A stretch of DNA of 64,000 nt. Origin: Takakia lepidozioides. Its lineage: Eukaryota > Plantae > Bryophyta. The translations under genes and the position numbers were made by a program. The stretch lies in contig CM060732.1 in NCBI GenBank assembly GCA_030704615.1, forward strand, positions 21,390,001-21,454,000, given 5' to 3'. Under the pieces are notes generated by a model that was given only the letters and a program-made list of their open reading frames with translations, was not told the DNA's origin and searched no databases. Positions 1-64,000 of this stretch are shown in pieces (positions within the stretch are counted from its first letter, which is position 1; the number at the start of each line of letters is the position of its first letter).

Positions 1-224
1 GCTGGACTTGCAGTCCATCTGCTGTAGAGGGTAGACAACGGGGAAAAGTGAGGGGGTTGAGGGATTGAGAGTTTGTTTTTAAATTTACAGCTGAGAGAGG
101 CGGGGCCGAGATTTAGCTCGATGTACGTACGGACTAACTGGATTGGGACCATCGTGAGACAAAGAGCAGGTATCTATATTTCTCGTGGTAGAAGGACCTA
201 CACTACTAGCTAAAGCTCTATGTA

Positions 225-650
225 ATGTTAATTTGTTGAACATTGAGCCTGCAGCTGGGAACTTCCACGATCATTTGGGCAAACGCAAGTGAGGCAGATG
301 TGTGTGATGAAGCTGTGCTGCAGCTGGTTCCATGTTCTGATTCCATTTTAGGCGAGGGTTCTGTCACTCCAAACGATGAGTGCTGTGTGGCTTTGCGAGA
401 ACTCATGCTCACCCCAGATTGTCTGTGCTTTGCTGCCACAAATGCCCAAGGATTTGACAAGAGAGAGGTGCTTGGTCTGCCTCATGCATGTAGGTTACCG
501 GTCAAATCGGGCCAGACCTGCGATGGTATGTTCCACACGCTGGAGTAGCTAAGCTACGCTGGTAACCAGTAGCATTGTGAATTGACGTGAATTACGTGAT
601 CTGTCCGCACAATCATTGCTCTTTCAGGAGCGACTAAGTTCTACCTATGA
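225..650 (+). pseudogene. Non-specific lipid-transfer protein (8-Cys nsLTP/prolamin fold), probably pseudogenised
   Basis: Eight-Cys pattern with CC and CxC (DVCDEAVLQLVPC...DECCVAL...DCLCF...HACRL...QTCD). Intron 526-627 (G|gtatg...ttcag|GA) gives C-terminus GATKFYL* at 650. Signal-peptide-like start ATG225 MLIC is followed by in-frame TGA at 237-239. Confidence 0.75.
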
Positions 651-743
651 ATGCAGGGTCGATAAATGCAGAGAGATGAGGAAGAATCAAACTCTGTCCA
701 GTTTTTACACCTGCATCCCCGTCATTTCGTCTCTGCCATTTGT

Positions 744-2640
744 AGTAGGATTTTGAACTGACGTGCTGCATGTGAATGGATCTGTTGCAGGTCTCCCTAT
801 CCCAAACTAGGGGACTCAGAGGACAATCATCCAGGTTAAATAACGGGTGTGCTTCGGGAGGTAGAGGCCTCACGACTACAATTCGGATGTATATTGAACT
901 GCTGTTCTCAACTGCTATTTGAAATGAGAGAGTACAATGTGCAAAGGTGCAGGCCTGGTCTAGTTTTGTAAATGCTCTTTAAAAAACTCAGTAACTTGAC
1001 GAAGTTTGAAATTGTCACTGATCATATTACAACACAATGTCGCAAAGGTGCAGGCCTGGTCTAGTTTTGTAAATGCTCTTTAAAAAACTCTCACTGATCA
1101 ACAACTTTGTAATATGATACCTCTCTCCAACCCCTCCTTGAGACATGCACTACTCTGTGGGATTCAATGTGTTGTGCACATCTTCGCTTCGGATCCTGTT
1201 AAACATCATTGCATAGCCATGTAACGTCGAAATGAAACAGGAAAACTGCATCGTAATTTCGAGCAGAAAAATCGGCCATGTCGAACAGCTCGTTTCATGT
1301 CCACCCTTTCTTTTACCCCATTTTGGGTGGATTCAATGTTAAAATATTTGGAGAAGCCGCACAACTCTAATGCTCACCCAATGCAAATTACAAATGAGAC
1401 ACAATCCTCTAGATTAAATACTCATATTTACCAGTTGTGCACAAATGTGGTGTAAAAGACCCCACATCCAACTTATCGTAGATAACCACTTCACTCGTGC
1501 TTGTGGGTTCAATTGAAACCACACAAAGCGGTTGTGTGTTGAAGGCAGTAGTCCGTGGGTTGAAGTGACACCATAAGTTACGCTTGCTTCCACAAGAATC
1601 CACATTTTTTATTTCTAAAGACCCTGAAAACGGAAGACAATGATGTTGGGAGCTGGGCCTCAGAACGACAAGATCAAGATAAGAGGGTCCAAAGCTCTAT
1701 AAGACCTGTGCAATTACTCAAGAGTCAAGGGCATAACGGACTAGCAACCCTGTATTTAAGTGGATTTGCAAAGGAATTTTCCGGCTCGAATCATCCAATC
1801 ATTTTTCAAGGAATTTTTTAGATTATAAACTATAACTAGACCTAAGGGAAAAAACGCTTTCAAGAGTCTTGGGACCTTCAAGACAATTGGGAGATGGGAT
1901 CAAAGCCAGCTACCCACTTTCTCTACTGTGGTATGTATCATCTTCTCCACCTTCCCTTGCCCGACAGCTGTAGCAAACAGGGACGAGTCCCTCTGCTTTA
2001 GCACCATCTTTGACTCGCCTAGCCTACATAGCCTGGGCACTTCTGTACTTGGTGGATAGCTCTCACCCAGAACCGCTCCACTTCGGGGAACTCGCTGCCG
2101 GACCACAAATAACACAAACATGACCTCCCGAGCTTACCTATCATCAAATTGCATTTGCTACATCGCGAGGACGTCTGGTTCCCATCCGCACCTAGCCTCA
2201 GTTTCTCAGGGTCGCTATTGATCAATCTGTGCTTGAGTTTGCTTTGTCCAAAATGTGTGGATCGCCTGGTCCTCCGCCTTGTCCATGATTTTGAACGTCT
2301 TCACGAGCAGATCGGACGATCCGATCCATTTCCCACAGTACGCTATTATCCTTGCATGCGTCTATGTCGAATTCGATATCGCCCGTCGTTGTGTCGCCAA
2401 TATACAGTTTCTTTTCGAGTATGATTTTAGCTATTTGCTGCATATATATCTGGTCGAAAGGTAGTTTCTGCAGTTTCGCAGCCAACCTCTGTTTCTCGCC
2501 ACTACTCATTCTCCGCTTTGACCTCTTTCGACGGCAAGACCATTGAAGGATTTTCGTATGGTCTTCTTGTTCACTGCCATCCTCGAGTTTGGAAGCAGTA
2601 GGACCAGCGGGATCTGTCGATGTCATTATCTCCTCTATCT
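744..2640. repeat. Copy A of a local segmental duplication (copy B about 12702-14190)
   Basis: Colinear blocks shared with copy B: agtaggattttgaactgacg (744/12702), gtgtgcttcgggaggtagaggcctcacgac, aagaccctgaaaac, ggatttgcaaaggaattttccggc, ttcaagacaattgggagatg, and the GTE ET-domain coding region. Confidence 0.85.
941..1090. repeat. 49-bp perfect direct repeat (941-989 and 1042-1090)
   Basis: gcaaaggtgcaggcctggtctagttttgtaaatgctctttaaaaaactc occurs twice, 101 bp apart. Confidence 0.95.
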
Positions 2641-2743
2641 TACGCTTCTTTTGCACGTCTGGAAGCTTGTCCTCCAAACTCTGCTTCTGATCTGTCTCAG
2701 ACAGCATCATCCCAGACACTTCCTTATGTGGGTCTTCGAACAT
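2222..2743 (-). CDS. Truncated GTE/BET-like paralogue: ET/NET-like domain only, bromodomain absent (may be a pseudogene)
   Basis: LEDKLPDVQ...RRMSSGEKQRLAAKLQKLP...QIAKII...DIEFDIDACKDNSVLWEMDRIV closely matches the C-terminal half of 13722-14555. Intronless; first ATG at 2743. Confidence 0.65.
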   Translation of the reverse strand: MFEDPHKEVSGMMLSETDQKQSLEDKLPDVQKKRKIEEIMTSTDPAGPTASKLEDGSEQEDHTKILQWSCRRKRSKRRMSSGEKQRLAAKLQKLPFDQIYMQQIAKIILEKKLYIGDTTTGDIEFDIDACKDNSVLWEMDRIVRSAREDVQNHGQGGGPGDPHILDKANSSTD

Positions 2744-3024
2744 GATCGCTGTGATAACTCTTAGACTTGAGAGCACTATTCTCTAGCTAGACAGACTCTC
2801 TTGCCTGGCGTAGAACCAGCGCAAGTGTGAGACAGATGAGAACTGCTAGCCTCTTATATATTGCTCCTAGCCAGGCTAAAAGCAATTGCCTTTTTATCTT
2901 TTTTCTTTTTCTTTCTTGAGAAAGACCAATTATTACCGAGAGAGGAAAAGCATTACTTGATTTTACTAAAGGTAGACCTCTTTAGAAAAAATTAGCCTAC
3001 GATGGCTGGGTCAGGGTGTTACCC

Positions 3025-3115
3025 CATCGTCTCGATGTATCCCTCATGGCCCCCTCATGGTTAATTTTTCCATGATTTTACAGGCTTTCTGTAAATAAAT
3101 TAAATAATAATAATT
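3025..3115 (+). mobile_element. 3'-tail-only fragment of the SINE family at 12070/42293 (or of its partner LINE)
   Basis: tgtatccctcatggccc...ggttaatttttcc...caggctttc plus an A-rich tail is colinear with the SINE 3' region tgtacgcctcatggccc...ggttaatttttcc...caggtttcc. Confidence 0.6.
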
Positions 3116-4162
3116 AAAGTGGACTTCCTTCTACTAGCCTTAAGTTAACCCTTCAGGGCAGCAATTTATCAGAGGATAAAAACAAATTCTCAACAATTTC
3201 TGGGGGCGGTTTTGTTATCGAATCTCCCAAAACATAAGGTTAAAAATCCAACGTTTTTAGTGCCATACAAGTTGGGGAGGGACATCTATCAGCCCCCAGA
3301 ATACTGAACATAGTCACAAGTTGTCCATATGTAAACCCAAGTTTCATTTCACCGTGTAATGAATAAATGCATGGAATTCATGCAAGCCCTGCCGTATAGT
3401 AATTATGAATGATTCACAAACATCCGAGGATGGAGGCGGAAGAGGAGCTCCGCGTTCTGCGGTGAGTGAGCAAGCTCCCCGAACGGCTCTCTATGGTGGA
3501 TGGCCACCAAACTTTGGCGTTCTTCACATCGCAAAGCCTTCACATCCCCGCGCCGCTGTCCTTGCGAATCAGATCTGTATCAGGGAGCTTAACTCAAAAC
3601 AATCTCGAGCTAGTCCCCATCCCGAACATCACATCCCAAGCCTCAGCCTGATCCCTTACCTCTAATGAACTATCCATATTCATCCCTTTAGAGATTATGA
3701 TGCCCAGTACCTCTTGAGGTCTCCCATCAACCTCTTAATGCACAGCCCCTCCCTCGAGGTGCTTGATTATCCACCCGCAAGCCAATCACCTTGCCTCCAC
3801 TAACGTCGAAGTTATGGCTGCCGACAAGCTCTGGCTCGAACCGCCATGCAGCCGTCACCAGCGCTAAATTCCCTCAAACCAAGCCTGCGCTTCTCGTCTC
3901 GTCACCTTCCTCTCCTGAGAACCCACTCCAAGCTCCCCATCTGCCTCACTCAGCGTGCTCTCAGTGGCGGTTCACTGCTTGCAGCTCCGTTTCCCTTCCT
4001 TCTTCAAACTCTGTTATTCTCCAAGTTCGCTACAGCTTCACTCTTCGGGCGCTAGACTGCAGTTCTCTAGCTGCTGCCTTTTAATTTCTCCATCACTGAT
4101 TTTCCCTGGCTGAGCAACTCATTCTCCCCAACCCCTTCTCACCCTCCTTTTCTTTCCTTATC

Positions 4163-6703
4163 ATGGGCCCACTTCTCAACAAGACCTTTGGTGCAGCTTC
4201 CGCAAGGTCAGGTCCTTCTCGGCTGAGCGACCCCAGGCTGATTCCATCAACAGGCACGGGGTTTTTCATGGCGCATCAGGCCCACTTCAAAAATCTGGCC
4301 CGCTTTGATCCATCCTCCTCAGCCTTTCCTTCAGTGCCCACCTCGGTGAATGACGAATCAGGACCCATCCCCCCAACAGGTGCGGAGATCCCGGACGCAG
4401 TGGAAATCTGCAATTCTTCCCCCCCTAGTCACAATACTGATATCATGGAAGGATTCAATGAGGATATTGCAGCTCTTCAGTTTGCGATGAACAGAGATCA
4501 CCCCATGGTAGATAATATTGAAGTTTCTCACCTGGATGGTACTGTGGCTGATTTTGAGAGCAAAGGCATTCTGCTTCACTTTCCAGGCAAAAAAGTTAGT
4601 CTTGCCTTTGTGAGGGATTGGGCGATCAGGCACTTGGGGGGTTCGGGGGACCTTCTCCACCACTTCTGCCAGGCTAGAGGGAGAGGCTTCTTCTCGATTT
4701 TGCTGGATTCTAAGGAGGCAACAGACCGTGCCTTGGCTTTTAATCCGCACTTGCATGGTTTCAATGTAAACATCTTTCCATGGTCAAAGGCGATGGGAAA
4801 CCGTAACGGCAAGATCTAGAGTCCAGGAATCATCTCCCTACCCTACATCCCAGATCAATATCTCTTTTACCTGCCAAATATTGGTAACTTCTTTGGAGTA
4901 TTCTTGGGACGCATTGGTGTCTTCAATCCCTGCTCCAATATGGAGTCATTAAAAGACTACCCAGCTTGGAAAGGCAGTACCATTACATCTAGAATCAATG
5001 AGAATGGGTTTCCAAGGATTGCAGTTATGATGCCAAATGACTCAGTGCTCCCAGACTTCATCAAATTGCCAATTGACAACAAAAGGAACTTTTATTCAGT
5101 CAAGGTGTCTGAGGATACATCATCATCGGCTTGTTATTATTGTGGACTACCTGGTCACCTAAAGGCCAACTGCCCGAAGGCCAAAAGGAAAAGGGACAAT
5201 GCCAAACTGGGATCTGCGCAAGCATCCTTTCATCCCAATTCAGATCCAGTTTCTGGCACACATCAGCAGGGGCGCTTCAACCGCTACGTTGCGACGAGTC
5301 CTCCAATTTTCCATCATAGCCACGAGCCACAGGGACTGCCCCTGCTTACTAGCCATCGGGAGGTTATCTTCCAGGTTAAGGATTCCGCATGCGTCCACAT
5401 TTCCTCCTCCCCTCCGGCAAAGAAAAGAAAGGAAATTATGGACCCAATGATTCTTGAAGCATCCTCCAGATCTGTCAACAAGACTCCATGAAATAAGGGA
5501 GAAGACAGTAATAGGATGGACACCGCAGACTTGAAAGGGAAAGCAGTAGCCTCCAATTTTGATAACAGGAAGTCCAAGCAGTCGGCCTCTGCGTTCACTC
5601 CCATCCAGCGAGCGTCTCCCATTGCCCACGACCCTGTTATTGCATCTATCTGTAGCAAACTGCAATCTTTTCCTACTCTTTCCCTGAGAGGCTGCTCGCA
5701 GCTCACATCAGCTGGAGAGTTCAATGCCACCTGTATCACAGCCATGGTTTTTAGGAGAAAACCTAGACCCGCATTTCTCATCACATCAAGGGATGGAATG
5801 AACCTGGAATCTCTCTGGATCACTCTTCTCGATGTCCATTCTTTCATGTCCAAAACCCCGATGGATAAAAGCCCAATTCCCACCCTCTATGGCAAAATTC
5901 AAAACTACTTCAGCTCTAACCTACCGTTTTATTCCCCTCCTTCTCAAGAGATCATCACTTGGGGCTCCTACCCAGAGGCTTTCCCTGGTTTAAGCCAAGA
6001 CTTGTCTCCCTCCACGCACATTCTAGCTCTAATGGACGAAAAGTTGCTTCTCAACAGCGATTTCACTCTGCCGGGAGTCTGGGCGGAGCCGCCTCATTTT
6101 GATGACCCCTGCACAACCAACAAAGCTCTCTCCAGAACAAAGGACACCCTACACAATGTTTTCACCATTCTCCACGCCATTCTGGAAACTGAGGGGCTAG
6201 CCCAAAATGAGGAGATCGAGAGGCTACGCATCGAAAAAGCTTCCAAGCCAGGATTCAACCCGCTTTACAACTACAATCCAATGGGAGCTATCTCAACATC
6301 GAGTTCCTCCGACCTGCAGCGGATGCCTCAGATGCTCCCCCAGGCAATTCAGTTTCTTCACCGTCCGGCGGCCTCCCATCTTCCAATCTACGTGCCGCTA
6401 CCGTCACCTACTCCAATCACTGCACCCCAACATTCCTCACCAATCCTTGTTAGTCCCTCATTCTCAGCCCCCCCCCCCGTTCCATTTATCATTTTCTATG
6501 CTATTGCGAATTGCCCCCGGAAATGCAGAATTCTTTGTCTCCAACCCCAATTTACCTGCCCAGCAAACTGGAAACTCCTCCCATCCATTTCCTTTTCCGA
6601 GCCCACTCAGGATGGATTCTCTATTTATTTGGGGTCTGGACCGCTTCCAGCAGACATCCCTTCTTCACTCAAACAGATACTCCTCTCAGACTTCTTCATG
6701 TAG
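4163..6703 (+). pseudogene. LINE ORF1 (RRM/DUF4283-like region, CCHC zinc knuckle, long C-terminal extension)
   Basis: ORFs 4163-4819, 4904-5491 and 5516-6703 share one frame, broken only by TAG 4817 and TGA 5489. Motifs: RGRGFFSILLDS..., CYYCGLPGHLKANC. Confidence 0.8.
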
Positions 6704-6965
6704 CTCTCCTCCAGACCAGCCTCAATTCGTTTAAGATCTCTCGACTGTTCTCGATTCTTACCCATCAACTCAGTTGCTAAACCTTTCCCTCATGAGCATA
6801 GAACCCCTGTCTTACTAATAGAGCTTAGAAAACCGGTTAAGGCTGCCCCCCTCAATCACTTCTGGGTCATCTCCCTCCCCCCTCTTGACAAACGAACCAG
6901 ATTCCGCCTCATCCTATCCAGGCCATCATTTGAGACACTTCCTCTCAGCCTGCCACCCTCACAAG

Positions 6966-9900
6966 ATGCAAGTTAGCCTTTCTTTCATGGAACATTAGGG
7001 GTCTAGGCTCGGACAAGATGGCTAATAAGAAAATAAAGCTCTCCATCTGGCTTGCACCCCTGATATCCTCACAAGCTATTGTTTTTCTTCAAGAACATAA
7101 GCTCTGTGTTAGAAAAATTCAAAGCCTCACAGATCAAATCTGGCCAAAGTCAGCAGCTCTTTGGAAACCCTCTTGCGATGGCACAAAAGGAGGTATTGCT
7201 ATCCTTCTATCCCCCTCCCTAATACAATTCATTCTCAAGGATGAGATCTGGGTCCCGGGAAGAGTTCAATTTTGCTCCCTACTCTTCCCCAATGATTCCG
7301 AGCCCACGGGCTTCATCAACATCTACGCACCTAACTCTACCTCAGACAGATCAGCTCTCTGGTTCGAACTCAATGATAAGATGGCTGCAGAATCAGCAAT
7401 CCACAAATGGGTTTTAGCTGGGGACTTCAATATGGTGGAGAACTTAGAAGACAGAAAAGAACAGTATGCACAGGGTTCCCAAACCTCTCACCACCTTTCA
7501 GCTGAAGAGGACTTGGCTTGGCAAAGCCTCACTCAAAACCATAGCCTTACCGAAATTGATAGGCCCCCACACCTTGCCTCCTCCACAAGCCCTTTTTTCA
7601 CTTGGACAAATAATAGATCAGTTCTCGACCTTTGTATGGCCAGGTTGGATCGTTTTTATATATCGCTCGCTCTGGCCCCTTTTGCTCATCAAAACCACCA
7701 AGAACCAATCCACCAAGGTTTTGACCATGCTTTGATCTCGGCTAGACTCAAGCTTCCTAATTCCCACCCCAGAGGGAGAGGCATCTATAAGCTTAACTCC
7801 TCTCACCTTCGTATCCCCTTCTTCCTAGAGGCAATCAAGAAAGCTTGGACCTCTGTTGGGCTTCACCTTCTCTGCCCCATCCTCAGATTTCAAGCCAAAT
7901 TGACAGCTGCCAACAAAGTAAGTCAAAACCTCAGTAGACAGATCACTGCCGCCCAGAAGAGGAAAGCTCTAGCTCTTAAAAAATGCCTGAGTGTCTGTCA
8001 GAAAAAATTGGAGTCCAGGTCATGTGACAACCACACCTATCAAACTTACCTGGAAGCACGCATTAACCTTGAAAACTATTACCTCCTCCAGGAAGCCAAA
8101 ATCAAGTTACAAGCAGGAATCAATTGGTCAACTAAGGGAGAAAAGATGTCCAAATACTTTTTCCAAAAAATGAAACTCCGCCGAGCCACTCACACTATAG
8201 CTGATCTGTATAATTCTGCTGGTGTCAAAACGACCAACCCCAAAGAAATGACAGCAGCAGCCTTTACCCATTTCGAGACCTTGTTTCATGAAGACATGAA
8301 AGACCCTTCTTATCAAAACTGCCTTTCACAGTGCCTGGACAATTTTCCTCGAAAGCTCAAACCAGCTGATTCCATGCCGCTCACGGAGGAGATCACTATT
8401 AAAGAGCTCGAAGCAGCCCTTAAGCTTATGAACAACAACAAATCCCCTGGGATAGATGGAATGCCGGTAGAGTTCTTCAAGGCCCTGTGGTCCACTATAT
8501 CCAAGGACTTTTATGATATGGCCAATGGTATCAAAGATGTGGACCACATGCCAGCCTTCATGACACAAGGTGTCATAACGCTGCTCTTTAAGAAAGGGGA
8601 TAGGTCTAACATAGGGAACTATAGACCCATAACCCTGCTCAATGTGGCCTACAAGCTAATCGCCAAGGCCCTAGCCCTGCGCATCCAACCTCTACTCCCT
8701 GCTATGATCAGAACAGGGCAGGCAGGATTCATTAAAGGGAGGTACATCCTAGACAATATATTACTAGCCCAAGAAGCAGATTTTTAGGCCACGAATTCAA
8801 ACCAAGCCTTGGCTCTATGGCTTCTGGACTTTGAGAAAGCCTTTGACAGAGTAGACTGGACGTTCCTCATAGTAGTCCTTCATAAAGCAGGGTTGCTTGT
8901 GGGCTTCTGTCAATGGGTGACAATCCTCCTAAGAGGGGCCAGCAGCCGTGTTCTCATCAATGGTTACCTCTCTAAGCCATTCCAACTGCAAGATTGGTCA
9001 GGCAGGGGTGTCCACTAGCCCCCTTCCTCTTTCTCTTTGTAGCCGATGCCCTGGGTTACATGCTTGAAGCCAATAGCACTGTCAAGGGCCTGAAGCTCAA
9101 GAACCAGAAAACGCAACTCTGGAGGCAGGTCAAAGACTCAATGTTCGTGGACGATACCTTTCTTCTATTGGAAGCCACCCCATCTACAATGGCTACAGCA
9201 AAAACCACACTGCTTCAATTTTGTGGGGTTTCAGGGTTCAAAATCAATTGGTCCAAAACTAAAGCACTCCTGGTAAGGGATACATCTAGATCTGCTATTG
9301 GCATCGTGCCTACCTGGGGGTGCCACCTTGGGCTGGTCTGGTTGCGTGAAGGTGAAACAACCACCTTGCTGGGCCATATCTTTGGTATTAACCTTACTGA
9401 AGACCAGCGCTTTGGCCCAATAATCCAGAGGCTCAAAAAGCAGATGACATATTGGGGCTCTCGATTCCTTTCCATCACTGTAAGAGCGCTTACTGTGAAC
9501 CAGATCCTTCAAGCAGGAATCTGGTTCTTTGCGGCAGCCTGGGGGCCAAACTCGAAGACTCTTAATGAAGTAAAAAGAATTGTCAGGAACTTCATCTGGG
9601 GAGCAAACTCATCTGAGAAAAACATGAGACCCCAAGTCTCTTGGCACCAAATATGTCTCCCCAAAAAACAGGGGGGCCTAGGGGTTCTAGATCCTGAAAC
9701 TCAGATCAAAGCCTTACTTGGTAAATGACTTCCAAGATATGTGGGACCTAAAGGTGGCTGGTGGAAACTCATGGTTGCAGCTTCCATCTCTGAATCCTCA
9801 CCTATGCAAAGCACTGCCTAGGCGCCTTCATCCCGTTGGATACTGCAAGGCTTTAACCACAAAGCTCTAGGCTCCCCACTTTGGAACTCTATTTGGAAGG

Positions 9901-11181
9901 CCTGGAACTACTTCAGACCCCTCCTGAGGAAACAGGAGCCAGCTTCTTTTCACGAGGTTTTGAGACAACACCTTTTCTTTAACTCCAACAATCCCTCCCG
10001 AGAGGAAAAAGAATAGGCTAGAATATGGGCAGGTTGGGATTCAAGAGGAGTCTCCACGGTCAAAAATCTCTGGGATAGTACACCCCAGTCCCTCCAACAA
10101 GCGCTGGGGTCCAGACGCCTTCAATCAGGCATAACTGATATCATACATTCCATTCCGGATTCGTGGAAGTTTATTCTTGCAGGCGGCCCTGGCCCACATT
10201 CTCCCCACCGTTGGGTTCTCTCTAACTTCCAGAACCTCCATGTCCTTTACCTCACAGCCTCCTCAGGGTTACAGGTGTCTGGTTATCAATTCCAGGCTGA
10301 CGATTTCTCTGGTCTGCTCTCTCTTTCCTCCCAGCAGACAGTTTCTCTACCCTCTGCCTCTTGCTCACCAGCCCGGATCTGCCACTGGTCCGACCCATCC
10401 AAACAATTCAACCCTCAAGCTCCTATGGGCTCTCCCATCATTCCATGGCTGCAACAAAATTCTTTTGCTCTTATTGAAGGGTCTCAGATTTCCTCTATGC
10501 AAATTGACCCGGCAGAATGGAAATGGCTCTTCAAAGATGAACTCCTACCCTTCTTTGCATACACGGCCAAGAGAGCGTACAGGGCCCTATTGGGGGCTGC
10601 TCCCATGTATGCCCAAATGGAATAATAAATGGGGGCACGAAAATTTTGCTAATGAGAACTAGAAGTGTATTTGGGCTTTAATATTGGAGAAATCAAAATC
10701 AGCCAAGATTAGCCCTTTCCTTTGGCAGGTGGCCAACCGAGTCCTCAAAGTAGGCCAATTTCTCAACTTTGCAGAGGCTCTTCTATGCCAATGCTGCTTG
10801 ATAGGTACCATCGAAACCTTGGAGCACTGCCTCATCTACTGCAAAGCTCCCACTGCCATCTGGCCGCTAGTAAGGGACTTCTACAGAAATTGGGACCTCT
10901 TGCCAAACTCCCCGATGCAAATCTTGCTTAACTATGATCAAGCACAAAAATCCCAGGCTTCCTCATGCCCGGTCTTTGAGACCCTAAGGGCCTCCACTCT
11001 CTGGAATTTATGGAAATGCCGGTGTGCATGGGCCCTCAACAATGAAAACTCATCTCCTACAGCCCTTCTCTCTCTGGTCTTCTTTGACCTTACAATAGCG
11101 GCTAAGAAGGCATGGGCTTCATTGTGTGCAGAGGCTATCAGGAAGCCGCAGCGTCAGCCAGCCCTCCTCCATGCCTTCTGA
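6966..11181 (+). pseudogene. LINE ORF2 (APE endonuclease, reverse transcriptase, zf-RVT)
   Basis: LSWNIRGL (frameshift near 6980), FLQEHK, NIYAPN, AGDFN, ARLDRF, FDH, KSPGIDG, NYRPITLLN, DFEKAFDRV, VRQGCPLAP, MFVDD, CQCC...ETLEHCLIYC. Stops at 8785, 9726 and others; frameshift near 8995. Confidence 0.92.
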
Positions 11182-12069
11182 ACAACATGGGGGAAGCATG
11201 GGATCATTTGTAGCTGCGCTTATGATCTCACCTGTGTTTGGGCGGACTCCGTTCCACACTCTTGGCAGGGACTCAGATCCGAGCTCTTCAGCTTCCCCTG
11301 AGTTTGAAAGATCCGATGTCAATTGGAAGCACATCAGGCCCACATCCTCGGCCAAGCTTTGCTTTCATAGATAGAATGTCTTCAGTGCTTAGCTAGGGCC
11401 CATCGATACCTTCCACTTGTGCTCCGCTTTGGCTGTCCTTCCTCTCTCCGCCATCCCCGATCGCCGACCCTCTCATCTTCTCTCATCTACTCTCTTTCGG
11501 TCTTGACACCATAAGCAGCTTCTTTCGGGATCAAAACCATGTAATTTTCATGATATGCCAGTTTATTGGTAGGATTCCTCTCGCTGTGAGAGAGAGGGGT
11601 CTGTTACGTACCTAGTAATGCGTTCACCGTTCGAGAGTTATCCAGCACGGAAAACCGTGAGATCAGCCTTATGGCAGCCTTCGAGCACTTAAAGGGTTTA
11701 ATTTTTTCCCTTCAATAATCTTATCAATTAAAGCACTATCAGGGACTCGCCCCTGTTCTATATATATATATATTTTAAAAATAATAATGAATAGGTAGTA
11801 AAAATCTGGAAGATCACATAATTAGTCTAAATATCAACGGGTGGCACGCACGGTAATATCCAATGGACTTTCATTTATGGCATGCACAAGAAGTTGAACG
11901 GATGTTATTCATTAAAAAACAGAATATTCTCTTGACAACTGTCTCAATCCAATTGAAAGTCTAATCAAAAGTATCAGTGCTAAAGCAGCTGAAACCCATT
12001 GCGTAGTCCTACCTTAGGAAGGCAGGGCCAACAAATGCAAGAATGATGATTAGAGTTGAGTCAGGCTTA

Positions 12070-12315
12070 ATTTATTTTAATTTTATTTATTTATTTTGTT
12101 ATATAAAGGAAACCTGGGAGCGACAGCCCACAATTCAGGCCCCTTGAGGAGGGGGAAAAATTAACCCCCTGTCATTTATGGGCCATGAGGCGTACAGGAC
12201 GATCAATGCCCAGACATACGGTCACGAACAATCCCACACACGGGGCAGGGAAGCGGGTTTGAACCCTGAACCACCAGGGCGACACACCGTGCACTTAGCA
12301 GCTGAGCTACCAGCC
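12070..12315 (-). mobile_element. tRNA-derived SINE, copy 1
   Basis: Minus strand begins GGCTGGTAGCTCAGCTG (Pol III A box), has GGTTCAAACC (B box, 12265-12256), a unique body and an A-rich tail. A homologous copy lies at 42293. Confidence 0.85.
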
Positions 12316-13434
12316 GATATGCTATTTTATTTTATTTTGGACCAGGCCAGCCACACCCCACAATGGTTACAGTAGTGATTTAGCCTATCACATCCAAGTT
12401 GACTTCATAATTTGTGATAATTTGTGATAGTTTTGGCATCCTTAATCTTTCTAAACATAAAGCGGGAAAGGCTTGCTGGGTGGTTCTTGTTTGCAGTGTA
12501 AGCCTCCAGATGCAGACCCCGCACCACCTGCAACCAACTGTGGGCCTGGCACCCCATCCCCCAGTCAGTGTACTGAAGGGTACTGGTCAGCCGGGCCAAG
12601 AATTACCTAGGGGGAGGTTTATGCAAGCGAGCAAGAGTCAAACTCTGTCATCTTTGAAACTTCTATATATATCATGCCTCCGTAAAACAGCTTCTTGAGC
12701 CAGTAGGATTTTGAACTGACGCTGCTGCATGCGAATGGGTAGATTCCCTACTAAGGGACTCACGGGGCTGTCATCGAGTTTAATTACATGTGTGCTTCGG
12801 GAGGTAGAGGCCTCACGACCACAATTCGGATATTGTACCGAGCACTGTTTTCAACTACTGTTTCAAATGAGTGAGTACGACCGTTGAGAATGTGCCTGCT
12901 CTAGTTCTGTACATGCTCTTTGGAAAAGTTTGACATTGACACTGATCCAATACATCATGCATACACGATCATCTCTCTCCAGCCCCAAAAGAGACTTGAG
13001 AAATGCGTGACAAACAAATCCATGTTGGAAAAGACCCTGAAAACTGAATCGAGATCATTTGCGAGATTGTGAGTGACATGTTGGGAGGGCCTTAGAACAT
13101 CAAGATAAGATGGGAAGCTCTGTAAGATCTGTGCGATGTAATCGCCAGGCAAACTTAAATATTCTGGATTTGCAAAGGAATTTTCCGGCCTGAATATCAT
13201 CTAATCTTTGGACTTCTTTAGATTATACAGTATAATACCTAGATCTGAAAGGACAACATTCAGGCTTCGAGCCTATTCAAGACAATTGGGAGATGCGAAA
13301 GCTGTAGGAAACCGATTGATGTGTCCCACGATCTCACGAGGATCCGCCTCTGCTTAAGCACCATCTTTATTCACAAGTCGATAAAAAGTAGTGATTGCGT
13401 ACGAGTTCGCCTACACTGGCCACTACTGTACAAA

Positions 13435-13720
13435 TATTTGTGGATCGTCTCCGCCTCCTCATTGTCCATGATCTTGTCTCGATCTTGTCTCTCTTCACGG
13501 CAGATTGGACGATTAGATCCATGTCCCACAGGGCGCTATCATCATCGCATGCGTCTCTGTCTATCGAAATCTAGAACATTCTACAGGTACTTGTGTCGGA
13601 TACAGTTTATTTTCGAGAGAATCTATCATTTGTGCATTTGCTCCATCGAGAGGATGTCTCACGGTGGAAGTCTCTCCAGGTCCGTGCGCACCTAACCTTA
13701 GTTCTCACGGTCGCTACTCA
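13435..13720 (-). pseudogene. Second, decayed ET-domain repeat directly downstream of the GTE stop codon
   Basis: Frameshifted remnants DLERLPP..., LDFD..DACDD.SALWDMDLIVQSA..., HGQ.GGGDDPQI mirror the intact ET segment at 13760-14010. Confidence 0.7.
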
Positions 13721-13721
13721 T

Positions 13722-14555
13722 TCAGGACTCATTCTCTGCGTCGATGGAGGTCGCTTTGTCCAGAATGTGTGGATCGTCTCGGTCTCCTCCTTGTCCATGG
13801 GTCTCTCGTTCTTCACGAACACGTCGGACGATCCGATCGATGTCCCACAGGACGCTATCCTCGCATGCGTCTATGGCGAATTCTAGACTATTGTCGGAAT
13901 ATGTTTCGGCAATATACGCTTTCTTTTCGACTATGATGTCAGCTATTTGCAGCAGGTGGTCGCCGGGAGGTAGTTTCTGCAGATTCGCAGCCAACATCAG
14001 TTTCTCGCCACTAGTCATTTTCCGCTGTGACCTCTTTCGACGGCAAGACCACTTAAGTTCGGTATGGTCTTCTTTACTGTGGCCAGCCTCTAGTTTGGAA
14101 GGAGTCGGATCAGAGGTATCTGTCGATGCCAGCATCTCCTCCATCGTACGCGTCCTCTGCACGTCTGGAAGCTTGTCCTCCAATTTCTTCCACTCTTCCT
14201 CAAACAGATTTCCCACCGCCTTCGCCATCCCATACACCTCAGTATCTGGTTCATTGAACGCCTTCGCAAAAGTAAAGGTGAGGCGGACATCGTCGGCAAA
14301 TTCTGATATGGAAGAATACTGCTGTGCCTCCAGTTTTTTCTCGATCGTACCGAGATCCATGGGTCTCATGAAATCATCGAATAATTCGGTGACGCCCATG
14401 GGCTCTTCAGCATCCACAGGTTCGTTAGTGAATACATGTGCATGCTTGTGAGACATAAGTGTCCTCAACAATGCCCCACAATGCGCCTGAACATCATCAC
14501 TAGTAGCGATGCCTTTTCCTTTATCAACAAGCAGCTTCTTCCCCTCTCTCGGCAT
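13722..14555 (-). CDS. GTE/BET-family bromodomain + ET-domain protein, intronless, divergent
   Basis: CGALLRTLMSHKHAHVF..PVD...PMDLGTIEKKL...Y...EFADDVRLTF..A..FNEP..EVYGMA...FEEEW (bromodomain), then RKMTSGEKLMLAANLQKLP...LEFAIDACEDSVLWDIDRIV (ET). The listed TTG start is unlikely; first ATG is at 14555. Confidence 0.85.
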   Translation of the reverse strand: MPREGKKLLVDKGKGIATSDDVQAHCGALLRTLMSHKHAHVFTNEPVDAEEPMGVTELFDDFMRPMDLGTIEKKLEAQQYSSISEFADDVRLTFTFAKAFNEPDTEVYGMAKAVGNLFEEEWKKLEDKLPDVQRTRTMEEMLASTDTSDPTPSKLEAGHSKEDHTELKWSCRRKRSQRKMTSGEKLMLAANLQKLPPGDHLLQIADIIVEKKAYIAETYSDNSLEFAIDACEDSVLWDIDRIVRRVREERETHGQGGDRDDPHILDKATSIDAENES

Positions 14556-15005
14556 CTCTGAACTATGTAAACTGCTCACATTTTTAATCCCAGGCTTTAA
14601 TACTGCGTCATATCCAGTCGATCCCAGTTCCAAGAGAAAATCCCGACTGCTTCAGCATCTCATAATCTATATAAGTTCTTGTTGGGTTCTTCTCCCCACA
14701 ATCATCCACACTGATGCTCTTCCGACACTCCCTCTCAAAGTGGATCTGAATCCATTCTCTCACGGTCTCTCGAAAATTCCTTTCCTCTGCTGAAGGGCGA
14801 TCGGAAGGGCCGTCGTGCCTAGTCAGCGCAAGCAGACTCGGCGAAGAGATTTGAACATTACATAATATATATAATTACTATTAAATAGTTATTGGTTATT
14901 AAATTGCAAGTTACCGTTTGTAACATATTTAAACTCAAACTTAACGGAAAATGATAATTGGTTATTGCAAATAATAGATGGAAAAAGAAAAAGAAAAAGG
15001 GCTTG

Positions 15006-15017
15006 TAGGGTTTAGGG
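15006..15017. promoter_or_regulatory. Telo-box (TAGGGTTT = AAACCCTA) in the divergent GTE / NYN-LOTUS intergenic region
   Basis: tagggtttaggg next to an AT-rich tract between two head-to-head genes. Confidence 0.4.
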
Positions 15018-15809
15018 TCTAAAGAGACCAGGATGTGCCCAGGATTTGTGAAGCTGCACAAGGAATTGGCACACGAATCATCCCGGATCTGTGAATGCTG
15101 GAGTGTTTGAGCGAGATCTTGCTCCATTCTACGGAATATTTCTGGGATATATGGTGAGCGAGAATGCGAGTAAATTGAGTAGAGAATGTTGTGGACGAGA
15201 AAACTGGTTTTCCAGTTGTGGGTGGAAGCGCGGTTTGAAGTGTATTTCAGTGATGCGGTCAGGGAGCTCGACCATTGGGGTGTTTCGAATTTATTCTAAG
15301 AAGTGGGGGTCATATCGTTGCGGGACTATACGGGTTCTCTGTGCCCAGTGTGATTGCTTCGGTCATTCACCGAGGTTGTCCATGGTGATGGTTTGGAGGG
15401 GCATTTCGTGACTGGGTCTGTAAGTATTGGATCTGATTACCAAGGCACCATTTTCCCAGAAAGTTGTATTGGTGGACGGGACGCTTCAAGTTTGGAAGGT
15501 GGTTTTTTGAGTAATGGGTGATCAGTCTCCAGGCTCTCGGATCACAATGATCCTCGCTGGATAATGAGCTGCCAATGTTGCGGCAGAGTATCTCGTTGGT
15601 TGGGTATACTCTTGCAGGAGTAACAATGGCCCTCCGGCTTCGCCCTGAAAAGGGTTCCGGGAGGTCTAGAGCTCGTGATACTGGCATATCCAGAAGAAAA
15701 CGCTACGATTGTCAACAGTACCGATTCTATCGTTGCATCGAGGTTGCCTCTTTCTGGGAGTTTCATAGCCATCAGTGAGGGAGGGGCCAATAATATCGTT
15801 GCGGGTTCA

Positions 15810-18800
15810 ATGGGACCGAGGGTGGGCAGGTTCAGAAAGACAACCACTCTCAAATCAACAAAATCATGGAAAGGATTTACAGATTTTTCTAAAGATGAGT
15901 GCCGTTCAGTTGATAGGGAGCTACACATTGTGGAAGCCTCCATTTCAGTTCAGAAATGTAGACGGACCTCCACACTTATTGAGACTGCTGCTGGGCTTGC
16001 TGAGGGTTATAATGAGAGGGGATCCTTCATAAGGCCTCCCACTGGCAACGTAGGTGACTTTGGATTACCACAGAAAAGCAGCAATTTCTTTGGATCTGCC
16101 GTCTTGGCTACGGCTATTGGGATCAAAGTTCCCCTGTTAGCGTGCAGGTCTTTGCGGCCCCAAGGTTCCATCATTGACGGACAAGTTTCGGATTGGAATT
16201 CCTCTTCCTTCTACGGATCCCTTAAAACAAGTGCCTCTGTCCAGTTCTGTTCTGTCAGCAATGCCAGAGAGGAGAAGAGTAAGGAGCCTCCACATTTGTA
16301 TGGGGCTGGCTGGGAACATGGTCCAGGAGAGGTGCAAATTTCGGTTTGGTGGGATTTTGAGAACTGCAATGTTCCAGTGGGCATTGATGCACATAAAGTG
16401 GGTTACAATATAGTGGCTGGATTGCGAATTAGTGGCTTCAAGGGTCCTGTTTCCATAGCCGGATATGGTGATACTCTACAGCTGTCGCGGAATGTACAAG
16501 AATCTCTTACTTCCACTGGCATCCGCCTCTGCCATGTTCCTTCTGGTGAGTATTGTTGTTCTCCACATTGCTCTCTCTCCCTCTCTTTTTTCCCTCTGCA
16601 TGTGTCGGGTGGGCCTTTTGGGCCTCCCTGGACGGAATAAATTTCTTTCCTTCTTCTCTCCCTTGTTTCAGTATTTTTCAACTGTGATGCGCCGCTGTCC
16701 CATAACCTGTTTGGGCTTTTCATGGACTCAATAAAGCTCCTTTCTTTCTTTTGTCTCTTCCACCTGTCTGCTCTATCCAGGCATGCGACAAGCTATGACA
16801 AGCAGTGAGTCTCCCTCGCTCATCTGTCTTGTTGTGTGTTGTTCTCCTTTGTCCCATGGGCTCTCCGATTCCGCTTAGACATCATTAAGTTTCGTTATAT
16901 TCTGTGTGTTTCGTTGAAAAGAAAGACCGCGCTTTATTTGCCAGAAGAGGCCCCAAAGAAACAGTAGGGAGCTGAAGGCTCCCACTTTATATTTTGTTAT
17001 TATGGAGTTCAACATTGGAATAGAGCTGCAAGGGCCATTTATTGGTAATTTGGCCAGTCTACCTATTTAAGGTATACGTTGTAATGCCTGGTTTTTGTTT
17101 CCTGTGTGTTTTTGTTTCCTTGAACTCAGTTTGCCCTTGTTCAACATTCTACACCCTTGCCGGTAGGCTTTCTTGTGCTTGGACTTCAATGGAAAGTGGC
17201 ATCTGTCCTGACTTTGCACAAAGTCATCCTTTTATTTATATCTTCTCCCATGCAGGTGACCAGTAAGCATTGCCAGTCTTTCTTTTACCCTCTGGCCCCT
17301 CTCCCCTGCTTCCCTCAGATGAGATGGATTTGTGTACGACAGGTGGGAAAGATGCGACTGACAGGGCCCTAATGGTGGATCTCATATTGTGGACATTCGA
17401 ACATCCCCCGCCAGCGCACTTATTTTTAATATCCGGTGACCGAGATTTTTCAGATGCAATCCACAGGCTGCGGATGAAAAATTACAACATATTGCTGGCC
17501 TGTCCTTCAGGGACCACTGTGTCTCCAGCACTTCTTGGAGCTGCCTCTTGTGTGTGGCGATGGAACAGTCTTGTGAGAGGGGAAGGCTGGCTGGGTGTTT
17601 CTTCTTTGGATTCAAAGCCTCCAGATGCAACACCACCTAGAAACAACGTTGGGCCAAGTATACCTCCTCCCTCTACCCCTCCACCTCCACCAATGCCATC
17701 ACCTTCACCTCAAGAACGCTCTCCGTCTGGGATGCAATCAAAGTGTACTGAAGGGAACTCATCAGAGGTGGGCGAAGAAATTACAGGGGGAGGTTTATAC
17801 AAGGGTGTTGTGCGACCTGTACCCAAGTCGGTTTTGCAGAAGCTTGGAACTTTGTTTGACTCGCACCCCGATGGTATCTTGCTGCATGATCTTCGCAGTC
17901 ACCTAATCAAACAGGGCATCAGATTTGAGAGGGACTTCTATGGGTATGGTCAAATTGTTCCCCTTCTGCTTGCCATCCCGGAGGTGGTGAGAGTGGAGCC
18001 GTGTCCTGTGAAGGATAAAAATTCTTGGACTTATTTGCTCACTGCCACACACAAACGGACCCAATCAACACCTAAAAGTCAAGTGCCTGTCCCTGCTCCT
18101 TCAGACAATGTTTGTGAGAGTCCAATTGCATCCACTGTTCTTGCAGCTCCCAATGTATCCACTGCAGGAAAGCCTCCGCTTGCAGCTATGCAGTCAACAC
18201 CTGATCAGAAGATTCCCTCATCTTTGCCTACCCAATTTCCACAAGCTGTGCCTCCTAAGAAAAAAAAAAGCCCGCCACAAAAGCTTGAGTCACCCCAGTC
18301 TGTTAAGGGGTCTTCACCACAATCTCTGCTGCCCATGAAGCAGCCTGCAACTTCATTAGAAGAGGAACAAGTGCCAGTGCCTTCTCCAGCTTTGGTACCT
18401 CCTTCCATAATCAAGTCTGCTAAAGATAATCATAGGGTCGCAGACCTCCCTGTAGCTAACGACATACAGGAATTGTCTCCTCCCAAATCTGTGGAGTACC
18501 AACAAAATATTGACCCACCTCCCACGAAATCCAGTCCTCAGGACCAGGCAGATTCGAAGGCACCACCATGTCTATCAGCAGACCATTTGCCTCCCACACA
18601 TCCTTTGGCAGAGAAACCATCGCACTCAGTGCCAGAGACTATGGATGGTGTCAGGCAAGCACACCAGCTGCCCTCCTTCATGACTTACTTGATTCAAGCA
18701 GTCAAGAGCTGGGTGAACTCAAGGGCAGTCTCTGTCGACAGAGGTAGAGATCTATTTCTGTGCATTGTACTGGTTGCTTTCTATTAGAAGCATAAAGGCT

Positions 18801-21800
18801 AGTGGATAAGCATTTCCAGGTGTTAGTGGACACCAATTCAAGTGGTCATACTCTGGAATGCTGGCATTGACCATTCAATTCGATTTGCAACCACAGCAAC
18901 TCAACAGTCTCCTGGGTTTGTTCCATAATAATTGCCAGATTTTGGACTTCCTCTAAACATTCTTGCAGAAAGGTGATTGACAACTCATGTAAAGAGTGCA
19001 TCAAGGACACTGAACTCTGGTTTGTGGTTGGGCAACACTGCTTTGCAGGAAAGGAAATATTGTCTTACAATTTTGTGTTTGTATGGCAACGAATGCAGAT
19101 CAACTGAGCAAAAGGGAAAGTGGAGATGAGAGTCATGCAGAAGAGGTAACCCAAATTGAAGGAACTTCTTTTGGCACGGGACATTCCTCTACTAGTGGTA
19201 TTGGGACCCCAGATAAGGGTGACATTGGTGAGATTAAGGAAGGGGAGGCTACTGGTCGTGAAAAAACTAATTCTGTGGCCACAGTTAGAGAGGATACAGC
19301 CCCTGTTGCAGATGAAGGAAATGGACATAGGTTCATCAAAGGGGAACAAGAAACCATGACTTCCCCAACAGAACGACCCGCGGAAAAGTTTGGGAATTCA
19401 GCTGGTACAGTGGAATCTGGGGATGAGGCTGACAAGGTGAATTTTCCAGGAAAGAGCGGAGATCCTCCCACAAAGCAGGAGCAGCTGCATCCAACTGCTG
19501 GTGGAGTCCCTTGGAAAGAGCTACAATGTGGGTCAAGGGAAAGTAATACAGTAGTGTCTCTTCATCATCCCTCTGGAAAGGAATGTCCAGATGTCCAGGT
19601 CAGTGATCCACTTGGGAACCAGGATGGCGCTCTCTCTGAACCTTCTAAGCGGACCTGGAAAGAAATTTTCTTTGGGCCTGAAGAGACTGTTTCCTTGCCC
19701 ACTTTATCACCCAACAAGGACCTCAAGGATACTGGATCAGAGAGTGATGGACCTAAGGCGCAAAAGAAGTTGGAGTCCTCACATGTCCGCAGATGGATTT
19801 GGAAAGATCTCGTGTCCTGGTCCCAAAAGAGTGAGGCACTTCCCTCTGTGGATTTGTGTGCCAAGAATGATCCAGCAGGAATGGCTCTCAGATTTCCAGG
19901 AGAGCCGGAACAGGAAAGTATCTGTCTGAGTGGAGTCACTGGGAAGAAGAGCTCTCTTGCACTAAACGTGAGTATTGTTAAATCACAATGCATCGTATCT
20001 CAGATGCAACTTCCATCGATGACCTTTCAAACCAAAGAAGAAAGTGAGAAGGAGTTAAGTGCACCACCATCTTTGGCTGACCCTGAGAGTGGACCTCTTC
20101 CTGCCTCCAAAAGTGAAGGGACAAAGAAATCCGAGGTTTCTATGGGGGATGTGACTCCAGGTCCTACGTCAAACTTACCTGAAGACCAGAGACCTCTTTC
20201 ATCAAGTTTGACCCTACCAGAATTTTTACCAGCGATTATGCCTCCTACACCTCCTTCATGGGCAAGTACTTTGATAGAGCAGGGCTATCCCAGCTTTGAA
20301 AAGTTCCGAGAGTGGCTTGCAGGTAACATTGCTTTTGAGTCTTGCCACCAAATGTTTCTAGCTCCTGAGAGACTAGGTTGACAATGTTATCTATTCATAA
20401 ACTACACTATGCATACACAAACATGATGAGCTGAACTCCTTTCAAAGGCCCACTGTCAGAATCAGCACAAAAAAGTACTAACTAGAGTGGGAAATGTGGC
20501 CAGACCAATTTTGGAGGATAAGTGTTGGCAAGAGAACAAACTCATACTTCTCTGGCTGCCAGTAGAATGGAAAATTGAGGACAGGAGTTCTTAAGCAAAT
20601 CTAAACACTACTACCATCACCCACCAGCTCCAGATAACACATGTTTAAACACATGTATACACCGAATACTTCTGCGCTTTCACTGTCTATGAATGTCAAA
20701 AACATGTTTTTAATTCATTGCAGCTGTTGGCTTCATGTGACATTGACCATCTGCAGAATTTGTGGAGCAATACTTTGCAAACAACCCACGCATACAAATG
20801 CGTGGTCTCGACGTCTCTGAAGTGAAACCTGCGTTTGAGATAAAGTTTGGCATGAAGCTGGATCCCCAGGTCTATGGTTTCCGGAAAGTGAAGGAGCTGG
20901 TATTAACCATCCCCGACATTGTTGAAGTAGTGTGCCCCAGACATGACCAGTGCATGCTGTTTCCAGTTAGATCCCCTCGATCCATATCCCAGCCTGGCCA
21001 AAGCTCAGAGACTAAAGATGTGATGACAATGAAAATCTTGACCCAGCCACCCCGTCGGGAGTTGATTCGTGATTGTGAGCATCTCTTGCGAGAGCTTTTG
21101 TTGGAGCATCCTGATGGATATCCAGCAGTTAAGTTCAAGCCTGCATTTTTCAACCGATTCTCTTACCATTTGGATCATCGCAGTGAAGGATTTTCAAAAC
21201 TCTCTGACCTTTTGCGTCTGATGCCAGATATTGTCACAATTAGGCAGAGTGATTGTTTGGCAGCCCAGGTGCTTGTAGCTAGTGAAAATCCCCACTCAAC
21301 TTCAGTCTCACTGACAATAGCTACTCCTGGACCTTCACAGATATTGGGGACCACAGATTGTCCCCCTGCAGCTTTTGATCATGCAGGAGAAAGCCTTAAT
21401 GAATCACAAGGAGCCCAAAAACCATTGGCAGATGAAGGGGTTGGGCATATCAGAAGGGGTGAAGAGAAATCTCAAACACAAGTAGGAATGAAATCCCTTT
21501 CCTACTCTGAGTCCTTGAAAAGTGGAGATGAAGGTGAGCGAGCCACCTCACAACCTGGCAGGAAGGAAAAGCTGGGACCATCATTTGGTCAAGAGAATAG
21601 CTTGAGTGAGAGTGAGTTGTTGGCATTGGAAGCTTCTCACATTGCTGCTATGCCTAGTAGAGATGGTGAATATGGTGATAGCAGGAAGGCCGGGCATGGA
21701 GAAACTTCAGGACTTTGTGAGAGCTCTCCCTACAAAGGGACTGGGGAAAGCCTTATTTCTGCTGATGTTGAACTCTCATCCCAGGCTGTGAGTGAAGGCA

Positions 21801-23147
21801 GCCCCTCAAAATTGGCTGAACCCTATTTATCACAAATAACTGTTTATAGTCCAGAAATCAATCCCTATATGGATAGCACAGCATCTCATGTGACACAGGT
21901 GAAAGCTGGCCAAGGCAAGGGAGGGCAAGCTGGGGTTGGTGTACATGAACAAGGGACTTCTGGAAATCATGAGTCCTCTGTGTGGGATCTTGCAACATCT
22001 TTGATTGATGCTCAGAGGAGCTCACCTCCCACAGCAGGAGCTGACGTGCAGGAGATTGCTTTTCCACATAATGATCTGAGTCCTTTAAGCCTCCCCGTGT
22101 CTAGTAGGGAGCAGGCAGAAGTGCATATCTGCAATGCAAATGAGGACAATAGTCGAGCACAAGAGGACATTTTGGATTTGACAGAAATGGATCTTGCTCC
22201 TACGACAGAGCTTTCTGCAGGTGAATATCTCACCAACTTGCTACAAAAGGAGATGTTGGGAGAAGTGATTTTCCAGTTTTCTTCCCTGTCCTTTATTAGG
22301 ATATTTCAGAGCATATTCAAGCTAGCATTTGAGATAAGTGTGATCTTGTGCAGCAGACCTCAAAACAGATACGGAAGCAAATTTCGGTGGGACTGAAAGG
22401 GACGCCCAGAACAGAGAGCTCTTAAGTTCTTCAGCACCTTCCGAGGTCAATGCAGAGGGTGATAAACTTTGCCATGAAGCCCATTTTAGTCCAGGAAAAT
22501 TGAACGCTGAGAAAGGTGAACTCCTTGTATCTGGTGCCAACCTTCAACTTGATGGGAAAAACGAAGATGTGAACCCAATATCTTATGAACCAGTCCACAG
22601 GTTCTCAGACGAAAATTGCAGGAGAGAGTCAGCCGACGAAATAGATAAAAGAGATGGACGTCTGAGTACGATGGATGGAGACAAAAGCGAATTGTTGGGT
22701 TTGGAGCCCTTACAGAGACATAATATTTGCAGCTCGGAGGAGCAAAACTTGATTTCTTTGAAGGTAGAACACAGACTTGATGCTGTTGATGTAGAGGACC
22801 CAAGCTATCTGACCAATCACTCACTTCAGAGACCTGAGGGACCTACGGCCCCTGTAGTTCCAAATGAGAGGGAAGAAAGTCCATTATGTGAGATATCTCA
22901 ACCCTGTGGTCATGTGGTTGACAATAGAGGTGAGAGTGCTTTAGACAGTGGATCAAATGACATTCTCCAATCCTCCAATCCTGCAGTGGAGAAGGAACAG
23001 TCTCGGGGGTTGGATCAGGATAGTTTCTCTCCCACTTGTGCAGAAGGTCATGAAGATTTGAGCATCGAGAACTGCAAAGAGGCTCCAACGACTCCAAAGC
23101 CTGGTAAGAAGGGTCTCTGGCAAAGGTTGTTCAAACAAGGCCTCTAA
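15810..23147 (+). CDS. NYN-domain + three LOTUS/OST-HTH domain protein (MARF1/limkain-b1-like), about 1870 aa
   Basis: Exons 15810-16545, 17343-18743, 19099-20322, 20757-22220, 22354-23147; all introns are phase-1 GT-AG and the frame is consistent. NYN motifs VWWDFENC, GYGD, GGKDATDRALMVD, LISGDRDFS. LOTUS-like segments at about 17820-18000, 20290-20930 and 21050-21240. Start codon uncertain. Confidence 0.88.
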
Positions 23148-24006
23148 AATTCATTGCCCCTAACATTCTTTGTTACAAGAGTCGGGATTCTTCTAACATC
23201 AGTTTTGTCACAATTTGTGAAGCCTTTTAACTGCTGTCACTTATGCAGAGCTTCAAAAGAGCTGATAGTTCATTGGTAGACTTCATTGCTTGCTGTTGCC
23301 TTCCAGCCATGTGTACCCTGCACTGATGTAGGTGTACACAGAGAGATGCTCCTGATGTTCTCTCTTTCAGTTTTTTGAGGGCATTCTTTTCCGGCTAACA
23401 ATGCAGAAGAGCACCGCACATTGTTTTCAGGGCATCTGCGGTGTTCATGGTAGAGCTTGCATTGTGACATATTCTGCCAATTCATTTATCTGACCAAATC
23501 CCCATGTTACGGCAACAAAATATAGTGCAAGGAGCCTGTCCTATTTTTCTCGTGTGGTTTAAGCCAAGAAAGGTTGGCTCCCATGGAAGGCTATGGCATC
23601 ATAATAGAGGGATCTCAACCATGCTGATATTGCAGGCTGCAGCAACCCCCTCAAGTCAAGCAGTTACTGTGACCCAGGGATCCCTGGATAGCTGATGCAT
23701 ATGTGGCCAATGTATAAATAAGTAAACGTACCACTAACCGTTGAATTATTAGGAGGAGCCTTGACTGGCAGGTGTCTGGAATTACAAACTTGTAACCAAG
23801 GTTCTATGTTATATACAGATCAGTTTGATTTGAAATCATCACAGTTACTCAGCCTGGCAGCAAGCTCACCTGAAAATGTCCAGAAGGATAAACAATATCT
23901 AGGTACAATATCTCAAAATACCGCTGGGCACATTTCACAGGAGAGGAAAAGCATATAGACCACCGATGCAATGGCGGTAGATGAAGATGATTGTACAAGG
24001 TCCCAA

Positions 24007-25836
24007 TCAGAAAGGTTGCAACATTCGCACCCCACCTGCAACAGAATGCAGACAAAGGGCAAAACACATTGTCATCAGCACCATAGACTTATCAACTGCT
24101 GTCTTTGTCAGATCCCCAACCTGTTGCAGCGTATCTCCTATAGCTGACCTCTTTGCAGTTTCTCTTCCATGCTCCTTCACATGCTGCTCTTTGGTTCTTC
24201 CACTGAAAGCAGTAGACAATCTCCCCAGGGAAACCTCAATCAATGACCGGACACCTTCGGAAGTCATTGTTCCTGCAACCTCCATAATCAACTTCCGATT
24301 GCTAGGAACAGCAAGAGCGCTGGAGAGACCATCAATCAGTTTCCTTGAAGCTGCATCCTCCCCCTGCCTTACCCCTCTAGCACCCATCGTGGCCCCTCCA
24401 TTCAGGGAAATGCTTGCCGAAGCCCTAGTTAGTAGCTTGGAGCCCCGATGGCTGACCTCGGGGACATCAAATTTGGACGAAGGTTCACTCACAGGTTTCG
24501 ATGAGCTCGCAGATCCTTCGTCCTGGGGTGAAATGTAACTTGCTGCCAGCAAAGGGTCGCCAAGCGGAACGAGTTCCCCATATCGATGTGGCCATAACCC
24601 CAGGGTTGCAGCCCGGCTGAAAACACCCGGATGTGTAGACACAGTAGCTCCATTAGTATCTGCTGTTAGGACCTCATGTGATGTGCGCACTAGCGCTTGA
24701 ACAGTCCCGCTGCAAACAGTCGTCAACAGGTCCGTCACAGGCCCTCGATGGTCTGGCTTCACAAATCCCTCAATCAGATCATCGTAGATATTGACATCCT
24801 TCGTGCCATCCAGATACACCGACACTGCAGTACCCACGAATGTCTGGATACACTCGGTTATGAGGGTCTTGCCCTTGCTACTACATGCAAACTCCACGAT
24901 GCCCCCTAAGACGTCCGTTATATCCTCCCCGTTAGAAGGAGAGCTCTGCTTCTTGGGTTGCTTGAGGGTGCCCATGTGCTCGAGAACAGAGACCACAAGG
25001 CTACGTGAGGCGCTTGCGACCACAGCAGATGCGAACCCCTTCCCTGCGTCACTGAACAGCTTCTCCACTAATCTGTCTGCAAGATTCTCCTTCTCTCTCC
25101 CCTTCATCCCCCCTCGGTTCTTGGCTTTCCCTACCAATTCCTCCTGCATGCATTTTGCTATGGAAGCACCAACCTGCATCTGAACGCCATCCAGGACACT
25201 TCCTGCAGACTTCCAAGACGATTGCTCCCAGGCTCCGTTGTCGCAATCCTTCCACCTTTCATCTAACTGCATCCACGGATCCGTGTCGTCTGTGTCCGGC
25301 GAGTAGAGGATCTCTTCAGCACTTCCGTCTTCTCTTGGCGAGGAGACTTCCTTGTCTTTCCATGAAAGAACCTTCTCTTCTGGAGGACCCACATATCCTC
25401 CATTGCCTTTGCCACCCCAACCGTCCGTCTCTCCACAACGAGACTCATACTTGTGCCGGAGGACGCCAGCCTGAGGCCGGCCCGCGGTAATCGAACTAAA
25501 AACACCCTCGGTGACCGATGCAGAGAGAGCAGAGACAGTCTTCTGGACTTCATGGCAACCGGCCACCTTGAAGAGCTGCCTCAAGCTTTGCGGGACCTCA
25601 TCTCTGTCCGATAGAAGAAACCCATGAAGATCTTTGAACACAGCACCCGCAGAATTGCTCCCTTCCGCAAATGCCTCCAACAGCGATGACAAAGATTTCA
25701 ACAACATATAAACCCGTAGCCTTCTCCGTGCAACTGCAGGGGATCTGTAGAACCGGTAAGATGCATACCCACCTGCTGCTACAGCAGTGCACAAAAGGAT
25801 AGCATTCCTTCTCCGGCGAGAGATGACAAACACCAT
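24007..25836 (-). CDS. PHLOEM PROTEIN 2-LIKE A10 family protein, intronless
   Basis: SRRRR + hydrophobic helix + GYASYRFY, DLHGFLLSDRDEVPQSLRQLFKVA, FSDAGKGFASAVVASASRSLV, FVGTAVSVYLD.TKDVNIYDD, recognised as PP2-A10 family motifs. 609-aa open frame. Confidence 0.85.
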   Translation of the reverse strand: MVFVISRRRRNAILLCTAVAAGGYASYRFYRSPAVARRRLRVYMLLKSLSSLLEAFAEGSNSAGAVFKDLHGFLLSDRDEVPQSLRQLFKVAGCHEVQKTVSALSASVTEGVFSSITAGRPQAGVLRHKYESRCGETDGWGGKGNGGYVGPPEEKVLSWKDKEVSSPREDGSAEEILYSPDTDDTDPWMQLDERWKDCDNGAWEQSSWKSAGSVLDGVQMQVGASIAKCMQEELVGKAKNRGGMKGREKENLADRLVEKLFSDAGKGFASAVVASASRSLVVSVLEHMGTLKQPKKQSSPSNGEDITDVLGGIVEFACSSKGKTLITECIQTFVGTAVSVYLDGTKDVNIYDDLIEGFVKPDHRGPVTDLLTTVCSGTVQALVRTSHEVLTADTNGATVSTHPGVFSRAATLGLWPHRYGELVPLGDPLLAASYISPQDEGSASSSKPVSEPSSKFDVPEVSHRGSKLLTRASASISLNGGATMGARGVRQGEDAASRKLIDGLSSALAVPSNRKLIMEVAGTMTSEGVRSLIEVSLGRLSTAFSGRTKEQHVKEHGRETAKRSAIGDTLQQVGDLTKTAVDKSMVLMTMCFALCLHSVAGGVRMLQPF

Positions 25837-27342
25837 CTCTCCCCCACAAGGTCTACCAACCCAATATCACATGTCACTCTCTCTTGGGCAAATTGTCCTT
25901 CCAGTTAATTACTCACACCAGACTGATATTGCCTCGCATTGACAATCACGCAACCAAGAGCACTTGTGTTGATTCGATTGCAGGAGCCAGGTGAGAGACA
26001 ACAAACACTCAAGATCCCACCACAAACCAATTACTCAATCCCCCCTGAGTCGGCACCTTGTCTGTATAGATAAACATGGAACCCACGGATGGGTCCCACG
26101 CCTAGCGCACACAGCGACAACTGCCCTACCTTCCTTCATTCTTCTCGGAAGCCCAGCTTCCAAGAGATGCATAGGCCCATGTGGCAGCGAGATGATCTCC
26201 ATCGCCATCCCACCTCAGCCTCTTACGATCCACGCAACAATATCGCTCTGCCGTCTCGCCCAAGTCGGCTCTTTGCGTTCTATCAACCGAACCCTAATTA
26301 AGCTCGGACCGCGGTCTGGTCTTTGGTTCGGATACGATTTGCATATCACAGATTTAGAATCGAAATAAAATATTCCTCAACTATTCTATTCCTGGATGTC
26401 ATGAGAATCCTGTATATTCCCAAAGCTGCACAACTCAGTCTGAAGCGGAAGAGAGAGAGAGAGACGGAGATCCCCTGCAGCTCGGCTGTGCCAGATCTTA
26501 GAGTGCGAGCAGCAGCACGATCTGAGATTCTCGGCACAATCGGAAGTGAAGGGTTGAGACTGGAAATCTGAAGCGAATGCAGGTGTGAAAGCTTTTTCGG
26601 AAAGGATGGGGAAGCTGATGCGGGTTGGAAGGGATGGCGTAAGCAGCAGGGGGGACGTAAGCAGGTCAGTATGGTCAGACCTTGGTTGGTGGAGGGGAAG
26701 GTGACGGACCCTGGTCTTTCGAGGAGAGATAGTGACGAAGCCAGGTGCCTGTAAGACAAGGTGGTTTCTCGTCTCTCTCGCCGATGTATCCTATGCCTTT
26801 CCAGTGTCATGTCTTTGGGGCCAATTTGGACAGGAGGGCGATCGTTCTGCGGAGGGCTTGAGGTGTTGTTCTGGGGGGGTATGGGGGTCCGACTCCTGCA
26901 CGATCATTGGTCTCTCTCTATGCAGCACGTCCGAAGGATCTACCAAGAGTTGTGGGTGTCTGAGTGGTGATGGAAGCTTCTTGGGGGAAAGCAGATCTTT
27001 CTCGTGTCCATGCTGGGTCTTAAAAGGTCAGCTGCAGGTTTGTCGCGAGACCACTGATTCTGGTTAGCAGGTGGGTTTTCCCCTCGGGGAGAGAGTTTTT
27101 GCAGTGCTGATACATATCTTTGCCAAAGAGATGAGTTGTGTCGTCTACATATTGGACAACAAGTTTTGGCCCTGTGTAGGCGATCTCGTGAGAAATGAGA
27201 CGGTGCTGCATAATGACCGGTGCTGATGTGATGCTCTCTTCGACCTGGATAATGTCCTGCGAGAGGCTCGGGTGGAGGGATCCTCCCAATGTGGGTGTTG
27301 ACAATTGACAGATAAATAGCCGTACAGAGAACATCTGGGAAA

Positions 27343-28425
27343 ATGCGACCCAGCGGTGAATGTCATGTGCCGCGCGGAGTAGGCAACGTCGTGGCCAAGT
27401 CAAGCTTCATTCCGTTGCATAGAAGACACATAGAGATGCAGGTAGGGTACAGTGTGCGATTGTTTGGATCCGGCAATTGTCGTCAGCCCCCACATCCATC
27501 ATCACAATGTAAGGAGATGGAAAGAACGAAGACCATTTCTGAGCGTGCCACTGGCCGTATTGGAATCGATCAACAGCAGCTTCGACCAAAGATCGTGTCC
27601 GGCTTTAAGGGGCATTCCGGACGCAGAGCTAGCAGCATCGTGCACCTCTGCGCTGCCCTGTCAAGAAGCTCCGAATCAGCCAGGGAAGAGTTACGGGATG
27701 GGAGGATGTCAGAAAAGACTAGCGAACTCCCAACTGGAGAAACTGACAGCGTGAGTGCTGTGGATGGCAAGATTGCAGGCATGATCTATCCACCATTAAC
27801 AACGGTCGGGAAATCCACAAACATACTATGGCAAGAATGTATGGTGAAGAGGGCAGACAGGCAGAAGATGTTGGGGCAAAAAGGCTGTGTGGTCTGGATC
27901 ACCGGTCTAAGTGGCTCCGGAAAGAGCACACTGGCCTGCACTTTGGAGCATGTACTTTTGCAGCAAGGGAGGATGAGCTATGTGTTGGATGGTGACAATG
28001 TGCGGCATGGCCTGAATAAGAATTTGGGTTTTAGTGCAGAAGATCGCACCGAAAACATTCGTCGAGTAGGGGAGGTTGCAAAGCTATTCGCGGATGCAGG
28101 AATTATTTGTATAGCTAGCTTTATCTCTCCTTACCAAAAGGATCGGGATGCATGTCGGAAATTGTTACTTCCTGGAGAGTTCATTGAGGTGTACATGAAT
28201 GTGCCGTTGACTGTGTGTGAATTGAGGGATCGCAAAGGATTGTACAAGCTTGCCAGGGCTGGCAAAATCAAGGGCTTCACTGGCATTGATGATCCGTATG
28301 AGGAGCCCCAGCATTCTGAGATTGTGATGCAAGCGGTAGGTGGTGTGTATGCATCACCCCAGGAGATGGCTGCACAGGTCCTTGCCTACCTCAAAGACAA
28401 AGGCCTTATACAACCCGAAAACTAA
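27343..28425 (+). CDS. APK: Adenylyl-sulfate (APS) kinase with N-terminal transit-peptide-like extension; intronless CDS
   Basis: STNILWQ, GCVVWITGLSGSGKSTLA (P-loop), LDGDNVRHGLNKNLGFSAEDR, FISPY, KGLYKLARAGKIKGFTGIDDPYE. The real start may be a downstream ATG such as 27436. Confidence 0.95.
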   Translation: MRPSGECHVPRGVGNVVAKSSFIPLHRRHIEMQVGYSVRLFGSGNCRQPPHPSSQCKEMERTKTISERATGRIGIDQQQLRPKIVSGFKGHSGRRASSIVHLCAALSRSSESAREELRDGRMSEKTSELPTGETDSVSAVDGKIAGMIYPPLTTVGKSTNILWQECMVKRADRQKMLGQKGCVVWITGLSGSGKSTLACTLEHVLLQQGRMSYVLDGDNVRHGLNKNLGFSAEDRTENIRRVGEVAKLFADAGIICIASFISPYQKDRDACRKLLLPGEFIEVYMNVPLTVCELRDRKGLYKLARAGKIKGFTGIDDPYEEPQHSEIVMQAVGGVYASPQEMAAQVLAYLKDKGLIQPEN

Positions 28426-30101
28426 TCCAGCAGCTATCTCACCTTCTGTGAGCATCAAGTACTGTTTTTGTTGCCTGCTTCCGGTGTCATGGGTAGAGTG
28501 TAAGAAGCTGCTTGCCCAGTGGGTAGTTGGCAGAATTTTTTGAGGAGATGCGGTTACTGTAAATTCCATTCATTGTGATTCCAGTTTTCTCCTGCTACAA
28601 ATATGGTTGATCGACAATGGTAAGGTCTTGGCTTCAAATGGGACCAGGTACAGTGGCCCGGTCAAAGCTCTGGTTATGTTTGCAAGGCAGTGAAATTGAT
28701 TGGGCACCTGTTTGAGAATAGTCATACGCAAGATATTGGCACATTGAGCCAGTACTGATGTACCAAGTAAGAGAGACAGACAGAGATGTGAGTTCACTGC
28801 TAGATGACACAACAAATTTCAATCCTTTTCTCTGTTTATGCTTAGGTACACAACTATTTCTCTTATGTTGCCTCCTGTTCATGGTGGATGGAGGGTTCAG
28901 TTCTAGCGGAGGGAGATTAGCCCTTTTCCTGCCTTATAATATATTGATTTTGGTGAGTCATTTTAGTGGGCCTAAAGGGCCACCTGGCCAACAGTATTCA
29001 TCTTCTATACCGACCATATTCCTGGAACTTTTTTGCTGGTTTTGAGGATTACTAATACCCATTTTGTCAATCGTTGAGCAGAATCACTTAGTCATCATCT
29101 CCAGATATGAAAGCTGAATGTTAGTTTTAGCTACTAGTCACACAATTGACCTTTTCACATTGCTTGTACCAATTTTGTTTAAGAGTAAAGAGAACAAAGG
29201 TCCACATCACAGACATTCTTTCCAAAACTGCCATCGTTGTGGAAGCTACTTCAGAAATTGCATGAAGCATTCAGGTCATTGTGCCCTTCATGTAAAGATG
29301 TTTCTTGTCAACCACCCCTAGTTAGGTTGAAATTTCAACTTAATGTGTAGGCTTGAAGAAATAGAAACAAGATATCACATCATTCATGGCATTGATTCCC
29401 ACAAAGCAACCTGGATAGAATGTACTCAAAAGATGACCATTGCCGTTGCCTTGTTGCCATAGATCTTTTGCAACCTGGATAGAGTTGGCATGGTAGAACA
29501 CATTGTCAGAATCCTTCTCAACTAGAAAGAGCAAGCCCAAGGGATGTCAAATTCTGCTTCCAGACCTGTGTAAGCAAGCTTCAGAAAAGCCTTACATCTT
29601 CCAACTAATCCTTTTCAGCAAACATCTTGAAGGAAGCTCTGGCCAATACCAAGAATGTATCATAACTCGTCAACCATGGTTGATGACTCCACTATTGAAT
29701 ACCAAATGGTGATGTCCAGTAGTCACTGCTGTTCAGACAAGATTCAAAGCCTTGACAGTGAGGCAGCACACTAATCGGTGCAGAAAATCGTGATTGTTTG
29801 AGTGTAATATACACAAGTGCCAACCACATCTGAGTGCTTGTTCTGCTGATACTGGGAAGCCACAGGGCGCGTTAAAGTGACCATGGTGCCATCACCTAGG
29901 AGACAAGGGCACCACAGTGTCAACTATGTACATGTCTGGAGGGTGAAGAGCATCTTCACCTCTGTCGTTGTCACATTGCAGTTCTGTTACAAGCACAGAC
30001 GGGACTCGTGCATATTCCTTGCTCGAACAGTGCAACCTCTACCATTATATTTGGCAGCAAAAGGGGCAGGCCACTGCCAAACTATTCTCCAATCTTATCC
30101 T

Positions 30102-33100
30102 TCATAATTTGGACATCACATGATCCATTGCGTCCACCAGAAAATCTGCAAAACAGAGATGTCCATTAACAATGTTAATCTTACATGAGCATGGCAATGG
30201 GGAGTGCATGCACTCTCTTCCTCTCCCTTTAAGAAATCGCCCCACTAAAACACAGATACAGACAGGTGTATGCCTGTGACTCTGCGGCAGAGGAAAACCA
30301 GGTGCAGGTTTCAAGTGGCTTAATGTACAGGAAAGAGGTCAAGGGTATTAACAGGAGTAAATTCTTACCAGCATCTGCCATGGAGAAACACATGGGTGGT
30401 TTTATTCTGAAAACGTTGCCATAGAGGCCTCCTTTCCCCACCAGCACTCCAAGGTCTGCAAACATCCACATACGCTTTGTTCAGTCAGTCTACAAGTATG
30501 AACCATCTTAAGCATGCTTCCACCTGTGACATACATGTAAGGGAAAACGATCATACCCTTCAGTTGCTCCATTAAAAGAAGACTTTCTGCCTTTGCTGGA
30601 GTTTTCGCTTGCCTGTCAGTAACCAGCTCCACGCCAAGCATGAGGCCCCTTCCCCGCACATCACCTATAACTGTACCATGCACAATTCTCTCCCATTTAC
30701 ATAAGGCATTTGCAACAGAACTCCCTGAAGTGGACAGCTGTAGTTCAGATGGAATCCACTATGGGAAAAAACAAACAATCTCATTCAAACAAGCTGTGGC
30801 ATAAGAGAGAATTGCACTGCTCAAGAGAGACTTCAACTTAACACAGCTTTACACTAAACATCAAAGAATTTCTTTTGTTGAACCTGTAAATCATTGGCAG
30901 CTAGGGACAAGTGGATGCTCACAAAGCGAGAAAGAGAGGTGGCAAGAAGCAAAAATAAGGAAACACTCCCATCTGGGGAAGAGACATACTCTGGTGCTTC
31001 TGTTGAAGGGCACGAAGACGGTCAAGGAGGTGGTGGCCAACAGATGCACAGTGCTGCTGCCGCTGCTCAGCATCAAGCACCTGGAGCACTGCATGCCCAG
31101 CTGCTGAGCACACAGGGTTACCACCGTATGTGTTGAAATGCAAGCGCTGGGCAAGCACCCCTGCTATCTCTGGTGTTGTCACCACTGCCGCCAATGGAAG
31201 CCCATTTCCTATGCCCTGCCAAACATCTGCCAAACCATTAAGTAACCATCAAAGCATACCATTAAGGATCACTTCTTGAGGACTGACTTCCAAAGATCTT
31301 AACTAACACCAAAGGTCTGAAACAAGATGATGGAGTGAGAGAGCCGTAACCAACCACTAGACTTTGCAGTGTCCTGGTGATAGCCCTTGAAGGGCCAAGA
31401 GCCACATAGCTCTTTCCTCAGTAAGTTAATCCCTCGGATAAACTTGAGAGCATTAACAGATTTGAAAGGAAAAAAGAAAGAAATGAAATGAAATGAAATG
31501 AAATGAAATGAAAGGGAACTTTATTACATCCATGGGGACCTCAAGGGACGCAAGTGGAACAACGCGGAACCACAGAAAGCAACTAAAAAACCACCGAAAC
31601 CACAGAAAAGTCCAGGTGTTGCATGTGGCCAAGGGAAAGAGAGACCTTAGCCAGTGTAACAATGTCCGGAGTAACTCCTTGTGTCTCAAAGCCCCAGAAA
31701 TGACTTCCTGTGCGACCAAAGCCTGTTTGCACTTCATCAGCAACACAAAGGCCTCCAGCCTTTCTCACAATGTCATATGCTGATGGCAGATAACCAGGTG
31801 CAAGCTCCACTGCTCCACCTACCCCCTGCCACATATGCCCCGTCCTCAGTCCTTCTCCTTACATGCCCGCCTCTGCCCTTTCTGCCTACCAATCCCTATG
31901 GCAAGCACCATCTATGCATTTAAGGGCAGGAGAAATACATGCTCACATCTTAAGTGGGGTTTGATTACAGAATTCATGAAGCCAAGACCTGGATGGTCTC
32001 GTGGAAGAACCCAGCAATCCGACCAGGTGTAGCGGACTCAATTAGATTGGCAAGGTCATTAGCATAGAGCTTGCCATCGGCTCCAAAGGGCCCTCTGTAT
32101 GGGTCTGGATTCAACACATGGTGTACTCCAAATCCCTGCAAAGCTGACAATCAACCAGGACCCAATTAACCCAGTCTTTCCCCATCCATCTCATCAGTGA
32201 CGGTCCTTTGCAAACACATCATGCAGGATTTCGTGAACCATGACTTCATAATTAAGAGTTTACTGTAATGTCAAATCCATATACACCACATTGGACACAT
32301 GCAGGCTCCCCTCCTTAAGAGATTGGCCTAACTACAAAAGTTTCTGCTACTCTTTGAGCCTCCTGCGGACATCTCCGTTCTCCTCTCCGTCCTGTACCTT
32401 TCGGAGATTTAGCTGTCTTTTTGCACTCTTAATCTCTTTGGCTTCAGCTCACCGTTCGAAGGTGTCTCTCTCCCTCGCGCACCCAAACAGACATAAACAT
32501 TACCAAGGCACACACAATGCAGGGAGTCTGACCTGGGCAACATTATATTTCCAAGTGCTGTGGGCGGTGAGCCCCATGGTCGCCGGACTCATGCCATGGT
32601 AGGCATTCCGCAGGGCAATTACATCAAAGCTACCCGTGTACAGGCGTGTCATCATCATGGCCATGTCATTTGCCTCTGACCCTGAATTGACAAAGTACAC
32701 CACCTGGCACCATTCCATACTTGCCTCAGAATTTTTTGGGCCAACTAAAACTCTACAGGTATCACAAGGCATTAGTTTTTAGCAACCCCATGTACATAAG
32801 GGAAGGGACAACAGAAGAGGGACAAGGGACCTTGAGATTTCCGGGCATGCGCTTTGCAAGAGCTTCAGCATAGTCAGCGATGGCATGGTGCAAGTAGATG
32901 GTGGTTGTATGCTGCAACAGCTTAGTCTGGCGTAGCACTGCATCAACAACAACTGGGTGACAGTGCCCAACGGAGACCGTTACAATGCCAGCAAATGCAT
33001 CCAGGTAGCGCCTCCCATGCTCATCGAACAAGTATTGCATCTTTCCCTCCACTATGTTCACCTGGAATCAAAAATTCGACAGTCCATGTGAGCAGAGATC

Positions 33101-33542
33101 GGCCAACAGAGACATACCACTATGAGGTTTGCCTGCCGATGCCCCCAACCAATTTAGAAAAAGATACATCATCAAAATCCTGGCCCTTGCCATCCGCCTC
33201 GTATTAAACAAAGATAAGTGGATCTCTATCTCTGAGCTCTCGCAAAAAACTATGTCCGCTGAATCTGTGACTTACAGGCTTCTTGTAGTAAAGAAAGAGT
33301 GCCGGATTCAAAAACTTCTTCCTTTTTGCCAAAATTTCATCGGTTGCTGGGCCAGTGTACGGTTGCGGGGTGTAATCAAAAGGTGGAATTTGAGGAGTCG
33401 GACGCTCCGAGTTGGGCATATTCGGGTCCTCCACAGCTACCGAGAAGGCCCGACACAATCCTCGCACCAAGGGTGTCGACCGCGCGACAGCGAATGGCTG
33501 TGCTGCTGACCATCTAGAAAGAAATTTGGGCATGCGACCCAT
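30102..33542 (-). CDS. AGT2: Alanine-glyoxylate aminotransferase 2 / beta-alanine-pyruvate aminotransferase (class III PLP), 9 exons
   Basis: Exons 33542-33276, 33061-32831, 32703-32533, 32135-31989, 31825-31646, 31215-30990, 30670-30557, 30455-30369, 30145-30102. Motifs [40 protein letters not shown]|[16 protein letters not shown]. Arg-rich presequence and C-terminal SKL. Confidence 0.95.
31480..31513. repeat. (GAAAT)n microsatellite in an AGT2 intron
   Basis: Six or more tandem GAAAT units. Confidence 0.9.
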
Positions 33543-34124
33543 CACTACTTCCCCGAGAGAGAGAGAGAGAGAGAGAAACCTTATGACGTCCCCGGGAAGC
33601 TCAAGAGATTTTCGAACAGCTTATCGGACAAAGAAAAGACAGTACAGAACGACAGGGCCCCTGGAACAACCAGCCAACAGAACCACAAAACTGCAATTCA
33701 ACCGAGAGAGAGAGGGAGAGAGAATCATCGCAGGATGCGGGTGATTCCAACTTTGAAGCTAAGAACAGAGAAGAGAGAGAGAGAGAGAAAAAAGCAAGAG
33801 AGAAGGAGGCGAACTGAAGAGAGCACTGATGCTCGCATGGTGATATGCCAACCGAAAACATTAGCTGATCAGAATGTCGTCAGAGTAACAACACTTTGTT
33901 AACGAGATATGGTTCCCCTTACCCTTATAGAGAAACCATTACTTACGGTATTCTATTACTAAAGGAGAATAGTAACGGAATCCTGTCACAGGAAAATGAG
34001 TAGAAAAAAGGGAGAGACGACCGAAGGAGTCAGAGAGAGAGGAACAGAAAGCGGAGCAGAGCAGGAAGTAGCAGGGCACGGTGGTGGAGGGAAGTCTGGA
34101 GCTGCAGCTGGGAGGGAGAGAGCC
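33543..34124. promoter_or_regulatory. Putative bidirectional promoter/5' UTR region of AGT2 and MPC with GA repeats
   Basis: Only 582 bp lie between the divergent ATGs; (GA)n tracts at about 33555, 33703 and 33773. Confidence 0.6.
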
Positions 34125-36679
34125 ATGGCATCACGCTTGACAGCTTTTTGGAACCATCCTGCTGGCCCGAAAACCAGTGAGCCCCCTTTCGTCCTTTTGT
34201 TGTCTCGCTCCTGCCATGTCCACATCTTAGGGGCTCGTTGTGTTTATCTTACTTTGAAACATGTGTCTTCAAATTCACAAGCGTTTGGTCTGTGCTGACC
34301 TCAAAATTCTTCCATTATCGTGCACTGGATGTGGAGTCGTTGCGCGGGTGGCCACGTGTGTTATTTCTTCCCAAGTCCCTGCAATTTTCCTTGCCTGTGT
34401 CCTTCTTGTGAGGATATGAAACTTATCCTGAGATTCTCGCCAATGTGTTTATCGTCAGCCTACAGGATTTTAATTGCTCGTCTGTGGCATACATTTCCCC
34501 TGGTTTCCGCTGTACCTTGGGGAGGTGGAGCCTTTGTTTCAACACAAATTCCACCCTGATGATGAGTGTGGGTACTGCGAAATCAGTATGGACTGAACTG
34601 ATGTGGCGCCATTTGTTTGTTGCGCTGTTTGTTTGATCAAATATTCTTATTGTCCGAGGCCAACAGTGAGCTTGCATACGAGTGCTACCCTCCACGCATG
34701 GCAACTTGACACCCAGGTAGAGAGGGTGTTCTGTAGTTGGCCACGGATTAGCCGCCGTGGTGCGAACTAAATTTCTGCCATACCACTTCATGGATTCGGA
34801 TATAGTATGGGGCTCCAGAAAGTGGGCTCTTTTCCTCTAGTGCCCTACTCTTGTAGGGCAAGGCGCTGTACAAAGAATGTTTGAAACAATAAAGAGAGTG
34901 GCTGTTGAATGGTTGCATAAGGAGTTGGGTTATACTGATCATGCCCTGTGGATGTGGCTCCTGCAGTTCACTTTTGGGCACCGACGTTCAAATGGGGCAT
35001 TTCCATAGCCAACATAGCCGACTTTGCAAAGCCACCAGAGAAGATTTCATATCCACAGCAGCTTGGTGAGTGAACTTATGTCGCCTCTGCATCAGTCAGG
35101 GGCAGATCATGATTGTCCTGCTCTCATGCAGATTGAGTCTAATGGAGCAGACCCGACTCACAGTCAATGGGTCATGTACTAGCTGTGTTAGGGGCATTGG
35201 TGAAAAGGGAGGGTGACCTGGGGAGAAGCCCATATACCAATGGTGGAGAAATGGTGTGGCTCCGAAAAGATAAGATTTTTTGGGCATGTGAGAAGAGTGG
35301 ACCGGTGTTTGAAGAGGTATAAAGCATGCTTGGTACATGTGGAATATGAGACTTACTGAATGGTATGGCATGCATCCAACAGCGGTGACAGCCACAGGGT
35401 TAATCTGGTCACGCTACAGCATGGTTATCACCCCGGTATGTTCTTGTGTGCCTGGGAATCAACATTGCTGTTGTTGTAGCATTCCTGCATATATTTTGGT
35501 TGTCTGTTTAGATTTCCACACCTTTAGGCTTTTGGTATGTTGGCGTACCCTTTTTAGCACCTACCTGTCCCAGGCGAGAATAATAGACTAGGGAAGATAG
35601 GTTCCAAAGTTTGATGCAGAGTCCAAAATCTTCCTGTCCATCCAAGAGAGCACTGTCGTCAATAGCCCTAAGAAGGCTAATGCGTAGCAGATTCCAGTTT
35701 GTTTTGCTTGGACAATATCCTGTTCTCAAGTGACTGCTTGTCAATCTAGGTCGAGGCTTCTTCTCGTCAAATAGGTTTTTCAATTGTGCATTGCCCCTAT
35801 TTCAGCCTCAAAAGTACCTATGCCAATGAGACTTGGGCATTGAAGTCAGAGCCTGGCCTTTTACATGTAGTATGGCGGACCTGGGTGCAGTACTTGGGTA
35901 CGAGTCTGAGGCATGAATTGTCCACAAAAGTGGACTCCACAAGGTTCATTTGTACTGTGACCAGTTGCAAGGTACACCTTTTGACTCCTCTGATGGCTAC
36001 AATCCTAAGTTGTGATGACGGTGCTGCACTTTACAGAAAAATTGGAATCTGTTTAGTGTGAACGTGGCAATGGCAGCAACAGGCATCTATCAGCTCTCTC
36101 GCAAACTTGGGTAATTTACTACTTGTCCTTCTTTTGCATTTTAACAGAGAGTTAGTTTGAATTTTCTTTTGATTTCTCTTTTTCCAGGCTTGGCCACAAG
36201 GTAGAAAGTGTAGCTTTACTGTATGTCACTAAGCCATGCATATGGTAAGTTACTATGTCAATACAAGGACAAGGTCCAAGCCCAGGCAACCAATGACCTG
36301 AATACTTGTACATCAAAGCCCTCACCTGTGAGTGATTAATTGGATGTAATAGTTGAGTGTCTTGCTGTTCAATAAGCAGTGATTAGCAAGTGGAGGGCAA
36401 GCAGTAAAGCATAATGATGGCTCCTACAACTTCTCTGCTGGTCAACTCATGTGTAGTTGTTTCATGCCGATGGTGTTGTCCCCAAGAGTAGCCAAACAAG
36501 GCTCTGCTTATTTTCCTTTCAAAACTGGGCTAAACAGTCACTGTATATTCCCACTGTAAGGAAGAAGTTTAAATGGGTGGTGTCTGGTAGGTGCATCTTA
36601 TTTCTCTCTCCAAATGGATGTCCTTTTTTTATGTTATTGTTGCAGGGTACAAGAGCTAAGGCAGGGTTCCAAGGACTAA
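34125..36679 (+). CDS. MPC2: Mitochondrial pyruvate carrier, MPC2-type subunit
   Basis: Exons 34125-34176, 34967-35065, 35383-35435, 36037-36110, 36646-36679 give MASRLTAFWNHPAGPKTIHFWAPTFKWGISIANIADFAKPPEKISYPQQLAVTATGLIWSRYSMVITPKNWNLFSVNVAMAATGIYQLSRKLGVQELRQGSKD*. Last exon less certain. Confidence 0.92.
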
Positions 36680-38120
36680 TGTGGATTTGATGTCATAATA
36701 TGTTGTTGTTTGGAGGGCAGGCAGGATTATTGGAGTGTGCCTGAGACACCTCTGAAAAAGATATAATTGGGCTGCTGCTGGCAGCCTCACCTTAATGACT
36801 GGCTACTGTTGCTGAGTCCACATCTTAAGAGCGGCATGAATAAAAGATCAAGGCAGTCTTGAGGGTAGTATAATAGATGACAATGATGAAGTTGTTGTTG
36901 ATGTAAATTTTACTACATCGTGAGTGGTGCAAATCTGGACAAAGCCCATCTGGTAGTAGCATCGGCATCTGAATTAGTACAGTGGATTAGATTGAATTTT
37001 AGGTACATTTCCTGAGTTGTTGGCAGTCACTGCAGTTCCTTGTAGGGACACTGACGCTAGTATAACAGGTCATGCAAATTCATTTCAAGCTTGCGGGTTT
37101 TCTTGGTGGCCATGGGTTTTGGTTTATGCTTTTTTGGTCATGCTTGTTTGGTTTCATAGCAGGAATAGTGAGCTTCTTCTGACATTTCACAAGTTTTGGA
37201 GAGAATTACCATACCCAGAAGTGTATATCAATGTTCTTCAACTACTGAATTGATAGGATCTTATTACCCCTTCAGTGTTTCCATGTCAACTTTCTAGACA
37301 TCGCAAGTTGTCCCAATCCATGAACAGAGTAAATAGCTGGAAGTTTGTGCACATGGAAAATAGTGGGCACCCATAAACCAGTTATAGTGATGGTAGGTCT
37401 CTGCAAACTTCTCTGGGGGTGTTTGGAGGTTGGAGACAGAATTTAGTATTCTGCTGTTACAATATTGTCTTCAGGATGCAGCTCAGCCACTTATACTCAA
37501 ACGTTATTGCAAGATTTTGAATATATAGCAGAGTCCTTTCATTGGACTGAAGGGCCATAGATCTAGTGGAAGGGAAGGTGAGAACTGAGAACTGAGAATG
37601 CAGTGTCTTTTATTCTGGCAAAAAGTCACCAGATTTTGACCAGGAAAATGGGTTAGCTCCTACAACAAGGTAAAAATCGAAAAATTCGCCAGTAGTTGAG
37701 TAGCTGAATATCAGAAGCCTTGATTGTTTTTTCCGCCTACGTGGACCTGTTAGAACGTGCCACCTGCATATATCCACTTTTCTAACACTTGCCACCTCGT
37801 TATTCTCGCCACATGTTTAAACATGTAGCCCCTCTGGCGATTCTGGAAAAATGGAAAGAAAAACACTGATCCAATTTGAGAGGGTCACTCATCTATTTAG
37901 TCACGGTTAACTAAAATAGTCTTTCATTATTTATAGTTAAAGTTATTTGTAGAGAGAAGACTACGTCGACGTAAAAACCTAGCTAGTGTAGTTTTGGTGC
38001 GCTTTTAATAGCATAACATCCCGCTTGTCCTGTTATGCCGTGGAGCCCAGGGGCTGGGCCCGTAATCTCAAATTACGGGCAGAAAGGCAAGTAGTTTTCT
38101 TTTAACACACGGTCATAAAT

Positions 38121-38240
38121 GCGGTTTTTACGTGAGCTAAAGTCCTGTAACCCGGGCTTTAGGGGATTCAAGATTCCCACGCCCTCTGGGCTGTGGAACC
38201 TTGAATCCCGTAAAGCCCTCGTTGCAATACGTAAAAACGC
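38121..38240. repeat. About 120-bp imperfect hairpin (MITE-like or structured RNA)
   Basis: Nested arms tttttacgt/acgtaaaaa, gggcttta/taaagccc, gggattcaag/cttgaatccc, gccc/gggc around a tct loop. Confidence 0.8.
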
Positions 38241-39141
38241 AAAAAATTAGGGGTTTAGGTTTTTTCCCTTTGGATTTTGGGGGACCTTATCTGGCCCAAT
38301 GTCAGGCCAACAGCGGGCGGGGGATCTTCCGCGTAAGGTCCCACCCTTCATCTTTTCTGGTTTAATTTCCTTTCTTTTATTTTAGTTCTAACTTCTAAGA
38401 ATCTCAGCCATCCACCTCGGGAAATTTGAACCCTGTGTCTTTACGCAGCCAAAGTCCGCCCACCTTGGTGTTCGAGTCCTACGGCCGTACGCCCTCGGAC
38501 TACTCCCCTCACACTGCGGTAGGCCCTCCGAGGGGGGACTTCCCCTGTACATAAAAGATTTGGGCTAACTATTCCTTCATTGCTTAGAGGTTGATTATTT
38601 CACGGAATTGCTCTTTATGATTCTAGTGACCCATTCCGAATCTGGAATATGACAGTGAAATAGGTCACTACAACTTAGCCCTAATCTTTTATGCAAGGGA
38701 ACGGGATTTCTAGTGATTATTACAGCGGGTTCGATGCCTGCTCATCTGACGCTCGGCATCTTACCTGACGCTCGGCCTACCGGCCTCATGTCAGGTTCGC
38801 CAGCATCTTACCTGCTGTAATAGCCGTTCCCTATTACGTAAAGAAGGGGCCCGCCATGAGGCGGTAGCGGAGTGCGCCCCAGTTTCAGGAAGGCCCCCGT
38901 CCGAGGGCCTTACCCGGCGAAAAGAAAGAGGGCTCAAATTTCTTTACGAACAGACGGTTTGGATTAATTTTCATCTACGGCCACGATTGAGGTTTCAGCG
39001 TACAATGCATTCGCTTAACACGGTTTTTGCGCTACACAAAGACAAATGCTTCTACACTGTTGTGGTTCTATCAGACAAGAATATAATGCCTGGATATACG
39101 TGCTGGGGTACATTTTGTTGTTGTCACGTTTTGCATGTATC

Positions 39142-40151
39142 CTACCAGAATTTCATAGCGGGGGGGGGGGGGGGTTCAACATAATGTACCAAATCTGTTG
39201 TTGAATTGGTCGCATGTGATGCCAACGCGGCGTCCGCTTCCTCAAACTCCACTTGGTGCTTGTGCAACTCCCTATCGTCGAATGAATTCCCTTCGTTGGA
39301 AACTTCTTCAATGGACATTGTCTCATGCACCCCAGATGATGAGGGTAGCAACTCCATCCGTGTCCCGGAACTGGCTGCAGCTCCCATGTCTAAAGTCTGA
39401 GAGCATTGCGTTGCCTCTGAAATATTGGTGCTGCAAGGGTCACCGCAAGCATGCACCACCACATCCCGTGGAGGTGTACTAAAGTCGTCGTCCCCTGCGG
39501 ACTCGGAGGATGTTATCCGTGGCTCAAAAGGAATGGCAAGCGTCATCCTGAACCGAGCCGCGCATACCGAGCTGTACACATCAATGGTTCGTGCATCCAA
39601 GCAATCCTGCGGGTTGGGGATGTACAGTATGGGAGGCCACTCTTTCACCCTTCGTGGCACATCCCTGCATATTCCCGAGGGCCGGCAGAGGAATGGATTC
39701 TTCCAATTCACCCAGCCATGTATATCCTGTAATTCAACAATTGGAGCTTGGTAAGCTACGTGCTGCCATATACAAAACTCACCAAGTTTTTTGCATGGTT
39801 TCGAAACAAGTAAGACTACTTCTCACCAATGTAATATAAGGCAGGTAATGCCAATGACTCACCCTGTTCCCTTTCGGCACCACGCGATAAAACAATCCAC
39901 CAATGTCGGCAAGAGCTGGCATGTGAAACATTGCGGCTGCTTCCTCGGCAATTGCTCGTTGGCCGGTCCCTCTTCAAATGGGCGCAATGTGTGTACGTCA
40001 CCCCATCGCATATTCCCATCCAGGTACACTGCCATATTAATTACATATCTAGTTACACACCCCATTTCGCATTCAAAGGCTGCGTCCTATGGAACACAAT
40101 GCCAAATTGTGCCAATAACTCTTTGAACATTTCCTGCTGGAGCTGCTTATA
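39142..40151 (-). pseudogene. Decayed multi-exon gene of unknown family
   Basis: 189-aa protein-like terminal ORF (WKNPFLCRPSG...EWPPILYIPNP...) plus upstream fragments with splice-like signals (ccttag| near 40152, AGG|gtgagt near 39862) and scattered stops. No recognisable domain. Confidence 0.35.
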
Positions 40152-40949
40152 CTAAGGAGACGAACAGTACTGGGTTAGCATGCGCCTATACCATTGGAGG
40201 CTGCTTGTTATCCTCACAACACTATCATTACTCGTGCAACCAAGACTGTTACAATTGTTAACTAAACAGACTTCAAATTGTGTGGTGGCTGGTAGCATTC
40301 ATATGTGTGAGCAGTCAATGGATATGTTGAATGTGTTAAAATTGCATTTGCTGGAGAGATCGTATCTTGGGAGAACAGAAAGAGGAGATGAGAGACTGCC
40401 TCATCTACAAGGGGAGAATATAATTGAGATAGAATGTGGTAGTCCATGATGTCTATTAAGACACAACCATGACTAATTGGGCCAATTGCTCTCTTGCCAT
40501 ACCATTTGGGCTCAGTTGTGGGCTGATGCATCTCCAGGCAGCTTAGAGGTAGTTTCCAGAACAACTGCAACATACTGTTCAACCATTTCTTCCTAGTAAT
40601 ACCATAAGTATGACTGTAGCTTTTACCCACAAAATGGTCGGATCCTGCTGCAGCTGCTGTTGTTCCTTCTCCTGCTGGTCATCGTCCTCCTGCTGTCTCC
40701 CTACGCCTCTCCTGATAGTCGAACGATTAGCACACCATATTCCAACAACCCAGCTGATACCTCTGTTTAGGTATACACGCATACACCCAGATCCCACGCG
40801 ATACCTTGGCACAGGTATGAAAGTGGCGCTAGCTGCTTGTTGGGTCTCCTTGGCGGCTCACAATTACGAGCAATGACTGCCCATAGAATATCGAGCTCCA
40901 TGCACGTGGATGTAGAACTAGCCAATAAAATATCAGAATTATGGGCCCA

Positions 40950-41426
40950 TAATTTTGTTTTCGTTTTGTTTTTACAAAAACAGGGGGAATAATCCCCACT
41001 TTGATAAACATCAAATATTACAAATTATTCCCAAATGCAGCATATGGGACAGCCTTGCAGACTCCCAGAAGGCCCACCTTTTAACACAGTGGACAAGCTC
41101 TCCCGAGTCACGGTTAAAGTTACCAAACAACGGCTGCGTGAGGACTTCCTCAAAAGAAGAAGGCTTTGATTTGGTCCCAGCTCACAAGTGCCCTCTGGTT
41201 AGCAGAAGCTATGATCGTAGCACCCCAGATGAAGTTTCTGAAAATAGATTTGATTTTCTTGATGATGAGGAGCTGGAGACCTGACAGAAGCAGTGAACCA
41301 AGTTGAAGCCAATAGTACTTGGTTCACCACAAGGGCTCTGCCCACAATAGACAGATGAAGTGAACTCTAGTACGAGAGTTTCCTTTTCAGCTTGGATAGC
41401 ACAAGCAAACAGGCAAACCTGTTGTC
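40950..41426 (-). mobile_element. 5'-truncated, internally deleted L1-type LINE fragment related to the 3430-11773 element
   Basis: Minus strand reads KLKRKLSY*SSLHLSIVGRALVVNQVLLASTWF and KSIFRNFIWG...RALVSWDQI, versus RLKKQMTYWGSRFLSITVRALTVNQIL...RIVRNFIWG...QVSWHQI in the long LINE. Ends in a ggggattattcccc stem-loop and an A-rich tail. Confidence 0.8.
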
Positions 41427-42292
41427 ATCACTTATAGGGCGTAGACACGAGGTGAATGGGAGACGACCATTGGTAGAGATGAAACCGGCCACTATCACAC
41501 GGGAGGAAGCAGGTTCTAAAGGAAGCTGATGTGTCTAATGACGTGGAAGGTTTTGGAAGCCGCAAGACTTCCAGGCACTTCCGGCTGGAAGTGTCGTGCA
41601 CCTCTGAAAGGTTGTGTCGTGACGTGAAATGCAGGGCCCACCATCGTCTTCCTTCTTCCCGAACTTCTTTCACGCGCTCTTCACTACGGAGATCTACACC
41701 GTCGATGGTTTTCACAAAATCAGGAAAATCCACGATTGATCAGTCTATCAACTTCCACTCTTGTGTTTGCTGCAACATCCACCCTTGCCTATGTGTCACT
41801 TTTCATTGGAAAAGTGGGTGGAAGAAAGGGTGTTAACGCCTCTTCCACTGCCGCTCGTGAGAAAAGGGCCTTAGATCAAGTCCAATTTGGTGCATTGGAT
41901 TATCGAATTATCTAGATGTAGTCTATATTTTCTATTTAAGAAAAATATTCTATTCATTTCCAAAATAATTCTAAGTCCTAGATTGCTCCCCTGCTCTCCT
42001 CCTCGCTCTCCTGTTCCCACCGGTTCTTGCTCCCCTCCCCTTCAGCAGGGTTATATGTGCAGGAGTGAGGATAGAAGTAAGAGACCAGAGATTGGGAACT
42101 GAGGAATGAGGATGGGAGTAGGGGACCGAGGCTCTGGGAACAGTGGAACGAAGAGCAGAGCAGGCACTGGGCTGGGAGTAAGGGAGCTCGGAGCCGTCCG
42201 TCATGGCCTCAATTTGCTCCCAACACCAAGAATATTAAATATGGCTTTAACCAAAAATAGCTGAAGTTTAAAAAAAAGAAAAAAGAAAAAGA

Positions 42293-42503
42293 AAACCTGG
42301 GAGCGACAACAGAGTCAGGCCCTTGAGGACGGGGAAAAATTAACCCCCTTTCATTTATGGGCCATGAGACCTAGAGGGCGATCAAATACCGTCACAAACA
42401 ATCCCACACATGGGGTAGGTTAGCGGGTTTGAACGTTCGAACCCGAACCACCAGGGCGACACACATTGTGCACTTACCAGCTGAGCACACTTACCAGCTG
42501 AGC
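42293..42503 (-). mobile_element. tRNA-derived SINE, copy 2
   Basis: Colinear with 12110-12315 (aaacctgggagcgaca, ggggaaaaattaacccc, catttatgggccatgag, aacaatcccacac, gcgggtttgaac, gaaccaccagggcgacacac). The head segment cacttaccagctgag is duplicated. Confidence 0.85.
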
Positions 42504-44055
42504 AGAAACAGGGGACAGAGGGCCCGATGAAATTTTATTTGGACTATTCTAGTTAACCTCAAAAAATAGCATTAACCAGAAATATCGTAAAGAACTGGCT
42601 CAAATTTCTTAGTGTATGTGGAGGGTACCTTACGGGGCTTAAGGTGCCATCCTCTCGACCTTACGCTTAAAGTTCCTCCTCTCGAGGCAACTTACGCTCC
42701 GTGGTTTGGTTTTGGTACAGGATGAGATGGTGTCAACCGGCAACCGAGCTCGGTTTTGGCATGCATTTAAAGAAGCCTAGGTACGCATGCACAAGATCGA
42801 GAATGAGGAAGTGGTGGAGGCGTTCAAGTTGCTTGTGAAACGGAGGGTGCAAAACCGGGGTGTGAGCGATCCATCGATTTTGCCATGGATACTGTTGCAT
42901 CCGTCTATGAGTCTCTTTTTAGAGGTAGAAGTGTTGCAAGCGTTTGCAGCACAAGCCCATCATGACTGGAAGCAGTGGGATCAGATCGAGGGCGTACTAG
43001 GAGAAGAAGCACGAGTGATGGAGTTGGCATTGCCAACGGTCATGGATTTGATCACCGGAACACCAGTTGAGGATGTCTTCCCCGAAGACACTTTGCATGG
43101 GGTGGTAGAGCGGTTATCAGGGTGGCTGGACGCACAACTCCACGAAGGTCATGATGCTGAGGAGGTTGCATTTTTGACAAAGTACCGACGCCAGAAAGAA
43201 GCTTGGTCCAATCTTCAGATATGTCATTTCCGCACCGTAGTGCTGAGGAAGTATCGACAGACCATTTCTCAACTATCACCTCTTACGTTGAAGGTAAAAC
43301 CAAACTCCAAATGTCTAAGGCTCATTACCTTCATTGTTGCGACCAAGTTGTCAATCGATCCTCCATAGTGTAGCATGTGATACAATCATATGCGTGAGCT
43401 GCTCGCTTATCTTGCTCTCAGTACGAGTCTCATATGCATATTACAGGTTTCGAAGGGGAGCGAAATGCGAGATCTGCAACGACAATTCCTGGCTGACAAG
43501 TCATCCTCATCGCCATTTACTTCACTTCGAATAGAGTATATGCTGGGAGGAGATGAATTTACTCTTGTGGAGGATGGAACAGTGGATTTAGGAGGTCCAC
43601 TACGACAAGCCCTCTCAGAGGCGTGGATGCAATTTTTCAATGATCCGGGGGTACGTGTCTCCTGAACTTGTCATCTGAATGCATGCTTGTACACACATCC
43701 TTTCGAGGCTTAGGTTCTGACTCAGCAGTGCATGTGTTGTCCACTAAAACACCGAATGATGCATGCAGCTATGTGGAGAGGTGTTTGTATATATGCCCGA
43801 TAGCAGCATGCTGAAGTTGAAGCTGTGTCCACGAGCGTTTGTGGAGGTGAAGAGAGGCACCTTCCAGTTTTTCGGACATTTGTTGTTCTTGATGGCGCTA
43901 TATGGAGTCAAGGTTGTCGGTTTGATGTCATTGTCCACTCTAGCTTATGCATGTGGCAAGTTGCCTAGCAATGCAACGGATCCCAAGATTAACATGTGGA
44001 TGGAGGACTACTCCAAACTCTTTCCTACACAATGGTCGGCAATGCAGGCATGCAT

Positions 44056-44789
44056 TGTCGTGTACCTCACTTCAGTAAGCTCCCCTTACAGTCATAGTTA
44101 CTCGCTTTGATGCGCGCGCCTAACTCCCAAACTGGCCGTCGGGCCAACTCAGAGCTTCGGCTGCTCACCGGGACATAACGTCCCCCTTTGCTCCTCCACA
44201 AGACCCTCTCTCAATTTGGGCCTAGTGGAAATTCCCTTTGGTTGTTGGCAGTCCGGAACAGCTCCCCACACCTTGGTCGTTTTCCGGCTCGCACGCTTAC
44301 TCACTAGTTTTTGGTCACCAACGGGCTTGCACCGTTCTCAGGGTTACTACTCCCTATATATACTTCTGTGACTGTCCGCGGGGGTTTCACAAACAACCCA
44401 GTCATTTTATGGCGAACCACCATGAAACCCCTCGATTCCCGGTGATGAGTCGCGGTGAGTCTTGGCCCACCCACCACGGCCCATGGACTATGTCTTGGAC
44501 TATGATGAGTCCCAAAACTCCCCACGACTCCCACCACAAGGTTTCCGCCCCATGGTGAGTCCTATGTCACCCCCACTAAGACTCACTAAGCTACCACCAC
44601 CCTTCGTGGAACCACCCCCACCGCAACCCGGTGTGCGGGGCTCCACCTAGTGAGCGCCTCCGCCTCCTTGAGTGCCTTGGGCACTCAAGGGTGCTTTAGC
44701 CCCCGTACCTATTGTTGCCACTGCCCCCACCACAAGGGCAGCCCCTCTCGTGTCCCGACCCCCTGCCCTCAAGGCAAAGGGCCGCGACA
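44056..44789 (-). repeat. 3' LTR (734 bp)
   Basis: tgtcgtgtacctcactt...ggccgcgaca, highly similar to 50541-51260. Confidence 0.95.
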
Positions 44790-44791
44790 CA

Positions 44792-44818
44792 CCCCCCCCC
44801 CCCCCCCCCCCCCCCCCC
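44792..44818 (-). other. Polypurine tract (G27 on the element strand)
   Basis: 27-C run on the plus strand immediately internal to the 3' LTR. Confidence 0.8.
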
Positions 44819-45717
44819 ACCAATAGGGAGTCGATGTCCTCATCGACTTGTCCATTTTGTAGAAACTAACATCCAAGTTGCGGCGTCCCGCATCAAGGAG
44901 TTTGTTTCCGTACCATGGCGTCCCATGGCAAAGAACCAAACCCCACACTTGACTCTACTCTCCACTAGCTAGTTTGGCCGACTTCCTCCAAGTACTCCTG
45001 GCCAAGGGTAGAGCCTCTCAAGCTTCACCCAATTCACTCTTCTTGGCCCACTTCAAGGCCAAGGAACGATCATCCCCGAGGATCGAATCGCCTTACTGCA
45101 ACAATATTGTTTGCGACCACTCATGATGCCGCTTTTGGCATCACCTTGAGCAAAGGTTCACCTTGAACCCTTTTTGACTAGGAAGATAACCTTGAACCAA
45201 CCGCGCGCCCCAATCACTACAATTGGGTCCGCCTTGGAATGCTGGCCTGAGGTACAGGAACACGCCAAAGCCGCACTATGACTTCGTCCCGAGGTTACAC
45301 GATTATAGTACGTGAACGGAATCACGTAGCTTCCGCGTTAATCCACACTACAAGACAACCCCCTTGGTAGCGCAGTTACAGTACGCGCACGCGCCAGGTG
45401 CGCACTAGCACGTGAACTCCCAAATAAGGTGCAAGTTTTCTTGTTCCTTGGATGGGAGTCACCCGATTTCGACACTGCGCAAACACACGATTAATCCAAT
45501 TTACCTCTCTTACTTTTGTAAGCTAGCATGCATTCTACATACTAGCCAACCATACCATGCATCACCATTCCAAACAAAATAGGAAGCACGACATTTGGAA
45601 ACCATTTCATTTATAACAAAATTTGTACAACACAAGTTTTTGCAATCGGATTCATGAGCTAACTAAGCCGGGCTAAGCATGCATTTCCTCCCCCACGATC
45701 CAAGGTTGATGTCCCCA

Positions 45718-48700
45718 TCAACGCTTCTTCCGCTTTTGAGGTCGCCCTTCGAAAGCTGCAACCACCTTGGATGCTTTTCCCATTTCTGAGGCACGCACCC
45801 AAGTTACCTCCACTTGATGATAGCCCTTTCATTTCACGAGTTACTCCGTTTCTCGATTTTTGAACCTCCTCGACTTAAGCACTGTCTCCACCTCGTACTC
45901 AGGTTCATTTTCATGATCCAACAGCACAGGTGGCGGACGCAATACTTGATGCCGATTCAGAGGTGCTTCATCTTTGAAGTAAAGCTTCAAAAGGGAGACG
46001 TGGAATACCGGATGCACCTTGCTGTTTGCCGGCAGCTCCAATTCATATACATCCTCATTCATAACCTTCCGGATGCGAAAGGGTCCCGCATACGGAGGTA
46101 CGAACTTCGGACTCACTTCCGGAGGTAGTCGGAAATTCTTGATGTTCAACCAGACCTTCGCGCCTGCCTCAAACTTAACTTCCCTCCGCTTCCGATTCAC
46201 CTACCGTTCATACCGTTTCCTAGCTTTGGCAATGTTGTACTTTGCGAGCTCCAATAAACGCTCGCGTTCTTCCAGCACTGTCGCTGCTGTCGGTTCCTCA
46301 ACGTCCTGGGCGGCCCAACTTGTCGGCACCAGAGGTGCTTTTCCATAGACCAATACAAAAGGGGAAACTCCCGTTGCGGAGTGTTTTGTGTTATTATAAC
46401 AGAACTCTGCCACATCCAAGTGCTCCACCCAGTCTGATTGGTCTGCCGACACATAATTCCGCAAGATCTGCTTCACCACGGAATTCACTCTTTCCGTTTA
46501 GCCATCCGTCGTAGGTCGGAAGGCGGTGCTCATCTTGGGCCTCGTCCCCATTTTCTTCCACAGTGCTCTCCAAAATTTACTTGTAAACTTTGGATCGCGG
46601 TCGGAGACAATATCCTTCGGGAGTCAATGATGCTTGAAGACGTAGGCGAAGTAAAGTTATCCGGTCTCCTGTGTCGTTGCCATCTCTTTGGTGGGAATGA
46701 AATGACCCATTTTACTGAACCTATCCACCACCACCATGATCGCATCAAATCATTTTGACAGCGGCATAGCAGTCATGAAATCCATCGAGACAGTTTTCCA
46801 AGATCCCTCTGGAATCGGCAAGGGTTGTAACAGCCCCGCTTGCTTTTTATACTCGCTCCGGTTTTGTTGGCATGCAGTGCATGTCTTGACATACTCCTCG
46901 ACCTCCTCCCTTAGTTTGGGCCATAAATACTCTTTCTTCAAGAGTGTCGCGGTGCGCTTGGCTCCGCAGTGGCTCGCAAGCGGGCCATCGTGGCATTCTC
47001 TCAAGAGATTATCTCTGATCCCTCCCTTCGGCACATAGAGGCGCTTTTGCTTATACCGGAGCAGTCCATTGTGCAAGTAGAACTGTGATTTAACTCCCAT
47101 CCTCAAGTCCCGCATCACGGACTTCGCCATCTCATCCTTCCGGTAAGCCTTCCAGATCTTCCTTTGGAGCGCCATCTCGCCCTTGTAAACCAACATGAGC
47201 TGCTGCTTTCTACTTAAAGCATCGGCCACCACATTGTCCCGTCCCGGTTTGTACTGGATATCCACGTCGAACACTACCAAAGTGTCTTGCCACCTAAGTT
47301 GTTTTGGGGACAACTTAGGCTGCGTGGCAAAATACTTCACCGTGACATTGTCCGTGAACACCTTCACCGGGTTGGAACCCACATAGTGGCGCCAAAGCTC
47401 AAGGCAATGCACCACCGCCTTCATTTCTTTCTCGTGCGTAGGCCACCGTCGTTCCACTTCATTCAATTTCTTACTTTTGTAAGCCACTGGACGTCCATCC
47501 TGCATGAGCACACCCCCAATTGCGAAGTCCGATGCATCTGTATGAATTTCAAATGGACAGTCGAACTCCGGGATTTTCGGGACTGGCTTTCGCCATCCGC
47601 TGCTTCAACTCGGCAAAAGCTTGGCCATAAAAGGTGTTCCATACCCATACCTTGGATTTACACAAAAGGTCTGACAGCGGCCCCGCGATCTTGGCGAAAT
47701 TTCTCACATACTTTTGGTAATAGGAGGCGAGTCCTAGGAAGGATCACACTCCCGGGACCGAAGTCGGAGGCTCCCAGTCCAAGATTGCCCTCACCTTTCT
47801 GTCATCCATTTTGATCCCATCCTGTGTAATCACATGCCCTAGGAACTCCACTTTTGTGATCCCGAATTCGCACTTTGAAGCTTTGGCATACAGCTTTCCT
47901 TCCCACAATTTCTGGAACACCCTTTTGAGGTGCTCCAGGCGCTCTTCGGTTGTTTTCGAGTACACCAAGATGTCGTCTATGTACACGATCACAAAGTCAT
48001 CCAACCACTCCTGGAAAAACTGTTCATTGGCGTGCTAAAGGTCGCGGGTGCGTTGGTGAGCCCAAAATGCATCACCAAGAACTCATATGAACCATATCTT
48101 ATCATGCACGCGGTCTTCTCCTCATCTCCTTCCGCCATTCGGATTTGATGGTAACCTGAACGCAAATCGATCCGGCTGAAATACTTTGCTCCTGCCAACC
48201 GATCGAAGAGGTCGTCGATCCTTGGCAAAGGATACCGGTTTTTGATAGTCACCTTATTCAGAGCCCTGTAATCGACACACATCCGCAACGTCCCATCCTT
48301 CTTGTCTGCGAATAGCACCGGGGCTCCGTAAGGTGACTTACTCGGCCGGATGTACCCTTTTGACATTAGATCCTTGAGCTGGGCCTTCAGCTCAACCAAC
48401 TCTCTATGGCTCAACCGGTTGGGCACCTTGGCAGGCGGCTCCGATCCCGATATCACCTCTATCTTGTGGTCAACTCCTCTTCGCGGTGGCAAGCCGCTTG
48501 GCAAGTCCTCCGGCATCACATCCTGGTATTTCTCCAAGATCCCCTTGATCCAATCTGGGCTCGGCTCCCTATCGACTTCTCCTTCCACTTGTCTTACGTA
48601 AAGCAAAAACTGGGGCTCGTGTGGTTCCTCCACGGCCCACTCCTTTGCTGACAGGGCAGAAGCATGCTACAGTGGCTCACTTTTGTCCAGTCTACTCTAA

Positions 48701-50483
48701 TCTACTCTCATTAAAATACAACAGTTTTGTTTGGAAACCAATTTTTGGGTGATCTCAAATTGAGTTGACAACAAAAATAAATTGCAACACCTAATTTGAA
48801 GTTCCTATGAAAAAAGATATAAATGAAAGTAGACTAGTTTAGACTGGACAAAAATTTCGCAAAGTGAGCCACTGTAGCATGCTTCTACCCGACAGCAAGT
48901 TTATTCGCCCTACCACTCGGTTGGGCGTTTCCGAAACCCGTAAAATTTTGCCACCATTCCCACACGGTAGCGTGACTATTCTCTTGCAGCCATCTATGAC
49001 CGCTCCGGATTTGCTCAAAAAGGTCATCCCCAAAATGAGATCCACTCCATCGATCTCGCAAATGGTGAAGTTCCCACGTCCCTCCCAACTCCTCAGCTGA
49101 AGAGGAACATCGAACGCCAACCTCGTCGCTAGTGGTTCTCCTTTGGCATAACGCACTTCAATAGAGGCCCCCACATCACTTGTCGGGAGCCCCAGCTTTT
49201 GTGTCGTTGTCGGTGTCATGAAGGAGTACGACGCTCCTTTGTCCACCAACAACGACACGTTAGTTCCGAAAATTATCCCACTCACAAACATTAACTAACT
49301 CCCTTTACACAGGGCACCAGTCTCCTAATACAACTCACAAGAGTAGTTGCCTACCTTGCAAGTCTTGGCGACCACCGCTTCCACCAAGTGGCTGATGGAA
49401 TCTTTGGACACCTCCGTGGTCGGCCGAGTCATGTTCAATTGTTGGGATTTTGCGCACTTCTTGGCCATGTGCCTAGGCTCCCCGCAATTAAAGCACACTC
49501 CATCGAAGGTCGCCTTCTGTCCGCCATAAGCCGCCGCACCTGATTTTCTTTTCGGAGTACCGGGTGTCGCCTTGACGTGTGAAGGCTCTCCCTTCGATTT
49601 CCATGTGCCATTGTCGCCTTGTGGCCTATCCCACTTCTTTTTTGGTCGGAAGGAGTCACCCTCCCACCGGGTCTTCTTGTGGTTCAGCTCCGTACGGCCT
49701 TGTCTTTCGCCCTTAGGGACATCCGAGAAACATTCAGCCTTTTCAATTGCCTCGTTCAAAGTCTTAGGTGGATTCCCTTCCAACTTCCGTCTGGCCCATA
49801 GGGCCAGTCCCGCCACAAAGTTGAAGACCATTTCTGGTTCTACCATATCCACGACTTCGAGCAACAACACATTGAAAGCCTGAACATATCATCCGTTTGC
49901 TTCAAATTCCTCATCTTGTCCCGGGCGAGCCAGGACGCGTTGAGGGGCACAAATTGTCTTTTCCTTGAACCCACTCTAGCTCAAGGTTTCTGGGTTTGGA
50001 CCTTGGTCATGAAGGCATTTTTGCCACCATTGTTGAGCATAGCCCCTCAAATAGGTGGGAGCCACTTCCACCCGATCCTCGTCACTCAACTTGGCCGCCC
50101 GGAAGTACTGCTCTAGCTCCAAGAGCCAGGTATTGAGTGCCTTCCGATTTCAGACGCCCTCGAAGGTGCTGGGTTCCTTAGGCTTCATCTTAAACTTTGC
50201 CTTAGTGGAAGTGACATTAGCTGCCTTCAACACATCTTTCAACGTCCCGCCAAACTGCGCCAACAACCCTTCCCAAAAGGCTGCTGGCATGGGAGACATC
50301 TATTGGTCTGGCGGAGCCTCCGAGAAGTCCTCGGGCTCCGACTCCCCAGATTCTTCCCATTCTCGAGCAGCCTCGCTTTCAGAAGCATAAATCGCCTCTT
50401 CCAATTGCCGCTTCGGTGACACGTCGCCCCCACTGGGCTCACCATACAACACTCTTTGGGTCCACACCATTTTGTTCGGCCCA
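45718..50483 (-). pseudogene. Gypsy gag-pol (gag with CCHC, protease, RT, RNase H, integrase, chromodomain)
   Basis: CFNCGEPRHMAKKC; LLVDKGAS; [31 protein letters not shown]; NVVADALSR; HDGPLASH...CTACQ; VHPVFHVSLLK; EYEVETVLKSR...LVK*KGY...TW. Multiple stops and frameshifts; start approximate. Confidence 0.93.
48654..48890. mobile_element. 237-bp non-autonomous TIR element with 4-bp TSD, inserted between protease and RT
   Basis: TIR GGG(C/T)AGAAGCATGCTACAGTGGCTCACTTT at both ends; GACA at 48650-53 and 48891-94. Removing it restores the pol frame (RINLLS|AKEWAVEEP). Confidence 0.92.
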
Positions 50484-50526
50484 TAGATGGCGCATGCGAC
50501 CTTGCTGATCGCGTACTGAACTCTAA

Positions 50527-50538
50527 GCTATGATACCA
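50527..50538 (-). other. Primer-binding site, tRNA-iMet type
   Basis: TGGTATCATAGC, 2 nt internal to the 5' LTR (canonical TGGTATCAGAGC). Confidence 0.85.
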
Positions 50539-50540
50539 AG

Positions 50541-51260
50541 TATCGCGCACCTCACTTAAGCTCCCCTTCAAGTCATAGTTACTCGCTTTGATGCGCATGC
50601 CTAACTCCCAAACTGGCCGCCGAGCCAACTCGGAGCTTCGACTGCTCACCGGGACATAACGTCCCCCTTTGCTCCTCCACAAGACTCTCTCTCAATTTGG
50701 GCCTAGTAAAAATTCCCTTTGGTTGTTCGCAGTCCGGAACAGCTCCCCACACCTTGGTCGCTTTCCGGCTCGCACGCTTACTTACTAGTTTTTGGTCACC
50801 AACGGGCTTACACCGTTCTCGGGGTTACTACTCCCTATATATACTTCTGTGACTGTCCACGGGGGTTTCACAAACAACCCAGTCATTTTATGGCGAACCA
50901 CCACGAAAACCCTCGATTCCCGGTGATGAGTCGCGGTGTGTCTTGGCCCACCCACCACGGCCCCATTGGACCGTGATGAGTCCCAAGACTCCCCACGACT
51001 CCCACCACAAGGTTTCCGCCCCATGGTGAGTCCTATGTCACCCCCACTAAGACTCACTAAGCTACCACCACCCTTTGTGGAAACCACCCACCGCAACCCG
51101 GTGTGCGGGGCTCCACCTAGTAAGCGCCTCCGCCTCCTTGAGTGCCTTGGGCACTCAAGGGTGCTTTAGCCCCCGTACCTATTGTTGCCACTGCCCCCAC
51201 ACACAGGGGCAGCCCCTCTCGGTCCGACCCTCCCGGCTCTCAAGGCAAAGGGCCGTGACA
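50541..51260 (-). repeat. 5' LTR (720 bp)
   Basis: tatcgcgcacctcactt...ggccgtgaca, adjacent to the PBS. Confidence 0.95.
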
Positions 51261-52739
51261 AGCATGGTTGCCAAGGGGGATCAAGCTCAAAGGGCAGCAA
51301 AGATGGCCATGTGCGAGGATCCGTCGTGTGCAGAAGCTGCAGCGGGAATGCTAACCTTGCAGTTGGGCCTACATTTGCAGATGAGGTCATGAAAGTGGCT
51401 AGGAACACGGTCTTCCAGGCGCTTTTCTCAAGTGTGCGACCGGCGGGAGAAGCCGTGCGAGAAGGCGTTCAGTTCTCGATGAGAGGAGTCATCAACAATA
51501 ATGGCGTCTTGGCATGGGACCGGAAGCTCATCTTACAAGAGTTGCAAAGCATAGCGCCTGCAATGATAACATGAGTATTTATCGGCGAGCGGCTTGTGGA
51601 TGTGGAGGCGTTTGTAAACATTTGCACGTTCATGGATGTGCCTCCACTGGTTGAGGTAGGCAGCCTACAACCACTCTATCGCATACGCAAGCACCTCATT
51701 GTTTTGTTCGTTTTTTGTTCATATGACACAACGTGACCTTGCGTGTTTATGCACATGAGCGGTTCAAAGACTGTGTTCGAGACATGACGTATGTTGAGAG
51801 ATCGCAACTTTTCAAATTCATCAGTGGCTCCTCTTTCTTCTCGTACGAAGGCATCAAGATCGAAGGCCAACCTAGCTTGCCCACAAACCAACTTCCCACA
51901 GCTGCTACATGCTACAGCACATTGCACATATCGCTGTATGAGACCCCGAAGAAAATGAAGCTCAAACTGACATATGCAGCTCTTCACTCGGATGGTGCAT
52001 TTGGAGATATATGAGAGACAAGCGCTCACCAACTTGTCCTCGTATGTTGATTCACTGGTGCACAAATTGAGGTTTCATCTCTTGTGACGGCTCATGTATG
52101 ATTGGACGTCTTCATGTCCTGTGAGGTGCCTAAAGTTTGTTCAGTTGGCATGGTGTGTCGAAACAGGAAGCAACAACAAAAATAGATATGGCGGGCGAAG
52201 TTGTCAGGCGAAGTTGCTGATGGAGCCTCTTATTTGGTGCGTTAGACATTGACGATGGACTGTAGAGACGCATGAATATATGAAGCAGGAATGCGAGCAT
52301 ACTTGAGGTTGTTGGAGTAGAAGCAACAAACATCGAGACAAGTGGCTACTTCATTGACAATGGGAGTGGGAGTGGTGTAGTGTAATGGTTGGGGATCAAA
52401 ACAGCCTGTTCCTCAACATCTCTGATCTTCATATTCCTTGGTTTGACAATAAAACTGCATATTTGCCTGCCTAATCCTTGCTGCATGTGCAACCGCTGAT
52501 TGAGGTGCTATTTAATAGTAAATTTCAGATGCCAGTATCATATACATATATCATGACCTTCCCATCCTCACAAGTGTAGCCCAGCCCCCCCCCCCCTCCC
52601 AACACCCAGCCCAATAAAACTTAATCCCTTGCTAACATACTGAAATGGGACGACTTTGAAGCCTCCAAATCCCTATGAAAATCCAAATGTGAAGACGCAA
52701 TCACATTGGCCGTCCCTAGGACCACCATGTTCCATGGAA

Positions 52740-53450
52740 CAGGCATATGATTCCGGGGTAATGCCTTTGGAATGACGTAAACTTGTGACTAATAGAGTCC
52801 ACCTCTATTGGGGTATAGAACATGGCATAAATTTAAGGGTAATACCCTTACAAGGATGTCCTCTGCTTGTGACAGACTATACCTCTACTGGTATATGCAC
52901 AAAGGACGTTGTTTTTGAGTGCGCAGTGAAAGACATCCACACATCACCCTCAGATGGTGTTCCAGCTTCACCTTCATTACGAGCGACAGCCGTTGACAGT
53001 CGCCCTTTTAAGCATGACCACGGGCGACCGTAACAACGGTCGCCCATATGATGGGTGGTCGGGAGGCGTAGGAAGTGGCGGGCATGTTCATGCTTCACCT
53101 TAATAACAGTCGCCCGTTTACGGATGGCAATGTGCGACCATATTCGCGGTCACCCCTAAAGAATATAGGCCCGCGAGCATAGGACTTGGCGGGTTCAGCA
53201 TTTTTGAGAAACACGCGGCGACCGTCCGAAAATGGAGGCTCCCGGTGATATCTCTTAAAGGATATACGCTGTGACTCACGGACCCTGCCTCTGCTGTGTC
53301 CTTGAAACATGGCATGGACTTACAGGCGATACCACGGCAGGGATGTCGACAGTGGATTCCAGACTATACCTCTGCTGGTATATGCAACAGGGCGACGATT
53401 TGCAGGTGATACCTCTGCAAGGGTGTGCGCTGCGAGTACCGTGTTCTTCG
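52740..53450. repeat. Two clusters of degenerate, roughly 80-bp repeats
   Basis: cagactatacctct(a/g)ctggtatatgca at about 52873 and 53360; related ggtRataCct...aaggRtRt units at about 52755, 52838, 53244, 53325 and 53405. Confidence 0.6.
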
Positions 53451-53641
53451 AGACACCCACAGGGCTGACGAAGTGGACCGATTTCCTGAGAGTGGCAATT
53501 GGAAATGCGGGGCAATAAAATACTCATTTGTGGCATGAGATATACATAGGCATCTGAAATCATGGATCTGATATTATGACATGATATGTGTGGCATGACC
53601 ATGTAATGAATATGAATGCCTCCTGGAAATGGATGGTAGGA

Positions 53642-53799
53642 TGGGAACAAGTGGGTTGTTGGGAACAAGTGGGATGTTGGGAATAACTAGTTGTTAACAA
53701 GTGGGTTGTTCGGAACAACTGTCCCAACAACTCGTTGTTATTTGATAACAACACGTGAGATGTTATTAAATAACAACGACTTGTTAACAAACAGTAGTG
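53642..53799. repeat. Short aacaa/ttgtt repeats plus hairpin ending in GTAGTG (CACTA-like terminus)
   Basis: gggaacaagtggg(t/a)tgtt repeats; tcgttgttatttgataaca...tgttattaaataacaacga inverted repeat; GTAGTG at 53794-99 reads CACTAC on the minus strand. No matching opposite end found. Confidence 0.5.
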
Positions 53800-53900
53800 G
53801 AGAAGCATATTTGGGTAGATGCTTTGGTTTGAAGCATCTTTTGGCACATCACGTTGATGTATTGAAGGCTGTAGATGTGGTCAAATGGTACACACTTAGT

Positions 53901-54050
53901 GAATACTTTTTGACCACATCTACACCCATAACAAACCCTGTCACACCCATAACAACTCGTTGTGAAGAACATCGCGTTGATGTTGTTATGGGTGTGACAG
54001 GGACAGCGAGGGGTCGGAACAGGGACAGGGTTTGTGGTCAAAAAGTATTC
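53901..54050. mobile_element. 150-bp foldback / MITE-like element
   Basis: Perfect 18-bp terminal inverted repeat gaatactttttgaccaca/tgtggtcaaaaagtattc and perfect inner 21-bp inverted repeat ccctgtcacacccataacaac/gttgttatgggtgtgacaggg. Confidence 0.7.
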
Positions 54051-56858
54051 CATACTCCAATTGAACCACCACGCTACGCGCTGCTTTCATGTCATTTACA
54101 AACCTTTTAATGATTTGATGTACAATACGGGTCCGCAAACGCGGAAGGACTGGGTATCAAATCCCGGGTGGGGATTTGACCGCTACCTGTACGCTTTCAC
54201 GTTCGCAATGAATTTTGCTATTCCAAATTTGAGATGCGGGCTCATAATCTGAAACGTTGGCAGGGAAGGCACGGGAAGAGAAGAAGAGGGGTTGGTGGGG
54301 CGGATTGCGATGGCCTTGCCCAGTGCGACGATGAGGACTGGAGCAAATGTGATTGAAAGTTCACAGATTGGTTGGTTGTTAGGCGAGTGGCTTCATTTTC
54401 CTGGTGGGGAGAAGCGTGGAACTGCAACAACGACCGTGTTACAGAGCACCGAGTGTCATTCTAGGGCTAACGCGGACTCCGTCTCCGAAACATGTTGTCT
54501 ATTCAAATTCAGGAGTGTGATTGTTGCCCTGCACCTGAACACACTGATGTAAGACTATGATGAAACCCTGTAAGACTATGGCTGCATGTAGAGAGAGAAG
54601 GGAAAAATGTGTCCCCGTCGATCTTGTATGAGGAAAGGCTGAATCACAACCTTGCAAGCCAAGAAATTGGGCGTCTGGCAGGCGGGCGCAGCAGCAGAGC
54701 AATCAGAATCATCACGAAAGTGTGACACACAGAGTCTCTTGGGCGCTGAAGTGAAGCCGATAGATAGATCTCAGTTGCGAAATGCCAAGAAATGGGTATA
54801 CACGGGGAGAGGGGCACTGTACTACATCCCCGAGGCGCCTAGTTGGTCATCGTATACGACTGCCATCTGCGTGGTCCAGGCCAGGAAGGAGCCTGCTTGT
54901 GAGGTGTAGGGATTGCTTTGCTTTCCTATTTGTTTCACTCTCACGCAGGCACAGGGATGGCAACTGGCTCCACCACACTCCTGCGTGCGCTGATAGAAGC
55001 CACACAAAAAGCCCTGTTTTTCCCCTATGCCAAACGAGCGGGAGGCCTCACACCAGTCAACAGCCGGGCTGTGGAGCGGAAACGGGTATCCAACTTGGCA
55101 ATGCAGGGCCCTAGACCCTTGAAACTCCTGCCTATGGCGCCTCCTAATCCAGAGAAACCAAGAAAAGGTATAGACATCTACATCTTTGCAAATTTGCTTG
55201 AGTCTCTACCATGTGTGGGTTGCAAGAATCCAGTCTCCGTGGTCTCTCATACGTCACAGCAAAAATATTAGCTACTCCGTGCAAGGAATTCACTTTAAGG
55301 TTGTACACGAGTGGCATGCACACCCTTGTCCTCCTACCACAAGCTCTTTCACTAGCTGCTGAAATAATGTCTCTTATGTATGATCCATTCATTGCATGAG
55401 AGAGAGATTTACTTATTTACAATGCTCGCTTGCTTATTTATCTCTGTCAGACACCTTGATACCCTTGGTTTAAACAAATGGTTTGGGCTTTCCAGATTCC
55501 CTGTAGAGATCCCTTCACACAATCATCATCTGTGAGCTGCCCAGCAATTAGACCTCAACAGGGCCAGGGAATTAGGCTCAGCCTCGAGATTTAAAAAGTT
55601 GGTGAACAGAGGTGCAGGGACTATGTTGTTGATGGTCCTGAAGAGGGTCACCCTCTGATGAGAATACCCTGGACATTGTATCAGAAAATGGATGTCTAGG
55701 CTGCCCTCACATCGGGCAATTTCCTCCCTTGAGAAAGAGAGAGAGAGAGAGAGAATGTACTCATAAGACGTTGTTTGCCGTAGCCTTGTGGCCATTGACC
55801 CCGCGCCCAGTCTGAGCGGAAACCAAAGGGACAGAACCTACCTCTGTCAGGGGTTGACATTGGTAGTAAGACTTACCTTTATACAAAGAATTGATTCAGG
55901 TTTTCCAGATATCCTCTAGAAATCCCTTCACACAAGCATCAATCTGCTGTGTGTGATTTGCCCAAAAACTAGGCCTCAGAAGGGCCTGGGCTTTTGGCTC
56001 AGCCTCGAGACTTTCAAAGTTGGTAAACAGAGGTACAGGCACAATTCTCTTGATACATTGAAGGAGAGCTTCTCTCTGGTGAGAGAACCCCGGACAGTGA
56101 ATCAGAAAATGAATATTGTCTTCGGGTTGCCCACACAACGGGCAATTGCACTCTCCCTTTCCTCTCTGCTTCTGTTTACTGTTCAAAGGTAGGCTTCCTG
56201 CCCTGAGTTTAAATTTCAGTCTGGTGCCGAGAGTGGGTAGACCCTTGAGTATCCTCCCCCATGTCACAGACTGGAAACAGGTTCAGGGAAGTTTTCTGCC
56301 TAACTTCATTTGCATCAGACAATTTACTGGTAACAGACATGGCTTTGGACACTACAGTCTCTAAGTCAGATTTATCCAGCAAGGTCAAGACTTGCGGGTC
56401 CGGATTCAGATCCTTGAGAATCTCTTCTACTCTCTTCTGCCAGGACTTAGCCTGTTTGACAGGGCGGTCCTGTTTCCAAGATATAGAGCCGATTAACTTA
56501 GGGTATCTGGTGTTGGACATGTGTTGCAACTGACCCCACCATCTGACCTTGAATTCATCTCGTCGGGAGTTTAAGGAAGGGATGCCGAACTCACCCCGAA
56601 CAGCCACATTGGCTGTTTTGGAGCATGTTGACATGCACTCCTTAAGCACCCCCACTTGAATGGATTCTAGAGACTTAGCCTGGTTGGAGTTATCAACCCA
56701 TATAGCAGATCCGTACTCCAAGGCAGGTCTAATAACGCGGCAAAGCAAGGGTTTCTTGACCTCAGAGTTAATCCCTCTGCAGTGTAAAAATTTAGTGAGA
56801 CTCTGCACTTTGCCCTTGCCAGTTTGAACAACTTTCTGGAGAGAGAGAGAGATTGTAC

Positions 56859-59800
56859 TCATAAGACGTTGTTTGCCGTAGCCTTGTGGCCATTGACCCC
56901 GCGCCCAGTTTGAGCGGGAACAAAAGGGACAGAACCTACCTCTGTCAGGGGCTGACGTTGGTAGTAAGACTTACCTCCATATAAAGAATTAATCCGGGTT
57001 TTCCAGATATCCTCTAGAAATCCCTTCACACAAGCATCAATCTGCTGTGTGTGATTTGCCAAAAACTAGGCCTCAGGAGGGCCTGGGCTTTTGGCTCAGC
57101 CTCGAGACTTTCAAAGTTGGTAAACAGGGGTACAGGCACAATTCCCTTAATAGATTTGAAGAGAGCGTCTCTTTGGTGAGAGAACCCCGGACAGTGTATC
57201 AGAAAATGAATACTGTCTTCAGATTGCCCACACAACGGGCAATTGCACTCTCCCTTTCCTCTCTGCTTCTGTTTGCTGTTCAAAGGTAGGCTTCCTGCCC
57301 TGAGTTTAAATTTCAGTCTAGTGCCGAGAGTGGGTAGACCCTTGAGGTCATCCAAGATGTCCCCCATGTCACAGACTGGAAACAAGTTCAGGGAAGTTTT
57401 CTGCCCTAACTTCATTTTCATCAGACAATCTCATGGCAACAGACATGGCTGAGGACACTACAGCCTCTAAGTCAGATTTATCCAGCAGGGTCAAGACTTG
57501 CGGATCCAGGTCCAGGTCCTTGAGGATCTCTTCTACTCTCTTCTGCCAGGACTTAGCCTGTTTGACAGGGCGGTCCTGTTTCCAAGATATAGAGTCGATT
57601 AACTTAGGATATCTGGTGTTGGGCATATGTTGCAGCTGACCCCACCATCTGACCTTGAATTCATCTCGTCGGGAGCTTAAGGACGGAATGCCAAACTCAC
57701 CCCGAACAGCCACATTGGCTGTTTTGGAGCATGCTGACATACACTCCTTAAGCACCCCCACTTGAATGGATTCTAGAGACTTAGCCTGGTTGGAGTTATC
57801 AACCCATATAGCAGATCCGTACTCCAAGGCAGGTCTAATAACGCGACAAAGCATGGTTTTCTTAACCTCAGAGTTGACCCCTCTGCAGTGGAAAAATTTA
57901 GTGAGCCCCAGAGCTTTGCCCTTGCCAGTTTGAACAACTTTCCGGATATGTGCATCCCAATTACAATTGGAGGAGAACTCAACGCCCAGGTAAGTGTAGG
58001 AAGGGAGGACCGGGATCTCTTGGCTACCCCACTGCCACTTAAGATCACTTCCTCCCTCTCCTCTGTCGTTGAATGCTACCACTGCACATTTGCTGACATT
58101 AGCCTCTAGCCCCCAAAGATCAAAGTATCTTCGCGCAATCAATCAACTCCTGGAGATTGGTTGGAGTCTCCCCTATGCCTGCGAAGTCATCCGCAAACAT
58201 AAGGGCTGGTATGGTGGTATCACCCACCCTTAACCCAAATCCCTCACTTTCCACATCCTCGAGGAGTTGATTGATGAAAACATTGAAGAGCAGAGGGGAG
58301 AGAGTACATCCTTGAGCTACACCTTGGTCTATGTCATACAAGTTGGTGTGAGCATACAAGTTGTGGACAACTCTCCACATCTTTCCCTTGATCCCACAAG
58401 ACCAGAGGCGGAACCATAGGCCATCTCTCCACACTGTGTCATAAGCCTTTTTGACATCCAGGAAAAAGACATAAGTGGGTTTCCCTTCTTTTTTCCTTCC
58501 CTGGATAATCTGGCTTAGAGAAGATATGATCCACACAGCCCCTGTTTCGCCGAAGCCAGCTTGGCCTTCGTGGAAACAACCTCTAGACTCCAGATCAACC
58601 TCGAGACGAGTACTTATAACTCTGCAGAATGTCTTGCCAACAGCATTGAGGAGCGTGATGCCACGGTAGTTCCCCGGTTCTTCTCTGTCACCCTTCTTGT
58701 ATAGATTGACAATGACCCCCTGTCGCCAGCGAAAGGGGATCATTTCAGTCTTCCAGATAAGGTTAAAGAGGAGAACTAGGGCCCTATCATGGGATCGCCA
58801 CCGTGCTTGATAAGCTCGTTGACAATACCATCAGGTCCACCAGCTTATATCCATTTAAATGTTCAATTGCTTCCACAATCTCAGAAGAACTAATGGGAGC
58901 ATTATAAGCCATTGAAATATACTCCAGTTCATCAGGGCTGTTTTGAATCATAGGAACAGTTTTTCCAACTGTGTCCCTCCATTCAGCAGAAGACCCCTCA
59001 CTGTTAGACCTAGAAGTTGCCAAGGATACTGTAGTGAGTTTCAAGGTTTTGACAATGTCAACCGATGAAGTCACCACTGCACCTTTAGTAGTCTTCAGCG
59101 CTTGTACTTGCTGACCGTTTTTCGGCTTGTACAAACGTTGAAGGGCCAACCAGAATTTCTTGTCATTACCACCATGGTGGTTTGAGTTTATTTCACTGTA
59201 TAACTTGTCCCAGTATAATTTCTTCTGAGACCTAACAAGCTGATTGATATCTTTACGGAGCTGGTAGTACCTCGCCCACAATTCTCTGTTGGTTTCCAAA
59301 TTGCAGCACTCTTTATAGAGGGCTCGTCTCTCAGCTATCTTGAGTTTAATCTCATTAGTCCACCAATTAACTGCTCTACCGCAGACAATTAGTTTCCTCC
59401 CAATGATCTTGTCAGCCACGGAGGAAACGAAACTCTCCCAAGAGTCCACTGCTCTTTCGACTTCATTTCTTGCGTTAACAGAGCGTGACTGAAGTTCTTG
59501 GAGCGATTGGACAAAATGAGGGAGAGCCTCTTGCAAGGCCTGGACGTACTCAGCCTTGACCTCCTCATTGTGGAATTTTTCTATGCGCCACTTCCGAATC
59601 GAACGTTTCACAGATCTCTTGGTGGTGGGAAAACACCTTTTGATCTCAGTCCAAACCAGGAAGTGGTCAGAGGTACCAATATCAGTTCTGTCGATCAACA
59701 CATTGGCACACTGGGGGAACAAAATTTTGTCCATTATGATATAGTCCACAATGGAACGTTCCCCAGTTTGGGATTTCTCACGAGTCCACTGCACTTGGTC

Positions 59801-60406
59801 ACCTCTTGTCCTGTTATTCAAGGTCAAAAGCTGAAGCTCTTCTAGACAGTTAATTAACCGTCTGCCATTTAGAATTCAGCTCGTCCTCACCAAAAGGTCC
59901 AATGATATCGTCCTGATGGATCCCTTTGCCCACCCGGGCATTGAAGTCCCCCAATAGTACCACCTGACCTTTGGCAAGGAACGAAGCACAGTCCAGCTTT
60001 ACATCTTCGAAGGCCTTGTCTGCGTCAGCACTAAGGGTCCCCTCTGTGGGCATGTAAACACAACCAACAAAGAGGTCCTTTGTACTCATGCCGCCCTTCA
60101 AATTCAGTTTTAGCCAGATACTATGCTCGTACCTCAAACCCTTGTTGATAATTTCACAATTGTCAAACAAGAAATCACGGACAAAGAATCCGACCCCTTT
60201 TTGACCGCGTTTGGCAGAGGCTGCCTTGAGAGTACACATCTTACCTGCCCATTTATAACCATGACATCTCCAACCAGTTTATCCGACGTTTCCCATGTTT
60301 CTTGCCCAGCACAGATATGAATATCATTAGTCCGAAGAACTTGTCCCACTTCAAGTTGTTTCCTTTGGTTGGTCAACCCTGAGAAGTTGAAAGTGGCCAG
60401 CCGCAA
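56859..60406 (-). pseudogene. APE endonuclease, RT and C-terminal Cys/His finger of the full-length copy (frameshifted)
   Basis: LATFNFSGL, GQETW, GVGFFV, VGCVYMP, LLGDFNARVG, SIVDYII, SDHFLV, NYRGITLLN, FLDVKKAYDTV, GVAQGCTLSP, LMFADD, YTYLGV, RPALEYGSAIW, KLRAGSLPL, CPLCGQSEDSIHFLIHCP. The C-terminus resembles RTE-X; clade not tested phylogenetically. Confidence 0.88.
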
Positions 60407-60429
60407 GCCAGCCCTTTGCGTGTGAATTG

Positions 60430-61346
60430 TTTGTCGTCTAGGTAGCTTGTGATTGCCTGGACGGCCAAACCGTTCTGCAAAGGGGGGACAGTTACCCCAT
60501 GTGTAGATTTTGCTCGTCTTGTGTAAACTTTGAGAATTGGTAAACCATTCAGGGTACCAAATCTTTCAGTTACACGACGCACAGGCTCCGCACACATAGG
60601 GGCAGATGTCCGTCAGACTGCTTGGGGACAATTACCCCGTGTATAGATTTTGCTCGTCTTGTGTAGACTTTGAGGATTGGTAAACCATTTAGAGTACCAA
60701 ATCCTTCAGTTACACGACGTTCAGGCTCTGCACACTTAGGGACAGATTGTCCATCTGACGGCTTGGGGACAATTACCCCGTGTATAGAATTTGTTCGTCT
60801 TGTGTAAACCTTGAGGATTGGTCAGAGTACCAAATCCTTCAGATTCAGGACGTTCAGGTTCCGTACACTTAGGGGCATCTTGTCCTTCTGGCTGTTGGAT
60901 TCAACCTCATCCAGAGCATCAAACCGATTAGAAACTCTCAAGTTGAAGTTGTTGCCCTTGGTTGTCTTCCTAGAGCGCCCCATTGAATCACCAATGTCTA
61001 AGACCGCTCTCCAGCCAGTCAAGGGACGAACTTCTTTGAGATTGAATTGATGTGGGACTCTATTAGAAGCACTTTTGGTCATTGCAACCTTCAACGTACC
61101 CCTGTTATCAAGTCTCGAGATGGTACCATTAGCCATGAAATCCAAGCCTAAGCTAGAGCATGTAGTTTTAAAGGACACATCGTCCATCCTGGGATTCACC
61201 CCAAAAACTACACATGAAGCCCTAGATTTGGCATAAGTAACCAATTCCCAGGGATCACCCTGAGGAGTGTTGATGTTGATAGGAGCTAAATTTTTGATTG
61301 TTTTCGCAGGCCATAAGTTTAAGCACAGGAACCAACCCGAGCCCAA
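60430..61346 (-). pseudogene. ORF1 / N-terminal region of the full-length LINE (RRM-like segment, SNRFDAL motif, 47-aa repeats)
   Basis: SCVVFGVNP...GWRAVL, VSNRFDALDEVE, followed by three PILKVYTRR-containing repeats. Confidence 0.6.
60484..60880. repeat. About 141-bp tandem repeat, roughly 2.8 copies
   Basis: ggggaca(a/g)ttacccc at 60484, 60624 and 60765 (periods 140 and 141). Confidence 0.92.
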
Positions 61347-62641
61347 GTGCCGAGTATGCTAGACAGAGCATACGACTGCCCAATTTGGGCGGAGGGGCTG
61401 CCCCCAAGCGGTAGGAGTCCGCTTGTTACCATTCAGAGATCACACTCCAGGAGTTGCAGGGAATGGCCCGTGTAGGCATATTCTAAAGAGGGAAAGGCCC
61501 CAAGCTTTCCAACTAAATCCAATGCACTACCTTACCTGAAGCAAAGCGCTTCAGGTCGAAACAAACAAGGACACGAGGTCACAAGGCCGGCATTTAGTCA
61601 CAGAGACATTAATGTACTCCCGTTTCAATACGCTTCCTAGAGGACAGGAGAGAGAGATTGTACTCATAAGACGTTGTTTGCCGTAGCCTTGTGGCCATTG
61701 AGAGAGAGAGAGAGATTGTACTAGACGTTGTTTGCCGTAGCCTTGTGGCCATTGACCCCGCGCCCAGTTTGAGCGGGAACAAAAGGGACAGAACCTACCT
61801 CTGTCAGGGGCTGACGTTGGTAGTAAGACTTACCTCCATATAAAGAATTAATCCGGGTTTTCCAGATATCCTCTAGAAATCCCTTCACACAAGCATCAAT
61901 CTGCTGTGTGTGATTTGCCCAAAAACTAGGCCTCAGGAGGGCCTGGGCTTTTGGCTCAGCCGAGAGAGAGAGAGAGAGAGAGAGCTGAACATGATGGAGG
62001 GATTACAGTAAGGTTTCTCAATAAGATCGAGCACTCCCCAATAGAGGGACTGAGGCAATTGCAGACTGGCAAAGTTAACATGTTTTTGCAGTTATTGCAT
62101 GCAGGTCAAGCATTGAATGAAGAATGTCTCTGGCAGGAATTTTTCTCAGATACTTCACAGTGCTGCGACAACAGATTTGATAAGGTGAGACTATCCTAAC
62201 TTAGGATGTCGTAAATGTTTTCTAGGAGATCCTGGACTCAAGCTTGCATGATGAATGTTTCATCGTCTGGATAGATGCAGTTTCTCAAATTCATAAGAAT
62301 TTGGTCCTTTAGCACAAAAAACTCGAAGGTCCTTATTGTTACTAGCAGCTCAAAGCTGCTCCCTGTAGTTTGAAGATGGTGTATTTATAGCCTCAGTGTT
62401 GCCAGACTGGTAGAAGCTATAGGCTCTCAGCTGCCCAGTGGTCGGTTTTTTTCAGAGAAGTCCAGGATTGCCAGACTTCAGAAATAAGCAGCCAGAAGAG
62501 GTGGTTTGGATTGAGGGTTTGTCGAATCTTCCTTGGGTGAAAGCACAGTTACCTGCCATCACACGAGGTCGAGTACAATCTGGTGATGGCTCTAATTTCA
62601 ATGTACATCATGGCGGTTTACACCTAGAATACAACAGGTAC

Positions 62642-62970
62642 GGTTTTGATGAGATGATCCAAGGGTTTCAACTCATAAGGATAGAGTTGGTCAAGTTTAT
62701 TCGCAAAGTAGATCACTGCTGCAGTTTGGTAATCCCATCGATAAGTAGCCTGTCAGTACGAAGATATTTTTCTCTTAAGTAGCTAGGAGCAATGACATAT
62801 AGCATGTAGGGGGTGTAAGTTTTGCAACGAAGTAAGGTTTTGATGAGATGATGCAAGGGTTCCCTTCAGACGTGTAGACTTGGTCCAGCTTATTCTGAGT
62901 AGATGACTGCTGCAGTTTGGTGTTCCCATGGATAAGCGTGAAGATATCTTTCTTTACAGTTACTAGGAGC
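62642..62970. repeat. Diverged tandem duplication, about 194-bp period
   Basis: ggttttgatgagatgat(c/g)caagggtt at 62642 and 62836; ctgctgcagtttggt and gaagatat are repeated in register. Confidence 0.75.
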
Positions 62971-63033
62971 TTTGCCATTTAGGATGCGGGTTTCAGTGTA
63001 AATTTTGTAATGAAATGTTTAGAGTGATGTAGG

Positions 63034-64000
63034 ATGGCAGGGTTGAATCAGGCACAGTCAAGCACCTCCACCCTGGCCACTTCTTATAGAAGAGGACCGG
63101 GAGAGAGATTTAAAATGAAAGAGAGATTCAAAATGAAGCCTTCAGGCAGCTGTGAGGATATGAGAACACTATGTAAGGCAGGAGAACTGAAAGAGGCGCT
63201 GCACATTTTGAAACAAGGAGGCATTTCAGCAGACTTGGATACTTACGTTCGTCTCTTGCAAGAGTGCAGCAAGATAAAAGACATAGCAAGGGGAAAACAG
63301 TTGCACACGCACATCACCCAAAGTGGATTCAAGCCAAACACCTTTCTATTGAACGCCCTTGTTAACATGTATGCCAAGTGCGGCAGCCTGTTGGATGCCC
63401 GCCAAGTGTTTGACAATATGCATGAACGGGATGTATGTACGTGGACTATTATGATGGCAGGATATGCAAAGAATGGATATGGTAGTGAGGCTTGCCGAAT
63501 GTATGAGAAAATGGTAAGGGAAGGGGCTACACCCAACAAGGTCACCTTCATCTGCATTCTCAGGGCATGTGCCAGCCTAGGAGCCCTGAGAAAGGGCAAA
63601 GAGGTCCATGCTGACATCGTAAAAGCCGGAATTGCTCCGGACATCATTCTGGAGACTGCTCTTGCAGACATGTATGCCAAATGTGGGAGCATGAATGATG
63701 CAAATCAAGTGTTCAACAACATGGCCAAACGGGATGTGGTCACATGGAATACCATTATCATAGGATATGCTCAGCTTGGGTGTTGTAGGGAGGCTTTTGA
63801 GAAATATGAGCAGATGGCACGGGAAAGGGTGACACCTGACAAGGTCACCTTCATTTGCATTTTGAACGTGTGTGCCAGCCTGGTATCACTGGAAAAGGGC
63901 AAAGATGTTCATGTGCAGTTCAGCAAAAGTGGAATTCCATCGGATGTAGTTCTGGATAATAGCCTTATCGACATGTATTCGAAATGCGGGAGCTTAAAGG
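63034..64000 (+). CDS. PLS-class pentatricopeptide repeat protein (organellar RNA-editing factor type), 3' end outside the window
   Basis: Open frame from ATG 63034 to the window edge: LCKAGELKEAL...TYVRLLQECS...GKQLH...NALVNMYAKCGSLLDARQVFDNMHERDVCTWTIMMAGYAKNG...PNKVTFICILRAC, repeated. Absent from the ORF track because it has no stop in the window. Confidence 0.95.
   Translation, partial: MAGLNQAQSSTSTLATSYRRGPGERFKMKERFKMKPSGSCEDMRTLCKAGELKEALHILKQGGISADLDTYVRLLQECSKIKDIARGKQLHTHITQSGFKPNTFLLNALVNMYAKCGSLLDARQVFDNMHERDVCTWTIMMAGYAKNGYGSEACRMYEKMVREGATPNKVTFICILRACASLGALRKGKEVHADIVKAGIAPDIILETALADMYAKCGSMNDANQVFNNMAKRDVVTWNTIIIGYAQLGCCREAFEKYEQMARERVTPDKVTFICILNVCASLVSLEKGKDVHVQFSKSGIPSDVVLDNSLIDMYSKCGSLK

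Follow-up and report, generated by a model that had tools for sequence, protein, structure and literature searches.

A head-to-tail stack of 5′-truncated, TC-tailed LINE copies at a TC-repeat site in Takakia lepidozioides

Between positions 55398 and 61984 of the window (the whole 64-kb stretch of Takakia lepidozioides DNA analysed here), the minus strand carries five co-oriented copies of a LINE, arranged head-to-tail at one TC-repeat site. Read in the sense direction, from copy 5 to copy 1, the copies are 246, 42, 4,795, 1,084 and about 323 bp long; the 3′ terminus is common to all five, and the 5′ truncation points are all different. The upstream flank ends where position 61985 gives way to a (CT)11.5 tract (61962–61984), which forms the 5′ junction of copy 5, the topmost copy, and belongs to no recognisable copy as its tail. 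Copy 5 itself (61716–61961) is a 3′-terminal fragment, and its (TC)8 tail (61700–61715), with TC microhomology, doubles as the 5′ junction of copy 4 (61658–61699), a 3′-terminal fragment identical to copy 3. A (TC)5 tract (61648–61657) is both the tail of copy 4 and the 5′ junction of copy 3 (56853–61647), which is the longest copy and contains an N-terminal region, an APE endonuclease domain, a reverse transcriptase (RT) domain and a CCHC C-terminus. In the same manner, (TC)7 (56839–56852) links copy 3 to the 3′-terminal fragment that is copy 2 (55755–56838), and a 24-nt imperfect TC tract (55731–55754) links copy 2 to copy 1 (55408–55730), whose own (TC)5 tail (55398–55407) is followed by the downstream flank. 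All of these features are on the minus strand.

A five-copy array of this kind had been proposed in the initial annotation, and the sizes, shared orientation, shared 3′ end and varied 5′ truncation given there are borne out to the base. It had also placed a repeat tract at each of the six junctions. A (TC)n tract is indeed present at six of six, but five of these are merely the 3′ tails of the copies themselves. Since those five are obligatory copy tails, only the tract at 61962–61984 is informative on targeting, and it alone calls for some explanation beyond copy tails. Microhomology at the 5′ truncation junctions, likewise claimed beforehand, was found with TC over 2–5 nt at copies 2, 4 and 5. 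No target-site duplication is visible at the array outside the TC tracts. Elsewhere in the 64-kb window no further copies of the family were found, and none of its five other (GA)n tracts of at least five units contains one. An extension of the homology into the upstream flank at the protein level failed when tested against the C-terminus of copy 3; hence, the flank is not taken to be LINE-derived.

The element is a non-LTR (LINE) retrotransposon of the APE type, given its RT, its APE domain and the shared 3′ end with 5′ truncation. The RT domain of copy 3 (57444–58779, minus strand) matches Pfam RVT_1 at 3.2e-24, and its best solved relatives in a structure-database search are R2 proteins and L1 ORF2p, at about 1e-14 to 1e-12. 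The APE domain (59860–60436, minus strand) shows the canonical N, QET-type and GDFNAR motifs over two frames. Its Pfam match in copy 3 itself is weak (E = 0.05) because the domain is divided between these two frames; copy 3 is collinear with full-length APE and RT relatives that carry Pfam Exo_endo_phos. The RVT_1 match, the APE motifs and this collinearity together support the earlier assignment to the APE- and RT-bearing non-LTR elements. A PDB search with an APE piece returned no match. Towards the C-terminus lies a conserved domain (57017–57346, minus strand) with a C-X2-C-X8-H-X4-C motif, for which the Pfam zf-RVT match is weak and under the cut-off. Some 1.2 kb of N-terminal region precede the APE domain and include three tandem 140-bp repeats (60484–60885, minus strand), the number of which differs among genomic copies (contig joints 60529>60825 and 60499>60896). 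The reading frame of copy 3 is interrupted in the present assembly.

At the 3′ end, the stop codon of copies 2–4 is found 8 nt ahead of the (TC)n tail, while copy 5 has a different stop codon, made by a private 4-nt deletion close to it. The last 141 nt, which are coding, give a non-significant RNA fold (z = −0.46 versus shuffles), and the stable 3′-terminal RNA structure of stringent-type LINEs is accordingly not seen in this segment.

In a search of representative proteins, all relatives were at or below 58% identity, and the best matches were algal, metagenomic and arthropod proteins. For the RT, the closest relatives come from algae or protists, with 58% identity to Ectocarpus. Two pieces of the LINE found no protein homologues in a search over a length band that leaves out full-length ORF2 proteins. 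Matches in a protein atlas were to generic RT clusters only, and the 20-nt 3′-terminal word had no match in a scan of metagenome contigs. The 3′ ends of the relatives vary: one (L001) ends in G runs, another (L003) has no clear 3′ tail, and downstream of the Ectocarpus relative there is only a telomere-like hexamer repeat. As in RTE elements, the 3′ UTR of the Takakia element is very short and ends in a simple repeat (cf. PMC2887409); of the RTE-X-like label in the initial annotation, this is the one trait seen. As for the single endonuclease and RT ORF of that clade, the frame of copy 3 is interrupted, and the element also contains the N-terminal region of about 1.2 kb and the CCHC motif. Apart from the LINE, we noted an APS-kinase ORF with 70% identity to Ceratodon, from which the host looks like a moss; the land-plant host assumed in the initial annotation is thus supported.

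The copies fall into three divergence classes. Copies 3, 4 and 5 are substitution-free among themselves, copy 5 differing from copy 3 in the multiple alignment by zero substitutions, one 1-nt indel and one 4-nt indel. Copy 2 is 7% diverged from copy 3 (K2P 0.071) and has several bases unlike nearly all genomic contigs aligned over it. Copy 1 stands at a K2P of about 0.37 from the other copies; its last ~40 nt are unalignable with their 3′ ends, although it still ends in (TC)n. Given this unalignable 3′ end, copy 1 belongs to a different, related lineage, so that the greater divergence already reported for it stands but reflects more than age. Two lineages with unlike 3′ termini are thus both TC-tailed. 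With a trio 3–5 free of substitutions, a copy 2 at 7% divergence and a copy 1 of another lineage, the array is judged, from sequence comparison, to hold at least three independent insertion events at one site, differing in age or lineage, and the repeated insertion over time that had been suggested for it is thereby supported. Copies 3–5 and the top (CT)n could have come from a single event with template switches. The older copies are downstream in the array and the younger ones adjoin the upstream (CT)11.5 tract; this age order rests on three classes, and about one in six random build-ups would give the same order.

The genome-wide signal was read from short contigs of other runs aligned to the 64-kb stretch. 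In one run (X1), 48,230 contigs align to it, of which 19,757 reach an identity of at least 99%, and contig depth drops from the 3′ end of the element toward its 5′ end. The family is very abundant and was probably active recently. Among the joints listed, other head-to-tail arrangements occur with truncation points at 57405, 57425, 57675, 57774 and 59311, each passing directly into (GA)n and the 3′ end of another copy. Such joints elsewhere in the genome speak for the interpretation given in the initial annotation. Among the ends listed, one 5′-truncated copy (point 58197) is preceded at a distance of 6 nt by (TC)8. At the 3′ end of some genomic copies there are one to three TC units or no TC at all, and the flank beyond is (TA)n, (CA)n or a run of T. 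Repeats on both sides are thus present in the array; the small part of the joints and ends listed includes several further head-to-tail joints and one 5′ junction beside (TC)8, but also copies with non-TC 3′ flanks.

The explanation that we favour, and to which we would give about an even chance, is that the array is a stack of 5′-truncated copies of an abundant APE-type LINE, for which priming of target-primed reverse transcription (TPRT) is favoured at (TC)n through pairing with the tail. Given that five copies are stacked at one TC site, the family probably prefers TC repeats, its own tails included; this preference is suggested by one array and a partial set of contig joints. The transcript would have nearly no 3′ UTR and would carry (UC)n at its end. 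Integration would proceed by TPRT, and we infer that priming would be favoured by base pairing between the (UC)n tail and a nicked bottom strand with (GA)n at its end. As a consequence of this (UC)n–(GA)n pairing, (TC)n that already exists, whether as a tract or as the tail of a copy in place, would be a preferred but non-obligatory landing site; that pairing is not required follows from the copies with few or no TC units and non-TC flanks. Every integration would leave TC repeats on either side, and because these repeats remain, the site would stay attractive and copies would pile up head-to-tail. The order of events that we infer for this locus would begin with copy 1, from a diverged lineage, followed by copy 2, from a subfamily that is older or less common, and then by the trio 3–5, perhaps in a single event during which the template was switched to further (UC)n tails. 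Pairing of a simple-repeat tail with the target has been proposed for LINEs of the RTE clade (PMC6007223), in which SSR tails are found on a near-absent 3′ UTR (PMC2887409).

In line with the sequence-specific retrotransposon of the initial annotation, the specificity might instead reside in the endonuclease, with the APE domain recognising and nicking (TC)n.(GA)n duplexes and the tail following from the target. We consider this rather unlikely. It would accommodate the (CT)11.5 tract upstream, which no recognisable copy supplies as a tail, the position of old copies downstream and young ones beside that tract, as if one microsatellite had been hit repeatedly, and the TC association in two diverged lineages; moreover, microsatellite-specific APE LINEs do exist (PMC3812793). 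However, five of the six tracts are only tails, some genomic copies have non-TC 3′ flanks, nearby (GA)n tracts in the window are empty, and the APE pieces are without informative match to solved specific endonucleases. Template switching would take the place of targeting: an RT that reaches the RNA 5′ end, or stalls at an internal UCUC-like site, would re-prime on the (UC)n tail of another transcript, so that a single integration gives rise to more than one copy, arranged head-to-tail, and even to a (CT)n on top that consists of tail alone. End-to-end jumping by non-LTR RTs is known in vitro, reportedly from the R2 work of Bibillo and Eickbush. The zero substitutions among copies 3, 4 and 5, the TC microhomologies at the starts of copies 4 and 5, and the position of copy 3, the full-length member, as the most 3′ of the trio, where it is expected if synthesis began there, are all consistent with this mechanism. 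Nevertheless, copy 2, with its 7% divergence and private changes, and copy 1, of another lineage, cannot share the trio's event, so one site must still have been hit more than once, independently. Template switching accounts for part of the array but not for its location. We consider it unlikely.

It is also conceivable, though improbable, that (GA)n.(TC)n forms non-B DNA that often breaks or is nicked, and that retroelements use the free ends without any specificity of their own. The apparently canonical APE domain of this LINE argues against such capture, as does a TC tail that is always in phase with the tract, although pairing alone would also account for the latter. Finally, the array might be a product of DNA-level rearrangement or artefact, be it tandem duplication, unequal crossing-over between TC tracts or mis-assembly at a microsatellite. 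None of the short contigs aligned spans the array, and copy 3 of the assembly seems to differ by small indels from contigs of three other samples, which otherwise match it free of substitutions. Against this, nested sets that stop at a single 3′ terminus are characteristic of 5′-truncated retrotransposition, and similar joints recur in the genome. Units of five different lengths that end at the same 3′ terminus and fall into three divergence classes are unlike the products of tandem duplication, which is rejected on these grounds, and we regard this whole group of explanations as very improbable.

In a limited literature search, no report of a microsatellite-associated LINE in land plants was found. 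This is consistent with the earlier statement that no such land-plant system is characterised, without proving it. If the preference for TC held genome-wide, the element would be, per the literature searched, the first microsatellite-associated LINE from a land plant. Some of the GA/TC microsatellites in this genome, together with their repeated flanks, would then be accounted for, which is relevant to marker design and repeat annotation. Since its tail is the same as its target, the element could serve to separate endonuclease specificity from tail–target pairing in TPRT. A self-regenerating "safe" landing site would offer a LINE a route to very high copy number, and tail-guided choice of sites is of interest, as a distant prospect, for site-directed insertion tools. 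A bolder reading, in which the LINE represents a land-plant lineage, closest to algal elements, with true specificity for (TC)n, and adds copies in polar chronological order at one edge of a persistent microsatellite, seems doubtful to us. Were it true, every stack would document past bursts in their order, and much of the making and filling of GA/TC repeats in this genome would be due to the family.

LINEs landing in TC-type repeats are known from fish and insects. The microsatellite-specific APE LINEs comprise Kibi (Tx1 group), Koshi, Waldo, Mino and Dong; of these, Kibi elements are (TC)n-specific in zebrafish and pufferfish, and recognition of the microsatellite target by the APE has been proposed for Kibi and Koshi in fish (PMC3812793). 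Like Kibi, the Takakia element is an APE-type LINE that lies within TC dinucleotide repeats and is bordered by them at either end. Unlike Kibi, it has a land plant as host, its RT is nearest to algal or protist sequences (58% to Ectocarpus) with no tie to Tx1 established from the matches, and its own tail is the same repeat as the target; compared with Kibi, moreover, its specificity is a preference that one array and partial contig joints point to.

In Marchantia, "LINE/RTE-X" elements have been annotated around the centromeres (bioRxiv 10.1101/827881); in Chlorella, the class is annotated within them (PMC11005252). With the RTE-clade LINEs that have SSR tails, the Takakia element shares an APE and RT, plentiful 3′ partial copies and a tail repeat thought to sway the choice of nick site or the priming (PMC2887409, PMC6007223). 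In published RTE elements, the SSR is created between ordinary target-site duplications (PMC2887409, PMC6007223), whereas the Takakia copies stack at the repeat with no ordinary duplication visible. The CCHC C-terminal motif and the N-terminal region of ~1.2 kb are further differences from these LINEs.

Like Zepp, the Takakia element is a LINE of the green lineage that builds clusters of nested copies; unlike Zepp, which is poly(A)-tailed, it is TC-tailed and, per the contig evidence, spread in very many copies. The clade annotated for Zepp and the Zepp-like LINEs of green algae is L1 (PMC11005252). Each chromosome has a single Zepp cluster, located at a presumed centromere or at a telomere (PMC3446292, PMC11005252). 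In Penelope-like elements, a bias towards insertion into microsatellites masks target duplications, and multicopy head-to-tail insertions occur (PMC8557442). The Takakia array resembles these in consisting of head-to-tail copies at a microsatellite; however, Penelope-like elements have a GIY-YIG endonuclease or none, together with a telomerase-like RT, while the Takakia LINE has an APE and an RT of the LINE type.

Between positions 55,398 and 61,984, five copies of one group of non-LTR retrotransposon (LINE) are arranged head to tail, every one on the minus strand; tracts are given here in the sense of the element, in which (TC)n corresponds to (GA)n on the forward strand. In this sense the upstream flank leads into a (CT)11.5 tract (61984-61962), followed by copy 5 (61961-61716, 246 bp) with (TC)8, copy 4 (61699-61658, 42 bp) with (TC)5, copy 3 (61647-56853, 4,795 bp) with (TC)7, copy 2 (56838-55755, 1,084 bp) with a 24-nt imperfect TC tract, and copy 1 (55730-55408, about 323 bp) with (TC)5 and the downstream flank. 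When the boundaries were re-measured, the coordinates, sizes, orientation and junction tracts of the initial annotation all proved correct. The terminal 44 nt of the element occur three times at ≤3 mismatches and not once in shuffled sequence; copy 5 is a fourth copy with the same terminus, within which it carries a 4-nt deletion. Beyond these five, no further copy of the family was found in the 64-kb window. The flank upstream of the array also holds two diverged tandem duplications (62638-63014 and 63365-63993), with periods of about 190 and 300 bp and about 71-73% identity.

Copy 3, the longest, encodes a LINE-type reverse transcriptase (RT; Pfam RVT_1, 3e-24), to which R2 proteins and human L1 ORF2p come closest among solved structures. 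It is collinear over almost its full length with three full-length relatives that run from an APE endonuclease to the RT (P0006, P0010 and P0012), and its own APE motifs are directly readable at 60436-59860 (-), spread over two frames. A conserved domain with a C-X2-C-X8-H-X4-C motif lies 3′ of the RT, and the stop codon stands just 8 nt ahead of the TC tail, so that there is practically no 3′ UTR. Among 1.8 billion representative proteins, the closest RT relatives are two Ectocarpus proteins (58% and 55% identity) and metagenome proteins, with no land-plant protein among them. At the DNA locus of an Ectocarpus relative (L002), seven telomere-like AGGGTT units (8848-8889), about 170 bp past the annotated gene end, may be the repeat tail of that element. 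The N-terminal region of the LINE contains three tandem 140-bp repeats (60484-60885, -); contig joints at these repeats jump 295-396 nt, which suggests that their number differs between genomic copies.

A second LINE at 5516-11000 (+), with an ORF1-like ORF, APE, RT and a plant-L1-like Cys/His C-terminus, is unrelated: over the RT region it shows 22-33% identity to a set of query proteins for which the array family reaches 41-58%, and the two are therefore distinct. The window further contains a row of long single-exon ORFs with Bromodomain/BET, NYN and OST-HTH/LOTUS domains (13725-22393), which points to a gene-rich neighbourhood, and an ORF of 360 aa, free of introns, that encodes a complete APS-kinase domain (27343-28422, +). 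The latter is closest to moss proteins (70% to Ceratodon), then to those of ferns and lycophytes, and could be either a retrocopy or a genuine gene with one exon. The host is a land plant, probably from a moss-like lineage that diverged early.

The copies fall into three divergence classes. Copies 3, 4 and 5 show no substitutions in the multiple alignment over the sequence they share (246 bp for copies 3 and 5, 42 bp for copy 4), a 1-nt and a 4-nt indel being their sole differences; a pairwise alignment that places the gaps differently counts three substitutions within this trio. Copy 2 differs from copy 3 by a K2P distance of 0.071 over 1,083 bp, and at about eight listed positions nearly all genomic contigs disagree with its base in the window. 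The corresponding part of copy 3 has far fewer such positions, which suggests that copy 2 is older or derives from a less common lineage. Copy 1, with a difference of 28%, likewise ends in (TC)n, although its final ~40 nt defy alignment with the other copies; it belongs to another lineage within the same LINE group. Hence at least three independent events are needed to build the array, in keeping with the repeated insertion over time originally proposed. The copies presumed to be older occupy the 3′ part of the array, and the youngest adjoin the longest pure TC tract, although a polar old-to-young build-up is only suggestive, because with three classes about 1/6 of random build-ups would give the same order.

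In the assembly, interruptions break the reading frame of copy 3. Compared with it, contigs of three other samples show no or almost no substitutions and several length differences of 1-2 nt, many of them in short single-base runs. So strong an imbalance between indels and substitutions points to long-read assembly errors behind some of the interruptions, or at least to changes that only copy 3 has, and also to recent activity of the LINE family.

The genome-wide evidence comes from assembled contigs of public sequencing runs, none of which spans the array. From one run, 48,230 contigs were placed on the stretch (19,757 at ≥99% identity), with depth dropping from the 3′ end of the element towards the 5′ end; copies of the family are extremely numerous in the source organism. 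Among the joints listed, truncation points at 57405, 57425, 57675, 57774 and 59311 run directly into (GA)n and the 3′ end of another copy, and the joint 57425>61648 was found again in an independent run filed as plant metagenome. Thus, head-to-tail stacks recur elsewhere in the genome. At 58197, a further 5′ junction lies 6 nt downstream of a (TC)8 tract. At some 3′ ends the tail amounts to no more than three TC units, or is missing altogether, and (TA)n, (CA)n or a run of T comes next; a TC context is therefore no strict requirement. Within the window, five other (GA)n tracts lack any copy of the family. Four (GA)n tracts, none bearing the family, cluster in a GA-rich stretch at 33555-34041 that looks like the promoter or 5′-UTR of a neighbouring gene. 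In contigs of two runs (X1 and X7), the last 44 nt of the element (56853-56897) are fused to roughly the first 20 nt of the full-length 5′ end (61628-61647), which may represent a very small deletion product or a short element that is not autonomous.

The initial annotation had stressed that (GA)n sits at all six junctions. All six tracts are present, but five are uninformative, because tailed elements joined head to tail will always show a tail wherever one copy meets the next. The informative features are instead the lone (CT)11.5 tract, before which there is no recognisable copy, the absence of any ordinary target-site duplication outside the TC tracts of the array, the TC microhomology of 2-5 nt at the 5′ ends of copies 2, 4 and 5, which upholds the microhomology first reported at truncation junctions, and the coincidence of independent insertion events at a single site. 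A faint protein similarity in the upstream flank failed a direct test and lends no support to a LINE origin there.

The best-supported explanation is preferential target-primed reverse transcription (TPRT) at (TC)n.(GA)n tracts. The element RNA would have a (UC)n end, with which a nicked bottom strand ending in (GA)n would pair to prime cDNA synthesis; part of the tract would stay upstream at the 5′ junction, where the cDNA end would join via TC microhomology, and a TC landing site would thus be regenerated after each integration. For RTE-related elements, tail repeats have been proposed to act in nick-site choice or priming (PMC6007223). Endonuclease-level specificity for (TC)n may act in place of such tail pairing; the mechanism of microsatellite-specific LINEs has been called poorly understood, with the endonuclease thought to be the main player (PMC3812793). 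The array is a real and neat finding; a claim as strong as sequence specificity would be premature. Alternatively, copies 3-5 and the top (CT)n could stem from a single integration in which the RT switched template to further (UC)n tails, as would suit the lack of substitutions among these copies, although repeated hits at the array site would still be required. Tandem duplication was rejected, since unequal units with a common 3′ end do not fit it, and mis-assembly of the array is unlikely.

Searches of open-access text turned up no account of a land-plant LINE associated with microsatellites. LINEs annotated as RTE-X occur around Marchantia centromeres (bioRxiv 10.1101/827881) and in Chlorella centromeres (PMC11005252), with no mention of a microsatellite association in the parts of these reports consulted. 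Fish and insects are known to have APE LINEs that are truly microsatellite-specific, among them Kibi, which is specific for (TC)n (PMC3812793). RTE-clade LINEs have a short 3′ UTR made of simple repeats, and the near-absent 3′ UTR of the array element is a trait reported for that clade (PMC2887409). In its architecture, the array resembles Kibi-type microsatellite LINEs, RTE elements with simple-repeat tails, and the nested Zepp LINE clusters of green algae (PMC3446292).
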